Below, in pieces: positions 1 to 64,000 of a stretch of DNA of 64,000 nt (positions are counted from its first letter, which is position 1; each line of letters begins with the position of its first letter). The translations under genes and the position numbers were made by a program. The stretch spans positions 154,421 to 218,420 of the forward strand of contig CAWKLF010000008.1 in the NCBI GenBank assembly GCA_963850425.1, read 5' to 3'. The stretch is from an uncultured Acidobacteriota bacterium (GTDB lineage Bacteria; Acidobacteriota; Terriglobia; Terriglobales; Acidobacteriaceae). The notes under the pieces are model-generated. The model was not told where the DNA came from, did not search any database, and worked only from the letters and a program-made list of their open reading frames with translations.

Positions 1-576
1 TTCGGTCAAAAACGCATCCTGAAAGCGCTCGATGGTCCAATCGAGGATGGAGACGATCATCTCCACATCGAGGTCCTTGCGCACCTCGCCGCGCTGCACG
101 CCAAACTTCACAAATGCAACGGTGCCGTACGGATCTTCAGTCATCAGGAAGCGGTTGATCTCCCGTTTCAGAGCCAGGTCGGTACCGTAGTTGCCCAGCA
201 GTGAGATGCGGTAAGGGATCCAATCTTCGTGCACCAGGTGTTCGGTGCGCTCGAGCCAGTAGCGGAGCACGCCGAAAAATCCGAGGGTCTGCACGTCGGC
301 GGGGGCATCGAGGTAAGCTGGAAACGCGCGTACCGCCTTCTTGTAGACCTCGAAGAACAGGCCGTCCTTGCTGCCGAAGTGCTGAAAGATCGATCCCTTG
401 GCGATATCCAATTCAGCAGCGATGTCTCCCACGCGGGCCGAGTGATAGCCCTGCTCGGCGAAGTGGCGCATGGCGGTATCGATGATGCGGGCGCGCTTTG
501 CTTCAGAACGGGGGCGCGGGGGAAGCTGGTTGCGATAACGGGGAGGAGAGATAAGACTGCTGGCGATGCCGCTCAT
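1..576 (-). CDS. TetR/AcrR-family transcriptional regulator (partial; C-terminus lies beyond the window edge)
   Basis: Not in the ORF track because there is no stop in the window. My translation from the ATG (complement of 574-576) reads MSGIASSLISPPRYRNQLPPRPRSEAKRARIIDTAMRHFAEQGYHSARVGDIAAELDIAKGSIFQHFGSKDGLFFEVYKKA..., a canonical TetR N-terminal HTH. It is divergent from the catabolic genes at 681 onward. Confidence 0.85.
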   Translation of the reverse strand, partial: MSGIASSLISPPRYRNQLPPRPRSEAKRARIIDTAMRHFAEQGYHSARVGDIAAELDIAKGSIFQHFGSKDGLFFEVYKKAVRAFPAYLDAPADVQTLGFFGVLRYWLERTEHLVHEDWIPYRISLLGNYGTDLALKREINRFLMTEDPYGTVAFVKFGVQRGEVRKDLDVEMIVSILDWTIERFQDAFLTE

Positions 577-615
577 AGATTGACCTCAAGTCACGGAACG
601 ATACCGAAAAATTCT

Positions 616-632
616 TTGGAATTCAATTCCAA
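616..632. promoter_or_regulatory. Perfect 8-1-8 palindrome TTGGAATT-C-AATTCCAA; candidate TetR operator
   Basis: Read directly at 616-632, inside the 104-nt divergent intergenic region between the TetR start (576) and the oxidoreductase start (681). Confidence 0.5.
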
Positions 633-680
633 TTTTTTAGGCTCCTGCGCTAGTGTATTGGCCCACAGACCATAGTCGGG

Positions 681-2331
681 ATGACTTTGAGTCAATCGCA
701 CATGCCGGATGCCGGAGGGAAATCTTACGACGCGATCGTGGTTGGCGGCGGCCACAACGGCCTGACCGCGGCTGCGTATCTTGCCCGCGCCGGGCTGACA
801 ACGCTCGTACTGGAGCGCCGCGAGATTGTCGGCGGCTGCTGCGTGACGGAGGAGATCGCTCCCGGATGCCGCGCGTCCACGACATCTTACATCGCCAGCA
901 TGCTGCGGCCGGAAGTAATCAGCGACCTGAAGCTTGCCGAGCACGGATTGCGGATGGTGCCGTGCGATCCGGCGATCCAGGTCGCATTCCCGGATGGCTG
1001 TGTGGTGCCGTGGTGGGCCGATCGAGATCGTGCTGCTGTTGAGTTCCGCAAGCATTCGCCCAAGGATGCGGAAACCTTCGTCCGGGTGGACGAAAAACTC
1101 AAAAAGCTGGCTCGATACTTGCAGCCATTTTTCCTCGAGCGTCCTCCGGAAATCGACACCAAGAGCATCCTCGGATGGAATGATCTGTTCCGCGTGGGCA
1201 AGCGATTTCGGAGCATCTCGAACTTGGAGATGGCCGAACTAGTCTCATTTCTTACTGGAAGTCTTGGCGAGTTCCTCGATCGGAACTATGAATCCCAGAC
1301 GATCAAGACCATGTTCCTCGCCAACAACGTGTATGGCAAACATGGCGGACCTTATCAGCCGGGGAGCGCGCTTGGGCTTCTTTTTCACCTGTTGAGTGGT
1401 GGCGAACATCAACTGCAAGGTTTTTACGGTCACGTAATGGGCGGCATGGGCGCGATCTCGGAAGCACTTGCCGCGGCAGGACGCAAATTCGGCGTCGAGA
1501 TCCGGACTTCCGCCTCGGTCGCCCAAATCCATACCCGCGGCGGCCGCGCCCGTGGTGTTGTTTTGGAAGATGGGACCGAGATCGGCGCGCGCATCGTTCT
1601 CTCCAACGCGGATCCGAAACGCACGTTTCTGAAAATGCTTCCTGAGCGGGAGCTGCCGGCAGAATTCGTGTAATGCCATTCGCGGGATCAAGATGGCCGG
1701 GCCGTGCGCGAAAGTGAATCTGGCCCTTTCCGAAGAGCCTCGCTTCACGGGGACGCCCTCGAGCTACACGCCCCTGGAAAGAACGTTCTACACGCTGGTG
1801 CCATCGCTCGAGTTTGCCGAGCGCTGCTACGACATTGCGAAGTTCGGCGAAATTCCGAAAGAGCTCTGGGTAGATTGCGTGGTTGCCTCGAATGCCGACG
1901 CATCCTTGGCACCTCGCGGCACTCACGTAATGACCTGTTTCGTGCAGTACGTTCCCTATCACCTGCGCACGGGGACGTGGGACGAAAATCGCGAATTGCT
2001 GGGTGACCGCGTTCTACGAAAGATCGGCGAATACGCCCCCAATGTGCCGGCGTCGGTGATTGCGCGCCAGACGTTGACGCCCCTTGATCTGGAGCGAACT
2101 TATGGACTGACCGAAGGAAACATCTTCCACGGCGATCTGGCACTGGAGCAATTGTTTTTCATGCGGCCCGTTCCGGGATGGTCTCAGTACCGGACGCCGA
2201 TTGACGGTCTTTACTTGTGCGGAGCAGGAGCCCATCCGGGTGGTGGGGTGACGGGAGCGCCTGGCCATAACGCAGCACAACAGGCTCTGCGGGACTGGAA
2301 GAAGGGTCGCTTCAAGGCGGGTGCGGCATGA
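681..2331 (+). pseudogene. CrtI/phytoene-desaturase-family FAD-dependent oxidoreductase, interrupted by an apparent +1 frameshift near 1671
   Basis: ORFs 681..1673 and 1693..2331 are the two halves of one fold. The N-terminus has YDAIVVGGGHNGLTAAAYLARAG (dinucleotide-binding motif) and the C-terminus has GLYLCGAGAHPGGGVTGAPGHNAA. The first frame ends ...LPAEFV*. The second frame is already open and reads NAIRGIKMAGPCAKVNLALSE. Dropping one T at about 1671 gives a continuous EFVNAIRGIK. Confidence 0.75.
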
Positions 2332-3506
2332 GCCTGAATGGGCACCGCTCAGCGGACATCGTGATTGTCGGCGCCGGAGTCATGGGCGCCTCCATAGCTT
2401 TCCACCTGGCGCAGCTCAAAGCAGGACGCATTCTGGTTATCGACAAGGAGCACGTCGGGTTCGGCGGCAGCGGGCGCTCTTCGGCGCTCATCCGCATGCA
2501 TTACAGCTTTCCAGCGGAAGTGCAATTGGCAGTCATTAGCCTCCGCATGTTTGAGCACTGGGAAGATCTAGTTGGAGAAGCGACGCTGTTTCACAAGACA
2601 GGTTTCATAAGGATCGTCCATCCCAATGAAACCGAACAATTGAAGCACAACGTGGAAATGCAGCGGAAATTGGGCGTAAACGTGAAGTTGATCTTGCAAG
2701 CAGAGCTTCATGATCTCGCGCCCGATTGGGTGGTCGACGAGGTGGCACAGGCTGCATATGAGCCGGACTCCGGCTACGGGGACGGAGCAGGAGTGGCCAA
2801 TGACTTTTTGAATCGGGCGCGCGAAATGGGTGTCGCATATTCCCCGCGCACACGAGTCACGGCATTCAAGACGGAGGCAGGGCGGATTTGCGGCTTGCAG
2901 ACCGATCAAGGCGACGTGACCGCCCGAATCGTGGTTGCAGCCAGCGGCCCCTGGACACGCCCCTTGTTCCAAGCTGCGGGCTACGACTTGCCGATCGAGA
3001 CTGAATATCACCAGGTCGCCATTCTTAAGAATGCTCCGGACTCGACGGGCCGAGGCTGCGCCTGCATCGATTCCGTTACAGCCACTTATTTCCGGCCAGA
3101 TGGACCCGATAAATTTCTGGTGGGCGACTTTTATGGAGAGCGGCCAGTCGACCCTGATGACTTCCCGCAACGTGCTTCCGACGAATCACTGGAAGAATTA
3201 ATCGAGCGCGCTTGCCGGCGTATTCCGAAACTTGAAAATGCCGAGGTCATGCGTGGCGTGACCGGCGTGTACGACATGACTCCAGATTGCCGGCCCTTGC
3301 TGGGACAGATTCCCGGCATCGAGGGGCTTTTTGTTTGTGCTGGGTTTTCGGGAATGGGGTTCAAGATTTCCCCGGCCATCGGCCTCGTAATGTCGGAGTT
3401 GCTGATGCATGGAATCGCGAACACGGTGGAGATTCAAGCGTTTGCTCCAAATCGGTTCGCTGAAGGCAAGCCGATCAAGGGAGAGTTCGAGTACGTCGAC
3501 GACTAG
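2328..3506 (+). CDS. FAD-dependent oxidoreductase, DAO family (sarcosine/dimethylglycine-oxidase-like)
   Basis: 392 aa. N-terminal ADIVIVGAGVMGASIAFHLA Rossmann motif. ATGA start/stop overlap with the upstream gene. Confidence 0.75.
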   Translation: MSLNGHRSADIVIVGAGVMGASIAFHLAQLKAGRILVIDKEHVGFGGSGRSSALIRMHYSFPAEVQLAVISLRMFEHWEDLVGEATLFHKTGFIRIVHPNETEQLKHNVEMQRKLGVNVKLILQAELHDLAPDWVVDEVAQAAYEPDSGYGDGAGVANDFLNRAREMGVAYSPRTRVTAFKTEAGRICGLQTDQGDVTARIVVAASGPWTRPLFQAAGYDLPIETEYHQVAILKNAPDSTGRGCACIDSVTATYFRPDGPDKFLVGDFYGERPVDPDDFPQRASDESLEELIERACRRIPKLENAEVMRGVTGVYDMTPDCRPLLGQIPGIEGLFVCAGFSGMGFKISPAIGLVMSELLMHGIANTVEIQAFAPNRFAEGKPIKGEFEYVDD

Positions 3507-3524
3507 CGGACGCAAGGAGAAAGC

Positions 3525-4520
3525 ATGAAAAAAAAAGGCATTCTGGAACGGTTGAAAGAGGGGCCGGTTCTGGGCGACGGGGGTTACCTGCTGGAGTTGG
3601 AGAAGCGCGGATGGGTACGGCCGGGTCCGTTCACTCCCGAGGTCGCGATCGTCTATCCGGATGCGCTGCGCGAATTGCACATCGAGTTCCGGCAAGCGGG
3701 GGCAGAAGTTCTTCAGGCCCTCACTTTCTATGCCAGCCGGGACAAACTGGCCACGGTGGGCTTGCAGGATAAGGTCGAGGACATCAACCGGTCCGCCGTC
3801 CGCATTGCGAAAGAAGTCGCAGGCGACGACTGCCTGGTGGCGGGGAATTTGAGCCTTACCTGGATGTATGAGCCGAACAGCCCGGCGGCAGCGGATCGCG
3901 TGCGTGAAACGTTCGATGAACAATTGCGCATCCAGCTGGAGGAAGGGGTCGACTTCATTGTCGGGGAAACTTTTTCGTGGCTGGGCGAGGCCTTGCTGGC
4001 GGTCGAACGTGCGAAGAAAACCGGACTCCCTGTGATGGTGACCATCTGCTTCGAGAACAAAGATGAAACGGCAGAAGGAACAAACGCAGCCGATGCCGCA
4101 AAGACGCTGCTCGACGCGGGCGCCGACATCGTAGGCATGAATTGCCTGCGGCCTCCAGAGCACATGCTCGGGCCGATGGAGCAGATGCGAAAGGCAGTGT
4201 CGGGTTATCTCGCCTGCCAACCAGTGGGGTACCGGACTCCCAAGGACAAGCCAGACTTCACGAGCCTGCCCGAATTTCCTTACGCTCTTGACCCGCTGCA
4301 GCTGACGCGCAAAGACATGGGTGCTTACGCCGCGCAGGCTCGAGAAATTGGAATCAATTACATCGGTTCCTGTTGCGGGTCGGTAGCCTCGCACGTTCGG
4401 GAAATGGCGAAGGTACTCGGCAAGCTTCCGCCTGACAACCGCGTTTGGAAAAAAGGCGGTGCCAAGCCGATGTCGGCTTACGAGTACTATGACCACGACA
4501 AAGCAGAAGTGAAGCGATAG
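3525..4520 (+). CDS. Homocysteine S-methyltransferase family protein (betaine-homocysteine methyltransferase-like)
   Basis: 331 aa. GDGGYLLELEKRGW N-terminus and a C-terminal GSCCG zinc-ligand motif, typical of the Pfam S-methyl_trans / BHMT family. Confidence 0.75.
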   Translation: MKKKGILERLKEGPVLGDGGYLLELEKRGWVRPGPFTPEVAIVYPDALRELHIEFRQAGAEVLQALTFYASRDKLATVGLQDKVEDINRSAVRIAKEVAGDDCLVAGNLSLTWMYEPNSPAAADRVRETFDEQLRIQLEEGVDFIVGETFSWLGEALLAVERAKKTGLPVMVTICFENKDETAEGTNAADAAKTLLDAGADIVGMNCLRPPEHMLGPMEQMRKAVSGYLACQPVGYRTPKDKPDFTSLPEFPYALDPLQLTRKDMGAYAAQAREIGINYIGSCCGSVASHVREMAKVLGKLPPDNRVWKKGGAKPMSAYEYYDHDKAEVKR

Positions 4521-4551
4521 CTGCGTAACTCTTCGCGCGAAAGACAAAGAC

Positions 4552-4577
4552 AAGGCCTGCTCCAACGAGCAGGCCTT
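4552..4577. terminator. Bidirectional hairpin between convergent genes
   Basis: AAGGCCTGCTC-caac-GAGCAGGCCTT, an 11-bp perfect stem, between the BHMT-like stop (4520) and the dps stop (4603). T/A-rich flanks are weak. Confidence 0.6.
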
Positions 4578-4602
4578 CTTCAATGCGCAATCTCTGCAGC
4601 GT

Positions 4603-5220
4603 TCAGGCTGCAGCTTCCGGGTCTTGAGCAATCACCAATGGCACGTTAACCAGATGCTCATTAATGAACCATTGCTGCAGCTCGTTGGTGCGTAAAACAT
4701 CGCTCACGACGAGATCGTTGGTCCCGTCGTCACCAATAGTCTGCGCGCGCTTTGCAAGTTTGCGACAGTGGCCGATGATGAGCTGATGGGCATCGAGCAA
4801 GCGTGAAATTTGTACTGGAACCTCTTCCCTGCCGCGCGGCGGTCGCTCGATCTGGGTCGTTTCCGCAATGTCGGGCGCCATTGCCAGGCTGATGCCGCCT
4901 AGCAACTGGATGCGCTCGGCAATCTGATCAACCAGTTCGTTCTGCTCTTCGTAGTGTTTGTCGTACAGCAAATGAAGCTGATAGAAGGTCGGCCCGGCCA
5001 CCTGCCAGTGCGATTTCTTATACAAGTCGCGCAGGGTCATTGTGTCAGCCAGAAGTTGATTGAGCTGTTCCGTCATCTCGAGACGAACCGGCTCTTCCAG
5101 TTCGAGGGGGACCAGGTGCTCCACGGTGCCGTAGGCTTGAAATTCTCGCGCTCTCTGGTGCAAGCGTGGTTGCGCACTCACTCTGCCACGATTGGCAGAT
5201 GCAGATTCCTTCTTTGCCAT
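4603..5220 (-). CDS. dps: Dps-family DNA-protection/ferritin-like protein with a long N-terminal tail
   Basis: 205 aa. HWQVAGPTFYQLHLLYDKHYEEQNELVDQIAERIQLLGG is the Dps ferroxidase-centre region. Confidence 0.85.
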   Translation of the reverse strand: MAKKESASANRGRVSAQPRLHQRAREFQAYGTVEHLVPLELEEPVRLEMTEQLNQLLADTMTLRDLYKKSHWQVAGPTFYQLHLLYDKHYEEQNELVDQIAERIQLLGGISLAMAPDIAETTQIERPPRGREEVPVQISRLLDAHQLIIGHCRKLAKRAQTIGDDGTNDLVVSDVLRTNELQQWFINEHLVNVPLVIAQDPEAAA

Positions 5221-5473
5221 GGGAAAACTCCTTGCGATGCGAAAGGGTGAGGCTGTAAGCAGGTGTCACACTAACCTTAGTAGCTGTCAGCCCGCCAAAG
5301 GGTTGGATGATACAGGCGAAGGGTTTGATTCCCGGGAATGCAAAGACAGAAACCTGGCCGGAGCCGCCGTTATTCACGGCTTTGTCTCATGAGCTTACAT
5401 GGAATACATCATTCACAACATGAGATCAACCCGTTCCCATCATGCGAGCTGCGTCGGAAGGCGGAGAACAGAT

Positions 5474-6169
5474 TCAGGATCGGCCTGGTTCGAAGCGATA
5501 TCCGACCCAGGGCTCGGTTATGATGTAGCGATGCGTTGATCCGTCCTTTTCCAGCTTTTTGCGAAGCTGGCCAACAAAGACCCGGAGATACTCGACCTGC
5601 TCCGTACTTTGGCCGCCCCAGATGGCCGCGAGCAGGGCGCGGTGGGTCACGACTTTTTCCGCGTGGCGCGCCAGGTAGACAAGCAGATCGAACTCTTTCG
5701 GAGTCAGATGTACTTCCTTTCCCGCGACCATAACCTTGTGGGCCGCCAAATCGATCAGAAAATCTCCAGTGGTGATCATCGAGGATTCTGCGTCCGAAGA
5801 TGGCGAACGGCGGAGAGAAGCACGGACACGCGCAAGCAATTCCTCCATCCCAAAGGGCTTAGTGACGTAGTCGTCAGCTCCCGCGTCGAGCGCCTGCACC
5901 TTTGTCCGCTCTTCTCCCCGCACCGAAAGAATGACAATCGGCACGCTACTCAGGGTTCGCAGCCGGCGCGTCAGCTCCAGCCCATCCATGTTGGGCATGG
6001 AGAGGTCGGTGATCACTAAATCGGGAGTCCAGTCCTTCATGATTTCGAGAGCTGTCTCTCCATCATTGGCAACTCTCACATCGTAGGAGTGCGTCGACAA
6101 ACTCGTGCGCAAAACCCGTGTGATCTGGGTCTCGTCGTCGACAACAAGGATTTTGCGGTGTTCTGCCAT
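5474..6169 (-). CDS. kdpE: OmpR-family response regulator, KdpE-like
   Basis: The ORF track gives 5474..6265. I place the start at internal M33 (ATG at 6169, MAEHRKILVVDDE...), 2 nt after the upstream gene's stop codon. It has a receiver domain plus a winged-helix C-terminus (RYIITEPWVGYRF). Confidence 0.8.
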   Translation of the reverse strand: MAEHRKILVVDDETQITRVLRTSLSTHSYDVRVANDGETALEIMKDWTPDLVITDLSMPNMDGLELTRRLRTLSSVPIVILSVRGEERTKVQALDAGADDYVTKPFGMEELLARVRASLRRSPSSDAESSMITTGDFLIDLAAHKVMVAGKEVHLTPKEFDLLVYLARHAEKVVTHRALLAAIWGGQSTEQVEYLRVFVGQLRKKLEKDGSTHRYIITEPWVGYRFEPGRS

Positions 6170-6171
6170 CG

Positions 6172-7293
6172 CTATGTCGGAGCCTGGGTCACGATGTGGA
6201 CGTCGACTGCGGGCGCGTCCCGCAGGAAGCGATGAATCGCTGAGATGTACAGATAACGACGCCATCCAGTCGTGGCAGAACGCCCGAAGACCACATGGGT
6301 GATGTGCTTTTCATGGACTACTTCGGCAACCGCTTCAGCGACCGTCTTCCCCTCCACACGAACGATGGTGGCACCGACGTTCTCGGCAAACTTCACGTTG
6401 GCTTCCAGGGATTTCTTGTCGCGCTCGGCGGCATCCTGCCCCATGTCGACGTAGATCACGTAAAGCTCCGCGTCGAGAGCTTCGGCCATGCGGGCGCCGC
6501 GTGCGATCAGATGCTGGGCTGCAGGATTGGAGCTGACACAAACGGCAATGCGTTCACGGACGCCGAGAGTCTTTCGGTTTTCTTGCTTGTCGAGATAAGT
6601 TTCCAGATTGCGGTCAACGGCGTTGGTCACATGACGGAGGGCCAGTTCCCGCAGCGCCATCAGATTTCCTTGCCGAAAGAAATTTCCCAGTGCCCGCTCG
6701 ACTCTTTCCAGTGGATAAATATCTCCGCGCCGCATGCGATTCTGCAGCGCCTCCGGCGTCAGATCAGCCATGACTACTTCGTCCACGCGCTTAAGGACCC
6801 AATCGGGCACGGTCTCGCGCACTTGAATTCCTGTAATGCCCTGCACCGTGGGGGTGACGCTCTCCAAATGCTGAATATTCATAGTGGAAAGAACATCGAT
6901 GCCGGCATCAAGGAGTTCGAAGACATCTTCGTAGCGCTTGCGATGCTTGCTTCCTTCAATATTGGTGTGTGCCAATTCATCGACAATGGCCACCCGAGGC
7001 CGGCGAGCCAAGATCGCGTCCACGTCCATCTCTTCGAATTGCGCACCTTTGTAATCAATCTTTTTCCGAGCAACCGGCTCCAACTGCGCAGCCAATTCGG
7101 CGGTCACCTTTCGTCCATGAGTTTCGACAACTCCGATCACGACGTCTTCGCCGCGACTATGGCGGCGGATTGCCTCACTCAACATGTTGTAGGTTTTGCC
7201 GACGCCCGGCGCGTAGCCAAGAAAAAGTTTAAAGACGCCACCCGGGCGGACGGGGGACGACTCTTCGAGCCATTGCTCGGGAGTTTTGGGCAT
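6172..7293 (-). CDS. kdpD: Stand-alone KdpD N-terminal sensor module (KdpD domain + Usp domain); no transmembrane or kinase part
   Basis: 373 aa. FKLFLGYAPGVGKTYNMLSEA Walker-A-like KdpD motif, followed by a USP-like domain (RIAVCVSSNPAAQHLI...HVVFGRS). The protein ends there. Confidence 0.8.
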   Translation of the reverse strand: MPKTPEQWLEESSPVRPGGVFKLFLGYAPGVGKTYNMLSEAIRRHSRGEDVVIGVVETHGRKVTAELAAQLEPVARKKIDYKGAQFEEMDVDAILARRPRVAIVDELAHTNIEGSKHRKRYEDVFELLDAGIDVLSTMNIQHLESVTPTVQGITGIQVRETVPDWVLKRVDEVVMADLTPEALQNRMRRGDIYPLERVERALGNFFRQGNLMALRELALRHVTNAVDRNLETYLDKQENRKTLGVRERIAVCVSSNPAAQHLIARGARMAEALDAELYVIYVDMGQDAAERDKKSLEANVKFAENVGATIVRVEGKTVAEAVAEVVHEKHITHVVFGRSATTGWRRYLYISAIHRFLRDAPAVDVHIVTQAPT

Positions 7294-7316
7294 GGCGAGT
7301 ATTTTGCTTTAGCCAG

Positions 7317-8789
7317 ATGAAATTGTCGAACCTCGGCTACAATCGCGTCGTGAACAAGCCACAGTCTCAGGAGATCCGTCGCTATGCCGGAGCGCTCCTG
7401 GCGGTTTGTATCGTGGTTTACGGTTACCGTGCGCTTCATGTGCACAACCCCACTACTGTTGCCTTAACTCTTCTGCTGACTGTGTTGATTATTTCCACGC
7501 GCTGGGCCCTGCGCGTCTCCGCCTTCACCGCCGTGATTGCTACACTGGGTTTCAACTACTACTTTCTCCCTCCCGTTGGCACTTTTGCCATCGCCGACCC
7601 ACAAAACTGGGTTGCATTATTTGCCTTCCTGGTCACAGCCGTGATCGCCAGCGAACTGTCGGCTCGCGCGCGCCACGAAGCTACGAATGCGATTGAGCGG
7701 CGCAAGGACGTCGAGCGGCTATACGCTTTCAGTCAGAAACTGCTCACAAGCGACAATGTGGTCGAGTTGCTGAACCTGCTTCCCAGGTACATTGTGGATG
7801 GGTTCGACGTGAGGAACGCAGCCATCTCATTGCCGGATCGTCCAGACATCTACCGTTCCAGCGCAGAAATCAGCGATTTAGAAGCTCACGACCTGCAACT
7901 GGTTTGCAGCCGCGGCGAGCCCAGGGTCGATCCGTCGCGAGGATTGGCGTTCATGCCTTTGCGGATGGGAGTCCGTACAGTGGGAAGCCTGGGCGTTTCA
8001 GGAAGTCAGCTTTCCCGGGAAACGCTAGAGGCGATGAGCAGCCTGATCGCCATTGCTATCGAGCGTGTGCGTGCGGTTGAAACGCTCAGCCGCACCGAAG
8101 CCGCGCGCGAGAGCGAGCAACTGCGCTCGGTCCTTCTGGATTCCATCACGCACGAATTTCGAACGCCGTTGACCGCGATTAAGGCGTCGGTGACGTCGTT
8201 ATTGTCGGGCACTCAAATCAGCCAGGCTCAGGAACGCGAGTTATTAACCGTGATCAATGAGGAGAGCGACCGACTGAACCGGTTGGTGGGCGAAGCTGCG
8301 GAGATGGCTCAACTGGAGGCAAACAAAGTGGAGCTTCATCTCGAGCCGGTGCCGATTCGAGAGGCGCTGGATCGCGCACTCGAGAGTTTGAGAAGCACTT
8401 TGGCTGCCCACCCTGTGGAAGTGCGGGTGCCCGAAAATCTACCGCTTGCGCGCATGGATGAGGGCCGCATTACGGAAGTCCTGATGCACCTGATTGAAAA
8501 CGCTGCGAAGTATTCCTCAGCGGACACGCCGATTCACATTGCGGCCGAAGTCCGAAATCAGCAGCTTACGACCAGCGTCGCGGACCGTGGCCCAGGAATC
8601 GATGACTTTGAGCAGGCTCTCATTTTCGATAAATTCTACCGGGGACGCAACCAGCGCATGAGCATCCAGGGCACCGGGATGGGCTTGGCGATTGCCAAGG
8701 CGATTGTCGAGGCCCATGGCGGAACGATCGGAGTGACCAGCCAGCTTGGACACGGGTCGGTTTTTTACTTCACGTTACCGCTCGCGTAG
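7317..8789 (+). CDS. Sensor histidine kinase corresponding to the C-terminal half of KdpD (DUF4118-type TM region, GAF-like, HisKA, HATPase_c)
   Basis: 490 aa. Four N-terminal hydrophobic helices, H-box HEFRTPLTAIKAS, and G-boxes DRGPGI / GTGMGLAIAK. Divergent from the KdpD-N gene with only 23 nt between the start codons. Confidence 0.8.
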   Translation: MKLSNLGYNRVVNKPQSQEIRRYAGALLAVCIVVYGYRALHVHNPTTVALTLLLTVLIISTRWALRVSAFTAVIATLGFNYYFLPPVGTFAIADPQNWVALFAFLVTAVIASELSARARHEATNAIERRKDVERLYAFSQKLLTSDNVVELLNLLPRYIVDGFDVRNAAISLPDRPDIYRSSAEISDLEAHDLQLVCSRGEPRVDPSRGLAFMPLRMGVRTVGSLGVSGSQLSRETLEAMSSLIAIAIERVRAVETLSRTEAARESEQLRSVLLDSITHEFRTPLTAIKASVTSLLSGTQISQAQERELLTVINEESDRLNRLVGEAAEMAQLEANKVELHLEPVPIREALDRALESLRSTLAAHPVEVRVPENLPLARMDEGRITEVLMHLIENAAKYSSADTPIHIAAEVRNQQLTTSVADRGPGIDDFEQALIFDKFYRGRNQRMSIQGTGMGLAIAKAIVEAHGGTIGVTSQLGHGSVFYFTLPLA

Positions 8790-9176
8790 TCAGAGAGCTG
8801 CGCCGAGCAGGCTATACATCAAGACCGCGAGCACAAAACTGGCCACTCCGACATAAAGCCAGTCACGCTCAAGCGCGAATGCAATGGCAGAAAAGGCGAC
8901 GCGCGCAACGGGGGTCGCGATCAGGAAGAGAATTCCAAGCTGAATGATGCCCCGCCCGTGCAGGGTACTTGCAGAGCGAAGAATCCCCTTCCACTGTCTG
9001 AGGTCAGATGGCTCGCCTGCGAAAGCGCGGTAGTGAGTGGGAGCAAGTCCGTGCCGAACGAGAAAGACGAGACCTCCGATGACCACTACCACCGCCGCCA
9101 AGGTCACGCCCGTGCGCAACAGGTTGGCGATCACGACTTCCATTTTGTGATCGGTCCAGTCAGCCTTTCGGAACAT
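8790..9176 (-). CDS. DUF1634-family small membrane protein
   Basis: 128 aa with 3-4 TM helices. Immediately downstream of a TauE/SafE permease, which is the usual partner arrangement. Confidence 0.6.
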   Translation of the reverse strand: MFRKADWTDHKMEVVIANLLRTGVTLAAVVVVIGGLVFLVRHGLAPTHYRAFAGEPSDLRQWKGILRSASTLHGRGIIQLGILFLIATPVARVAFSAIAFALERDWLYVGVASFVLAVLMYSLLGAAL

Positions 9177-9178
9177 AG

Positions 9179-10015
9179 TTAAATCTTCCCCGAAAGGGCG
9201 CCATACAGCATTTCGCCACCCAGTGCCACGATTACCGCAGCGAAGACCCAGCGCAATTGTTGTGTCTTAGTGCGTGCAAGCATTCGCGCTCCGACGAGCG
9301 AACCTGCAAGCACTCCTAGCACGACCGGCATTGCTAGTCCGGGATCGACGTAGCCGCGACTCAGGTAGACACCGGCGCTAGCCGCGGCTGTGACCCCGAT
9401 CATAAAGTTGCTGGTCGTCGTGGATACTTTGAAAGGGATGCCCATGGCGCGGTCCATCGCAAGAACTTTGACGGCTCCGGAACCAATGCCCAATAGGCCA
9501 GACAGGGCGCCTGCTCCGAACATTAAACCAAATCCGGCCGGAACGCGGTGAACGTAGTAGGCCTTTGGCCCAGCCAGCGATGGATAAACTCCGTTCATTC
9601 CAAGACGCGTCGCCAACGGGTCAGGAGGGTCGTCGGCGGGAACCTCCACCGGAGTTCTGCTCGAGGCATAGCCAGAATAAAGAAGAACGAGGCCGAAGAC
9701 CGCGCCGATCGCCGCCGTTGATACACGAGCTGCTAGAAATGCTCCAAAAAGTGCACCCAGCGTAGTCGCCACTTCCAGGAACATGCCAATCCGGATATTG
9801 GAGAAACCATCCTTCAGGTAAGCCACCGCAGCTCCTGATGACGTAGCAATCACTGATACCAAAGAGGCCCCCACGGCATACCGGATGTCCACCTTGAAAA
9901 CAAGAGTCAGCAGTGGGACGAGCACCACGCCTCCGCCTAGTCCCGTTAGCGCGCCCAGGAATCCCGCCATGAACGAGCCTAGGCCGACCAGGAACGTGAA
10001 CTCGAGATTGTTCAT
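9179..10015 (-). CDS. TauE/SafE-family sulfite/organosulfonate exporter-type permease
   Basis: 278 aa, polytopic and Gly-rich (GALTGLGGGVVLVPLL, and the repeat GLLGIGSGAV), typical of the TauE family. Confidence 0.7.
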   Translation of the reverse strand: MNNLEFTFLVGLGSFMAGFLGALTGLGGGVVLVPLLTLVFKVDIRYAVGASLVSVIATSSGAAVAYLKDGFSNIRIGMFLEVATTLGALFGAFLAARVSTAAIGAVFGLVLLYSGYASSRTPVEVPADDPPDPLATRLGMNGVYPSLAGPKAYYVHRVPAGFGLMFGAGALSGLLGIGSGAVKVLAMDRAMGIPFKVSTTTSNFMIGVTAAASAGVYLSRGYVDPGLAMPVVLGVLAGSLVGARMLARTKTQQLRWVFAAVIVALGGEMLYGALSGKI

Positions 10016-10172
10016 CCCGCCTCCCGATCCAGTGTGCCATAAGCGGCATCAACTGTTCCGGAATGAGGGTTGATACACGAGATGCTCTCTACATGTTTGA
10101 GGCAGGCGTACGAACTCCAGGCGGCTCGCTGAGGATAGAAGCCTGCTTATGTTGACGCGGCAAATCTTTGGA

Positions 10173-10934
10173 TTACGATCCGCCAGATAAGCCGATTTGG
10201 ACCAGCGGCACGTTCGCAGCGGGCGCGTCGGGTAAGTGCAGTCCGCACTCCGTCTTTTGAAATCCCGCCCAGCGGCCGGCGCGGGGATCTTCTCCTGGCC
10301 GAACCGCTCGGGTGCAATGGGTGCATCCGATGCTCGTGTAATTTGCGTCGTGCAGAGGATTGTATGGGACGTTGTTTTCGCGGATGTAGTCCCATACGTC
10401 ATCATTGGTCCAATCCGCAATGGGGTTGATCTTGACCAGCTGAAACTTCTGATCCCACTCAACCTTCCGGGCATTCGCCCGCTCCTTGGTCTGATCGCGC
10501 CGGATGGCGGTGATCCATGCCCGCAGCGAACTTAGCTTCTCTTTGAGCGGCTCAACTTTGCGCAAGGAGCAGCATTGATCGGGGTTCGTCGACCACAGCG
10601 CTTCTCCGTAGACTTCGGCTTGATCGGACGGCGTAAGCCGCGGCTGCACCCTCTCCACCTCAACTCCATAACGGCTCTCCACTTCGCCGATGAGCTGGTA
10701 GGTTTCGGGAAACAGAAATCCGGTATCGATGGTGAAAACGCGCAGCGAGGGATTGAGGCGAGCGGCGATGTCAATCAACGCCATGCCCTCCGGGCCGAAT
10801 CCGGACGCCATCTCGATGGTAGGGCCGAAGGTGCGGAATGACCATGCGAGCACTTCTTGCGGCGTCCAACCTTCTGCGATTTCCTGCGTTTCTTTCAGAT
10901 GCTTGATCACCGTCTCCACTCCAGGCGTTCCCAA
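10173..10934 (-). CDS. cysH: Assimilatory adenylyl-sulfate/PAPS reductase (Fe-S type)
   Basis: 253 aa. Has the CCSLRKVEPL and IGCTHCT cysteine pairs plus the C-terminal ECGLH catalytic motif. Confidence 0.85.
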   Translation of the reverse strand: MGTPGVETVIKHLKETQEIAEGWTPQEVLAWSFRTFGPTIEMASGFGPEGMALIDIAARLNPSLRVFTIDTGFLFPETYQLIGEVESRYGVEVERVQPRLTPSDQAEVYGEALWSTNPDQCCSLRKVEPLKEKLSSLRAWITAIRRDQTKERANARKVEWDQKFQLVKINPIADWTNDDVWDYIRENNVPYNPLHDANYTSIGCTHCTRAVRPGEDPRAGRWAGFQKTECGLHLPDAPAANVPLVQIGLSGGS

Positions 10935-11734
10935 AGCTCACGGGTGGCGAAAACGAATTGCGGCTCGCCAGCCCGGTGGATCGGCTGCGCTGACTTCCAC
11001 GAAGCCAATTCAACTTCCTCGACCACCGGCGCTGAGGCCAGAACCTCTCCAATCAACAAAAGCGTCGGTGCCGGCAGCTGCGGCGCTCCGGCCAATTCAG
11101 CGACCGTTGTCCGGTGAACCTGCTGTGCCTTTGAAGTTGCTCGTGAGACGATCGCACACGGTGTCGCGGGATTCATGCCGGCGCCAATCAACTGATCAGC
11201 CGTTTCGCCATAGTGAAAACCGGGCATGTAAACCGCAAGGGTCGCTCCCGATGCAACGTAGGCCGGCCAGGCCACTGCTTGTTCGGGATTCGCAGGATGA
11301 CTTGAGAGAAGGATCACTGCGGATGATTTGTCGCGGTGCGTAAGGGAGACGTGCGCCGCGGCGGCGGATGCAAGCGCCGAAGTCACGCCCGGAACAACTT
11401 CAAACTCGACGCTTGCTTTACCGAGAGCGTCCATTTCTTCGCCTCCCCGGCCGAAGATCGAAGGATCACCGCCCTTCAGACGAACCACCTGCAAACCGAA
11501 CGACGCGAAAGCGATCAGGAGTGCATTGATCTCCAGCTGCGGCGTACTCTTTCTGCCGCAACGTTTGCCGACGTTGCGGATATGCGCCGTGGCGGGAATC
11601 AATTCCAGAATTTCGGAGCTGATCAGATCATCGTGCAGGACGACGTCAGCGCTCCGGATTAACTTGAGAGCTTTGACGGTCAGCAAATCGGGATCGCCAG
11701 GACCCGCTCCGACGAGAAACACCTTACCGTTCAT
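10907..11734 (-). CDS. cobA: Uroporphyrinogen-III C-methyltransferase (SUMT)
   Basis: The ORF track gives 10907..11803. I place the start at ATG 11734 (MNGKVFLVGAGPGDPDLLTVKALKLIRSADVVLHDDL). It overlaps the upstream gene by 11 nt and cysH by 28 nt. Confidence 0.8.
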   Translation of the reverse strand: MNGKVFLVGAGPGDPDLLTVKALKLIRSADVVLHDDLISSEILELIPATAHIRNVGKRCGRKSTPQLEINALLIAFASFGLQVVRLKGGDPSIFGRGGEEMDALGKASVEFEVVPGVTSALASAAAAHVSLTHRDKSSAVILLSSHPANPEQAVAWPAYVASGATLAVYMPGFHYGETADQLIGAGMNPATPCAIVSRATSKAQQVHRTTVAELAGAPQLPAPTLLLIGEVLASAPVVEEVELASWKSAQPIHRAGEPQFVFATRELWERLEWRR

Positions 11735-12341
11735 GCGCGGCCTCCGGCACAAGGACGTCGCCGGGAAGGGTTGCATCAAAGGGCCTGCGCGCGGCCCATT
11801 CATGCAGCACCTTTCGCCGGTAATCCGGATTCAATGCCCGCCGGAATAGCTGGCTGCGAATCTTGCCCAGTTGCTCGATCCAGCCCGCGTAAAACGGCGC
11901 CAGTTGACCTTCAAATTCGCGGCGCAGCTTTTGCGCGAGTGCGGGACTCTTTCCTTCGGTGGAAATCGCAACCTGGAGAGCTCCACGCCGAACCACCGCT
12001 GGGTAATAGAAGTCGCAGCGGTCGGGGTCGTCCACCACGTTGCAGAGAATCTGACGGCGGGTAGCCTCGCGGTACACCAGATCGTTTATCGCAACTGAAG
12101 ACGTGGCGCTAATCACCAAAAAGATCGCATCAAGATCGGATGCTTCAAACTCGCGGGCTTCCCACGTGAGGACTCCCGTACGCGCCCAGCCAGCGACGGC
12201 AGGAGTCACCCAAGGAGCGACAACCCGAACCTTGGCATGAGCGACCAACAAGCTGCGAATCTTCGATTCACCAATCTTGCCGGCTCCCACCACCAAGCAC
12301 GACCGGCCTTCGAGTTTCAGGAACATTGGAAAAAGACTCAT
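11724..12341 (-). CDS. Precorrin-2 dehydrogenase / sirohydrochlorin ferrochelatase (CysG N-terminal-type, SirC/Met8-like)
   Basis: 205 aa. N-terminal MFLKLEGRSCLVVGAGKIG NAD-binding motif. Sits between sir and cobA. Confidence 0.75.
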   Translation of the reverse strand: MSLFPMFLKLEGRSCLVVGAGKIGESKIRSLLVAHAKVRVVAPWVTPAVAGWARTGVLTWEAREFEASDLDAIFLVISATSSVAINDLVYREATRRQILCNVVDDPDRCDFYYPAVVRRGALQVAISTEGKSPALAQKLRREFEGQLAPFYAGWIEQLGKIRSQLFRRALNPDYRRKVLHEWAARRPFDATLPGDVLVPEAAHER

Positions 12342-12359
12342 AGCGTCCTCTACTGCCCT

Positions 12360-14063
12360 CTATCCTTCAATTCCGTGCGGCACCCGCCCCGGCGACGGAT
12401 CGCGCAATACTGGGCCGATCCACTCCCCTGCCAAACACTCGCGCATCTCTTCATCACTATGGCGTGCAAAGAACTGGCGCAGGTTTTCTTTCGGGCGCCG
12501 ATCGTCGAGATAACGACGCAGTAGTCGCTCGATGGCATCGGGCACTTCACTGGCCAGGCAGCGATATCCGACCGCGCGTGCAATTGATTGGTGCACCCCT
12601 ACCGCTCCGCCGACGCAGAAGTAATAAGCGTCCTGCATGCGATCGCCTACCTTGATCTTCTTGCCCTCGATGCCAATGTCGGCGATCCAATGTTGGCCGC
12701 AACTGTTCGGGCAGCCGGTGACGTGCAGTTTCAGGTGCTGCTCAAATCCAGGAAGCCGCTCTTCCAGTTCCTCGACCAGCCAGCGTGAGAAAGCCTTGGT
12801 TTCGGTGATCGCAAGCTTGCAGAATTCGGAGCCGCTGCACGCAATTGCGCCCCGCCAGAAGGCCGAACCCTGCACAGGCATGCCGGCGGCAGTCAGCTCT
12901 TTTGCCAGCGGATCGACGTTCTCGCGCGGAACGTTCACAACGATTAAGTTCTGCATGTTGGTGATGCGGACTTCGCCGGTTGCCATACGATCCGCCAGAT
13001 CAGCGGCAGTCTGCATTTGCGCCGCTGAAATTCTTCCCCGCAACACCGCAGCACCCAGATAGAACTGGCCGGCCTGTTTCTGAGCATGGATACCAACGTG
13101 ATCGCGGTACACATCGTCTGGTGGTTGCTCGTCCGCAGCAGGTTCGAGTTTGAAACCGATGCGCTTCTCGAGTTCTCGTTGAAAGGTTTCCGCAGTCCAG
13201 CCATGGCGTAAAAATAGAAATTTCAAACGGGCGCGTTCGCGATTCTCGCGGAGGACATCGCTGTCACGGAAAATCTCGGCGATGCCCCGCAGGACCGGGA
13301 TAACCTCGCTTTGTCGCACGAATGCGTTAAGCCGGGTTGCAAGATGAGGATCAGCAGAAAGCCCTCCCGCGACCCGCAGCGAGAACCCAATTTCATTTTG
13401 GCTACGCAGCCGGCGGGTTACAGCAGTGAGTCCAACGTCATTAATCTCCGGATAAGCGCACCACGAGCGGCATCCCGTGATGCAAATCTTGAACTTTCGG
13501 GGGAGGTTGTAAAACTCGGCGTTGCCCACGAAGAAGCGGTTCGCCTCAAGTGCCAGGGCTGAGGCATCGAAAATCTCTTCGGCATCGACTCCGGCCAGCG
13601 GGCAACCTGTGATATTGCGTGTGTCGTCACCGCAGGAGCCTTTTGTCGTGAGTCCTGCTCCCCACAGGCTGTCGAGAACTTCGGGGAGGGCTTCAATCGT
13701 CACCCAATGTAACTGGATGTTTTGCCGGACCGTGAGGTCCGCATTCCCACGAGCGTAACGTTCAGTGACTTCAGCAATGGTGCGCAGTTGGTGAGCCTGC
13801 AACAAGCCGTTCGGTATCCGGATGCGCACCATGAAGTACGGCAGAGCTTTCCCCTCACCGTTCTTCCCTCCGACGACGCCCGCGCCATCGCCCTGGGTGT
13901 AAACGCCCCACCAACGGAAATATGTACCGATCCATTCCGGGGGAATTGCGGTGAAACCTTCCCGCGCGAACTGGCGAATCTCGTCGAGGCCCTCCCACGG
14001 GTTGCGCTCCCGTTTGAGCCGCTCGACACGTTGCGCTTTCGTTTCTTTGGCTGGAATTGTCAT
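12360..14063 (-). CDS. sir: Ferredoxin-type sulfite (nitrite/sulfite) reductase hemoprotein
   Basis: 567 aa. Two NIR_SIR repeats, with a siroheme/4Fe-4S cysteine cluster (CSGSEFCKLAITETK ... VTGCPNSCGQHW). Confidence 0.85.
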   Translation of the reverse strand: MTIPAKETKAQRVERLKRERNPWEGLDEIRQFAREGFTAIPPEWIGTYFRWWGVYTQGDGAGVVGGKNGEGKALPYFMVRIRIPNGLLQAHQLRTIAEVTERYARGNADLTVRQNIQLHWVTIEALPEVLDSLWGAGLTTKGSCGDDTRNITGCPLAGVDAEEIFDASALALEANRFFVGNAEFYNLPRKFKICITGCRSWCAYPEINDVGLTAVTRRLRSQNEIGFSLRVAGGLSADPHLATRLNAFVRQSEVIPVLRGIAEIFRDSDVLRENRERARLKFLFLRHGWTAETFQRELEKRIGFKLEPAADEQPPDDVYRDHVGIHAQKQAGQFYLGAAVLRGRISAAQMQTAADLADRMATGEVRITNMQNLIVVNVPRENVDPLAKELTAAGMPVQGSAFWRGAIACSGSEFCKLAITETKAFSRWLVEELEERLPGFEQHLKLHVTGCPNSCGQHWIADIGIEGKKIKVGDRMQDAYYFCVGGAVGVHQSIARAVGYRCLASEVPDAIERLLRRYLDDRRPKENLRQFFARHSDEEMRECLAGEWIGPVLRDPSPGRVPHGIEG

Positions 14064-14107
14064 AAATGCAAAAAGCCCACCGCCAGTTTGTCTACTGGCG
14101 GTGGGCT
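14064..14107 (-). terminator. Intrinsic-terminator-like hairpin immediately upstream of the sir start codon (attenuator)
   Basis: The minus strand reads AGCCCACCGCCAGT-agacaa-ACTGGCGGTGGGCT (14107->14074, a 14-bp perfect stem), then TTTTGCATTT, then the sir ATG (14063). The only purine-rich SD-like stretch (GGTGGG) lies inside the 3' arm. Confidence 0.7.
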
Positions 14108-14133
14108 GATAATTGCTGATTCTTAATGACTTA

Positions 14134-14226
14134 TTACGTCAGCAGCCTCCCAGTGCCAGAAGACACGTGTGCGCAACAACAAGTACAACAACACATCGTG
14201 GAGGTCTGGCGAGAGGCCAACATCAT
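14134..14226 (-). promoter_or_regulatory. Cysteine-rich leader peptide ORF (MMLASRQTSTMCCCTCCCAHVSSGTGRLLT*)
   Basis: Hand translation of the minus strand: atg atg ttg gcc tct cgc cag acc tcc acg atg tgt tgt tgt act tgt tgt tgc gca cac ... taa. Six Cys codons fall in a 7-codon run (14193-14173). It lies between a strong promoter and the terminator hairpin, upstream of the sulfate-to-sulfide (cysteine precursor) operon. Confidence 0.65.
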
Positions 14227-14232
14227 CGGCAG

Positions 14233-14261
14233 ATACTAGAGGGAAACCAGGATCCTGTCAA
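14233..14261 (-). promoter_or_regulatory. Sigma70-like promoter for the cys leader / sir operon
   Basis: The minus strand reads TTGACA (14261-14256), a 17-nt spacer, then TAGTAT (14238-14233). The first leader ATG (14226) lies 6 nt after the -10 element. Confidence 0.55.
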
Positions 14262-14339
14262 CTGCAGAAGTTGCCGGCCCTATGCAAAATTTGAATAGGT
14301 ACAATCGAATAATTGGAGTCACCGGTCTTCAGTTGGACT

Positions 14340-14368
14340 TTGACGAGCATTCCAAGCTGGATTATTGT
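14340..14368 (+). promoter_or_regulatory. Sigma70-like promoter for the his leader / his operon
   Basis: TTGACG (14340-14345), a 17-nt spacer, then TATTGT (14363-14368). The leader ATG lies 11 nt downstream. Confidence 0.5.
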
Positions 14369-14379
14369 GTGGAAGTCCG

Positions 14380-14448
14380 ATGCTGACCCATCGCCATCAC
14401 CGCCATCATCATCACGCGCACAGCGCGTTGGCGGCGGTGCCGGTCTAA
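14380..14448 (+). promoter_or_regulatory. hisL: Histidine operon leader peptide ORF (MLTHRHHRHHHHAHSALAAVPV*)
   Basis: Hand translation gives 8 His among codons 4-14. It is followed 29 nt later by an intrinsic terminator and then hisI. Confidence 0.85.
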
Positions 14449-14476
14449 GTCTGACTTAAGCACTCATCGAATCACG

Positions 14477-14519
14477 AGCCCGCTGACGCGAAAGCTTCAG
14501 CGGGCTTTTCTTTTTCTGC
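14477..14519 (+). terminator. his attenuator terminator
   Basis: AGCCCGCTGA (14477-86) pairs with TCAGCGGGCT (14497-506). There is an inner GC pair and a GAAA loop, then TTTCTTTTTCT. The hisI RBS (GGGGGAG) and ATG follow at 14530. Confidence 0.8.
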
Positions 14520-14529
14520 GGGGGAGAAT

Positions 14530-14895
14530 ATGGACATGAAGATCGATTTCGAAAAGATGCAGGGGCTGGTACCGGCTATTGTGCAGGACAAGGATACGGA
14601 GCAGGTCCTCATGCTGGGTTTCATGAATGAGCAGGCCTTTGCGCGCACTCTGGCATGCGGGTACGTCACATTCTTCAGCCGGACTCGCAATGAGCTTTGG
14701 ACCAAGGGTGAGACTTCCGGCAACCGGCTGAAAGTTCTTTCGATCAGCACCGATTGTGATCGCGATACTTTCCTGGTCCAGGTCCAGGTCGAGGGCGCAG
14801 GAGTCGTCTGCCATCTCGGAACCCGATCGTGTTTTACCGAGAGTCTGCCGATCGCGCCCCTGGCGATTGCCGGACCGCAGGAGGCAAAGCGATGA
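14530..14895 (+). CDS. hisI: Phosphoribosyl-AMP cyclohydrolase (monofunctional; no HisE domain)
   Basis: 121 aa: [26 protein letters not shown]...[13 protein letters not shown]...[11 protein letters not shown]. Confidence 0.9.
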
Positions 14896-15761
14896 AACTG
14901 CGATTGGGAATCCCCAAGGGCAGCCTTCAGGAAGCCACACTGCATCTGTTCGCGCGCGCCGGGTTGCGTGTTTATACAAACGCGCGCTCGTATTTCGCCT
15001 CCACCGGCGATCCGGATATCGAATGCATGCTGATTCGCGCACAGGAGATGGCGCGTTACGTGGAACACGGCGCCCTGGACGCCGGACTCACCGGCATTGA
15101 CTGGGTGGTAGAGAGCGGCCTCGAAGTTGTCCCGGTCGCCGACTTGATTTACGCGAAACAAAGTCGCGGAAAAGTCCGATGGGTACTCGCCGCTCCCGAG
15201 GACTCCGCGTTCCAACGAGCAGAAGACCTCGCTGGCAAGATCATCGCAACTGAACTGGTGAACGTCACTCGCAACTACTTCCGGGCCAGGAATGTAGACG
15301 TCCAAGTCGAGTTTTCCTGGGGCGCAACTGAAGTGAAACCTCCCATGCTCGCGGACGCGATCGTCGAAGTGACCGAGACCGGCAGTTCCCTGCGAGCTAA
15401 TCGGCTCCGCATTCTCGATACTGTGCTCGAGTCCAACACCCAAATTATCGCGAACCGTTCAGCATGGGCGGATAGTGAACGGCGGCGTAAGATCGAAAAT
15501 CTCGCATTGATGCTCCGCGGGGCGATGGAAGCCCAGGATCGCGTCGGACTGATGCTCAACGTGCGCAAACAGGATTTGAATGGCGTTTTAGCGGTATTGC
15601 CCGCCTTGCAGAATCCGACAATCTCGACGCTGAGTGACAGCGACTGGATGGCCGTCAACACCGTCATCGAGGAATCCGCGGCGTGGCAAGTGATTCCCCG
15701 CCTGAAGGCAGCACAAGCGGAGGGCATTGTCGAGTATCCGCTGAACAAGGTGGTGATGTGA
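14892..15761 (+). CDS. hisG: ATP phosphoribosyltransferase (long form)
   Basis: Start placed at ATG 14892 ([20 protein letters not shown]), with an ATGA overlap with hisI. The ORF-track start at 14829 lies inside hisI. Confidence 0.9.
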
Positions 15762-16996
15762 TGCGGATTCTTTCCGGAGATGCTGCTCTGCGCCGGGTAA
15801 GCAAACTGGAGTTCCGCAGCACAGACTTCGCAATTGTGGAGCCTAAGGTCCATAAGATTGTGGACGATGTCCGGCGCAGGGGTGACCGGGCCTTGCGCAA
15901 TTATGCGACAAAGCTGGATGGTTTGGCTCGCAACGCCCACATCAGGGTTTCGCAGGCCGAACTGAAAGCCTCGTGGGCACTTGCACCTCGGGATTTGCGG
16001 GTTTCGTTACGGCAGGCGGCCAGTAATATTCGGCGTTTCTGCCGATGGCAACGTCCGCGAGAGTGGAGTCGGAGCGCGCGAGGCATCTCGGTGGGCCAGG
16101 TGCTGCGCCCGCTCGGATCCGTCGGCTGTTATGTTCCGGGTGGAAGGCATCCACTGGTTTCCACACTCCTGATGACTGCGATCCCGGCGCAGGTCGCCGG
16201 GGTGAAGAATATTCGAGTAGTCAGCCCCAACCCGGGGAGTGAGATGCTCGCAGCAGCATACATGCTGGGCCTGCGTGAAGTTTACCGGGTGGGAGGCGCG
16301 CAGGCCATTGCCGCTCTGGCGTACGGCACGAGCAGCCTTCCACGGGTCGACAAAATTGTTGGGCCCGGCAATGTCTATGTGACGGTGGCGAAGAAACTGG
16401 TGTCATTTGATTGCGCCATTGATTTCCTTGCCGGCCCGACAGAGGTGGTGGTTTTTAGCGAACGTGGGCGCGCAGAGTTCATAGCGGCAGACCTGATTGC
16501 ACAAGCCGAGCACGATCCAGCTGCTTTGCCCATCTTCATCACGACTTCGAAACGGCTCGCTCGAGACGTGAGCCGAGCCCTGTCGAACGTTCGAAATCAG
16601 ATCGCATCTCAATCGATTCAGCGGAATGGAGCCATCCTGCTGGCCAAGTCACGTTCCCAGGCGCTGGCGTGGACCAATCGGATCGCCGCCGAACACATCA
16701 CCGTAGACGCGAGAGATTTGCCTTTTGTTCACAACGCAGGCTCGATTTTCATCGGTGACTATTCGGCGCAGGCGGCAGGCGACTACGCGTCCGGACCAAA
16801 TCATGTGTTGCCAACCGCCGGAGTCGCACGCTTCCGCGGTGGACTCACGGTGAACGACTTCGTCAAAGTGATTACCGTTCAACAGCTTTCAAAATCCGGG
16901 CTCAACCGGATCGGCAGGGCGGTCATCTGCCTGGCCGAGATAGAAGGATTGACTGCACACGCCGAATCCATTCGCACGAGGTGTCCCGATGCTTAA
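15761..16996 (+). CDS. hisD: Histidinol dehydrogenase
   Basis: Start placed at ATG 15761 ([10 protein letters not shown]...), a 1-nt overlap with the hisG stop. Conserved AQAEHD and GDYASGPNHVLPT motifs. Confidence 0.9.
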   Translation: MRILSGDAALRRVSKLEFRSTDFAIVEPKVHKIVDDVRRRGDRALRNYATKLDGLARNAHIRVSQAELKASWALAPRDLRVSLRQAASNIRRFCRWQRPREWSRSARGISVGQVLRPLGSVGCYVPGGRHPLVSTLLMTAIPAQVAGVKNIRVVSPNPGSEMLAAAYMLGLREVYRVGGAQAIAALAYGTSSLPRVDKIVGPGNVYVTVAKKLVSFDCAIDFLAGPTEVVVFSERGRAEFIAADLIAQAEHDPAALPIFITTSKRLARDVSRALSNVRNQIASQSIQRNGAILLAKSRSQALAWTNRIAAEHITVDARDLPFVHNAGSIFIGDYSAQAAGDYASGPNHVLPTAGVARFRGGLTVNDFVKVITVQQLSKSGLNRIGRAVICLAEIEGLTAHAESIRTRCPDA

Positions 16997-18068
16997 AGGG
17001 CGGAGTGCAGTGCGTAATCTGCCTGGTTACCATCCGCCCCTCGGGGGCCGCGCTGGGTTACGGCTCGATTTCAACGAAAACGCGGTGGGGTGTTCGCCCC
17101 GAGTTCTCGAACGGCTCCGCAAAATTGGCGCGGAGGAGCTCTCGCGCTATCCCGAGCGCGACCCGGTGGAGGCTGTTGCCGCCGGGCATCTGGGCGTGAA
17201 ACCTGAAGAACTGCTGCTCACCAACGGTGTGGACGAAGCCATCCACCTCGTGTGCCAAACCTATCTGGATGCCGATGACGAAGTCATGATCGTGGTGCCG
17301 ACGTTCGCGATGTACGAGATTTTCGCGTCGGCGACCGGAGCCCGAATGGTCAAGGTACCCGCAGGCGCTCACTTTTCATTTCCGACCAACACTGTTCTGC
17401 AACACATCACTCCCCAGACACGGCTCATTGCGATCGCGAACCCCAATAACCCCACGGGCACGGCGGTGTCATTGGATGACCTGCGTCTCATTGCGCGATC
17501 GGCACCCGACGCGGCAGTTCTGGTGGACGAGGCCTACTACGAATTTCACGGCGAATCACTGCTGCGCCAATGGACCGAATTCCCGAATATTTTCGTGGCC
17601 CGCACTTTCTCGAAAGCGTACGGCCTCGCCGGACTGCGAGCGGGCCTGTTGATGGGCAGCGCGGAGGCCATGCAGCAGGTTCGTAAAGTTGCGTCCCCCT
17701 ACAGCGTGAACGCTGTCGCGCTCGCATGTCTGCCAGATGCGCTGCGCGATGCCGCCTATGTCCACGACTACGTGAAAGATGTCTGCGCCGGACGGGATAG
17801 ATTGGAGGAGAAGTTGAAGGGTCTTGGCATTCCCTTCTGGCCTAGCCGGGCGAACTTCGTGCTCATACGCATCGGCGAACAGAACTCCGCTTTTGTTCGG
17901 GCAATGCGGGAGCGCGGAATTCTCGTGAGAGACCGGTCGCGCGATACGGGGTGCGAAGGTTGCGTACGCATCACGCTTGGGTCGATGAAACAGACCGACC
18001 AACTGCTTTCGGCCTTGCGGGAGACCCTGCAGGAGCTCGGCCTCGCGCGGCAGGAGGTACGTCCATGA
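16989..18068 (+). CDS. hisC: Histidinol-phosphate aminotransferase
   Basis: 359 aa, class-II aminotransferase. Has [14 protein letters not shown] (PLP lysine). Confidence 0.9.
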
Positions 18069-18652
18069 GAAAGGCGCGAATCCACCGCCCCACCAAAGAA
18101 ACAGACATTCTGGCTGTTTTGAATATCGACGGCCAGGGTCGCTACAAAGTTTCCACCGGCATACGCTTCTTCGATCACATGCTCGAATTGTTCGCCCATC
18201 ATGGCGGTTTCGACCTGGAAATCAAGGCACGAGGTGACCTTGATGTAGATCAGCACCATACGGTGGAAGATGTTGGCATCGTCCTCGGCCAAGCCTTTGA
18301 CAAGGCGCTCGGCAACAAAAAAGGGATCCTGCGAGCAGGATATTTCCTGATGCCGATGGATGAGACGCTAGGGATGGCCGCCGTGGACTTTTGCGGCCGC
18401 ACTTCGATTCGCGTGGACACCAAGGTGCGCGCGCGCCTGGTGGGTGATCTGCAAGCCGAACTCGTGCATGACTTTTTTGAAGGCTTCGCTCGCGGCGCTC
18501 GAGCGAACGTTCACACGCGTGTCTTATACGGCCGCTCGAACCACCACAAGGTCGAGTCCTTGTTCAAGGCTTTCGCCCGGGCGGTTCGCGGCGCTTGCTG
18601 GCGGGATCAGCGCATGGCCCGTTTCATTCCCAGCACCAAAGGCGTTTTATGA
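18065..18652 (+). CDS. hisB: Imidazoleglycerol-phosphate dehydratase (monofunctional)
   Basis: Start placed at ATG 18065 ([15 protein letters not shown]), with an ATGA overlap with hisC. Has the [12 protein letters not shown] and HHKVES motifs. Confidence 0.9.
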
Positions 18653-19248
18653 GCATCGCGATCGTCGACTACGGCGCAGGAAACCTGGCATCGGTCAAGA
18701 AAGCTTTTGATGCGCTGGGCGAAACCGCTCTGGTTACGAGCGATCCCACCTGTGTTTTGAAGGCCGACAGAGTCGTCGTCCCCGGCGTGGGCCACTTCGC
18801 GGCAACCACAGGGCTGAAGGATCGTGGGCTAACGGACGCCATCTCCAAAGCGATCGCGCAAGGCAAAGCAGTCCTGGGGATATGCCTTGGAATGCAATGG
18901 ATGTTCGGATCGAGTACCGAGGCCGCGGACCTCAATGGTCTCGGAATCTTCCCCGGAGCCTGTACGCGGTTCCCTGCGGAGGTGAAAGCTCCGCATGTGG
19001 GGTGGAATCAACTATTTCGCAACGGAGATTCGCGACTGCTACGCGGCATTGCAGAGGGCGCATTCGTGTATTTCACGCACTCCTATCGCGCGCCAGTGGT
19101 CGAGCAAACGGTGGCCAGTTCCGAGTACGGCGGCTGGTTTTCCGCAGCAGTCGAGCAAGCAAACATCTTCGGCGTTCAATTTCATCCGGAGAAATCCGGA
19201 CCAGCCGGCAGGCAATTGCTCCAAAATTTCTGCGAGCTGGCATGCTGA
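18649..19248 (+). CDS. hisH: Imidazole glycerol phosphate synthase, glutamine amidotransferase subunit
   Basis: Start placed at ATG 18649 ([16 protein letters not shown]), with an ATGA overlap. Has GICLGMQ (catalytic Cys) and FHPEKS. Confidence 0.9.
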
Positions 19249-20006
19249 CGAAACGCATTATCGCGTGCCTCGACGTGACGGGCGGCCGCGTCGTCAAGGG
19301 AGTGCAGTTCATGAACCTGCGAGATGCGGGAGACCCGGCAGAATTGGCGGAGGCGCACAGCAAAGCTGGAGCCGACGAGATCGTACTGCTCGATATCTCT
19401 GCCACCGCTGAGCAACGCGCGACTCTGCTCGACACGGTGCGGCAAGCTGCGAGCAAGCTTTTTATTCCCTTCACGGTGGGTGGTGGCATTGGTTGTTTGG
19501 AGGATGCTTCGGCGGTGTTCGACGCCGGCGCCGACAAGGTAAGCATTAATTCTGCGGCACTGGTAGATCCCGGCCTCATCACCCGCATTGCGAATTGTTT
19601 TGGCGCACAAGCCGTGATTGTTGCGATCGATGCCAAACGTGTTGACGAGAATCGCTACGAAGCGTTTTCCAAAGGTGGCAGAATAAACACGGGACGCGAC
19701 GCGGTAGCATGGGCGAAGGAAGCCGAAGAGCGTGGAGCCGGAGAGATTCTGCTGACCTCAATGGATCGAGACGGCACCGGTGAGGGCTTCGATTGTAGAC
19801 TGACTCGCCAGGTAGCGGAGGTAGTCCGCATTCCGGTGATCGCTTCCGGCGGCGCCGGTTCTGCCGCTCACTTCATCGAAGTCTTTCAGGCCGGCCACGC
19901 GGATGCCGCCCTGGCGGCCTCGATCCTGCACTACGGCACCACCGCGATGGCGGAGCTCAAGGGTTCGTTGCTTGCCTCCGGAATACCTGTGAGGTGGCCG
20001 TGCTGA
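19242..20006 (+). CDS. hisF: Imidazole glycerol phosphate synthase, cyclase subunit
   Basis: Start placed at ATG 19242 ([21 protein letters not shown]). Has [12 protein letters not shown] and [10 protein letters not shown]. Confidence 0.9.
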
Positions 20007-20689
20007 TTCCATCGATTGACCTGATGGCGGGAAAGATCGTTCAGCTCGTCCAGGGAGAAAAGAAAGCCCTGGAGTTCGATGATTTCGAGGAGTGGATCAT
20101 ACGCTTCGCCGGTTTCCCTTTAGTGCAGCTCATCGATCTGGACGCAGCGATCGGAACGGGAAGCAATCGCGCATTGCTGGGTAAATTTACAAACCGCCTT
20201 CCCTGCCAGGTCGGCGGGGGGATTCGCTCATGGGAAGACGGCGCCGAATGCTTGGCAAATGGTGCCCACCGGATCATTCTCGGGTCGGCCCTAATCAGGG
20301 ACGGCTCTATTAACATTCCAGCCGCGCGTCAGTTTGCCGAAAAGCTGGGGGCGGAGCGTCTAACATTCGCTGTCGATTCCAGGGAAGGAAAAGTCGCGAT
20401 CAAGGGCTGGCGCGAAGTGACTTCGATCGAAGCCTCGGCCATGCTGCAAGTTCTCGAGCCCTATTGCACGGCTTTCCTGTACACGCACATCGATACGGAG
20501 GGCCTTCTCAAAGGCATTCCACTCGATACGGTCAGCCGCCTGCGCAGGCTGACATCCCGAAAGCTCATTGTTGCCGGCGGCATTCGCAGCCAGGACGAAG
20601 TCAATCAACTGGACGCGCTGGGCATCGATGCGGTGGTTGGAATGGCAATCTATTCCGGGCAGATGAAGCTAGATGGGATTCCGGGCTGA
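19994..20689 (+). CDS. hisA: ProFAR isomerase (HisA family)
   Basis: GTG start. [19 protein letters not shown]-terminus and a (beta/alpha)8 HisA/HisF-like sequence. Located after hisF rather than between hisH and hisF. Confidence 0.8.
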
Positions 20690-20717
20690 ACCGCAAGCAC
20701 GTGCGACGAGCGCGTTT

Positions 20718-21776
20718 TCAGTTCCGAGGCCGATAGCGGGCCATTGCCAGATCGACAATTTCACCAATCAACTGAGTATAGGAACGCCCTGAAGCTTTCG
20801 CCGCCATGGCAAATTCCTGTTTGCTCGAAAGCCAGGGATTTGGATTTGCTTCGAGAACGAAGACTTCTCCCTTCGCGGAAAGCCGCATGTCAATGCGCCC
20901 ATAATCGCGGAGTTTCACCGCGCGATGGGCCGCGAGCGCTGTTTGCGTCAAGCGTTCCACGGCTTCTTCATCCAGATCCTCGGCGATGCTCGACTTGGTC
21001 AATTTATAAGCCTCGGCGTCTTTTTCGAATTTCACATCGTAGCTGGCAATTTTTGGCGTGCCTTTGGGAAGTTTCGAAAAATCCAGCTCTACCAGCGGAA
21101 GAGCTTGCGCATATTCGTAACTGCCAAGGATGGCTGCGTAGATTTCCCGGCCTTCTATGTACTCTTCTATGATGGCCGGGGAATCAAATTCGTCTTGAAT
21201 GTACTGGACACGTTCCATTAATTCTTTCACGCTGTCGACTACCGCATTCGAATTGATTCCGATCGATCCATCCTCCGCCAGCGGCTTTACGATGAGCGGG
21301 AAGGCGATGTCGTGTGCGTGTTCGATGGTTCCGCGATAGGATGTGGCGAAGTACGGCGTACGGATTCCGTGAAATGCGAACATCTTCTTGGCAATTGCCT
21401 TGTCCTGTGCGAGAAAGCTGGCATGTGGCCCAGCGCCGGTGTAGCGCAAACCGAGCAGGTCAAGGTAAGCGGCGACGTGCATTTCCTTTGTGTCATCGCC
21501 CGCAAAAGACTCAGTGAGATTGAAAATCAGGTCGGCTTCGCACTTCGCCAATGAAGTCAGTCCTTGCGGACTGCCATCCAAAATCAGGTACGAGGGCTCG
21601 TGTCCAAGTTTCTCGAGCGCCTCAAAGATTTCTTCGCGATCTTCCTTTTCGCGCTTTTTCTTTTTGCGGGCTTTCTTCTTGCGGGTAGCCGGCTTGGGTT
21701 CGGGAGGAGGTTCAGGAATCGCGCCTTCTTCCTCCCAGATATCGTAAAGGATGGCGATCTTCATCGCGAATTCCAT
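20718..21776 (-). CDS. ATP-grasp enzyme, D-alanine--D-alanine-ligase family, with an N-terminal lysine-rich insert
   Basis: 352 aa. Ddl-like core (FPLIVKPLAEDGSIGI, EEYIEGREIY, DYGRIDMRL...VFVLEANPNP). Residues ~25-50 are PEPKPATRKKKARKKKKREKEDRE. The start could be M5 (21764). Confidence 0.7.
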   Translation of the reverse strand: MEFAMKIAILYDIWEEEGAIPEPPPEPKPATRKKKARKKKKREKEDREEIFEALEKLGHEPSYLILDGSPQGLTSLAKCEADLIFNLTESFAGDDTKEMHVAAYLDLLGLRYTGAGPHASFLAQDKAIAKKMFAFHGIRTPYFATSYRGTIEHAHDIAFPLIVKPLAEDGSIGINSNAVVDSVKELMERVQYIQDEFDSPAIIEEYIEGREIYAAILGSYEYAQALPLVELDFSKLPKGTPKIASYDVKFEKDAEAYKLTKSSIAEDLDEEAVERLTQTALAAHRAVKLRDYGRIDMRLSAKGEVFVLEANPNPWLSSKQEFAMAAKASGRSYTQLIGEIVDLAMARYRPRN

Positions 21777-21824
21777 CCCGGCTTGAGCCGTTTGCTCATC
21801 TTCATCATCATAATTCGCGCGAAG

Positions 21825-22838
21825 TCATGTCTGCACGAACTTGCCGCGAGTCATATAGTTCGTGGCCAGCGTCGTTGCATAGACAGTGATCTCAGCAAGA
21901 TGTTCCGCTTCCCGCCGCGTATCCGCGCGCAATCCCAATTCGCCGATCCGCTTCTCGATCGCTTCCACCAGCTGCTTGATCAAAGGACGTTGTACTCCCG
22001 TCCAGTACGTTACTTTGTCGACCACCGTCTTCCGGTGCTGCCGCAAAAATTCGTGCGCAGGGCGGACGGTCTTCTTCTGGCGCTTGGATACATTAAAAAT
22101 ATCTACCAAGTCGGTGTCCAGCGCCAAGTCCACAACTGGGATCGCTTCGGAAGCGGACTGACGATAGAAATCCGCAACTGTCGATTCCATTTCGTCGACT
22201 GTGATGTCGGGATATCCGCGGCGACGAACCGGATCCACATTTCCAAGTTCACGCGCAATGCGATCCATGTAGCGCAATTTCGCCATCGCTCCCCATCCCC
22301 GATAACGCTTGCGCCATCCGCTCCTCGGCGTCAACCAGACCGCGAAGGTTTCCGCGAAATCCTCATCCGGATGTTTCTGCGCATACCAGCCGGCCAAATG
22401 GCGAACGTAGTTCCGCGAGAAAGGAACAGGCCGGTAGTTATCGAGGTAGCGGCGGCGAAACGGCCCGAACAAAGTTTTCCATTCTGGATTTCGATAAAGC
22501 TTGTACGCATAATTAAATGCGTGCCCAGCTTCGTGCCGAAGGTACATCATGACTTCGCGTTGGTCCTCGAGGTCATTCATTTCTTTTTCGAGCGAAGCGA
22601 GGTCGGGATTGGCGAGATAAAACGGGATCCCGATGACCGGCTCGCCCGAGGGACAGCCCCATTCGTCGGTGAGATAGCAGGCTGGCCGGAATTTTGCGAG
22701 ACCCTTGCGTCCCAGTTCTTCGTAGAGTTGGTGTACGAAGCGCTCGATGGGCGAACCCTCCAGTTTCAAACCGAGTTCGCGGATCGGCTTGCCTAGGATC
22801 TCCTGCAAAGTCGTTTTCGGTTTTTCGGTGAGCTCCAT
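21825..22838 (-). CDS. Putative zinc metallopeptidase (HExxH)
   Basis: 337 aa. HEAGHAF motif in MMYLRHEAGHAFNYAYKL. Co-directional with, and 48 nt upstream of, the ATP-grasp gene. Confidence 0.6.
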   Translation of the reverse strand: MELTEKPKTTLQEILGKPIRELGLKLEGSPIERFVHQLYEELGRKGLAKFRPACYLTDEWGCPSGEPVIGIPFYLANPDLASLEKEMNDLEDQREVMMYLRHEAGHAFNYAYKLYRNPEWKTLFGPFRRRYLDNYRPVPFSRNYVRHLAGWYAQKHPDEDFAETFAVWLTPRSGWRKRYRGWGAMAKLRYMDRIARELGNVDPVRRRGYPDITVDEMESTVADFYRQSASEAIPVVDLALDTDLVDIFNVSKRQKKTVRPAHEFLRQHRKTVVDKVTYWTGVQRPLIKQLVEAIEKRIGELGLRADTRREAEHLAEITVYATTLATNYMTRGKFVQT

Positions 22839-23030
22839 GGTCGGGTGGCGAAGGCTTCGTTACGTTCCGGGGTAGGAAATGGCTGGCCCACCCAGGCACA
22901 ACTAGTATAGAGGCGAGCTCGCCACGTCATCGCGGCTAGCATTGAAGCCCTCGTAAGCACAGGCGAGCCATCCGGTCACCTCAATACAAGCCTAGTTATT
23001 TCAACGCGATATAAGGGTTACATCTCAGTT

Positions 23031-23876
23031 TTACTGGAATGTATTGCAGGAGTCGATGGTCCCCCCATTCATGCCGCGCTGAAACCACTCCATTCTCTGT
23101 GCAGAAGATCCATGGGTGAAGGAGTCGGGACTGACTTGACCTCTCGACATGCGCTGCAGGCGATCGTCGCCGACGGCGGAAGCCGCACCTAACGCGCTCT
23201 CAACATCGCCGCTCTCCAGAAGATTTCGTTGTTGCGTCGACTTTGCCCATACGCCGGCAAAGCAATCGGCCTGCAATTCCATTCGCACTGAGAGCGCGTT
23301 TTCTGAACCTGGATTGCGTCCCTGCAGGCTGCGGACTTTACTCTCGATGCCAAGCAAATTCTGAACGTGATGTCCTAATTCATGAGAAAGCACGTAGGCT
23401 TGCGCGAACTGGCCGGGCGCACCGAATCTGCGCTGCAGTTCGTCGTAGAACCCCAGATCGATGTATACCTTTTGATCTGAGGGACAGTAGAACGGTCCAG
23501 TGGCCGATTGGGCTGCTCCGCAGCCCGATGAAGTGACATCGCGAAAGAGCACGAGCTTCGCGTGCTGGTACTGAATTCCCTGCTGCTGCAAAATCCCAGC
23601 CCAGGTTTTCTGCGTGTCATCGAGCACAAACGAAACAAACTGGACAAGCGGCTCTTCCCGCGCATCCCGCTGCGGGTCGGACTGGCTCACCGCGGGTCCG
23701 GTCGCAACTCCCTGCCCACCAAGAAGTGAGAAGAAGTCGCGTTTGAAAACTAAGCTGAGAACCAGGAGAATCAGGAACCCGCCGATTCCAATGTGCATTC
23801 CCCCAATACCGCCGCCCCCGCCTTCGTCTCGACGATCTTCCATGTCATCGCTCTTACCACCCGGCGTCCAACGCAT
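23031..23876 (-). CDS. YpfJ-family neutral zinc metallopeptidase, membrane-anchored
   Basis: Start placed at M26 (MRWTPGGKSDDMEDRRDEGGGGG..., the typical family N-terminus). Has a TM helix, then YCPSDQKVYIDLGFYDEL and AYVLSHELGHHVQN. Confidence 0.8.
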   Translation of the reverse strand: MRWTPGGKSDDMEDRRDEGGGGGIGGMHIGIGGFLILLVLSLVFKRDFFSLLGGQGVATGPAVSQSDPQRDAREEPLVQFVSFVLDDTQKTWAGILQQQGIQYQHAKLVLFRDVTSSGCGAAQSATGPFYCPSDQKVYIDLGFYDELQRRFGAPGQFAQAYVLSHELGHHVQNLLGIESKVRSLQGRNPGSENALSVRMELQADCFAGVWAKSTQQRNLLESGDVESALGAASAVGDDRLQRMSRGQVSPDSFTHGSSAQRMEWFQRGMNGGTIDSCNTFQ

Positions 23877-24038
23877 ACCGCACCTCTCGCAGGAAAATTG
23901 ACGCAACCGATTATACGGTTCTGTGATGCAGGGATAGTGACTGTGGGACATACAGAATTGTTAATTGTCTGTGCCACTCCACGCCTTCCGGACTCCTGCG
24001 ATACACTAGAAAACTTTGACAGCTAAAGGAGGATTTCT

Positions 24039-24884
24039 ATGCCCGATGCCACTCTCAGTGGCGCAGATTTCAAGAAGCAGTTGCGCGAAGGCAAGCCCAA
24101 GATGGGTTTGTTCCTGAACGCGCACAGCCCCACCGTCGCCGAGCAGCTGGCGCACAGCGGTTACGACTGGTTGCTGGTCGATACCCAGCACGGTCCCATG
24201 GGGTATGAGAAGCTTTCCGCAATGCTCTCCGGGATTGCCAATGGCGGCGCGAAATCGATGGTGCGCGTAGGGGGCTATGACGATCGTCCCGGCATCCAGC
24301 AGGCACTGGACATGGGAGCCGATGGTGTTCTCGTCCCTTACATCAATACCGCTGAAGAAGCGCGTCAGGCGGTGAGTTGCACCAAATACCCGCGAACTGG
24401 AACACGCTCTGTCTACTTCCCGCAGCGCAGTATGAACCGCGCCGGACTCCTGGGATACGCCGGCAATTTCAATAACAACGGCATAATCGCTCTCCAGGTG
24501 GAAACCGCTTCCTGCATCGACAACATTGCCGAGATCGCAGCCGTCCCCGGCGTGGACATACTTTTTCTGGGACAGAATGATTTATGCATGTCGATGGGCT
24601 TGTATGAAAAGTATGAGTTCCCTCACATGTATACCTCGCCCGAACTGGGTGCGGCGACGCAAAAGCTAGTTGAACATGCGCGCAAAAACAACGTCATTCT
24701 GGGCCTCTTCCTCTTTGGCACCACGCGCGTTGGAGAATTTCTGGAAAAGGGCTTCACCTTCATCAGCGTTGGCAACGACCTGCACCACGTCTTGACGCAG
24801 GCCGGCGCCTACGTGAAAGACATGGAAGGCATCGCGAAAGAGAAAGGCAAAGACTGGACTCGACGTCCTACTGCCCTGTTCTAA
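24039..24884 (+). CDS. HpcH/HpaI-family aldolase
   Basis: 281 aa. GYDWLLVDTQHGP, MVRVGG, and GADGVLVPYINTAEEA are typical of the family. Confidence 0.8.
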   Translation: MPDATLSGADFKKQLREGKPKMGLFLNAHSPTVAEQLAHSGYDWLLVDTQHGPMGYEKLSAMLSGIANGGAKSMVRVGGYDDRPGIQQALDMGADGVLVPYINTAEEARQAVSCTKYPRTGTRSVYFPQRSMNRAGLLGYAGNFNNNGIIALQVETASCIDNIAEIAAVPGVDILFLGQNDLCMSMGLYEKYEFPHMYTSPELGAATQKLVEHARKNNVILGLFLFGTTRVGEFLEKGFTFISVGNDLHHVLTQAGAYVKDMEGIAKEKGKDWTRRPTALF

Positions 24885-24961
24885 CTCGGTGTTCGAGCTT
24901 GCTTGGATAGCGCTCCGGAGAACTCGGGGCGCTACTCTTGCTTTCAAACCTAACCCATACG

Positions 24962-25834
24962 TCACAACGCTCTACTCGTCAGTTCCTCCGCAAGCATCAA
25001 GACTTGTTCTGGACTTTTCCCGCTTTCTCTTAAATGACGAATGCTCAGTGAGTCATGACGCTTCGCCATTCGCTGGCCCGTTGAATCGCGGGTCAGGCTG
25101 CAGTGATAATAGGCGGGCGATCCAAGGCCCAGAGCCCGAAAAATCATAATTTGGCGAGCCGTGGACTTCAGCAGATCCGCTCCTCGCACAACTTCGGTCA
25201 TCTCCATCTGAGCATCATCGACGGCGACGGCCAGCTGGTAGGCCGGCACATCATCGCGCCGCCAAACGATAAAATCTCCATAGTCCTTCCCTGCAACAAA
25301 GGTTTGTGCGCCGAAGTGCCCATCCACAAAGGCGATCGGCTCGCCATCGGGAACGCGAAAACGCCAATTCATGCCCACCGGGGAATCGAAGGCCTTGGCG
25401 TCGATTCGCGAGCGGCACTTTCCCGGATAGATCGGCTCATCGTCGGAGTCGTTCGGCGCGGCAGCAGCCGCCGCAAGATCTTTTCGAGAACAGGTGCAGG
25501 GATAAATCCAGCCACCATCACGAAGTTTCTTCCACGCCTCGAAGTAAAAAGATCCACGCCGGCTTTGCTCATAGGGTGTATACGGCCCACCTTCCTCTGG
25601 CCCTTCTTCCCAGTCAATACCCAGCCACCGCAAGTCTTCGTACATCGCAGCCGCAAACTCGGGCCTGCAACGTTGCGGGTCGAGGTCCTCATTCCGCAAA
25701 ATTAGCGTTCCTCCATGCTGGCGAGCCCGCTCCGCAGCAATCCAGAACGTGCGGGCGTGGCCAAGATGAAGCAAGCCGGTTGGCGAGGGAGCCAGGCGTC
25801 CCCGGTATTTTGTATGGGATGAAGATGAACTCAC
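24962..25834 (-). CDS. gluQ: tRNA glutamyl-Q(34) synthetase
   Basis: 290 aa. GRLAPSPTGLLHLGHARTFW (HIGH region) and a truncated GluRS catalytic domain with no anticodon-binding domain. Confidence 0.85.
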   Translation of the reverse strand: MSSSSSHTKYRGRLAPSPTGLLHLGHARTFWIAAERARQHGGTLILRNEDLDPQRCRPEFAAAMYEDLRWLGIDWEEGPEEGGPYTPYEQSRRGSFYFEAWKKLRDGGWIYPCTCSRKDLAAAAAAPNDSDDEPIYPGKCRSRIDAKAFDSPVGMNWRFRVPDGEPIAFVDGHFGAQTFVAGKDYGDFIVWRRDDVPAYQLAVAVDDAQMEMTEVVRGADLLKSTARQIMIFRALGLGSPAYYHCSLTRDSTGQRMAKRHDSLSIRHLRESGKSPEQVLMLAEELTSRAL

Positions 25835-25843
25835 GGCGGCATT

Positions 25844-27244
25844 CTACTGGGAAGATTGCCGGATCGAGGTGCCGGCGGCCACCTCAAGAGAATCGGATTG
25901 ACCAGCTGGAAACTCACCTTCCCACACAGCAACCACAACCGTGGCCAGACAGTTCCCCAACACATTGACGGAGGTGCGAGCCATATCCATCAACTGATCG
26001 ATTCCCAGGAGTACGAAGACAGGCTCCACCGGCAACCCAAATGAGCCCACCGTCCCGAGAAGAATGACAATTGAGGCGCGGGACACACCCGCCACGCCCT
26101 TGCTGGTCAAAAGCAAGGTAAGCATGATGAGCAACTGCTGCCCCAGGCTGAGGTGAATCCCCGCGGCTTGCGCTACGAAAATTGACGCCAATGAAAGATA
26201 AAGAGTGCTGCCATCGAGATTGAAGCTGTAGCCTGCCGGCATTACAAAAGCGACTATTTCCCGCGGCACTCCGAGGCCTTCCATTGCTTCCATAGCGCGC
26301 GGCAAGGCCGCTTCCGAGTTCGCCGTTCCGAAGGCGATGGTGACTGGCTCAGCAACGGCCGCAACGAATTTTCTCAACGGAACACCCACCACGAAGGCGA
26401 TCGGAAGCAGCACTCCGAAAACGAAAATCAGCAAAGCCACATACAACGTGGCGAGCAGGCGTGCCAGATTAAATAGAATCCCCATGCCAGTACTGCTCAC
26501 GGTGTAGGCGATCGCCGCCCCGACACCAATGGGAGCAAAGTACATGACGAGGTTCGTGAACTTGAACATCGTCTCGGCCAGGCTCTCGGTGAAATTAAGC
26601 AATGGTCGACGGCGTTCTTCACGCACCTGGGCGAGCGCGATGCCGAACAATATGCTGAAGACCACGACTTGGAGAATCTGGCCTTCAGCGACAGATTTCG
26701 CCAGATTCTCGGGAAAGATGTGCAGGATCGTTTCGCTGGCCGTGAGCTTTTGCACCTGCAGGGTTTCAGCGTTGGCGGTCGTCGGCACCTTCGCCCCCAC
26801 TCCCGCCTTGCTCACATTGATGGCGGCCAGTCCAATAATCAGCGCGATGGTCGTGACGACCTCAAAGTACACGATCGCTTTCACGCCCATTCGCCCAACC
26901 TTTTTCAGATCGGAGTGTCCGGCGATGCCACTCACTAAAGTGGCAAATAACAGGGGCGCGACTATCGTCCGAATTAGGCGCAAAAAGATCAGGCCCAGAA
27001 CCCGAACATTCAGCGCAATCTGCGGGAAATCATGTCCCAGGGCCGCGCCCGCGATCATCGCGATGAAAATCCAGGTTGTCAGGGATCGCCGGTAGAGGCC
27101 GTAGGGGATAAACGCAAAAATTGCGATCCAGCGAACCAGCAATACAAGCTGTGCCGGAACAGGCGTCCCGTGATGAGCCACCACACTGAGGATCGTGCTG
27201 GCAGTTACCATGCCGGCGAGCACCATCCACCATCGCCTCATCAT
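25844..27244 (-). CDS. Dicarboxylate/amino acid:cation symporter (DAACS/GltP family)
   Basis: The ORF track gives 25844..27388. The likely start is MMRRWWMVLAG at 27244. Polytopic, with family motifs such as FGTANSEAALP and the LTSKGVAGV-type reentrant loops. Confidence 0.8.
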   Translation of the reverse strand: MMRRWWMVLAGMVTASTILSVVAHHGTPVPAQLVLLVRWIAIFAFIPYGLYRRSLTTWIFIAMIAGAALGHDFPQIALNVRVLGLIFLRLIRTIVAPLLFATLVSGIAGHSDLKKVGRMGVKAIVYFEVVTTIALIIGLAAINVSKAGVGAKVPTTANAETLQVQKLTASETILHIFPENLAKSVAEGQILQVVVFSILFGIALAQVREERRRPLLNFTESLAETMFKFTNLVMYFAPIGVGAAIAYTVSSTGMGILFNLARLLATLYVALLIFVFGVLLPIAFVVGVPLRKFVAAVAEPVTIAFGTANSEAALPRAMEAMEGLGVPREIVAFVMPAGYSFNLDGSTLYLSLASIFVAQAAGIHLSLGQQLLIMLTLLLTSKGVAGVSRASIVILLGTVGSFGLPVEPVFVLLGIDQLMDMARTSVNVLGNCLATVVVAVWEGEFPAGQSDSLEVAAGTSIRQSSQ

Positions 27245-27579
27245 CGCGCCGCACCCTTCTGATCGGGCTGGAGAGCATCCATCTCCAACGCGTGGGTTGT
27301 ACAAGCGACCGATTGTAGACAACGATCTGCAACGCTCAAACGAAATATCGTTATCTGCCGTACATTGCACCGTTTTTCGTGCAGGCAAATATTCTCCGGA
27401 CCCCGCCCTTAAAGTCCTCAGATGAGCTAGAATTCCAGCGCCACTCAGGATGGCCCTGACAAGCTACGATCTTTCCACCGCTCTGACGATCGCGGCCCGA
27501 TCCTGCCGCTCAGCATTTGTGTTTTCTCATAGGATTCCGAGGCGCCACATCGACGTCCAACACATCAAGGAGGAAAGTC

Positions 27580-29085
27580 ATGGTAACGGCCCTGCCGAAC
27601 GTCCAATTGCAGAACAAAGTTCTGGAGTTCATTTCCAAACCGCGCAAGATGTTGATCAACGGAAAGTGGGTGGAATCCGCTTCCGGAAAGACTTTCCCAA
27701 CGTACGATCCCTCGACCGGTGAAGTGCTGGCCCGCATTGCCGAAGGAGATCGAGAAGACATCGATCGCGCCGTAAAGTCCGCCCGCGCCGCGTTTGAGAC
27801 GGGCCCGTGGCCGCTCCTGACAGCGTCCGAGCGAGGGAAAATGGTCTGGAAACTCGCCGACCTGATTGAGCAGCACCTGCAGGAATTTGCTGAACTCGAG
27901 ACCCTCGACAACGGCAAACCTTTGAAGGTCGCACGCGCGGCCGATGTTCCGCTCGCAGTCGATCTATTCCGCTACATGGCCGGTTGGGCCACCAAGATTG
28001 AGGGCAACACCATCCCGATCTCGGTGCCGTACGCGCCCGGCGCAAAGTTTCTGGCGTACACGCTAAGAGAGCCGGTGGGCGTTGTGGGCCAGATCATCCC
28101 GTGGAATTTCCCTTTGCTGATGGCAGCGTGGAAGCTGGGACCCGCGCTCGCGACCGGATGTACCGTAGTCATCAAACCTGCCGAGCAGACTCCCCTCTCC
28201 TGCCTGTTGCTAGGCGAACTGGTGCAAGAAGCGGGAATTCCGGATGGCGTTGTCAACATCGTCCCGGGCTACGGCGAGACTGCCGGAGCAGCCTTGGCCG
28301 CGCATCCCGACGTTGACAAGGTCGCCTTCACGGGATCGACCGAGGTCGGCAAATTGATTTTGCAGGCTGCGGCCGGTAACCTGAAGAAAGTCTCCCTCGA
28401 GTTGGGCGGAAAATCTCCCAACGTCGTTTTTGGAGACGTCGATATCGATGCCGCCGTGGCCGGATCGTCGAGCGCGATCTTCTTCAATCACGGACAGTGC
28501 TGCTGCGCCGGATCTCGCTTGTACGTCCAGAACGACATCTTCGACAAGGTAGTCGAAGGCGTATCGGCCCGCGCCGACAAAATCCGCGTCGGTCCCGGCA
28601 TGGACTCCTCAACCGACATGGGCCCGCTGGTTTCAGAAGAGCAACTGAAACGAGTTTGCGGCTATCTCGAATCCGGCTTCTCCGAGGGCGCCAAGGCACT
28701 CACCGGCGGACAGAGGCAAGGCGACAAGGGTTACTTCGTGAAACCCACCGTTCTCGTCAACACGAACGAAAAGATGAAGGTGGTGCAGGAAGAAATCTTC
28801 GGCCCGGTCGTCACCGCCATCCCTTTCAAAGACTCGAACGAACTGGTCGCGAAGGCGAATGACAGCGCTTATGGCCTGGCAGCCGGCATCTGGACACGGG
28901 ATATCCAGAAAGCTCATCGCCTGGCCGCTCAATTGCGCGCTGGAACGGTGTGGATCAACTGCTACAACATATTCGACGCAGCGCTTCCCTTCGGCGGGTA
29001 TAAGCAATCCGGCTGGGGACGCGAGATGGGACACGATGCGCTCGAACTTTATACGGAAGTGAAGGCAGTGTGCGCAGCGCTGTAA
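27580..29085 (+). CDS. NAD-dependent aldehyde dehydrogenase
   Basis: Start placed at ATG 27580, preceded by GGAGGA. Has KVAFTGSTEVGK, LELGGKSP and FFNHGQCCCAGSR (catalytic Cys). Confidence 0.9.
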   Translation: MVTALPNVQLQNKVLEFISKPRKMLINGKWVESASGKTFPTYDPSTGEVLARIAEGDREDIDRAVKSARAAFETGPWPLLTASERGKMVWKLADLIEQHLQEFAELETLDNGKPLKVARAADVPLAVDLFRYMAGWATKIEGNTIPISVPYAPGAKFLAYTLREPVGVVGQIIPWNFPLLMAAWKLGPALATGCTVVIKPAEQTPLSCLLLGELVQEAGIPDGVVNIVPGYGETAGAALAAHPDVDKVAFTGSTEVGKLILQAAAGNLKKVSLELGGKSPNVVFGDVDIDAAVAGSSSAIFFNHGQCCCAGSRLYVQNDIFDKVVEGVSARADKIRVGPGMDSSTDMGPLVSEEQLKRVCGYLESGFSEGAKALTGGQRQGDKGYFVKPTVLVNTNEKMKVVQEEIFGPVVTAIPFKDSNELVAKANDSAYGLAAGIWTRDIQKAHRLAAQLRAGTVWINCYNIFDAALPFGGYKQSGWGREMGHDALELYTEVKAVCAAL

Positions 29086-29107
29086 AGAGTATTTCCAACA
29101 CAAATCA

Positions 29108-29130
29108 GGGGAGCTTCGGCTCCCCTTTTT
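29108..29130. terminator. Bidirectional intrinsic terminator
   Basis: GGGGAGC-ttcg-GCTCCCC followed by TTTTT, between the convergent aldehyde dehydrogenase and K+ channel genes. Confidence 0.8.
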
Positions 29131-29145
29131 ATTTCGATGAGGCAG

Positions 29146-30186
29146 TTAACCTCGACAGTCCTGCCGCGCTCGTTGAATGTCCTTCATATCCCCCATGGCG
29201 ATAATCACCCACTGGCTCGGCACGACGGCATGGTCGGGAGGATTGATCACGAGTTCACTACCTCCAGGCTGCATAGGGTTCTTCAGTCCAAGGACCAGGA
29301 GATTGTATTGCCCCTTCAAGTTAAGGTCATGAAGCGCGCTTCCAACCCACTTCGAGGAAGAAGTGACCTCAATCTCTTCAACTCTCAAAGTACTTCCCTG
29401 CTCTTTGAGCATTTGATCGAGGAATCCGACCACATGCGGACGGATAAGTTCGCTTGCCATTCTCAGTCCGCCGATCTGGCTAGGCGAAACTGTTGAACTT
29501 GCGCCCGCCCTCATCATCCGATCGGCAAATTTCTTGTCTGTGGACCGCGCTACGATGCGCATCGCAGGAAAGCGCTGGCGCACGATAACGGTAATGACGA
29601 GATTGTCCTTATCATTGGGCAGCGCTGCAATCAGTCCTCGGGCACGGTCCAGCCCCGCCCTGTGCAGGATTTCTTCTTCGGTAGCGTCGCCCAGCGTATA
29701 AAGCATTTGGCCCAGAGTTTCGGGATGCAGGTCGCGCATCTTCTTCACATTCTCTTCGGAGATGTCGACCACGACGAATGGCGTTGCGGTTTTCTGTAGT
29801 TCAGCAACCGCGTGGCGCCCGGTGTCTCCCAGCGCGCAGACAATAAAATGTTGGTTGAGCTCATCGATGCGCTTTTGCATCCTGCGCCTCCAGAAAGGTT
29901 TGGTGGCTTCGACTTCCACCAGGAAAGCCGCGACCACCGAAAACACGTAGACGGTAACCGCCACGCCGAACAGAACAATGCCGATGTTGAAGACGCGTAG
30001 CGCTGGATTGTGGCTGGTGTCGACGATCTCCCCGTAGCCCACTCCGGCCAGGGTAATGACCGCCATGTAAAACGCCTGCAGAAAAGAGACCGAGTCGCCA
30101 CCGAGCAGCCGATAACCGGTTACGCTGATGCAGAGCAAGCCAACCAGCAAGGCGAGCGCGAACAAGAGGCGTTTCCGCAAGGCCAT
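29146..30186 (-). CDS. Potassium channel with RCK (TrkA-N/TrkA-C) cytoplasmic domains
   Basis: 346 aa. Selectivity filter TLAGVGYGE, two flanking TM helices, then FIVCALGDTGRH (Rossmann-like RCK). Confidence 0.8.
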   Translation of the reverse strand: MALRKRLLFALALLVGLLCISVTGYRLLGGDSVSFLQAFYMAVITLAGVGYGEIVDTSHNPALRVFNIGIVLFGVAVTVYVFSVVAAFLVEVEATKPFWRRRMQKRIDELNQHFIVCALGDTGRHAVAELQKTATPFVVVDISEENVKKMRDLHPETLGQMLYTLGDATEEEILHRAGLDRARGLIAALPNDKDNLVITVIVRQRFPAMRIVARSTDKKFADRMMRAGASSTVSPSQIGGLRMASELIRPHVVGFLDQMLKEQGSTLRVEEIEVTSSSKWVGSALHDLNLKGQYNLLVLGLKNPMQPGGSELVINPPDHAVVPSQWVIIAMGDMKDIQRARQDCRG

Positions 30187-30190
30187 CAGT

Positions 30191-32884
30191 TCACCGCCGC
30201 CACTCGTCGATCAGGTTCGCGACCAGGCCGCTCCACCCTGTCTGGTGGCTAGCGCCCAGTCCCATGCCGGAGTCTCCGTGGTAGTACTCGTTGAACAGTA
30301 GGCAGTCTCGCCAATGATCGTCCTTCTGGAATTTCTCATAGCGCCCAAAACACGGACGCCTTCCATTCGAGTCCCGGCTGAAAATGGAGATCATCCGATT
30401 GGCGGCCTCTTGCGCCATCGCAGTGGGCGTGATCGGACGGCCCTGGCTGCCGCGGGTGCTCACCGCCGAGGACGATCCGAGGGCCTGATCGAAACGCACG
30501 AAGGAGTGAATGAGCAGATAAGAAGTGGGAAACCACACCGGTCCGCGCCAGTTCGAGTTCCCGCCCTTCAGCTTCACCTCCGCCTCGCCCGGTTCGTATC
30601 CGAGTGAGCGATCGCCGAATTGAAATGGGTTCTGTCGATGGTATTGCGAGAGGCTGCGAATCCCATGGGGCGACAGGAATTCATCTGGATCCCAGATCCG
30701 TTCCAGGAGACGCTTGAACTGATTCGGATCCGCGATGGACAACACGTATCGCCGGTCTCCATTGCCCACCGCATAACAAGCATCGCCCACCAGGTCGGGA
30801 CGATTCTTGATGAACCATTCGACGTCGCGCAGAAAGTTCGGGTGTGACTGCAGTTCCTCGTGTTCGAGCACTTCGATTGCGTAAAGCGGGATCAGCCCCA
30901 CCAGCGAACGCAGCCGAAACTTGTGAAACTCGCCATTCGGAAAACGCAGAACGTCGTAAAAGAACCCGTCCTTATCATCCCAGAGTTGATAGTTCCGGCC
31001 ACCCATCTTCTTCATCGCCGCGCCGATGTATACGAAATGCTCAAAGAACTTGGTCGCGACACCTTCATAGACGGGATTCTCGCCCGCCAGCTCTAATGCA
31101 ATACGCATCAGATAGAGACAGAAAAATCCCATCCACCCGGTGGCATCGGACTGCTCGAGAATCGCTCCGTTGGGAAATTTCTCCCCGCGATCGACCACCG
31201 CAATATTGTCGAGTCCCAGAAAGCCGCCTTCAAACACGTTGTTGCCTGCACTATCGACGCGATTCACCCACCAGGCAAAATTCATCAGCAGCTTATGAAG
31301 GCATTTCTCCAGAAAGCCGCGGTCCCCTTTCCCGGTCCGTTGCTTTTCGAGCTGGTAGACACGCCAGCAGGCCCAGGCGTGCACCGGCGGATTCATATCC
31401 GAAAATTCCCATTCGTAGGCAGGGATCTGCCCGTTTGGATGCTGAAATTGTTCGAATAAAAGTATCCAAAGGTTTTCTTTCGCAAACTCCGGATCAACCA
31501 GCGCAAGCGTGATGCACTGGAAAGCCAGATCCCAAGCCGCAAACCACGGAAACTCCCACTTATCCGGCATGGAAAGCACGCGCATGGAATTCAGGTGGCG
31601 CCAGTGAACATTGCGCATGTGCTTGCGCGATTCCGGCGGGGGTGTCTTGGGATTGTCGCCCTCGAGCCAGAGGTTCACATCCCAGAGATAGATCTGTTTG
31701 CTCCACAACATTCCGGAGAGGGCCTGCCGCTGAACCATTTTCTCGTCGCTGGACGCGCGCGACGGATGAATTGTCGCGTAGAACTCATCGGCTTCCGCTT
31801 TCCTCTGGCCGACGACGCGATCGATATCCGCAAAAGCATTGTCCATCTGCTGAGGAGCCAGTCGCAATCGCAGAACGACGGAGTCTCTCGCAGGAACGTC
31901 GTAGGTGTATCGAATACAGGCCTTGGTGCCACGCCGCATGGGGTTGACGCAGTTTTCTCTATGAATGATATGGCGATGAAAAGCGTCCTTCACGAATGGC
32001 TTGCGGTTAGAAGTGCAGCCATAAAGCTGGATGGCATTACTTTCGTTGTCCGTGGAGAGCGCTTCGCCGCCCGCGGGAGAGTGCAGATATCTCTTTCCGA
32101 GCGAATAAGGAAACTGGAGATTGCGCAACTGCACACGACCGAAATCGTCGGCCGTCAGGACGATCGGGCCTTGGCCGGCAGGTTCGCTTGTGATGATCGG
32201 CTCGCTGGCGGGCGGGTCCGTCCATGCCCATGTATTGCGAAACCACAGGTGGGGCAGCAGGTGCAGAGTCGCCGTTTCTGGGCCCCGGTTGAAAGCCTCG
32301 ATGCGGATGCAAATGTCTTCAGCTTCGGCCTTGGCGTATTCAATGACGACATCGAAGTATCGGTTATCGTCGAAGATGCCCGTGTCGAGGAGTTCGTACT
32401 CCGGCGCTCCGACCTTTCCCCAGCGGCGCCGATTCTCTTCCAGCAACTGCGTGTAGGGAAACTCTCGCTGCGGATACTTGTAAAGAAGCTTTTGATAACT
32501 ATGCGTGGGAGTATTGTCGATATAAAACCAATACTCCTTCGCATCTTCGCCATGGTTGCCCTCGTTTCCCGAAAGACCGAACATGCGTTCCTTCAGGATT
32601 GGATCTTTGCCATTCCACAAAGCCAGGGCGAACACCAGCAACTGATAACGATCACAAATGCCAGCAATACCATCTTCACCCCAACGGTAGGCCTTGCTGC
32701 GAGCCATGTCATGCGTCAGAAACTCCCACGCACAACCGTCGGGGCTGTAGTCTTCGCGCACGCTTCCCCATGACCGCTCGCTTACATAAGGCCCCCACTT
32801 CCGCCAAGGGGCTACAAATCCTGTATAGGGTTCGGCAAGACGTTCGTGCTCTTTGCTGCGAGGCTTACCCGCGGAGGAATTCAT
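30191..32884 (-). CDS. Large cytoplasmic glucosidase-like protein (GH63-type (alpha/alpha)6 barrel family)
   Basis: 897 aa with no signal peptide. The N-terminal [21 protein letters not shown]... and C-terminal [26 protein letters not shown] resemble bacterial ~890-aa GH63-like glucosidases as I recall them. Recognition is from memory only. Confidence 0.6.
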
Positions 32885-32886
32885 TC

Positions 32887-34221
32887 CTACTGGCTCGCTT
32901 TCTCGTACCGGCCGGCGCGAGAGAGTGCAGCACTGACCTTCTGCATTTGCGCCGCGAAGCGAGGAGCGTTGTATGCCGATGGATTGTCAACCTGCTGGAA
33001 TAGCCCTTTTATCGCTTCTCGCATGTCGGCATCGTTTGCGCCTTTGTTGTTTTGCATGTAGGCAGCGAAGAGCGAGTCGAGCGACATCGCGGCCTGCTCG
33101 GCTGCGCGTTGCCCCTGCACCGAGATCGAATCGCCATCCTGCGCGATTGATTTCATAACCGCGAGAGCGAAAGCTTGATCGTACGATTTCGCATTTAATT
33201 GCTGAGCAAATTGCGCCGCAGTCGCCGCAGCGTGAGTTGCCGTGCTCGCAATTTCCTGAGGACTGCCGTTGCGTGTGCCCAGCAAGGCCGCCAACTTCGT
33301 GATGTCCACATCCAACTGCTGAGCCTTATCAGGGCTGCTCCGTTTTGCAATGTGCCGGAAAACCACGTACCGCGATTGGTTCCAGGCGGCAACTCCTGGT
33401 TCCCTTCCGCCATAACCAACTTCTTGCCTCCAGCTGTCTTCTGGCTTGGTGAGGCTGTGGTGGCAAGCGAAGCAATCGAGTTCACCGTACTCCGGCCAGG
33501 AAGAACTTCCCGCCCGGCGCGCCAGTCGCTCCAATCCTTTTTGTAGTTGCACGGCTTCCCCGACGCCCCACACTTGCACGCCGCGCCATGCGTTATCGGT
33601 GGGCTCTTTCCAGTGCAGCGGCATGACCGAGCTGAACAGGTTGAGTTCGAAAGTTAAGTCCGGATGCCCGGCCGCGATCATCTCATGGTCGACAAACTTC
33701 TCCGAAGTTCCAAGGTGACAGGCCAGACACCGCTCGCTGCGCTTGATCAGGTCGCGCGTATCATACATTCCAAGCTGCACCGACTTTTCATGCGGCCAGT
33801 CCTTGGTGGTATGCGGCCCCAGCCATCCGGAAGCAGGACCGTGACAGCTTTCACAACTCACTCCATCGACGAGTTCAAAGGTTTCAGCGCGCTGCTCGCT
33901 CGGCACCGACAAGGCATGGCACGCCAGGCACTTCTGCGACTGATCCGGGCGTCCAATGTTAAGAATCTTCCCGATACGCAACGAGACTGCATTGGAGAGC
34001 ACCTGGTAAGCGCGCGCATGCTTGTCCTGTCCCGCCCAGATGCTGTACTCGTTTTGCGATACGTGGGTGATTTGCCGGGGCTGGATACTGCCATGACAGC
34101 TGCTGCTGGCGCATCCACCGGGCCCGTTGTATTTCCCGGTCGGTGCGTTTTGCGCAGAGGCACACGAGAGCAGTACCAGACACACGACTGCGTGCCATGC
34201 CGGGTTGGCCTTGTTGCGCAT
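32887..34221 (-). CDS. Periplasmic multiheme cytochrome c (4 CXXCH + 1 CX4CH)
   Basis: 444 aa. Signal peptide [15 protein letters not shown]. Motifs CASSSCH, CLACH, CESCH, CLACH, CFACH. C-terminal helical domain. Its stop lies 2 nt before the GH63 start. Confidence 0.8.
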
Positions 34222-34448
34222 TGCGTCTGCGTAGGTAGAGTCCGCGCGCGATTTTGCAGCCGGATGGCCTTGCTTATACCTATTCCAGAAGCTGGAATCA
34301 ATTGACAGTTTGGTACGTCGGCAGCACGACCGTACAGGGACCTCTAGTCATTCGGTGTCCCAAGATCGGCATTCCCGCCGACCATCATTGACGATAAGAT
34401 TTCAGCAATCTTTCCATCGTGATCGAGTCTTAAGGGGACACTAGCGCC

Positions 34449-36122
34449 TTGTTCGACCAACTCAGGGCGATTCAGCAGAAGTTTGGCTACTTGCCGGCTG
34501 ATCAACTCCACCAACTAGCTGCCCGGATCAACGTCCCGGTAAGCCAGATTCATACGGTCGCCAGCTTCTATCCTCATTTCCATCTGACCCCGCCTCCACG
34601 CGCGGAAGTGAAGGTTTGCGCCGACATGACTTGCCACCTCCGCGGCGGCCCGGAACTTAAAGCGGAGCTGGAACAAACCTTCCGAGGCAGCAGCCCCGAC
34701 GACGTTTCCATTCGCGACGTTTCTTGCCTCGGTCGCTGCGACAAAGCCGCCGCTCTCGCAATCAATGATCGGATTTATTGCGGACTGGACGCACGCGAGG
34801 CCGTCGCCATCGCGCGCAATGCAGCAGCCGGCCGTCCGCTTCCGCCCGAACCCCGCGATCGTCCGCAGGTGTCCGTAATCTCCGACCCATACTCTGGCGC
34901 CCCTAGTTACTCCCTGGTGCGACGCTTTGTAGAGACACGCGACTGGAGCAGCACCATCGCCACCCTGAAAGCCAGCGGCCTGCGCGGGATGGGAGGTGCG
35001 GGTTTTCCCACTGGCAACAAGTGGGAGATCGTTCGCAACGCCCCAGGCAAAGCCAAGTACATTGTCTGCAATGCCGACGAGAGCGAACCGGGCACCATCA
35101 AGGACCGGTTCATCATGGAAGCAGTCCCCCACCTGGTGATCGAAGGCATGATCATCGCGGGACTTGTCACCGGAGCACAGCAAGGCATTCTCTACATCCG
35201 GCACGAATACGAAGAACCGCGGGAAGTCCTTCAGCAAGAGATTGACCGCTGTTACCACGCCGGATTGCTCGGGAAAAAAATTCTGGGCTCCGAGTTGACG
35301 TTCGAGCTCGAAATCTTCATCAGTCCCGGCGGGTACATCTGCGGCGAAGAAAGTGCGCTTCTCGAGGCCATCGAAGGCAAGCGATCCGAGCCGCGCAACA
35401 AGCCGCCCTTTCCGGGAACCAATGGCCTTTGGAACCAGCCAACCGTCATCAATAACGTCGAAACATTTACGTTTGCGACTGCCATCCTGGCGCGCGGCGC
35501 CGACTGGTTCAAGGCTCAGGGCAAGAACGGGTCAGCCGGGATGAAATTCGTAGGCATCAGCGGGGACGTCAACTCCCCCGGCGTCTTCGAAGTGCCCATG
35601 GGCACGACGTATTCCGAACTCATTCACGAGAAAGCTGGCGGCATCGAGGGACAACGGAAGTTGCTGGCCTTCGCTCCTTCTGGCCCGTCGTCCGGTTATC
35701 TGCCCGCATCGATGGTGGACCTGCCACTCGACTGGAACGCCGTGGCGGCTGCCGGATCCATGGTGGGCTCGGGCGCCATCGTTGTCTGCGCCGAAGGCCG
35801 TTGCATGCTCGACATGGCGCTCAATGCTGTCCGTTTCTATCGAAACGAATCCTGCGGCAAGTGCGTTCCCTGCCGATTGGGATCGCAGAAGATGGTCGAA
35901 ATGCTAACTGGATGGACCGAAGGCCGATCAGCAAGCACAGATCGCCAGGTTCTCGATGAACTCTCCAGCGCGATGAAGCTGACCTCCATCTGCGGCCTGG
36001 GTCAGGTTGTTCCCGTTCCCATAGCATCCGTCCTAAAGCATTTCCCGGAAGTGGTCGAGGAACACATCACTGGCCGCCGCTGTCCCGCCGGTGTTTGCTT
36101 CACGAAGCGAGGCTCGGCATGA
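34449..36122 (+). CDS. NuoE-NuoF fusion: NADH-oxidising FMN/Fe-S flavoprotein
   Basis: 557 aa, TTG start. The N-terminus has a thioredoxin-like 2Fe-2S fold (CADMTCH ... SCLGRCD). This is followed by GLRGMGGAGFPTGNKW (FMN), YIVCNADESEPGT (NADH), YICGEESALLEAIEGKR, and ESCGKCVPCRLG ... SICGLG (N3-type 4Fe-4S). Confidence 0.85.
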   Translation: MFDQLRAIQQKFGYLPADQLHQLAARINVPVSQIHTVASFYPHFHLTPPPRAEVKVCADMTCHLRGGPELKAELEQTFRGSSPDDVSIRDVSCLGRCDKAAALAINDRIYCGLDAREAVAIARNAAAGRPLPPEPRDRPQVSVISDPYSGAPSYSLVRRFVETRDWSSTIATLKASGLRGMGGAGFPTGNKWEIVRNAPGKAKYIVCNADESEPGTIKDRFIMEAVPHLVIEGMIIAGLVTGAQQGILYIRHEYEEPREVLQQEIDRCYHAGLLGKKILGSELTFELEIFISPGGYICGEESALLEAIEGKRSEPRNKPPFPGTNGLWNQPTVINNVETFTFATAILARGADWFKAQGKNGSAGMKFVGISGDVNSPGVFEVPMGTTYSELIHEKAGGIEGQRKLLAFAPSGPSSGYLPASMVDLPLDWNAVAAAGSMVGSGAIVVCAEGRCMLDMALNAVRFYRNESCGKCVPCRLGSQKMVEMLTGWTEGRSASTDRQVLDELSSAMKLTSICGLGQVVPVPIASVLKHFPEVVEEHITGRRCPAGVCFTKRGSA

Positions 36123-38281
36123 GTACGAAGCCGGGCGCTGAGATCCAGTTGACGATCGACGGAACCAGCGTCTCGGTCCCGACGGGCACAACCATTTTCG
36201 ATGCCGCCCGCTTGAATGGAATTCCAATTCCCACTCTTTGCCACCAGCAGAACGAAAATCCGGTCGGAGTTTGCAGAGTTTGCGTGGTCGATATCGGCCA
36301 GCGTGTCTATGCGGCGTCCTGCATCCGGCAGGCTGAGCCGGGCATGAACGTAAAGACATGCTCCGATCCGGTGAAAGCGGCGCGCCACACGCTCATCGAA
36401 CTGTTGATGTCGGATCATCCCGCGCCCTGCGCTCGCCAGCAACACTCCGGCGACTGTGAACTGGAACGGCTCTCGGCAGCTACCGGGATCAGCGAGGTTC
36501 GCTTCCCAAAACGCTCCACTCCACGCGGAAAGGACGATTCCTCCGCGGTCATTGCCGTCGATCACGAATCGTGCATCCTTTGCGATCGCTGTGTGCGCGG
36601 CTGCGACGACATCCGCCACAACTGGGTGCTGGCGCGGCGCGGCAAGGGATATCAGGCAGGCATCGCCTTCGACACCAATCTACCGATGGCCGAATCGTCC
36701 TGTGTGTCGTGCGGGGAGTGCATGGTCTCGTGCCCCACCGGCGCGCTTACCAACAAGCGCGTCGTCGGAACCCAATTGGGCGAAGGCGAGGTTCTCGACC
36801 CCACGGAACTTCTCGGCCTGCCGATCTTCCAGAACGTATCTGGAACCTTCCTCGAACTCAATCAGAAGGCTGTAGTCAAGCGCCACTACCGGGCCGGAGA
36901 GATTATCTGTCGTGAAGGCGACTTCGGCTCAACCGCTTTCTACATCCTCGAAGGTAAGGCGGAGGTTTTTCTCGCAAGTCCCATGGCGCATGTAGAGACC
37001 AATGGCACCAGCCAGGGATTCTTCAGAAAGCTGAAGAGCATGCTCAGCACCCGTGGACAACACCGCCGCAGCGAAGAATCGGATCGGCCCTTTATCCCCA
37101 TCGATGCGTCCGTTGACCTTCCCTACGACCGGCCGATCGCCGACCTGAATCCTGGGGACCTGTTCGGCGAGATGACCTGCATGAGCTATTACCCGCGCTC
37201 GGCAACCGTGCGGGCCAAGACCGATTGCGTGATGCTCGAGATGCTGCGCAACGTCCTCGACATCCTGCAGCGGAACAAGACATTCCGGGCGCAGTTGGAA
37301 CGGAACTACCGGGCGCGCGCTCTTGATTCCCATTTGCGCAGCGTGCCCATCTTCTCGTCGCTCACCAAGGACTTCATCGATCACCTTCGCGACCGCGTCG
37401 AACTCCTGCGCTTCAGTCCCGGTCAGGTCATCTGCCGGCAAGGGGACGTGGCCGACAGCTTTTATCTCGTGCGCATCGGCTTCGTCAAAGTGTCCGAAGA
37501 TCGTCCCGGAGGCGAGTTGATCCTCGCTTACCTCGCGCGCGGAGGATATTTCGGTGAAATCGCCCTGCTCAGCGGAAGCCCAAGGACCGCCACCTGCACG
37601 GCACTCGACCACGTGGAAGTCGTACGCATCGCGCGTGATGACTTTGAATTGATGCTCGAGCGCTTCCCGGAAGTGCGCGCCAAACTTGAGGCCATTGCAC
37701 AGGAACGCGCCGCGGAGAATCGCCGCCGCACAGCTCAGTTGCAGACGCTGCCAGTTGATCAATTTCTCGCCAACGGCTTGATGGAAGCCCAGAGCCTGCT
37801 GGTTCTCGACCTGGAGCGCTGCACGCGCTGCGATCAGTGCGTACGCGCTTGCGCCGATGCCCACGACGGCGTCAGCCGCCTGGTGCGCGAAGGTCTACGC
37901 TTCGACAAATACCTGGTCGCAACTTCCTGCCGCCAGTGCCGCGACCCGCTATGCATGGTCGGCTGCCCCGTCGGTTCCATCCGTCGCCGGAATTCGCTCG
38001 AGGTCATCATCGAAGACTGGTGCATCGGGTGTGGATTGTGCGCGAACAATTGCCCGTACGGCAACATTAACCTCCACCCGTTCCCGGTGGAACTCGACGA
38101 TCCCGCGCATCCGGGACGGAAAATTGCCAGCACACGCGTCAAAGCAACCTCGTGCGATCTTTGTCACGATCACGCCGAGCCCAGCTGCGTTTATGCGTGC
38201 CCGCATGATGCGGCACATCGCGTGAACCCGCCCGAGTTCTTCGCCGGACTCCTCAAGCTGCCCAGCGGAGCAAAGGGCTAG
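36119..38281 (+). CDS. Multidomain Fe-S protein: NuoG-N-terminal-like 2Fe-2S + His-ligated 4Fe-4S + 2x[4Fe-4S], two cNMP-binding domains, then a C-terminal DmsB/NrfC/HybA-like polyferredoxin
   Basis: Start placed at ATG 36119 (ATGA overlap with the upstream stop). The N-terminus has IQLTIDGTSVSVPTGTTIFDAARLNGIPIPTLCH..CRVC..C, SDHPAPC..GDC, and CILCDRCVRGC / CVSCGECMVSCP. The cNMP phosphate-binding cassettes are FGEMTCMSYYPRSATVRA and FGEIALLSGSPRTATCTA. The C-terminus has CTRCDQCVRAC, CRQCRDPLCMVGCP, CIGCGLCANNCP and CDLC..PSCVYACP. Confidence 0.8.
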   Translation: MSTKPGAEIQLTIDGTSVSVPTGTTIFDAARLNGIPIPTLCHQQNENPVGVCRVCVVDIGQRVYAASCIRQAEPGMNVKTCSDPVKAARHTLIELLMSDHPAPCARQQHSGDCELERLSAATGISEVRFPKRSTPRGKDDSSAVIAVDHESCILCDRCVRGCDDIRHNWVLARRGKGYQAGIAFDTNLPMAESSCVSCGECMVSCPTGALTNKRVVGTQLGEGEVLDPTELLGLPIFQNVSGTFLELNQKAVVKRHYRAGEIICREGDFGSTAFYILEGKAEVFLASPMAHVETNGTSQGFFRKLKSMLSTRGQHRRSEESDRPFIPIDASVDLPYDRPIADLNPGDLFGEMTCMSYYPRSATVRAKTDCVMLEMLRNVLDILQRNKTFRAQLERNYRARALDSHLRSVPIFSSLTKDFIDHLRDRVELLRFSPGQVICRQGDVADSFYLVRIGFVKVSEDRPGGELILAYLARGGYFGEIALLSGSPRTATCTALDHVEVVRIARDDFELMLERFPEVRAKLEAIAQERAAENRRRTAQLQTLPVDQFLANGLMEAQSLLVLDLERCTRCDQCVRACADAHDGVSRLVREGLRFDKYLVATSCRQCRDPLCMVGCPVGSIRRRNSLEVIIEDWCIGCGLCANNCPYGNINLHPFPVELDDPAHPGRKIASTRVKATSCDLCHDHAEPSCVYACPHDAAHRVNPPEFFAGLLKLPSGAKG

Positions 38282-38286
38282 TCCCC

Positions 38287-39207
38287 ATGCTTATCGATCA
38301 CACCCACCGCAAATGGCTCGTCGGCAGCATGGCAGTCTTGGTTGTGGCGGGAGCGACTTACATTCCCTACAGCCTTCGCTCGCCACAAGGACCGCGCGGT
38401 AGCAGTGTTCCGGGAATCGTTTACGGAAGCGTCGGATTTGCGTTCATGCTGTTCGCAGGCCTCTTGGGGCTGCGCAAGAAATTTCCCGTCTGGCGCATCG
38501 GACGGGCCAAGGCGTGGATGCGCGGCCATCTCTGGCTGGGCTTTATAAGTTTTCCGCTCATTCTCCTGCATGGCGGCTTCCACTTCGGCGGCCCACTGAC
38601 GCGTGTCCTGATGTGGCTGTTCGTTTTTGTCTTTGCCAGCGGAATTCTGGGAGCCGCCCTGCAACACTTCCTTCCGCGCCTTCACACAGCCCAACTTCCA
38701 ATGGAAACCATCTACGAGCAGATCGACCGGGTTCGCGGCCAGCTTATGGAGGAAGCCGAACGAGTGGTGAAGGAATCGTGCGCAGCTCTCGAAGGCGACG
38801 TCCCCAGCGCAACCGAACGGCAACGGGCCGCGGCGGCATCGGCGGGAGCCAGCTGGGATGTAACGGTTGCCTCCGGCATGCAAGTGGACGAGCAAGCGAG
38901 TGCTGAACTGCGCCGCGTGCTTTCCGCTGAAATCTGTCCTTACCTGAGTAAGGCAGGAGCGCGAACTGCCCGGATCGCAGATCCGCAAGTTGCTAGCGCA
39001 CTATTCCGTCAGCTGCGCGTGTTGCTGCCGGCGACCTTGCATCCGAATATGGACGATCTGGAAAACATCTGCGAAGAAAAACGCCAGCTCGATAAGCAGA
39101 ACCGGCTTCACAAGATTTTGCATGGCTGGCTGCTGGTTCACGTGCCCATCTCCTACGCATTAATTCTGCTCGGAGCATGGCACGCAATCGTGGCTCTGAG
39201 ATTCTAG
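38287..39207 (+). CDS. Integral membrane protein, 5 predicted TM helices with conserved-looking histidines (possible b-heme/quinone subunit); family not recognised
   Basis: 306 aa. Helices around WLVGSMAVLVVAG, GIVYGSVGFAFMLFAGLL, HLWLGFISFPLILLHGGFHF, VLMWLFVFVFASGILGAALQHF and LHGWLLVHVPISYALILLGAWHAIVAL. A ~150-aa soluble loop precedes the last helix. Spacing is 5 nt after the upstream gene and 10 nt before the next. Confidence 0.55.
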   Translation: MLIDHTHRKWLVGSMAVLVVAGATYIPYSLRSPQGPRGSSVPGIVYGSVGFAFMLFAGLLGLRKKFPVWRIGRAKAWMRGHLWLGFISFPLILLHGGFHFGGPLTRVLMWLFVFVFASGILGAALQHFLPRLHTAQLPMETIYEQIDRVRGQLMEEAERVVKESCAALEGDVPSATERQRAAAASAGASWDVTVASGMQVDEQASAELRRVLSAEICPYLSKAGARTARIADPQVASALFRQLRVLLPATLHPNMDDLENICEEKRQLDKQNRLHKILHGWLLVHVPISYALILLGAWHAIVALRF

Positions 39208-39217
39208 GCCGACGGCA

Positions 39218-40583
39218 ATGCTGCGAAGAATACGCACCACCAAAAAACTCGCGCGGCGCATCGATCTCCAGTACTTCAAGCACTCTCATCCGCTCCGACG
39301 ATGGCGATTCTGGCTCTCGGTAGCCGTACCGGTGATCGCAATCGGCTGGCTCCTTACCCAGCGCGCGCAAGGCGGCCAGAAAGCATATTCCAGCGGCCCG
39401 CTCTCGGCTTCCCACGCCGTTTTCACTCAGCAGTGCAGCCTCTGTCACGTGACGCGCAGCTGGAGCATTCTTCAAAGAGGTCACCGACAACGCCTGCCTA
39501 ACTTGCCACGATGGTCCGGTGCACCACGCCAACCAGGTGTTCACGCCTTCCTGCTCATCCTGTCACATCGAACATAAGGGGTCGGCCCGTTTGGCGGTCA
39601 CGTCGACGGCCAGTTGCACCCAATGCCATGCATCCCTTCATACCCGCGACGGTCAGCCACACTTTGCCGTGGCGATCTCCGGTTTCAATCGCACTCACCC
39701 TGAATTCTCTCCGACAACGAAGCACATGACCGACCCCGGCCAGGTGCGCCTCAATCACTACCTGCACATGAAGCCGGAGCTCGTCGGCCCGAACAGCCAG
39801 CGAGTTCAAATGGCTTGCGAGGACTGCCATCGTTTGACCGGAGTCCAGGATCACTTTCCGTATGCGGGTGAGTTGGCTCAAACCACGACCTCGAATGACC
39901 CGAGCATCGCAAAGCTCTCGCTCATTTCCGCCACAATGTCCCCAGTGAGGTTTGCGAACCATTGCGCGGGCTGCCACACGCTCCAGTTCGACGCCCGGTT
40001 TGCAGGGCAGCAAGTGCCGCACGAAAAGCCTGAATTCATCCATGCCTTTCTCGTAAAGCGCTTTCAGGAATACATCGCGGCGAATCCTGCGGCAGTTCAT
40101 CAGATCGAGCCGCCGGGCCGGGGAGTTCCACGGCGTGACCGGCCCGTCCGAATCGCGCGAAATGGTGAGGAATGGGTACAGTTCCGCGTGGATGATGCCG
40201 AATGGCTCCTTTGGACTAAGACCTGCAAGCAATGCCACGCCATCAACTCTGCCGGCAGCGCTTTGCCCGAGATCGTTCCGTCACAAATTCGTTCCCGTTG
40301 GCTGGAGCATGCGACTTTCGATCATCATGCGCACCGCATGATGTCCTGCACCTCCTGTCATGGAAAAGCAATCGAGAGCCATGACACAGCGGATCTCTTA
40401 CTACCCGAAATTGAGACCTGCCGAGAGTGCCACCGTGATCAGGCTGGATCGAAAGAGGTTGCGGAAGGGCGCTGCTTTGAATGTCACCAATATCATGACT
40501 GGAGCAAGGCCCGCAGAACGAAAGGCCGTTTCAGCATTCCTGAGCTCCGCGGAACTGCGCAATTGCAACCTCCGCGGCGTTAG
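39218..40583 (+). pseudogene. Membrane-anchored decaheme cytochrome c, split by an apparent +1 frameshift at ~39450-39470
   Basis: ORF 39218..39577 gives a TM anchor (WRFWLSVAVPVIAIGWLL) plus CSLCH and then degenerates. Frame 0 is open from 39453 and reads RAAGAFFKEVTDNACLTCHDGPVHHANQ..., with no start codon before the GTG at 39519, so the CLTCH motif would be orphaned. ORF 39519..40583 adds CSSCH, CTQCH, CEDCH, CAGCH, CKQCH, CTSCH, CRECH and CFECH. The total is 10 CXXCH. Confidence 0.75.
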
Positions 40584-40608
40584 GCAACCGCCCTCGAATC
40601 TCTCATCG

Positions 40609-43600
40609 TTATTCGCTGGCCTTTTGAGCGCCTGGCGCAGCTGGCGGGTCATCTGTGACCGTGAAAAGATGACCATCGCGTAGATACATTCTCTCCATCT
40701 CTGCCTGATTGAATGGACGCGAGCCGCGCCGGCCAAAAACCGCCAACTGGTTCCCACTCTCATCCACCGCCCGATCGCGATCAATGCCCCTGGAAACTGC
40801 CAGGGCCGCGTCGCGTGTCCTGTAACCAGCAATCCACTTCGGCGTGGGCCTGGGACTGAACCCGCTGAATGCGGGGTTGTCCACCGGAGAGAACAATTGC
40901 ACGACCTGCAGCCCGTTCTTGCCATCGGCGACGTACGCGAACAAGCTCGAACTGACCATACCCAGCTTCACATCGTTCGAGTCCTGCAACCGGCCGCCAG
41001 CGTTAAATATTTGATCCAGCTTTGGTGACTCCGGATGTTCCACGTCAACAATCGCGAGTCCCTTTCGTCCTGCCGCGACGTAAGCATACGTGCGTGCCAC
41101 GTAAAGATTCCGCGCATCGTCGATCGCCACCTGCCCTCCGGGTAGTGGCTTCGGCTGATCAAGAGCGGTCACATCGAGCACCTTTAACCCCTCCCGATCC
41201 ACCACAAACGCATAACGGAATTGAATGGCGATTCCCCGAGGTTCCAGGAGCGCAGGGGGTCCAATCTCTGCAGTGACCTTTGGCTGCAGCGGGTTGTCGA
41301 TATCGACGACGACCAACCCGCGATCACACAAAACGTACGCATAGGTTCCGGCAATCGCGATACGACGCGCGCCGTTCAGGATTCCGTTCGGATTGAATGC
41401 CAGTGCTCTCTTAAGGAAGTTGTTCGCTGGATTCCCATCGAGCAGTGTTCCCACTCCCGGACTCTTGCTCTTAAGGTCTGGATTGCCGACGATCACCAGA
41501 CCCTCATATTTGTCCGCCACGTAAAGAAACCCGTACATCAAGTGAATCGTCTGCTCCTCGTTTTCCTTTCGATGAGACCGCAGCGGGTCCACTCCTAAAG
41601 TGGTCGGACTTGCGACAGCCATCGCATATTTGGTTGGCAGATAAAACCGCTGTCCCAGTGGCGACACGGGAGCCGTCACAACCCGTTCTGAGATGTCCTT
41701 GTTGTCGACATTGGCGATATCAAAGACCCGCAAGCCGCCCTTGCCCATCGCGGCATACAAGTATTCGCCGCGCGCTTGGACGTCCAGAACTTCAGACCCC
41801 GCGTGGTGGTAGGCCTCCCTCAATTTGCCGTCGCCCTCGAGGTGCTTCTTATAGTTCTCGGGATAAGCGATCTTCTGAAAATCGCTGCCCAACACCGCGG
41901 GCGGTTCCTCGTGCTCGGTCACGGCAATTGTTTCAAATCCACTCTTCCCGTCCGCAACGAACACATAACGCCCCATGAAATTCATGAAGCCCGTGCCCTG
42001 CAACAACAGTTGGGCCATCCATGCATTATTGTCGTGGGCTCGCGAGACGTGGCAGTCCGTGCAGCCCTTGGTTTCTCTACCGCGAACGGTGTGCGGCACA
42101 AACGTTGAGAAAGCCTGCCCGCTGAACCCCTCCGCTGAGATCGTTTGCTGCTGGGAGTAGAGCCAGTCGCGATCGCTATTCTGCGAACTCACGACAACCG
42201 CACATGCGGATCGAACCGGCGCAACGCGATGCCCGGTGACCGTCCCGTCGATTCCAAGCGTGTAGATGTCGTCGCGCAATACCTGGAAGTTGTACGAGGT
42301 CCAGTTGCGCGTCGTCAGGCCCTCGTTGTGCAGCATGGGCGTCCGCTGGTTCGCGGTCATCGACAGATGACATCCGTAGCAAGTGGGTGCCCAGGAGGAG
42401 TGACACGCGTAGCACGTCATACGGCTGTTCGCGTGCGCCAGTTCCGACTGATCTGTGGGAACTTCTCCCCACGACACTCCATCCTGCTGGATGGTCTTCG
42501 CCAGCCGCGACTTCTCGCTGTAGTGTTGGTTGCCGGGCGTGATCGTATCGACAACCTGCACGACCTCCCATTCCGTATGCTCGTCGAGCATCGACCGCTG
42601 GTAGAGATGATCTTCTTTCCAGTAGAAACGGCGCTCTTTCCAGGGCGTTCGCAATGCAGCCAGGTTCGTTCCGTGCTCGGGAGCCGCTATGCCCGAAGTG
42701 ATCAACGTCGACTTCTGCTGCACGGTGCCATGGCAATCCACACAATCGATCTCAACCGCGTTCCGCGTCTCCCCATAAAGCTTGCCGTTGCCATGGCTGT
42801 CCTGTTCAAAATGGCAATCGATGCAGTGCATGCCCTTTTCAAGATGAATGTCCTTGAGATGGACAGCCTTGTTAAATTTCTCCGCATCATTGAACGCGAC
42901 CGGCTTGTCTTCGCTGTCCAGCAGCGTACCCTTGCGATCGTGCTTGAAGGCCGCGCGGAAAATCCAGCCGTGGCTGTGGAAGTCGGCAAACTGTGTGTGC
43001 TCGAGTTTCTTGTTGAACTCGGGCGTCCCGGTTTTTTCTAGAAAATTCACGTCGGACCACAGTCCGCGCACCGCCGACCCCTCAGGATTGCGAGCTTCAA
43101 TCCGGCTGCGTTCCTCTGCCTTCGGGTGCCTTTGTTGCATGGGCCACATGTACTTCCCGTCCATTTCGTTGTCCCACCACGTATAACCGAAGTACGTCGC
43201 TACCATGTTCGTGCCCGGATGGATGTGACAAACCATGCACTGGCTGGACGGAATGGACCGTGTGAACTGGTGGCGAATCGGATGGCCAGATTCGCCGTGC
43301 GGAATGGTAGGATCCTGCGTCGCGCTCTGCCCCAGGTTGCCGTACTCCGCGGATGAGCCGGAATGATCCTTGGATCGATCGTTCGCATAGACCACGTGGC
43401 ATCCGCTGCAGCCGCTGGCGCGATAGTCCCCTGGATGATCGTTCGTCCCGGGAAACGACAGCAGTGGATCGAGCAGTCGAGTCTTCTGCAGCCCGAGAAA
43501 TACTGGATCTGTCCGCAACTCGGTACCGAATCCGCGCTCGCTGAGCTTGATTTCCGGCTTCCCCGGATCTTCTTCTAAATCAGGATTCCCGATCTCCGCG

Positions 43601-44355
43601 CGCTTCCGTCCGCCGCGTTCAAACACGCGCAACACATTCCCCGGTTGTGAAACCTCCCATCGTTGCAGCGGTTCGAGGAAGGGCAAAACACCTTTTTTCT
43701 CGATCTCTTCAGCCGTAGGAGCTGGAAACGTCATAAGCCGCCGCGGTCGCCCATCTTTCCCGTAGCTCTCGCCGAATTGTGGAGACTTCAATGGAAACGC
43801 ACCGTTGTTGTAAAGCGCTGCTCCCCACAGCATGGCGCCATGAGTCATCATGCTGGTCTGCACCTTGCGGACCTCCGCCGAATGACACCCGCTAAGCCCG
43901 CAAGTCTTTTCTGCAACGCGAAGATCGCCAGGGTTCACAAAGCGCACATAGTCCCAATCCTCCCGTAGCCACTCGGTGTAGGCGCGCTCGGGATTAGCCG
44001 GCGATGAAAGCAAAATCCTGGGCTGAGGATGGGCTCGCTTCTTGTCTCGTTCGTACTCGGCCGACTTGGGACTCCCTCCCTGGCTCACATGAATCTCAGC
44101 ATTGCCTCCGTGACAATCGATGCACCCCAGTCGCACCGTTCCCGTCGAATGCATAGTCGCGCTGTCGGTTGAGGTATGGCAGGTCACACATCCGCTGGAT
44201 TTGCGATCCGCATCCGCCTGCGACTGCTGCAACAGAATGTTCTCGGGAGGAGGCTGCGATTGAGCGTGTCCCAAAGAGCACGCCGTAGCCAGGGCGCAAT
44301 GCAACAAGGCGAGAACAATTATTTTCAAAGTTCGCGAAGCGGCGCTCAGGGACAC
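40609..44355 (-). CDS. Large secreted multiheme cytochrome c (9 CXXCH + 1 CX4CH) fused to a C-terminal LVIVD-repeat beta-propeller
   Basis: The ORF track runs to 44805, but that overlaps the upstream gene (stop at 44555). I favour the GTG at 44355, giving [31 protein letters not shown]|QS as a signal peptide. The start is uncertain (alternatives 44499 and 44550). Heme motifs are CVTCH, CIDCH, CGLSGCH, CSGCH, CMVCH, CIDCH, CVDCH, CYACH, CYGCH and CTDCH. The last ~480 aa carry repeats such as [47 protein letters not shown] and NGLQVVQL. Confidence 0.75.
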
Positions 44356-44554
44356 ATTTTGGTTCAAGCACTTCTTCTCGCCCTTTGCGCATTCCTTAGC
44401 TTCCTTTGCCGTCAAGAGCTTTTTGTCCACGCCCGATGCGGAACCATTGAACGTCGCAGCCCCAGCGGACGAACTCCAGCCATTTACTCCGCCGAACATG
44501 ACGCGGAACGATATTCTTGCCGCGGTCCTCTTGATCAGTGCGTGGACCATATTC

Positions 44555-46772
44555 CTAAAATTGAAATCGAACATTCCCGAACAACGAGAACAGCGTCTGA
44601 CCGTTGTAGATTTGCTTAAGGCCTTCGGCTGGAACCAGTGCAGATGCCCCGCCTCGCACAACAATGTTCTCCGACAGAGGTGGCCGGTATTCAACCCCGA
44701 CTCCACAATCTGTTCCAATGCCGTGCTCGATCGGCCTCTGGAACAGCACCAATTCCAACGGTTCTGTCCGATCAAAACGCAAGTAGCTTGTGTTGGCGAA
44801 GGCACGCAACTTGGGCGTGAGATTAAAGTCAGCTCCCAGATTGAACACCATCACCCCAGGGTTGACGAAGTTGGCTTGCCCCTCTTCTTTATTGGAGCGC
44901 AAGTTCGGCAACAAACTTATGGGTGTGGTCAGCGCCAGGCCGGTCCCCGTCAACCGAATACCTTCGCTGTTCCAGAAGCTGAAGTCAGAGCCGCCGAAAT
45001 GCGTGTCGTCAACAATGGAGTCGAACGCGTGAGCCGTACCGTCAGTCCGGGCCGCGCCTGACCGGTTGCTCGAGTCGCCCGACGCATAGAAAAACGAGGC
45101 GCGGTATCGTGCCCAATCTTTGTCGATCGAAAGCTCGACGGCTCCCATGCGCGCGTTGATATCGACTCGACGACCGGCAAGCGTGTTGAAGTCGTCATGA
45201 CCCAGCGCCTGGTAGAACGCATGGCTGACATTCAGACGTCCGATGTGGCCGTTGCTGGCCCATCCCACGTAATAGGCTCGAATCGGGTGTGTACGAATTG
45301 TCCCGTTCACGACTGCCCCAATCGGAGCGGGCCGCACCAGGAAGCCGTTGTCGTCAAAGTGCACACCACCATCGTCGCGGTTGTAGTGGAAACTGAACTC
45401 GGTCGTGTACCCCTTGGCCAGGAAATCCTGCACGTAAACGTTGGCGACGTAGACTTGCTGATCCCGCTTTTGAAAGGTATTGAGCCCGCTGTTTGTGTTC
45501 TTCTCGAGAAAGTAGAACCACGCCAGGTTGTAAGCAATCCGGTTCGAGCGCAGATTTCCAAAAATACGAATGCCCGGCTGTTCTTCGGAAAATAGAAACC
45601 CACGGAAATCGCTCGTGAATTGCTGAATCCCTGCTCGAATCGAAACAAAATCGTAGTTTGGACTCAGGTCGCGCAACTTTGCTTCGACAAACGCCTCCTG
45701 CACCCCCACATGAGCATCGAAGCGATCCGTTCCCTTGCGCGGATCGATGTTGACGATTCCCCGTTCGCGCGCCTGCAGGAAATTCAAATTGACTTCCGGC
45801 GTAAAGCGAAACCGCAGATCCGCCGGCCGAAAGCTGGTGTCGCCTCGAAACAGGTCGAGCGAGAAACGCAAAGTTTCCGACGCAAGAAGCTTGTTCTCCC
45901 CGCCCAAAAAATCCGCTGCTGCCCGGATTCGCAGTGTCCACTCCGCTCGGTACCGGCAGCCGTCTCAAGTCCACGCCGGTCTGGCTCCTTCCAGTCACAT
46001 TCAGAAACCAGCGCTGCCCGAAAATCGGATAGTCTCCTTTGAGCTTGTTGCGGTTGAAAGGGTCATACCAGCGACCCTTCACATAAGGCGCGTCCGACTG
46101 GGTTTCATAGCGGCGCCACTCGGGCATCGCGACGTCCCAACGGTCGGGAGCCGGTTCAAAGTTCGCAGAGTCGGGCGGAAGGGACTCGGTTGGCTGGAGG
46201 GACGCCGATTTCTCGGGTGCAGGATTTCTAAGGCCTGGATACGCACTCCCTTGGGGTGTCGGGCCAGCGGGTATCCGCGAGCCTCCGGGCACTCCGGAAA
46301 CGCCTTTCGGTGGAGTGGCCGTCGTCCCTAAAGCCTTGATCTTCAACTCCAACACGACCAGACCGGCGGCACTCACTTGCACGCGTTCCACCACCAGAGG
46401 CTCGTATCCCTCGCGCACTGTGCGAAGTTCATACGCATCGAGGGGCACATCCCGCAGGCGAAAAATTCCCTCTGCATCCGTCGTAGTTTCAAAACTTGAT
46501 CCGTTCGATAGTGAACGAATCTTCAGCGCAACGCCGGGAACAGCGCGATCCTCTTCGTCGCGCACCCGCCCTTGCAAGCTGGCCTTCGCCGGAGTGGAGC
46601 GCTCCGGAATGCGACGCGCCGGCGGAAGCTGGGCCGTCGAATAGTCGGGTTGTTGCCCGAGCACAGTGCCCAAGCCTGCCAGGGACACGCATACCATTCG
46701 CAGTGACCACACTCCGATTCGCGCCCCAAGCCTTTGGGGCACACGCCCGCCCATCCGCACTTGTCCCACCAT
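44555..46772 (-). pseudogene. Outer-membrane beta-barrel protein with an N-terminal carboxypeptidase-regulatory-like domain, split by an apparent frameshift at the A6/T6 run 45906-45911
   Basis: ORF 45354..46772 is meaningful up to ...NPGSSGFFGRGEQ and then becomes Arg-rich nonsense. It includes a signal peptide and a QGRVRDEEDRAVPGVALKIRSLSNGSSFETTTDAEGIFRLRDVP CarbopepD_reg-like domain. ORF 44555..45907 continues in the other frame (GGENKLLASETLRFSLDLF...) as alternating-pattern beta strands ending ...LFGNVRFQF, with the C-terminal Phe typical of OMPs. Confidence 0.7.
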
Positions 46773-46918
46773 CCCGTTTGCAATGATGTTTCTTTTGGTA
46801 CCACAGCGCTATCGTGGGTACAAGATAACTGCGTGGCAGGACTTTGGTTTGTCAACGGTACCGACTATCGAAACAGACGCTAGCCGCGTGCTTGCTAAAC
46901 TTTTCTCAACCCACAAGG

Positions 46919-48466
46919 ATGAGCACTCCTATGCCTCAAGAAGCGAAATCAGAAGCTACTGAGCGAATCGGGCGCCCCGGCGACCCATGCGTCATGGTGA
47001 TTTTTGGCGCTTCGGGCGACCTTACTCGCCGCAAGCTGATTCCCGCTCTCTATAATCTGGGAAAAAATCATCTGCTGTCCCAGGAATTTGCGGTCGTCGG
47101 CGTTGCCAAGGATGCGATGTCCACCGACGATTTCCGCGCCAAGCTCAAGCAGGACCTCCAGCAATTCGCCGACGTGGAACTCGATGTCAAGCTGGAAGAG
47201 TGGTTCCAGAGCCGCATGTATTACCTTACCGGCGAATTCGGCAACGCGCAGACGTTCCAGCAACTGAAAGACCTGCTGGCGAAGATGGATACCGATCACG
47301 GCACCCATCAGAACTATTTTTATTATCTCGCGATCTCCCCCGACTTCTTTGGACCTGTAGTCGAGCAACTGAGCTCCGCCGGCTTGATGTCCGAAGAAAA
47401 TCAGCACTGGCGCCGCGTCATCGTCGAAAAGCCCTTTGGTCGCGATCTCGAATCCGCCAAGGCTCTGAACAAGCAACTCCTCAGCGTCGTCAGCGAGTCG
47501 CAAATCTACCGTATCGATCACTACCTGGGAAAAGAAACAGTTCAGAACATCATGGCGTTCCGTTTCGCCAATGGCATCTTCGAGCCCATCTGGAACCGCC
47601 GCTACATCGATCACGTCCAGATTTCCGTGGCGGAAACGGTTGGGGTCGAGCAGCGCGGCGGTTACTACGACCATGCTGGCGCGCTGCGCGATATGGTGCC
47701 AAACCACATCATGCAGCTCATCAGCCTCACGGCCATGGAACCTCCCATCTCGTTCCAGGCCGACGCCGTGCGCGACGAGCAGGCCAAGATCCTCCACGCC
47801 ATCCAGCCCTTAAGCGCCGAAGACGTTCTTAGCCGCACAGTTCGCGGCCAGTATGGCGATGGCGAACTCCTCGGACAACATGTTCCCGGCTATCGCTCCG
47901 AGGCTGGCGTGCCCCCCGACTCACGAACTGAAACGTACGTGGCCATCAAGCTGCAGATCGACAACTGGCGCTGGGCCGGAGTTCCTTTTTACGTGCGCAC
48001 CGGCAAGCGCATGCCCGCGCGCAGCACGCAGATCGTAATCCAGTTCCGCCAGGCTCCCTTCGTGTTGTTCCGAGACACCAGTGTCGAAAACCTCATGCCC
48101 AATCAACTGGTGCTCCACATTCAGCCGGAGGAAGGTATCTCGCTGCGGTTCGCAGCCAAAACTCCCGGCCCGGTCATGCGCTTGGGGACGGTCGACATGG
48201 ACTTCAATTACACCGACTACTTCGGCAAACAGATTAGTACCGGCTACGAGCGCCTGCTGCATGACTGCATGGTGGGCGACGCGACATTATTCCAGCGCGC
48301 CGACATGGTAGAAGCGGGCTGGAGCGTCGTAAGTCCGATTCTCGATGTGTGGAAAGCTCTACCCCCGCGCAGCTTCCCCAATTACGCAGCCGGCACCTGG
48401 GGGCCCAAAGAAGCTGAAGCGCTTCTTGAGCACGACGGCCGCCATTGGCGGAATTTTGAGAAGTAG
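46919..48466 (+). CDS. zwf: Glucose-6-phosphate 1-dehydrogenase
   Basis: Start placed at ATG 46919 after AAGGA. Has [28 protein letters not shown] and VEKPFGRDL. Confidence 0.9.
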
Positions 48467-48468
48467 GA

Positions 48469-50826
48469 TTACTTCGACTTCATGACGTGTACGCCGTCCC
48501 AGCCAGTTTCCGGCGCATGTTCACGGAAGTCGAGCGCTCGCTGCAGGAAGATCTGTGTTGGCCCATCGTCAGGAAACGATGTCAGCAACGTTCCGAACTG
48601 AAGAACTGCCTCATTCCAATCCTGTTCACGATAGGCCGCCATTGCGCTGGCGAACTGTTCCAGCAGCACACTGTATTTCGCGTGATTTTCAGCGCCATCC
48701 AGTAGTTCGTAGATCGCCACTGGCTGCAACTTCCCCTTCACCCGAATTCGATCGAGATCTCTGCAGACAAACTGCTGTGCGACCTGGCGGTAAGTCCCTT
48801 CGCTGATCACAACGCGGACCCGGTACTGCTTGGTCATCCCTTCCAAACGCGACGCCAGGTTCACGTTGTCGCCCATGACCGTCCACGCCAGTCGCTTATC
48901 GGACCCCATGTTGCCCACGTTAACCGGACCCGTATTGAGCCCGATGCCAATCGAAATCGGTTTCCTACCTTCAGCTTTCCACTTTGCATTCAGCTTTTCA
49001 AGGCTGCGCGACATCTCCAGCGCGCAACTGCAGGCGCGGGTAGAGTGGTCGTCCTGGGGATAAGGCGAGCCCCAGAAAGCCATGATGGCATCGCCAATGT
49101 ACTTGTCGAGCGTACCCAGATTTCGGAAAAGGACATCAGTCATCTCGCCGAGATATTCATTGAGCAAGTGAACCAGTTCATCGGCACTCAAGCCTTCGGA
49201 AAGCGCCGTGAAGTCGCGAATATCGCTGAACATCACAGTCAATTCTTTCGTCTCACCACCCGGACGAATGTACCTTTGCGGATCCTTCTCGATCAGCCCG
49301 ATCACGCCCGGCGACAGATATTGTGAGAATGTCTTCCTGATCTTGCGCTTCTCGCGCTCCTCGAAAATCATGCGGAAGCTCGTGATGGCTGCGTAGTTCG
49401 CCACCAGCGTCGTAGCCGGTATCGCAAAACTCAGCCAGCTTCCCCAGCGCACGAAGCTGAAATAGACGAACCAGCCAAACGCCGCAAGAACGAGGATCAA
49501 AGCCACCGTCGAGTACAACGGCTTAACCTTCCCGAACCAGATTCCCATGCCAGTGCCGAACAGCAGGATGAACGCGATGTCGATCATCTCCTCGCGCGCG
49601 CCACGAGTCAGGAAGCTCCGTCCGGCTTCCCCGCTGTGCAGCAGGTTGTCGATAATGTTGGCATGCACCTCGACCCCCATGTACGCGTCGCCATTCTGGA
49701 AGGGCGTAATCCGAAGATCGCCAATCGCCTTGGCGGTCGCCCCAAACAACACGATCTTGTTCTTGAACGCATCAGGGGGAGTAGAGCGCGAGATCACATC
49801 CCACATGGAGTAGTGCGGATAGCTTCCATAAGGGCCGACATAGTTGATAATTGCCGTCCCATCGCGCGAGGGACGCAGGGGATGCGAGCCAAATTGAATC
49901 CGCTCGAGCCCGTTTTCGGCGATATAGGCTGCGATCTCCTGATCGGGAATTTGCTCAAACTCACGCAATACCTGCATGGCGAGCGAGGGAAAGAAGTCCT
50001 GATCGCGATACCGCATAATCAAAAGCGCGTGCCGCAAGGTTCCATCCGGATCAGGATTAATATCGATGAAGCCATAGGATACAGCTGCTTCGGCAAGCTT
50101 CGTGATGTTCGCTTCGGCGCCCGCCGCCACTGTGCCGCCGCTATTCACCCAGGCCTGCGCCAGATCAAAGTCCTTGCCATCCTTCGATTTGACCTTCAGT
50201 ACCTGGGGGAATGACTTCGCCCACACAATGTTGAAGTACTCTTCCTCGAGTTTGGGATTGGAGTTCTTGGCGCGCTCCGCATCAAGAAACAGATGCCCTA
50301 AAACCACATTGCCAGAAGCCTTGAGTGAAGCGGCAAATGCGCCGTCCTGGTCGCTCTCGATCTTCAGGCGCTTGATCTCCTGATCAACACTGGAAGGAGC
50401 GGATGCGCCGAGGTTCGCCTGCAGCTTGTTTAGCGCCTGAGTTGCAGAATTGCTTTCCGGAGTCGGGAACGTGGCATCGAAGGCTACCACGCGCGCACCT
50501 TCTGCGCTGAGTCGCTTTACCAACTCGGCATACGCACGCCGAGGAAGCGGAAACGATCCCTCGTGCATCAGCGTCTTCTCATCGATGCCGACGATGACAA
50601 TTCGTTCGTCAGGCTTGCGCGATCCGCGCAGTTCGAACCGGGTGTCCAGCAGGCTTTGTTCTACGTTCTGAAGAAAGAGAAAGCCGGCACCACGATTTCC
50701 GCCGATGCCGGCAAATGCAAACAGGAGCAATCCGCCCGCCGTAACCAGTAGTGCCAGAGCCACGTCAACCTGGCGAGTCGATATCCGGCTCAACCACTGG
50801 GACCAGCGCTGCGAATTTGGCGTCAT
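48469..50826 (-). CDS. CHASE2-domain membrane sensor fused to a class III adenylate/guanylate cyclase, with a C-terminal helical-repeat tail
   Basis: 785 aa. N-terminal TM helix plus a periplasmic CHASE2 region (IVIVGIDEKTL...), three TM helices, then a cyclase core (TVMFSDIRDFTALSE ... KYIGDAIMAFWG ... GLNTGPVNVGNMGS ... WTVMGDNVNLASRLE). Confidence 0.85.
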   Translation of the reverse strand: MTPNSQRWSQWLSRISTRQVDVALALLVTAGGLLLFAFAGIGGNRGAGFLFLQNVEQSLLDTRFELRGSRKPDERIVIVGIDEKTLMHEGSFPLPRRAYAELVKRLSAEGARVVAFDATFPTPESNSATQALNKLQANLGASAPSSVDQEIKRLKIESDQDGAFAASLKASGNVVLGHLFLDAERAKNSNPKLEEEYFNIVWAKSFPQVLKVKSKDGKDFDLAQAWVNSGGTVAAGAEANITKLAEAAVSYGFIDINPDPDGTLRHALLIMRYRDQDFFPSLAMQVLREFEQIPDQEIAAYIAENGLERIQFGSHPLRPSRDGTAIINYVGPYGSYPHYSMWDVISRSTPPDAFKNKIVLFGATAKAIGDLRITPFQNGDAYMGVEVHANIIDNLLHSGEAGRSFLTRGAREEMIDIAFILLFGTGMGIWFGKVKPLYSTVALILVLAAFGWFVYFSFVRWGSWLSFAIPATTLVANYAAITSFRMIFEEREKRKIRKTFSQYLSPGVIGLIEKDPQRYIRPGGETKELTVMFSDIRDFTALSEGLSADELVHLLNEYLGEMTDVLFRNLGTLDKYIGDAIMAFWGSPYPQDDHSTRACSCALEMSRSLEKLNAKWKAEGRKPISIGIGLNTGPVNVGNMGSDKRLAWTVMGDNVNLASRLEGMTKQYRVRVVISEGTYRQVAQQFVCRDLDRIRVKGKLQPVAIYELLDGAENHAKYSVLLEQFASAMAAYREQDWNEAVLQFGTLLTSFPDDGPTQIFLQRALDFREHAPETGWDGVHVMKSK

Positions 50827-50900
50827 GAAGTGCCCACCGGGGGGCTCAGTGATAAGGGTTCCGCGTACCTATTCAATTTCGACGATTTTGCTCTGCACAA

Positions 50901-51728
50901 TCATCCACACAGCTTGGGATTTGGATTGGTCTGGCAATTCGGGACTCGCGGCAAGGCCGATCCGCCGCTTGAATTCAGCTGCGTATATCCAACTGCCCAT
51001 CCCGTAGCCGCCGCTCCGATACCGATGATCAGGTTGCGCACCAGGTGCGGATGCACCGAGGGCAGGGGCCCATCGGGCACGTTCGTATCGGTCATGCTAG
51101 CCTGCAGTAGATCCGAAGACGCCGGATTGGATTGGAATCCCGCCGCAGCCAGGGCCGAGCTAATGACCACCATCTGGCCCTCAGATACGGCGATCGAATT
51201 CGAACTTGCATCGGCCTGCCCTGAATTCTTCATGATCTTCGCATTGCCCGAGGGCGTGACCATGACTTTGCCGCGATAACAAATGACCGTGGTCCGGTCG
51301 GCATCGTAACCAACATAGAAGTCTGTCCCGACCACGCCGATCACCGCGTTCGGCGTCTTGATCTCAAATTTTCCGTTAGGCTGGGTGATTTTCACGACCT
51401 TGCTGCGCACCTTGCCGAAATTCATTTCCAGCGATGTCTGTTGCGAAGCCGCATCGTGCTGCACCACGCGCAGCTCGCTGTTGGAGCCCACGCTCAGGAT
51501 CGAACCGTCTTTCAAACCGGCGCGCAGACGGCCCGATTTCTGCGTCTGCAAAAGGTCGTTCCAATCCAGATCGTCTTTCACCTTGGCAGGCTTGGCATTT
51601 CGCGTCGCATCGGGCACAAGCGCATTGATCTGTCCTGCGTGGTCGCCCGAAGCCGACTGACAAACGGCCGGAAATGGCGAAAGTAGCAGGCAAAGTAGGG
51701 CCGCGGTCAATCGTTTATAGGTATTCAA
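50901..51728 (-). CDS. Secreted FecR-domain protein
   Basis: 275 aa. Signal peptide, then RLRAGLKDGSILSVGSNSELRVV ... FEIKTPNAVIGVVGTDFYV. Lies upstream of, and co-directional with, the CHASE2 cyclase. Confidence 0.75.
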   Translation of the reverse strand: MNTYKRLTAALLCLLLSPFPAVCQSASGDHAGQINALVPDATRNAKPAKVKDDLDWNDLLQTQKSGRLRAGLKDGSILSVGSNSELRVVQHDAASQQTSLEMNFGKVRSKVVKITQPNGKFEIKTPNAVIGVVGTDFYVGYDADRTTVICYRGKVMVTPSGNAKIMKNSGQADASSNSIAVSEGQMVVISSALAAAGFQSNPASSDLLQASMTDTNVPDGPLPSVHPHLVRNLIIGIGAAATGWAVGYTQLNSSGGSALPRVPNCQTNPNPKLCG

Positions 51729-51935
51729 GTGAGGTTCTCCCCTAGTTCTCAGGAAATGATTGAGGTCTGAGCGAATTCTGCCAGAGTGACAGGGATTGTC
51801 AACGTTACGAGGCGGCGGGATTAATCAATCTGGTTACACGAAAGTCGCAGCACTGTCGTTCTCGACCGCAACCCATATTACATTCGGAATGCGATAAGTT
51901 TCTCGCTGAGACATCGTGATCTTGTGTCGCCCTGA

Positions 51936-53480
51936 ATGAGACTCTTCCGCCAACGACGCCGGTTGCTGCTTGCACTCTGTGCAATATTGCTGCCCTGTTT
52001 AGGTATGATTCTTGTATCGTGCAGTGGAAGCGGGTCTTCAGCCACCAGTCCACTCCCGCCGTCGCCTGCGGTTCCACTTAGCGCCACCGAAGTGGACACC
52101 ATAGTCCAGAATGCGGTTGTATCCGTCAACGTACCGCTGGTCGTCGCGGTCTCCGACCGAAGCGGCATCGTGCTGGCAGTTTTTCAGACACCCGGCGCGC
52201 CCGCCACGGCGATCGGAAACTTCGGAGCAGTTGTCGACAGCAACGAGCTCGCAGTCGCCCTCGCACGAACGGCCGCGCTTTTCAGCAACGACCAAGCCCC
52301 CCTTTCGAGCCGTACTGTCCGCTTCATCAGTGGCATCCATTTTCCGCCCGGCGTGTCGTTCGCTCCCAACGCCGATTTGTTTGGCATTGAGAATACCAAT
52401 CGCGGCTGCCCGTTGAATGCCGCATTCAATGCCGGAAAAACCGTCAATCCCGCGCGTTCCATCAACGGCGCGAACCTGGGACTCGGGGTAATCACCGGCA
52501 AGGCTGACGTTATGGACAGCGATCCCACGGCCGTCAATCCAGGCGGTGTTCCTCTTTTCAAAAATGGACACGTGGTCGGTGGAATCGGAGTGGTGAGCAG
52601 TTCTACGAGCGTATCCGAGTTCGCCGCGTTCTCGGGAGCCGCCCACACGGGCTTCTTACCGAACGCCGCACAGCTTCCCCCTCCCGGAGTTGTCGTGATC
52701 GGCGGAATTTCGCTACCGTTTGTAAACCAGACAACTTTGCCAGCAGGAGTTTCTGCCGGAGTTGCCGGGGGCACGTACGTGGCGGGTCCAATCGCTGGGT
52801 CGCTTCCGCCCGAGGGCGATCTTGTCGGTCCGAACGCAGGTGCGGGCGGACTGACTCAGGCAGATGTAACTTCGATCGTCAATCAGGCAGTTGCCACGGC
52901 GGAGATAACACGGGCGGTCATTCGCCTGCCTTCGGCTTCGCGTTCACGCATGACCATCGCCGTTGCAGATCTCGACGGTACAATTCTCGCCTTGCGTCGC
53001 ATGCCCGACGCCACCGTTTTCAGCATCGATGTCGCAGTCGCCAAGGCGCGCAACGTCATTTACTTCAGCAGCACTGGCATCGCGGATATGCCGGGCGTTC
53101 CCGCACAGACGGCCGTCACCAATCGCACGATTGGTTTCGGAGCGCAGCCCTTGTTCCCGCCCGGAATCGACGGATCAAATCCCGGACCCTTCTTCACTTT
53201 GTACACACAGGATTTCTCGAACCCCTGCACTCAGGGTTCGCAACCTTCCAATCCAAATCAGAATGGCGTTGTATTTTTCCCGGGAAGTCTGCCGCTTTAC
53301 AAGAACGGCGTTCTCGTCGGAGGTCTCGGCGTGAGCGGCGACGGTGTTGATCAAGATGACTATGTGACCAATGCCGGAGCTCAGGGCTTTGATGCCCCCG
53401 ACAATATCCGCGCAGATCAAGTCATGATCGACAATGTCCGTTTGCCCTATCTGAAGTTCCCTCGCAACCCGCTAAATTAG
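51936..53480 (+). CDS. Lipoprotein with two tandem GlcG/DUF336 (HbpS-like) domains
   Basis: 514 aa. Lipobox ILVSC. Domain 1 has VVAVSDRSGIVLAVF ... GGVPLFKNGHVVGGIGV. Domain 2 has IAVADLDGTILALRRMPDA ... AVAKARNV ... GSLPLYKNGVLVGGLGVSGDGVDQDD. Confidence 0.7.
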   Translation: MRLFRQRRRLLLALCAILLPCLGMILVSCSGSGSSATSPLPPSPAVPLSATEVDTIVQNAVVSVNVPLVVAVSDRSGIVLAVFQTPGAPATAIGNFGAVVDSNELAVALARTAALFSNDQAPLSSRTVRFISGIHFPPGVSFAPNADLFGIENTNRGCPLNAAFNAGKTVNPARSINGANLGLGVITGKADVMDSDPTAVNPGGVPLFKNGHVVGGIGVVSSSTSVSEFAAFSGAAHTGFLPNAAQLPPPGVVVIGGISLPFVNQTTLPAGVSAGVAGGTYVAGPIAGSLPPEGDLVGPNAGAGGLTQADVTSIVNQAVATAEITRAVIRLPSASRSRMTIAVADLDGTILALRRMPDATVFSIDVAVAKARNVIYFSSTGIADMPGVPAQTAVTNRTIGFGAQPLFPPGIDGSNPGPFFTLYTQDFSNPCTQGSQPSNPNQNGVVFFPGSLPLYKNGVLVGGLGVSGDGVDQDDYVTNAGAQGFDAPDNIRADQVMIDNVRLPYLKFPRNPLN

Positions 53481-53803
53481 CCGGACAGACTAGAAGTTAC
53501 CTTCTGACTTGTATTGCGTTATATCGAAGCGCATCAATACTCAGAGGGACGTTACTTTTGGCGAACAGGTCGGACACCCCACCTCTCATACCACCGTGTC
53601 CTTGTCGACGATGGCGTCCACTATTACTGTCCCTAGTAATGAATTCCGATTTCATCTAGGCCCTTCGCGTGAGCGCCACTGAAAGCAGTCCTGCCGCTTA
53701 GAAGCGTGCTTCGTCATAAGGCTGGAGCATTCCAACAATCTGCATCCTTCGTCCCCCATCGGCATTCGTGTGCGCCACACGGCCGCCGAAGAAAGGAAGC
53801 AAC

Positions 53804-56464
53804 GTGAACTTCAGGAGATCTCTGCTCACCCTCAAAGCCTCGGCCGTCGTCAAGCCGAATCGTTTCGATTCACGCAAGCTGCTTACCCTCACCCGCTGGT
53901 CCTGGATCGTCCTCGCTCTGCTGGCTACCGTTCAATGGTCGATTCCGGCCTCGGCCAGCAGCGGCGGTATTTCAGGATTTTCAGGCAAGAGTACATCGAC
54001 CTGCACGTCCTGCCACAGCGGCAGTAGTAGCATACCGACCGTCACCCTCTCCGGTCCCACCAGCGTCGCCTCCGGCTCGACCAATAGTTACACGATCTCG
54101 GTCAGCATCATTGCGGCCGGCAATGGCGGCGTCGATGTAGCGGCGTCGGCAGGAACCTTCGCGGCCGGAACTGGCACCAAGGTGCTCAACGGCGAGATCG
54201 TTCACAGTGCACCAAGCAGCACTCATAGCTGGACCTTCAGTTGGACGGCACCCACCGTTACCGCCAACACGACCGCCACGCTGTACGCGGCCGCAATCGA
54301 TAGCTACGGTGGCGGCACCGGTACGATCCGCCAGGCCATCACCGTCAATGCCCCAGCGCCTGCCCCGACCATCGCCGTCAGCCCGGCGAGTCTTACTTTT
54401 AACTATCAGAGCGGTGGCACCATCCCGGCAGCGCAGAATGTCGCGGTCAGCAGTAGCGGCACCGCATTCAATTACACAGTGTCCACCTCCGCGACCTGGC
54501 TTACGGCCACGCCCGCCACTGGAAGTACTCCGGGCAGCGTAGCTGTTTCCGTGAATCCGGGCTCTCTCGCGGCCGGCATGTACACCGGCACCGTCTCGAT
54601 TGCGTCTGCGGGCGCGTCCAATAGCCCCAAGACTGTCGCCGTTACCTTGAATGTCACGGCTGCGGCCTTGCCTACCTTGACTGCGAATCCCGCCAGTCTG
54701 ACCTTTACTTATCAGATCGGTGGCAGCACACCTGCCGCACAGGCCGCTGCCATTACCAGCAGCGGGGCGGCGGTCAACTTCACCACCGCAACCTCCGCCA
54801 CGTGGTTGTCGGCAACACCCAGCGGAATGACTGGCGGCAACGTCAGTGTCACGATCAATCCTTCGGGATTGACCGCCGGGACATACAACGGCAACGTGAC
54901 GATAACCTCCGCGGGAGCCGCGAACAGCCCGAAAGTAGCCGTGTCGCTGACTGTATCGACAGCTCCCGTGACAACTCTTACCGTCACTCCCGCGAGCTTG
55001 TCTTTCAGCTACCAGATAGGTGGAAGCGTGCCCGCGAGCAAGATGATCAACGTCACGGGCAGCAGCGCAATGAGCTACAGCGCAAGTTCCTCGAGCGCAT
55101 GGCTTACGGTCTCTCCTGCAAGTGGCAACACTCCCGGCAGCCTGACCGCATCGGTGAATCCGTCCGGTCTCTCCGCTGGAACCTATAACGGGACGGTCAC
55201 CGTGACAGCGTCCGGAGCATCCAACTCTCCGCAGACGGTCGCCGTTTCGCTAACTGTAACAGCGGCTCCCTCCGGAAATCCGGCGCTGAACATCAGCCCT
55301 GGAACTTTGTCGTTCAGCTACCCAGCCGGGTCGACGACTTCCGGTACACAGACGGTGACGATCGCCAGCAGCGGGTCGCCACTGAGCATCACGGCGGCTG
55401 CTTCCGGCGGTGCCTGGCTTAGCGTCAGTCCCCCCTCCGGCTCGACACCCTCAACGCTGACGGTGAGCGCAAATCCTTCCGGCCTGGCAGCAGGAACCTA
55501 CAATGGAAGCATAACGATCACCTCCAGTGGGGCCTCGAACTCACCGCAGACACTGCCCGTAAAACTTGTGGTCACGACCACGCGCGGTTCGGGCAGGCTC
55601 AGAGTTTGGCCGTCGAAGGCAGCCTACTTTGAATACGAAGCGGGTCACTCCACTCCGGCACCACGGACCGTCCGCGTCTACAGCTATGGAGCGCCTCTTG
55701 GCTTCACAGCTGCGGCCCACGGCGGAACTTGGTTGTCGGTCACTCCATCGGGAGGCACAACCCCCGGATCGCTGAGCATCTCGGTAGATCCGACCGGCTT
55801 GGCCTCGGGCACGTATACTGCAACGATCGCGATCGCAGCAACTGGCTCCGTCGGAGTCAACCTGCCCGTCATCCTCAAGGTTGCTACCGAAGATGACGGT
55901 GGTGGAGAAGACGACAGACCTGACAGCGGAACCAGCGGCAGCACCGAACAGCTGCGTGCCTGGCCGTTTGCCTACGATCCCGCATCCTCGAACACCGTGG
56001 CTGCCACCTGGATGGACGGCACCGGTGTCTCCTCAACCGCCAGCAACACCTCCGATACTCGTAACCAGGGCTTGTTGTTGTCTAAGACCAGCGCCGCGTC
56101 CAACCAGGCGCAAGCTGGTATTGTCGTCCGTGACGTTGAGGGGATGTCTCTCACCGAACTCGGCTATGACATTCGCAATGGCGGGCAATGCACGTCAACC
56201 ACACCTCGATTTGCGATTGTGACCATTGACGATGTCGTCCATAAGACGGGATGCGCGTCGGGCACAACGCAATCGGCACCAGTCGCTGGATGGAAGCGCC
56301 TGCGCTTTGATCCCGCAAATCCGGCGCAAACCAATCCGCCCATCGCTCCAGGTAGCAAGATCAAGAGCGTCTACCTGGTGATGGACGGCGGACCAGAAAC
56401 GGGCTCCACCGTTGTGGTGCTCGACAACGTCGACATTAACGGCAAGATCATCGGCAAGCAGTAG
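53804..56464 (+). CDS. Large secreted protein: N-terminal single-CXXCH module, five tandem ~100-aa Ig/BACON-like repeats, acidic linker, C-terminal beta-rich domain
   Basis: The ORF track starts at GTG 53768. I prefer GTG 53804, preceded by AAAGGAAG. Signal peptide WSWIVLALLATVQWSIPASA, then STCTSCHSG, then five repeats (see the repeat feature), then EDDGGGEDDRPDSG, then a ~170-aa C-terminal domain. Confidence 0.7.
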   Translation: MNFRRSLLTLKASAVVKPNRFDSRKLLTLTRWSWIVLALLATVQWSIPASASSGGISGFSGKSTSTCTSCHSGSSSIPTVTLSGPTSVASGSTNSYTISVSIIAAGNGGVDVAASAGTFAAGTGTKVLNGEIVHSAPSSTHSWTFSWTAPTVTANTTATLYAAAIDSYGGGTGTIRQAITVNAPAPAPTIAVSPASLTFNYQSGGTIPAAQNVAVSSSGTAFNYTVSTSATWLTATPATGSTPGSVAVSVNPGSLAAGMYTGTVSIASAGASNSPKTVAVTLNVTAAALPTLTANPASLTFTYQIGGSTPAAQAAAITSSGAAVNFTTATSATWLSATPSGMTGGNVSVTINPSGLTAGTYNGNVTITSAGAANSPKVAVSLTVSTAPVTTLTVTPASLSFSYQIGGSVPASKMINVTGSSAMSYSASSSSAWLTVSPASGNTPGSLTASVNPSGLSAGTYNGTVTVTASGASNSPQTVAVSLTVTAAPSGNPALNISPGTLSFSYPAGSTTSGTQTVTIASSGSPLSITAAASGGAWLSVSPPSGSTPSTLTVSANPSGLAAGTYNGSITITSSGASNSPQTLPVKLVVTTTRGSGRLRVWPSKAAYFEYEAGHSTPAPRTVRVYSYGAPLGFTAAAHGGTWLSVTPSGGTTPGSLSISVDPTGLASGTYTATIAIAATGSVGVNLPVILKVATEDDGGGEDDRPDSGTSGSTEQLRAWPFAYDPASSNTVAATWMDGTGVSSTASNTSDTRNQGLLLSKTSAASNQAQAGIVVRDVEGMSLTELGYDIRNGGQCTSTTPRFAIVTIDDVVHKTGCASGTTQSAPVAGWKRLRFDPANPAQTNPPIAPGSKIKSVYLVMDGGPETGSTVVVLDNVDINGKIIGKQ
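54365..55888 (+). repeat. Five in-frame tandem coding repeats (~300 nt / ~100 aa each) inside the 53804-56464 gene
   Basis: The recurring pattern is P(A/G)SL(T/S)F.Y..GG..PA.Q...(I/V).SSG....(F/Y)......(A/T)WL(S/T).(T/S)P..G(S/N)TPG.(L/V)...(V)NPSGL.AGTY.G.(V/I)T(I/V)(T/A)S.GA.NSP.... Copies are diverged, and the fifth is the most divergent. Confidence 0.8.
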
Positions 56465-56485
56465 CCGAACCTGCCCCAAACCCTT

Positions 56486-56526
56486 CCGGGCTGGCTCCGA
56501 CAGTCGAGAGCCGGCCCGGTTTTTTT
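56486..56526 (+). terminator. Intrinsic terminator after the repeat-protein gene
   Basis: CCGGGCTGGCTC (56486-97) pairs with GAGCCGGCCCGG (56508-19) with one G-U pair, followed by seven T. Confidence 0.75.
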
Positions 56527-56652
56527 GGCCCACTCTGTCGCGGAGCTAGCCCATCGGCTTGGCAATCCCGGTGTATCCGATGAGAGTCTTGTCGCATATC
56601 GCGTCTGCATGCTGTACTACCAGATGAGTTTTTTTCCCGCGTCAGGATTTCC

Positions 56653-58059
56653 ATGAGCTTGGTGGTCATGAAGTTCGGCGGCACTTCCGTCGGAAATGCC
56701 GAACGGATCCGGCAAGCAGCCGCAATCGTGCAGCGCCACGCGCAGCAGGGCGGCTCCGTAGTCGTCGTAGTTTCCGCCCTCTCCAAGGTCACCGACCTGA
56801 TCCTGAGCGTCCTGAATTCCGCGCGCACCGGCAATGGCAGGCAAATGGAGGACGGCCTTCTTCAACTGCAGACCCGTCACGAACAAGTCGTCGCAGAGCT
56901 CTTCTCCGGCCAAACTCAGAAAGCAGTCGCAACCCGGGTGCAGTCCACCCTCAACCGCTTGCGCGAGCTGTCTTCCGCGCTGCTGCTATTGGGTTCGGCC
57001 ACGCCGCAGGTCACGGACATGGCGCTTCCCCTCGGCGAGCAAATGTCCGCCCACATCTTCGCCGCCTGCCTGAACGAACTCGGCGCAAAAGGTGTGTTCG
57101 TCGATTCCGCCCGTGTCGTCGCCACCGACGACAAATTCGGCGATGCCTCGCCCGACATGGACGCAACCCGCCGCCAGTGCGCCGACGCGCTGAACCCGCT
57201 CCTGCAGCAAGGCCAGATTCCGGTGGTGATGGGCTACAGCGGCGCAACCGCATCGGGACAGGTGACGACCCTAGGCCGCGGCGGCTCCGACTATTCCGGC
57301 ACGATCCTCGGCGCCGCTATGGACGCCCACGAAGTCTGGATCTGGACCGACGTCGACGGTGTCCTGACGGCCGACCCGCGCGTCTGTCCCGATGCCGTCA
57401 CTCTGCCCGAAATCACTTTTGCCGAAGCCATCGAGCTCTCCTACTACGGAGCGAAGGTCATCCACCGCAAAGCCATCTGGCCCGCCATGGATCGCGGCAT
57501 CCCCGTCTGGATCAAGAATTCCTTCAAGTCCGAGGTACCAGGCACTAAAATCGTCGAGCGCCTTCCCGAAAGCACTCGTCCCGTAAAGGCTGTCACCGCC
57601 GTGACGCAAGCCTCGCTCGTAACGCTCACCACGCGGCGCGACGTGCATTTCGCCGAGATCTTTGGCCGCCTGTTCTTGAGGCTTGGCCATGAACACGTCG
57701 ATGTATTGTTCTCCACGCAATCATCGTCCGAAGATTCCCTGGGTTTGGTATTACGCGAAGCCGACACCGAGCGCGTCGTCCACGCCATCCAGAGACTGTT
57801 CCGCACCGAACTCAAACACGGAGTCCTGAATCCTGTAACCGTTCACCGCGACATCGCCGTGATTGCCGTCCTCGGCTCCGGCATGAAAGGAACGTGCGGC
57901 ATCCTCGGACGCCTGTTCTCCGTGGTCGCCCGTAACAATGTAAGCGTGATCGCCGTCGCTCAGGGCGCCAGTGAATTGAACATCTGTTTCGCGGTAACGA
58001 ATTCGCGGGTCGACGACGTCGTTCGCGCTGTTCACCAGGAATTTTTGAGCGCCCAATAA
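56653..58059 (+). CDS. lysC: Aspartate kinase
   Basis: 468 aa. MSLVVMKFGGTSVGNAERI, a GRGGSDYSG-type motif, and two C-terminal ACT domains. Confidence 0.9.
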   Translation: MSLVVMKFGGTSVGNAERIRQAAAIVQRHAQQGGSVVVVVSALSKVTDLILSVLNSARTGNGRQMEDGLLQLQTRHEQVVAELFSGQTQKAVATRVQSTLNRLRELSSALLLLGSATPQVTDMALPLGEQMSAHIFAACLNELGAKGVFVDSARVVATDDKFGDASPDMDATRRQCADALNPLLQQGQIPVVMGYSGATASGQVTTLGRGGSDYSGTILGAAMDAHEVWIWTDVDGVLTADPRVCPDAVTLPEITFAEAIELSYYGAKVIHRKAIWPAMDRGIPVWIKNSFKSEVPGTKIVERLPESTRPVKAVTAVTQASLVTLTTRRDVHFAEIFGRLFLRLGHEHVDVLFSTQSSSEDSLGLVLREADTERVVHAIQRLFRTELKHGVLNPVTVHRDIAVIAVLGSGMKGTCGILGRLFSVVARNNVSVIAVAQGASELNICFAVTNSRVDDVVRAVHQEFLSAQ

Positions 58060-58114
58060 GCATCGAGACTGCCGCCAGCAGGCACAGCGTAACCGAAGCA
58101 CAAGCAATCTTTTT

Positions 58115-59410
58115 ATGACCCTAAAGGAAGTTCGAGTCGGCATCGTCGGGTTCGGAACAGTAGGCCGTGCCACGGCTGACATCATCGCCAAACACGGGGA
58201 CCTCATTTCCCATCGCAGCGGCATCCGGCTTGCCGTCACGGCAGTCTGCCGCCGATCCAGCATCGATCGCACCGACACGCCCGCAAACGCGCGCGTGTAC
58301 ACCGACTGGAAGCAACTGCTGCAAGACCCCAACGTCGACGTCGTCGTCGAAACTGTGGGCGGCACCGGCGATTCGCTCCAGCTCGTACGTAGCTCCCTTG
58401 AGCAGGGCAAGCCTGTGGTCACCGCCAACAAGAATCTTCTCGCCGGCCACGGAGACGAACTCTTTTCGCTTGCCGTAGCCCGCAGGCTGCCTATCGGATT
58501 CGAAGCCAGCGTGGCCGGCGGCATCCCCATCCTGCGCGTCATCCATGAGTCGACAGCCGGCGACCGTCTCCGCTCCGTCCACGGAATTTTGAACGGAACA
58601 GCCAACTACATCCTCACCCAGATGGAGAGCCGCGGCATCGAGTTTGCTGAAGCTCTTGCCGAAGCCCAGAAAGCTGGGTTCGCGGAAGCTGACCCTTCTT
58701 TCGACATCGACGGACAAGATGCTCGCGACAAGCTCTGCATTCTCGCCCGCATGGCGTTCGAGGGCGCCCTCGATGTCGGGCACATTCCGACTTATGGCAT
58801 CCGCCATGTCCGCGCCATCGACATCCACTCCGCCAATCGTCTCGAAAGCACCATTCGTCTGGTTGGTTCCGCACAGCAGACCGACGCGGGCCTTGAAGTT
58901 TCGGTCCGTCCATGGCTCGTCAGCCGCCGCTCCATGCTGGCCAAGGTCGAGGGAGTGAACAACGCCGTCTTCCTCGTCGGAGACAAGATCGGCACGCAAA
59001 TGTTCTACGGCCGGGGCGCTGGGGGCGACGCGACGGGATCCGCGGTGGTTTCCGACCTCATCGAAATCGCGCGCGACTTCGCCGCCGGCCAACTTACCGC
59101 CAAGAACATCCCGGGCTTCCTGAGTTCGCGCCAGCTGCCGCTATCCCAACATCCCCGGCCCGTCAGTTGGTACCTCAGGCTGACCGTAAAAGATCAGCGC
59201 GGAATCGTAGCCCGCGTCGCTGAGGTGATCGCGCAGGAATCCATCAACATCGATTCCCTTGAGCAAGAACCGCACCTGCCCAAGGACCGCGTCTCCTTCG
59301 TTATCACCGTTGAGCCGGTTTCCGAACCCGTAATTCGCCGCGCCATCAACAAAATCAACGAATTCGAATTCATGGTCGAACCCGTTTTGCTGCTCCGCAT
59401 CGAGGAATGA
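58115..59410 (+). CDS. hom: Homoserine dehydrogenase
   Basis: 431 aa. VGIVGFGTVGRA, NGTANYILT, and a C-terminal ACT domain. Confidence 0.9.
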   Translation: MTLKEVRVGIVGFGTVGRATADIIAKHGDLISHRSGIRLAVTAVCRRSSIDRTDTPANARVYTDWKQLLQDPNVDVVVETVGGTGDSLQLVRSSLEQGKPVVTANKNLLAGHGDELFSLAVARRLPIGFEASVAGGIPILRVIHESTAGDRLRSVHGILNGTANYILTQMESRGIEFAEALAEAQKAGFAEADPSFDIDGQDARDKLCILARMAFEGALDVGHIPTYGIRHVRAIDIHSANRLESTIRLVGSAQQTDAGLEVSVRPWLVSRRSMLAKVEGVNNAVFLVGDKIGTQMFYGRGAGGDATGSAVVSDLIEIARDFAAGQLTAKNIPGFLSSRQLPLSQHPRPVSWYLRLTVKDQRGIVARVAEVIAQESINIDSLEQEPHLPKDRVSFVITVEPVSEPVIRRAINKINEFEFMVEPVLLLRIEE

Positions 59411-59446
59411 AGCAGCCGCGCGGGAGGCACACCAGAGAGATTGCCC

Positions 59447-59475
59447 TTGACTCGGCCGTCAGGAACATTTACAAA
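59447..59475 (+). promoter_or_regulatory. Sigma70-like promoter upstream of ilvBN
   Basis: TTGACT (59447-52), a 17-nt spacer, then TACAAA (59470-75). Confidence 0.45.
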
Positions 59476-59498
59476 CGTCGGATACTCGTTGGTGCCTG

Positions 59499-59600
59499 AT
59501 GCAAGCTTTCGCACCCAATTCGACGCGAATTGTACGGAGCCGCCGACTTATTTGCGCTGGCGTCGTACGGGTATTTGTAGGAAACGACTGCAGCGGATGA
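59499..59600 (+). promoter_or_regulatory. Candidate branched-chain (Val-rich) leader peptide ORF MQAFAPNSTRIVRSRRLICAGVVRVFVGNDCSG*
   Basis: Hand translation. The C-terminal part, AGVVRVFVGN, recalls the E. coli ilvBN leader as I remember it (...AAVVVVRVVVVVGNAP). A 15-bp terminator hairpin starts 24 nt after the stop. Confidence 0.4.
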
Positions 59601-59623
59601 TGTAACGCTCAGCCAAGCTTCTG

Positions 59624-59665
59624 AACGGGCCATCATCCAAACGAGGATGATGGCCCGTTTGTCTT
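59624..59665 (+). terminator. Strong hairpin + T-rich tail between hom and ilvB (attenuator or hom terminator)
   Basis: AACGGGCCATCATCC (59624-38) pairs with GGATGATGGCCCGTT (59645-59), a 15-bp perfect stem, followed by TGTCTT. GGATGATG at 59595-59602, which overlaps the leader stop codon, is complementary to CATCATCC in the 5' arm. Confidence 0.65.
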
Positions 59666-59792
59666 AAGCTGAATTTACGGCACCCGCGATACGAAGTCTG
59701 TAGCGGCGGGCTGCCTGCCCTGAGCGAAGTGAAGGACCGTCGTCTGCCAAGCGAGCGGCTCAGATGACAGATGAAGACAAGGGAGTGACACA

Positions 59793-61505
59793 ATGACAAA
59801 AACCGGCGCACAAATCCTCTGGGAGTGTCTGGAGCGCGAAAACGTAACACATGTGTTCGGCTATCCCGGCGGCGCCATCCTTCCCGCCTACGACGCCTTG
59901 AAGCACAGCAAAATTCATCACGTCCTGGTGCGTCACGAGCAGGGCGCCACGCACATGGCTGATGGCTACGCGCGAGCCAGTGGTGAAGTGGGCGTCGCCG
60001 TCGCTACCTCGGGGCCGGGCGCCACCAACATGGTCACCGGCATCGCCACCGCCATGCTCGATTCCTCGCCCATCGTTTGCATCACTGGTCAAGTCGGCAG
60101 CAAGCTGATCGGTTCCGACGCCTTTCAGGAGACCGACATCACCGGCGTCACCCTACCGATCACCAAGCACAATTACCTCGTGACCCACGCCAACGAAGTG
60201 GCCCGCACTATTCGCGAGGCCTTCTACGTTGCCCGCTCCGGCCGCCCGGGCCCCGTGCTTGTCGACATCACGAAAGACGCGCAGCAGACCACCTGCGAAT
60301 TCGACTGGGATGCCGCCAAGCCGCAATTGCCCGGCTACCGTCCCGACCTGTCGCCCGACGCGAAAGAGTACGAGCAGGCCCTCGAACTGATCCAGAACGC
60401 CAAGCGTCCCGTGATTCTTGCGGGCCACGGCATCATCATCTCCGGCGCCATGAAGGAAGTTCGCGACTTCGCTGAACGCACGGGAATCCCGGTCGCGCTC
60501 ACCTTGCTGGGCCTCGGCGCTCTCCCAGCCTCGCATCCACTCAATCTAGGCATGATGGGCATGCACGGCGAAGCCTGGGTCAATCACACTATTCAGGAAG
60601 CCGACCTCCTCCTTGCCTTCGGCATGCGCTTCGACGATCGCGTCACCGGAAATCTGAAAACCTACGCCCCTAACGCAAAGAAGATTCACGTAGAAATCGA
60701 TCCCGCCGAGATCAACAAGAACGTGAAAGTCGATGTTGCCCTGGTCGGCGATCTGCGTGAGGTCCTGCACGAACTCCTGCCGCACGTGAGTTCCGTCAAT
60801 CGCAGCGACTGGCTCGATTTCATTGATCAACTCAAGGGCGACGCGGCCGTGCGCGACATCCAGAACCTTCCCGACAACGGCCACCTTTATGCCGCGCACG
60901 TGATTAATGACCTTTGGCACGAAACCCGGGACGTGGATTCCATCGTGGTCACTGATGTCGGCCAGCACCAGATGTGGGAGGCACAGTACTACAAACACGA
61001 ACGGCCCCGCTCCCTCATCACCTCGGGTGGTCTGGGCACAATGGGCTTTGCCTTGCCTGCCGCCATCGGTGCGAAAGTTGCGCGTCCCGAATCGGAAGTG
61101 TGGGTGGTAGTCGGAGACGGCGGATTCCAGATGACGATGTCCGAACTCGCCACCCTCGTGCAGGAAAATCTGAAAGTCAACATCGCCATCATTAACAATG
61201 GCTTCCTCGGCATGGTGCGTCAGTGGCAGGAATTTTTCTACGAACGCAACTACCAGGCGACGCCCCTGCTGAATCCCGACTTCGCCAAACTCGCTGACGC
61301 CTACGGCATCCGCAGCGCCACGGTTACGAAGCGCTCCGAAGTCGTGCCCACTGTCCGCGACGCGCGCCGGCACAACGGTCCCGTGCTGATCAACTTCAAA
61401 GTCGAACAGGAAGACACCGTCTATCCGATGGTCGCCGCGGGAGCATCGCTTCACGAGATGATTCGCCGTCCCAGCCCGATCGTGGAAACGGCGGCTGACG
61501 AGTAA
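59793..61505 (+). CDS. ilvB: Acetolactate synthase, large (catalytic) subunit
   Basis: 570 aa. GAQILWECLERENVTHVFGYPGGAILP and a ThDP motif GDGGFQM...NNGFLGMV. Confidence 0.9.
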   Translation: MTKTGAQILWECLERENVTHVFGYPGGAILPAYDALKHSKIHHVLVRHEQGATHMADGYARASGEVGVAVATSGPGATNMVTGIATAMLDSSPIVCITGQVGSKLIGSDAFQETDITGVTLPITKHNYLVTHANEVARTIREAFYVARSGRPGPVLVDITKDAQQTTCEFDWDAAKPQLPGYRPDLSPDAKEYEQALELIQNAKRPVILAGHGIIISGAMKEVRDFAERTGIPVALTLLGLGALPASHPLNLGMMGMHGEAWVNHTIQEADLLLAFGMRFDDRVTGNLKTYAPNAKKIHVEIDPAEINKNVKVDVALVGDLREVLHELLPHVSSVNRSDWLDFIDQLKGDAAVRDIQNLPDNGHLYAAHVINDLWHETRDVDSIVVTDVGQHQMWEAQYYKHERPRSLITSGGLGTMGFALPAAIGAKVARPESEVWVVVGDGGFQMTMSELATLVQENLKVNIAIINNGFLGMVRQWQEFFYERNYQATPLLNPDFAKLADAYGIRSATVTKRSEVVPTVRDARRHNGPVLINFKVEQEDTVYPMVAAGASLHEMIRRPSPIVETAADE

Positions 61506-61511
61506 ACCAAC

Positions 61512-62063
61512 ATGATGAACACTTTTGTGGTCTACGTCGAAAATAAACCGGGCGTGCTCACTCGCGTCGCTTCCCTGTTTCGCCGGCGCGCCTTCAACAT
61601 CGACTCCCTCACCGTCGGCCGCACCGAGAAGCCCGAAGTCTCGCGCATGACGATCACCGCCGAAGCCGATCGCGACCAGGCGCGCCGCATCGAGGCCAAT
61701 CTCTACAAGCTCGTGAATGTCCTGTTGGTCGAAAACATCACCAACGAACCCGCCATCGTCCGCGACCTCGCCATGATCAAGGTGGCCGCCACCCACGAGG
61801 CCCGCTCGCACGTCCTGGAATTGGCCAGCGTGTTCCGCGCCCGCGTCGTCGACGTTGCCCCCGATTCGCTCACCATCGAAATCACCGGCGCGGAAGACAA
61901 GATCGACGGCCTGCTCGAGGTCCTTCGCCCATACGGCGTTCTGGAGATGGTACGCACCGGAATCGTCGCCATGCGCCGTGGCAGCAAATCGTCGATCGGA
62001 AACGCTGCAAGCAGCACGCTGGCCCAGATAGCCGCCGATGACGACGTTTCCTACTCGGTCTAG
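61512..62063 (+). CDS. ilvN: Acetolactate synthase, small (regulatory) subunit
   Basis: 183 aa. ACT domain (VENKPGVLTRVASLFRRRAFNIDSLTVG) plus the ALS_ss_C domain. Confidence 0.9.
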   Translation: MMNTFVVYVENKPGVLTRVASLFRRRAFNIDSLTVGRTEKPEVSRMTITAEADRDQARRIEANLYKLVNVLLVENITNEPAIVRDLAMIKVAATHEARSHVLELASVFRARVVDVAPDSLTIEITGAEDKIDGLLEVLRPYGVLEMVRTGIVAMRRGSKSSIGNAASSTLAQIAADDDVSYSV

Positions 62064-62170
62064 AAAATGGCCTCGGAAATACCACGAGCCGAGGGTGCCC
62101 CATGTTTGCGCGCTCTTTGCGCAAACATGGGATTCCACGCCTGCCGCAAACTAGACTCTTACCCTACATT

Positions 62171-62290
62171 TTTAAGAGTGTCATCCTGAGCGCAGCGAAG
62201 GACCTATGCATTTAAGAGTGTCATCCCGAGCGCAGCGAAGGACCTATGCATTTAAGAGTGTCATCCTGAGCGCAGCGAAGGACCTATGCA
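62171..62290. repeat. Three perfect-tandem copies of a 40-bp unit TTTAAGAGTGTCATCC(T/C)GAGCGCAGCGAAGGACCTATGCA
   Basis: The units are at 62171-62210, 62211-62250 and 62251-62290. The only difference is T>C at 62226. They lie between the convergent ilvN and ackA genes. Confidence 0.9.
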
Positions 62291-62333
62291 TTGTGATGGA
62301 GACGCTACGGGGCCCATATCTCCTCAGACTCCC

Positions 62334-63575
62334 TCAGGACGAACGCGCCTCCCCTAAAACACATCGCACCGTATCCCGCGCAATCACAAGTTCTTCATCC
62401 GTCGGAATCGCGTACACCGCTGCTTTCGAGGAATCACTGCTGATCAATCCCTCTTGCCCGACAGTCCTCTGATTCCGCTCCGCATCCATCACGACCCCTG
62501 CCCATTCCATCCCTGCACAGATCTGTGCGCGAATCGCCGGAGAATTTTCCCCAATCCCACCCGTAAACACGATTCCATCCGCGCCTCCCATCCCTGCCAG
62601 ATACGCTCCGATATATTTGCGTGCGCGGTAGCAGAAAATATCAATTGCCAGTTGTGCGCGACGATTGCCGGCCTTTGCCGCAGCCTGCAGTTCCCGCATA
62701 TCATTCGTGAGCCCCGACACGCCCAGCAAACCCGATCTTTTATTTAGCAGCACTTCGACGTCCGGGGCGGATAAGTTTTCTCGGGCAGCAATCACCGAGA
62801 CAACCGCCGGATCCAAATCTCCCGAACGGCTCCCCATCACCAAGCCCTCCAGCGGAGTCATGCCCATCGAAGTATCCACGGAGCGCCCGTGCTTGATCGC
62901 AGTTGCGGAGCAGCCGTTTCCGAGGTGCAGGGTGATCACATTTGTCTCTTCCATCGTCAAACTGCGCAGCGACCGGTAGCGCTCTGCCACGAACCGATGC
63001 GATGTCCCATGAAATCCGTATCGCCGGATGCGGTGTCGCTCATAAAAATCGAATGGGATCGCATACGCGTATGCGTGCTCGGCAATGGAATGATGAAACG
63101 CCGTGTCGAACACGGCAACCTGCGGAACCTTCGCGCCCAGGATCTTCTGCGCAGCCACAATGCCTTTAATGTTGTCGAGGTTGTGAAGTGGCGCCAACTG
63201 GCTGCACGCCTCGATCCCTTTTAGAACCTCCTCCGTCACTACTACGGACTCGACGAAGCGCTCACCGCCATGCACCACGCGATGCCCAACCGCATGCACG
63301 TCTTCCGGGCCGCGCACTTCTGACAGTTCGGACTGATCTGACGTCACCCACCGGATCACGAAGTCGAGCGCTGCGCCGATGTCCGGCAAAGAAGCCGTCA
63401 GCGTGTGCCGCGCCCCATCCTTCTTTTTGAGCGTAACCTTCGCATCTCCGCCAAACTGTTCCACCTCCCCACGAAGCAGCCGCACATCCGCGTTCCGCCG
63501 AGCATGCTCCGGGTCCGTGCTGATGAGCTGAAACTTAAGGCTGGAACTGCCCGAGTTTAGAACGAGAACGTTCAT
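62334..63575 (-). CDS. ackA: Acetate kinase
   Basis: 413 aa. MNVLVLNSGSSSLKFQL, HRVVHGG, and YGFHGTSH. Confidence 0.9.
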   Translation of the reverse strand: MNVLVLNSGSSSLKFQLISTDPEHARRNADVRLLRGEVEQFGGDAKVTLKKKDGARHTLTASLPDIGAALDFVIRWVTSDQSELSEVRGPEDVHAVGHRVVHGGERFVESVVVTEEVLKGIEACSQLAPLHNLDNIKGIVAAQKILGAKVPQVAVFDTAFHHSIAEHAYAYAIPFDFYERHRIRRYGFHGTSHRFVAERYRSLRSLTMEETNVITLHLGNGCSATAIKHGRSVDTSMGMTPLEGLVMGSRSGDLDPAVVSVIAARENLSAPDVEVLLNKRSGLLGVSGLTNDMRELQAAAKAGNRRAQLAIDIFCYRARKYIGAYLAGMGGADGIVFTGGIGENSPAIRAQICAGMEWAGVVMDAERNQRTVGQEGLISSDSSKAAVYAIPTDEELVIARDTVRCVLGEARSS

Positions 63576-63602
63576 GAGATCTGAGGGAACGAAGAGAGAG
63601 CA

Positions 63603-63641
63603 CTCTCCGCGTTCTCTGCGGGTGTCTCTGCGTCCTCTGCG
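63603..63641. repeat. Four closely spaced direct copies of a (C/T)CTCTGCG-like motif in the xfp-ackA spacer
   Basis: The copies are CTCTCCGCG (63603-11), TCTCTGCG (63613-20), TCTCTGCG (63625-32) and CCTCTGCG (63634-41). Confidence 0.6.
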
Positions 63642-63728
63642 TTTTAAGGTTCTGAAGGGAACTCTGCCTGTGACTTTGCGCCCTTTGCACGCCCGCCAGC
63701 ACCCTCGCAGTTAAAGGCTTTGACCTTC

Positions 63729-64000
63729 CTAGTAGGGCCACTTCCAGTTCTTGATCTCGGGCATATCGTCCCCGCGGTCATCTACGTACTGCTTGTGATC
63801 CACGAGCTTATTCCGCAGGAACTGCTTGAAGTGCGCCCCCATCCGCTGCAACCGGGGAACGCGATCAATTACATCCCCCGCCAGGTGGAAGCGGTCCAGA
63901 TCGTTCTGCACCGCCATGTCGAACGGAGTAGTCGTCGTGCCCTCTTCCTTGTAACCGCGCACGTGCAGGTTATCGTGATTGGTCCGTCGATAGGTGAGTC
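63729..64000 (-). CDS. xfp: Phosphoketolase (xylulose-5-P/fructose-6-P), C-terminal end only
   Basis: The frame is open to the window edge and reads ...[42 protein letters not shown]...[28 protein letters not shown] is the conserved phosphoketolase C-terminal signature. It is followed by ackA, the usual partner. Confidence 0.85.

Follow-up and report, generated by a model that had tools for sequence, protein, structure and literature searches.

What a probable outer-membrane protein and a large multihaem cytochrome fused to a beta-propeller do for their host is the question raised by two adjacent genes in a window of 64,000 nucleotides (the whole stretch of DNA analysed), where they converge on an operon for electron export (Table 1). 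The source organism is a soil acidobacterium. We tentatively read the pair, at a little short of even confidence, as a terminal electron-transfer module of the outer envelope, analogous rather than homologous to the porin-cytochrome conduits, in which the outer-membrane protein, probably a beta-barrel, would partner a ten-haem cytochrome carrying a seven-bladed LVIVD propeller at its C-terminus.

Table 1. Features of the gene pair and its surroundings (positions in the window)
Feature	Position	Strand	Basis
Five-haem cytochrome c554-like protein, lipobox-like LLSC	32887..34221	-	Pfam Cytochrome_C554, 6.3e-12
Convergent electron-export operon	34449..40583	+	Pfam and NCBIfam matches
NuoE-NuoF fusion	34449-36122	+	Pfam/NCBIfam
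HoxU/NuoG-like Fe-S protein with cNMP-binding domains and C-terminal polyferredoxin	36095-38281	+	Pfam/NCBIfam
306-aa membrane protein with four conserved His	38287-39207	+	His conservation
Membrane-anchored 10-haem cytochrome, frame broken by 1-nt insertion at about 39458	39218-40583	+	Frame restoration, haem count
Gap between convergent stop codons, 25 nt	40584..40608	.	Plus-strand operon TAG at 40581-40583
Gene for 1252-aa secreted decahaem cytochrome fused to LVIVD propeller	40609..44367	-	Motifs and Pfam
Conserved C-terminal tail of cytochrome, including a 26-residue stretch	40612..40887	-	Alignment consensus
Propeller, seven LVIVD repeats, residues about 786-1160	40888..42012	-	Pfam LVIVD
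Ten-haem domain, residues 36-785	42013..44262	-	Haem motifs
Signal peptide of cytochrome	44263..44367	-	Sequence
Spacer, 187 nt, barrel stop to likely cytochrome start	44368..44554	-	No alignment with L001
Probable outer-membrane protein (barrel) gene	44555..46772	-	Two overlapping ORFs as sequenced
Conserved C-terminal domain of about 530 aa, probable beta-barrel	44558..46148	-	PDRWD motif to ...FGNVRFQF
Single-base insertion breaking barrel frame	45886	-	Alignment to 92 %-identical relative L001
CarboxypepD_reg (Ig-like) domain of barrel protein	46350..46583	-	Pfam PF13620
Lipoprotein with HbpS/GlcG-like domains, lipobox LVSC	51936..53480	+	Pfam HbpS-like, 2.3e-22

The preliminary description, made by reading the sequence by eye, had proposed a secreted protein of about 1250 residues with nine CXXCH motifs and one CGLSGCH, at least six LVIVD repeats and a stop codon 25 nt from that of the inner-membrane operon, and all of this was confirmed. 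The CXXCH motifs lie at residues 60, 82, 320, 377, 515, 542, 652, 663 and 769, and the CX4CH motif, CGLSGCH, at residue 156. Shuffling the haem domain 20,000 times gave 0.03 CXXCH on average and two at most, against the nine observed, and 20 of the 22 cysteines of the mature protein fall within haem-binding motifs. All ten motifs are kept among homologues of 32–92 % identity, some of which have CXXCH in place of the CX4CH. The LVIVD profile PF08309 matched at E = 2.2e-26 (91.4 bits; cut-off 20.2), with repeats at residues 801, 869, 947, 1009, 1050, 1094 and 1143, and was found in 26 of 31 scanned family members, the other five being fragments. The C-terminal tail matched no family and may close the propeller or serve in docking. 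The stop codon occupies 40609-40611 and translation likely starts at TTG 44367, GTG 44355 also being possible. The signal peptide holds a lipobox-like LATAC that is not conserved: Terriglobia homologues have N-termini without that cysteine, and a few distant ones have lipobox-like N-terminal cysteines. As no lipid anchor is conserved, Sec export would by default leave the protein in the periplasm.

A scan of 40300-47100 gave no sigma-70-like promoter, and the gap between the convergent stop codons has no terminator-like site. Around the spacer, the minus strand shows a single terminator-like match (stem 44592-44572), which is located in the 3' end of the barrel gene and has a tail extending into the spacer.

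The upstream gene is broken as sequenced into overlapping ORFs at 45354..46772 (472 aa) and 44555..45907 (450 aa). Deleting one extra base yields an intact protein of 738 aa, and the L001 orthologue is unbroken at 730 aa. The barrel protein of about 740 residues described earlier was borne out in its corrected length, its signal-like N-terminal segment, its CarboxypepD_reg domain and its RFQF end (...LFGNVRFQF), while the barrel itself stays a prediction. AlphaFold gave no usable model for either protein; the putative barrel part reached a pLDDT of 35, and the CarboxypepD_reg domain (pLDDT > 90) was the only part of this protein to be modelled confidently. This domain matched PF13620 at 1.1e-14 (54.9 bits; cut-off 32.3) and is followed by a linker of about 60 aa rich in Pro, Gly, Ser and Thr. 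It was found in acidobacterial and Fervidibacter orthologues and was undetected in six tested orthologues, from two Planctomycetota, Methylomirabilia, Solibacter, Vicinamibacteria and a MAG labelled delta proteobacterium.

The C-terminal domain, by contrast, is kept across 74 loci, and a search for the protein returned 4334 homologues (E ≤ 1e-5). It is rich in Gly, Arg and Phe, has no Cys and shows some 16–18 amphipathic alternating segments by rough count, a composition and pattern typical of outer-membrane proteins. Among 78 listed orthologue reading frames, some 70 end in an alternating hydrophobic strand with a final F or Y, giving beta-signal-like C-termini of the form ...F.F, ...L.F or ...L.Y. 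The domain is probably a beta-barrel and, at roughly 16–18 strands, looks small. Its similarity to Alginate_exp, an 18-strand exporter family, is faint (E = 0.003 to 0.4), with no other family hint. Nor is the protein TonB-receptor-like, profile scans having found neither Plug nor TonB_dep_Rec.

The insertion at 45886 is a plus-strand G between GCAA and AAGC. Together with that near 39458 in the inner ten-haem cytochrome, it raises the question of whether the system is inactive in this genome, both insertions being real and the cluster beginning to decay. These are the two frameshifts in about 24 kb aligned, both fall inside the cluster and neither lies in a homopolymer run. However, past the insertions the corrected frames differ from L001 mainly at third codon positions (16/5/113 at positions 1/2/3 in the barrel gene, 27/21/65 in the inner cytochrome) and contain no further stops or indels. 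The bias in the barrel gene indicates that selection was still acting, and the insertion would therefore be a recent event or an assembly error. For two random events, we estimate the chance of both falling in the cluster at about 0.3, hence not small, as the cluster makes up about half of the aligned coding DNA. Close relatives on long contigs are likewise split (458 aa and 604 aa in the P0001 90 % cluster), which suggests assembly errors in such data. Decay is, on balance, unlikely.

The two genes form a conserved unit. Of 72 related loci with at least 2.5 kb of upstream DNA, 71 have the barrel gene immediately before the cytochrome gene and in the same orientation, and the fusion of haem domain and propeller, claimed earlier, is present in every locus reaching past the haem domain. 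The pair occurs in Terriglobia, Bryobacterales, Acidoferrales, Vicinamibacteria, Pyrinomonadaceae, Planctomycetota, Methylomirabilia and Fervidibacter. In a Gemmatales locus it stands alone amid unrelated genes, and thus behaves as a self-contained unit. The strict order, in which the gene for the membrane protein precedes that for its large secreted partner, would also suit a dedicated exporter or anchor that takes the partner across the outer membrane in a two-partner or Slam-type manner, the partner then serving at the surface as a terminal reductase or redox-active adhesin. According to the Pfam description, surface proteins typically carry LVIVD and choice-of-anchor-B-type domains, weak matches to TIGR04312 (choice-of-anchor-B-type) occurred in 16 of 31 cytochrome-family members, the Alginate_exp similarity suggests an export-type barrel, and the conserved tail of the cytochrome points the same way. 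Nevertheless, domain scans of both proteins found no POTRA, TPS, DUF560 or autotransporter domain and there is no identifiable secretion signal; to our knowledge, no barrel of about 18 strands has a precedent for exporting a 130-kDa protein that is already folded and loaded with haem. We consider this arrangement improbable.

The pair had earlier been likened to the MtrAB/Pcc modules, but does not belong to those families. MtrB_PioB was not matched by any of 31 diverse members, even with the threshold relaxed to E ≤ 10, and a profile search gave no PDB hit. The unit includes no small, haem-dense periplasmic cytochrome able to thread a porin, and a barrel of about 16–18 strands is too narrow to sheath a cytochrome, unlike the 26-strand MtrB. 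The likeness to porin-cytochrome conduits is one of logic, with unrelated parts. The nearest sequence relatives of the cytochrome are Geobacter ExtM and ExtN, far below family cut-offs (ExtM-like matches in 30 of 31 members, ExtN-like in 25 of 31). These are uncharacterised cytochromes, with genes beside a bc-type complex, in the ext cluster whose porin ExtI is required for selenite and tellurite reduction (PMC5877670). Precedent for porin, beta-propeller and multihaem cytochrome genes lying together comes from the 'EET1' Porin-NHL-CytC cluster of Terriglobales (bioRxiv 10.64898/2026.05.27.727921) and the NHL-propeller clusters of Desulfovibrio ferrophilus (PMC5815863), both proposed for extracellular electron transfer.

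On one reading ExtI is a substrate porin serving a periplasmic reductase, and the present pair could likewise be a periplasmic multihaem oxidoreductase with its active site at one haem or in the propeller, acting on a soluble or polymeric substrate, with its outer-membrane partner as substrate or product channel. The location of ExtM and ExtN in the ExtI selenite/tellurite cluster supports this, as do the small, faintly Alginate_exp-like barrel domain, the lack of a conserved lipobox on the cytochrome, and its low haem density (1.3 haems per 100 aa in the haem domain) with long non-haem inserts. Enzymes combining a cytochrome with a propeller are known in cd1 nitrite reductase and hydrazine synthase. 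The enzyme-like octahaem fold hinted at in the preliminary description proved a weak resemblance: the family profile matched two short co-linear stretches in octahaem nitrite reductase and NrfA (E = 4e-4 to 0.3 overall), at E = 4e-4 for the former and at E = 0.15-0.27, with a shared GKLY, for the haem-4/5 segment of the latter, and NCBIfam NrfA models were matched by one family member. These NrfA-like stretches, however, span electron-transfer haems only, and such dihaem packing motifs are common to many non-catalytic cytochromes. The cytochrome sequence has no CXXCK or other recognisable catalytic-haem signature, and the alignment shows at least 12 conserved non-motif His in the haem domain, which would be enough for bis-His ligation of most haems, individual assignment needing a structure. 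A sequence search found no solved LVIVD enzyme, and the 15 c-haems lying between the membrane and the terminal protein in this lineage exceed the need of any periplasmic reductase known to us. A periplasmic enzyme is the main alternative, a somewhat unlikely one but with several features in its favour.

An electron-input module adjoins the pair recurrently but differs by lineage. The electron-export operon has an identical gene order in L001 and in a second relative, L002. An operon of this NADH/Fe-S/membrane/ten-haem type does co-occur with the pair, lying within 10 kb in 20 of 27 close-relative loci and in 2 of 20 distant ones. The earlier view of the pair as the outer half of the same pathway thus stands for this lineage, but not for the whole family, the operon being absent near 18 of the 20 distant loci, where other anchored multihaem cytochromes lie near the pair instead. 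Twelve loci, mostly in Pyrinomonadaceae, have pairs or triplets of c7-type multihaem cytochromes nearby, apparently membrane-anchored as judged from one sequence. Within the operon, the 306-aa protein has His81/His95 and His285/His299 on two helices, 14 residues apart and at least 91 % conserved; this spacing on two helices is that of dihaem cytochromes b, and the protein is a probable dihaem-b protein. The c554-like gene is divergent from the NuoEF-like gene, and the two co-occur almost constantly.

Where at least 5.5 kb of upstream DNA is available (59 loci), the HbpS-like gene is found near the pair in 45. Outside this lineage it mostly adjoins the barrel gene in divergent orientation, and in one Pyrinomonadaceae locus it is on the same strand beside three multihaem cytochrome genes. 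As HbpS-like proteins are annotated as 'haem-degrading', a FecR-domain gene lies close to the pair in this lineage and TonB-dependent transporters often carry CarboxypepD_reg at the N-terminus, the barrel, the lipoprotein and the FecR-like protein might instead serve reductive iron or haem uptake, that is, nutrient acquisition and not respiration. Yet the barrel protein lacks the receptor domains, the FecR gene goes together with a CHASE2 cyclase that occurs in only a subset of loci, all with the NADH/Fe-S operon, and an NADH-fed chain of 35 c-haems seems out of proportion for assimilatory iron reduction. We regard uptake as very improbable.

In the outer-envelope reading, NADH would be oxidized by the cytoplasmic NuoEF-like flavoprotein, and electrons would pass through the Fe-S subunit with cyclic-nucleotide-binding domains, cross the inner membrane via the probable dihaem-b protein and enter the membrane-anchored ten-haem cytochrome, probably also the five-haem c554-like lipoprotein. 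From there they would move on to the decahaem-propeller protein, which the barrel would hold in place, and finally to an acceptor located at the outer membrane or outside it, for example Fe(III), Mn(IV), or organic matter of the humic or particulate kind. We infer this contact, location and acceptor, and take the flow to be outward since the NADH module lacks ion-pumping subunits. A position of the terminal component well away from the inner membrane agrees with the 15 intermediate c-haems. Several points count against this reading, among them the low confidence of the barrel model, the narrowness of a barrel of that size, the lack of a conserved lipid anchor and the weak similarity to catalytic multihaem enzymes. 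As a 'wire' the cytochrome is bulky and haem-poor. It is also unusually well conserved for a surface protein (identity with L002 is 80 %, compared with 77 % for G6PD, 69 % for the barrel protein and 59 % for the inner cytochrome), a level comparable to cytoplasmic enzymes and a pattern more typical of an enzyme. Finally, we found no cultured host or expression data for the pair.

In summary, homologues of the cytochrome number more than 7500, with 74–92 % identity among the best 120, and the pair is encoded in at least 589 species genomes, where every copy that has a source name is called 'hypothetical'. The barrel and decahaem-propeller unit is widespread, extending to hundreds of species, and has not been described before.

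Our analysis revealed that the gene for a secreted decahaem cytochrome fused to an LVIVD beta-propeller is consistently accompanied by the gene for a partner membrane protein. This pairing, proposed in the preliminary description, was upheld in 71 of the 72 loci that had an upstream flank of 2.5 kb or more, the partner gene lying directly upstream on the same strand, and the haem domain was fused to the propeller in each locus that reached past the haem domain. The sole locus with this much upstream DNA and no barrel gene, L070 (an Isosphaeraceae MAG, 1–3205), carried NuoEF-like and Fe–S homologues downstream. The synteny comparison was based upon 80 loci, all from metagenome-assembled genomes, plus two further contigs, and the 80 loci covered Terriglobia, Bryobacterales, Acidoferrales, Vicinamibacteria, Pyrinomonadaceae/Blastocatellia, Chloracidobacterium, Planctomycetota, Methylomirabilia and Fervidibacter. 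Homologues of the cytochrome formed more than 7500 clusters at 90 % identity (the best 120 being 74–92 % identical), and HMMER with the haem domain as query returned 2975 representatives across the library at E ≤0.001, the full-length ones 1090–1700 aa long. A species scan using one genome per species found at least 589 with relatives among 600 candidate stretches, and the two-gene unit was encoded in at least 589 species genomes. Every named copy of the cytochrome was called 'hypothetical' by its source, and an exact-sequence look-up found no identical copy of the window cytochrome in the collection. No cultured host was seen in the 80 loci, the database entries that carried a name or the listed cluster members, to which approximately 500 other matching genomes are additional.

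Features of the two-gene unit and its surroundings in the window
Feature	Coordinates	Strand	Remarks
Five-haem c554-like probable lipoprotein	32887-34221	-	First motif CX4CH (CASSSCH); lipobox-like LLSC
NuoE-NuoF fusion	in 34449..40583 operon	+	First of four proteins encoded
HoxU/NuoG-like Fe-S protein	36095-38281	+	cNMP-binding domains, C-terminal polyferredoxin (Pfam)
306-aa membrane protein	38287-39207	+	No family match
Membrane-anchored ten-haem cytochrome	39218-40583	+	Split into 119 + 354 aa by an extra base at ~39458
Decahaem-LVIVD cytochrome	44367..40609	-	ORF of 1252 aa, secreted
Barrel (partner) protein	46772..44555	-	Signal-peptide protein; two overlapping ORFs as assembled
Glucose-6-phosphate dehydrogenase	46844-48466	+	Adjoins barrel gene
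CHASE2 adenylate/guanylate cyclase and FecR-domain partner	48469-51728	-	Few kb from Fe-S subunit
HbpS/GlcG-like lipoprotein	51936-53480	+	

The haem motifs of the mature cytochrome numbered nine CXXCH and one CGLSGCH between residues 60 and 773, exactly as first counted by eye, and shuffling the haem domain gave a mean of 0.03 CXXCH against the nine observed. All ten sites were retained among homologues with identities as low as 32 %. The CX4CH spacing is a benign variant in class III cytochromes; here it was replaced by plain CXXCH in part of the relatives, and a special catalytic role for this site was thus unsupported. Where at least six LVIVD repeats had been suspected, seven were found at residues ~786–1160 (PF08309, 2.2e-26; 91.4 bits against a gathering cut-off of 20.2), followed by a conserved tail of ~90 aa. 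The start codon candidates were TTG at 44367, GTG at 44355 and ATG at 44499. The signal peptide of the window protein contained a lipobox-like LATAC, the Cys of which was missing from most relatives, ruling out a lipoprotein as a family trait.

Alignment of 24 kb with L001, a 92 %-identical relative on an ENA metagenome contig, located a single extra base at ~45886 in the barrel gene, the removal of which gave an uninterrupted 738-aa protein with ~93 % identity to an intact 730-aa orthologue. In the corrected frame, the differences from L001 located 3' of the insertion fell 16/5/113 at codon positions 1/2/3. The corrected frame was thus under selection until very recently, and the insertion is therefore an assembly error or a fresh mutation. 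These codon-position statistics ruled out a long-standing pseudogene, and a programmed frameshift was ruled out by relatives that read straight through. Removing the extra base in the inner ten-haem cytochrome gene, likewise recognized against L001, gave a 454-aa protein with 10 CXXCH. For both insertions we lean towards assembly error rather than claim proof of it; split copies of close relatives were also present on other long contigs. The region shared with L001 (ENA ERZ25039580 contig_12581) covers ~24 kb (window 30602–54525) in the same gene order. Because of this gene order and the 90–99 % protein identity of the tested genes to L001 and L004 (CAVTMJ010000020.1, from an uncultured Acidobacteriota bacterium), the host is placed by sequence comparison as an uncultured Terriglobales-type acidobacterium.

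The corrected partner protein consisted of a CarboxypepD_reg domain (1.1e-14), a linker of ~60 aa in which Pro, Gly, Ser and Thr are abundant, and a conserved domain of ~530 aa. The first of these is an accessory domain, which went undetected in 6 of 10 distant orthologues (two from Planctomycetota, one each from Methylomirabilia, Solibacter and Vicinamibacteria, and one MAG labelled delta proteobacterium). The ~530-aa domain gave no Pfam match at E ≤10 to porin, MtrB or TonB families, its sole Pfam similarity being a faint one to Alginate_exp in 4 of 31 members over ~210–230 co-linear residues (best E=0.003). A TonB-receptor-like protein, which the preliminary description had regarded as fatal to its proposal, was not what emerged: Plug and TonB_dep_Rec were undetected at E ≤10 in the full-length proteins and in the 31 barrel domains. 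The barrel domain contained no Cys, was rich in Gly, Arg and Phe, and had ~16–18 amphipathic alternating segments. Approximately 70 of the 78 listed orthologue frames closed with a strand of alternating hydrophobic residues, the last residue being Phe or Tyr; this beta-signal-like end and the signal-peptide-like N-terminus are the combination expected of a BAM-inserted outer-membrane protein. AlphaFold2 (30 sequences, 66–90 % identity) modelled only CarboxypepD_reg with confidence, leaving the barrel part at pLDDT ~25–35, and two alignment profiles of the protein (A1 and A3) found no PDB match for the barrel domain and none to solved outer-membrane proteins. The best reading of these features is an outer-membrane protein that is probably a barrel, its strand count being a rough estimate. 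The solved MtrB (PDB entry 6R2Q) has 26 strands, and the partner barrel is probably much smaller.

By sequence, the haem domain belonged to no curated family and matched generic c3/c7 models. The best named matches were to ExtM (30 of 31 family members, best 1e-27; 93.4 bits against a cut-off of 800, NF040943) and ExtN (25 of 31; 44.8 bits against 200, NF040967), which on these scores is homology over parts of the protein and not family membership. A model of MtrC/MtrF domain II/IV matched 12 of 31 members, probably the longer relatives. AlphaFold2 gave the haem domain (31 sequences, 32–92 % identity) a mean pLDDT of 48.5 and a pTM of 0.33, and a Foldseek search of the PDB with this low-confidence model returned chance matches alone (E >6). 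An enzyme-like octahaem fold had also been hinted at, for which the matches were weak. The family profile produced two brief co-linear alignments to octahaem nitrite reductase (E=4e-4 for the whole match, 14.0 and 10.9 bits), including the N-terminal dihaem, and also aligned with the haem-4/5 segment of NrfA containing GKLY (E=0.15–0.27); the single cytochrome sequence matched nothing in the PDB beyond NrfA at E=0.77. These stretches are suggestive of distant kinship with catalytic multihaem proteins and are non-diagnostic. Against the hint, the motif scan found no CXXCK catalytic haem motif, all ten motifs ending in His, and no identifiable catalytic haem was found in the cytochrome sequence. 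The protein resembles NrfA, octahaem nitrite reductase, OTR and HAO in its low haem density (1.3 haems per 100 aa of the haem domain), its large non-haem inserts and these two matches (E 4e-4 to 0.3 only), but differs from them in having ten haems, a propeller and a conserved partner outer-membrane protein.

The alternative is that the cytochrome is a periplasmic multihaem enzyme, the substrate of which would reach a catalytic site by way of the barrel. Such an enzyme is favoured by the NrfA-like stretches, the low haem density, the probably small barrel and the absence of a lipid anchor, and also by the very high conservation of the cytochrome: its identity between the window and the related locus L002 was 80 %, whereas that of the partner protein was 69 % and that of the inner ten-haem cytochrome 59 %. 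Strict pairing, the type of propeller and the precedents for porins, propellers and cytochromes occurring together count instead for a conduit or surface role. We regard the periplasmic enzyme as the somewhat less probable of these two readings.

Comparison with known systems showed a familiar arrangement made from unfamiliar parts. As in MtrCAB, MtoAB and PioAB of Shewanella and iron oxidizers, the genes for an outer-membrane protein and for a ten-haem cytochrome are adjacent and conserved as a pair, and inner-membrane multihaem cytochromes feed a system that would move electrons to the outer envelope. Membership of the Mtr type, to which the pair had been likened, was nevertheless contradicted at the level of sequence, since none of 31 diverse barrel domains matched MtrB_PioB (PF11854) at E ≤10 and the DmsE-family model matched only 1 of 31 members (~1e-3). 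The pair contains no small, haem-dense periplasmic decahaem protein of the MtrA/DmsE type (~300–350 aa): its sole cytochrome is 1252 aa long and fused to a propeller, compared to ~330 aa for the Mtr protein, and the separate surface decahaem lipoprotein of Mtr is absent. The likeness to Geobacter Pcc (OmbB–OmaB–OmcB) failed similarly, as that system combines a porin, a periplasmic octahaem protein and a surface lipoprotein, whereas this module has a single cytochrome gene and an unconserved LATAC Cys.

The ext cluster of Geobacter sulfurreducens encodes a porin-like protein together with large multihaem cytochromes (ExtI with ExtKL, ExtM, ExtN and ExtOPQS; PMC5877670), of which ExtM and ExtN are uncharacterized. 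In the present family, a single polypeptide contains both the ExtM-like and the ExtN-like stretches as well as the propeller, and the Rieske/cytochrome b complex, rhodanese and selenoprotein are absent. A Porin-NHL-CytC cluster (EET1) from the same order, Terriglobales, has been put forward as a system for extracellular electron transfer, and its transcription in peat is reported (bioRxiv 10.64898/2026.05.27.727921; Fiorito et al. 2026). It shares the ingredients of outer-membrane protein, beta-propeller and multihaem cytochrome. Its propeller is a separate six-bladed NHL/DUF5128 protein rather than a fused, seven-repeat LVIVD domain, and no member of our family matched NHL or DUF5128 in Pfam; its porin models as MtrB-like, whereas the membrane protein here has no MtrB similarity. 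The modelled cytochromes of the four systems in that study are compact named types (OmcE-, MtrC-, MtrA- or OcwA-like; bioRxiv 10.64898/2026.05.27.727921), in contrast to the large, haem-poor protein described here. As that selection favoured haem-dense, compact cytochromes, the decahaem-LVIVD protein would probably have been passed over. Outer-membrane cytochrome clusters of Desulfovibrio ferrophilus encode, with multihaem cytochromes, NHL beta-propeller proteins that were proposed to stabilize an outer-membrane cytochrome complex (PMC5815863); their propellers are also separate NHL proteins, and they lack a conserved partner barrel of this kind. A literature search covering combinations of propeller, decahaem and Terriglobia found no description of an LVIVD–cytochrome fusion; in Tenderiales, the protein with LVIVD repeats is a separate one and not a cytochrome, and the Ca. 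Acidoferrum paper gives no gene-level detail. The pair would work like a porin–cytochrome module, yet it falls outside the Mtr/Pcc, TonB-receptor, ExtM/ExtN and EET1 groups. The principle is familiar; the parts and their fusion are new, and the family is large.

The pair converges on an inner-membrane NADH operon, and the 25 nt reported between the two stop codons was confirmed. The claim that both belong to the same pathway held for part of the family. In the closer group (≥60 % identity), 20 of 27 loci had the NADH module no more than 10 kb from the pair, but among the distant loci just 2 of 20 did. The distant group, mostly Pyrinomonadaceae, carried instead two or three c7-type multihaem cytochromes on the same strand as an HbpS/GlcG-like gene, and these cytochromes read as membrane-anchored from one sequence. 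The outer pair is therefore constant and the electron-input module variable. In a Gemmatales locus the pair stood alone amid unrelated genes, and in distant loci it was flanked by defence-type genes, including one for a SIR2_2 protein of 1556 aa (L052, 13989–18659, −); FtsH ternary system domains X5 and X6 were encoded beside it in L081 (5596–7260, +). Such unrelated flanks underline that the pair moves as an independent unit. Third in conservation among the neighbours came the HbpS/GlcG-like lipoprotein gene, found in 45 of 59 loci. In most cases it adjoined the barrel gene and was transcribed divergently from it, and it was also present in L016, L019, L022 and L052 (~4700–7300, −); in Pyrinomonadaceae it lay on the same strand as, and adjoined, the multihaem cytochrome genes.

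Within the NADH operon, the 306-aa membrane protein displayed two His pairs (H81/H95 and H285/H299), each 14 residues apart, in two predicted helices and at least 91 % conserved among 21 homologues. Dihaem cytochromes b show such a pattern, and a protein of this kind could carry electrons across the inner membrane. The c554-like gene is divergent from the NuoEF-like gene, with which it nearly always travels, and its product is a candidate relay, either periplasmic or tethered to the outer membrane. The Fe–S subunit matched cNMP-binding domains in three stretches (Pfam 2.3e-41). Close homologues (≥65 % identity) of the neighbouring CHASE2 cyclase were found only in loci also carrying the NADH/Fe–S operon, and cyclic nucleotides may gate electron export. 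The glucose-6-phosphate dehydrogenase gene, with close homologues in 7 loci, may be a mere neighbour, or it may supply the NADH-linked module with reducing power.

Taken together, we tentatively favour, with a confidence a little short of evenly balanced, a reading in which the pair is the last module of an electron path leading to the outer envelope, a path that in this lineage starts at cytoplasmic NADH. In Terriglobales, electrons would pass from NADH through FMN/Fe–S centres, the probable dihaem-b membrane protein and the 15 c-haems of the carriers to the pair, the terminal protein of which would be held at the outer membrane by its partner or work through it. We take the flow to be outward because ion-translocating subunits are absent from the NADH module, so that uphill reduction of NAD+ from an external donor would lack an energy source. 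Periplasmic reductases normally need fewer than fifteen intermediate c-haems, which speaks for an outer-membrane location of the terminal protein. A broader and more speculative proposal, which we consider doubtful as a whole, is that the pair is the constant terminal part of an unrecognized electron-export system widespread in soil bacteria, fed in Terriglobales without quinones via NADH, FMN/Fe–S, dihaem-b (as in NADPH oxidases) and 15 c-haems, and gated by the cNMP-binding domains and the CHASE2 cyclase, with the decahaem-LVIVD protein as a new class of terminal reductase. In such a system, the decahaem-LVIVD protein would reduce insoluble or humic acceptors at the outer membrane, or make extracellular reactive oxygen species, and the cyclic-nucleotide-binding domains of the Fe–S subunit would control the flow in concert with the cyclase encoded next door.

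In summary, Acidobacteriota are among the most abundant soil bacteria, and their disposal of electrons at low oxygen is poorly understood. If the pair is a terminal module of the outer envelope, it would represent a major unrecognized route for the reduction of iron, manganese or organic matter in soils and peat, with a marker gene that current screens, geared to haem-dense cytochromes, miss. Should the cytochrome instead be a periplasmic enzyme, it would define a new multihaem–propeller enzyme class, the substrate of which is probably common. On either reading, the strict pairing with a partner membrane protein provides a clear genetic and biochemical handle. Should the broader proposal be true, the mostly aerobic Acidobacteria would gain a regulated outlet for excess reducing power.
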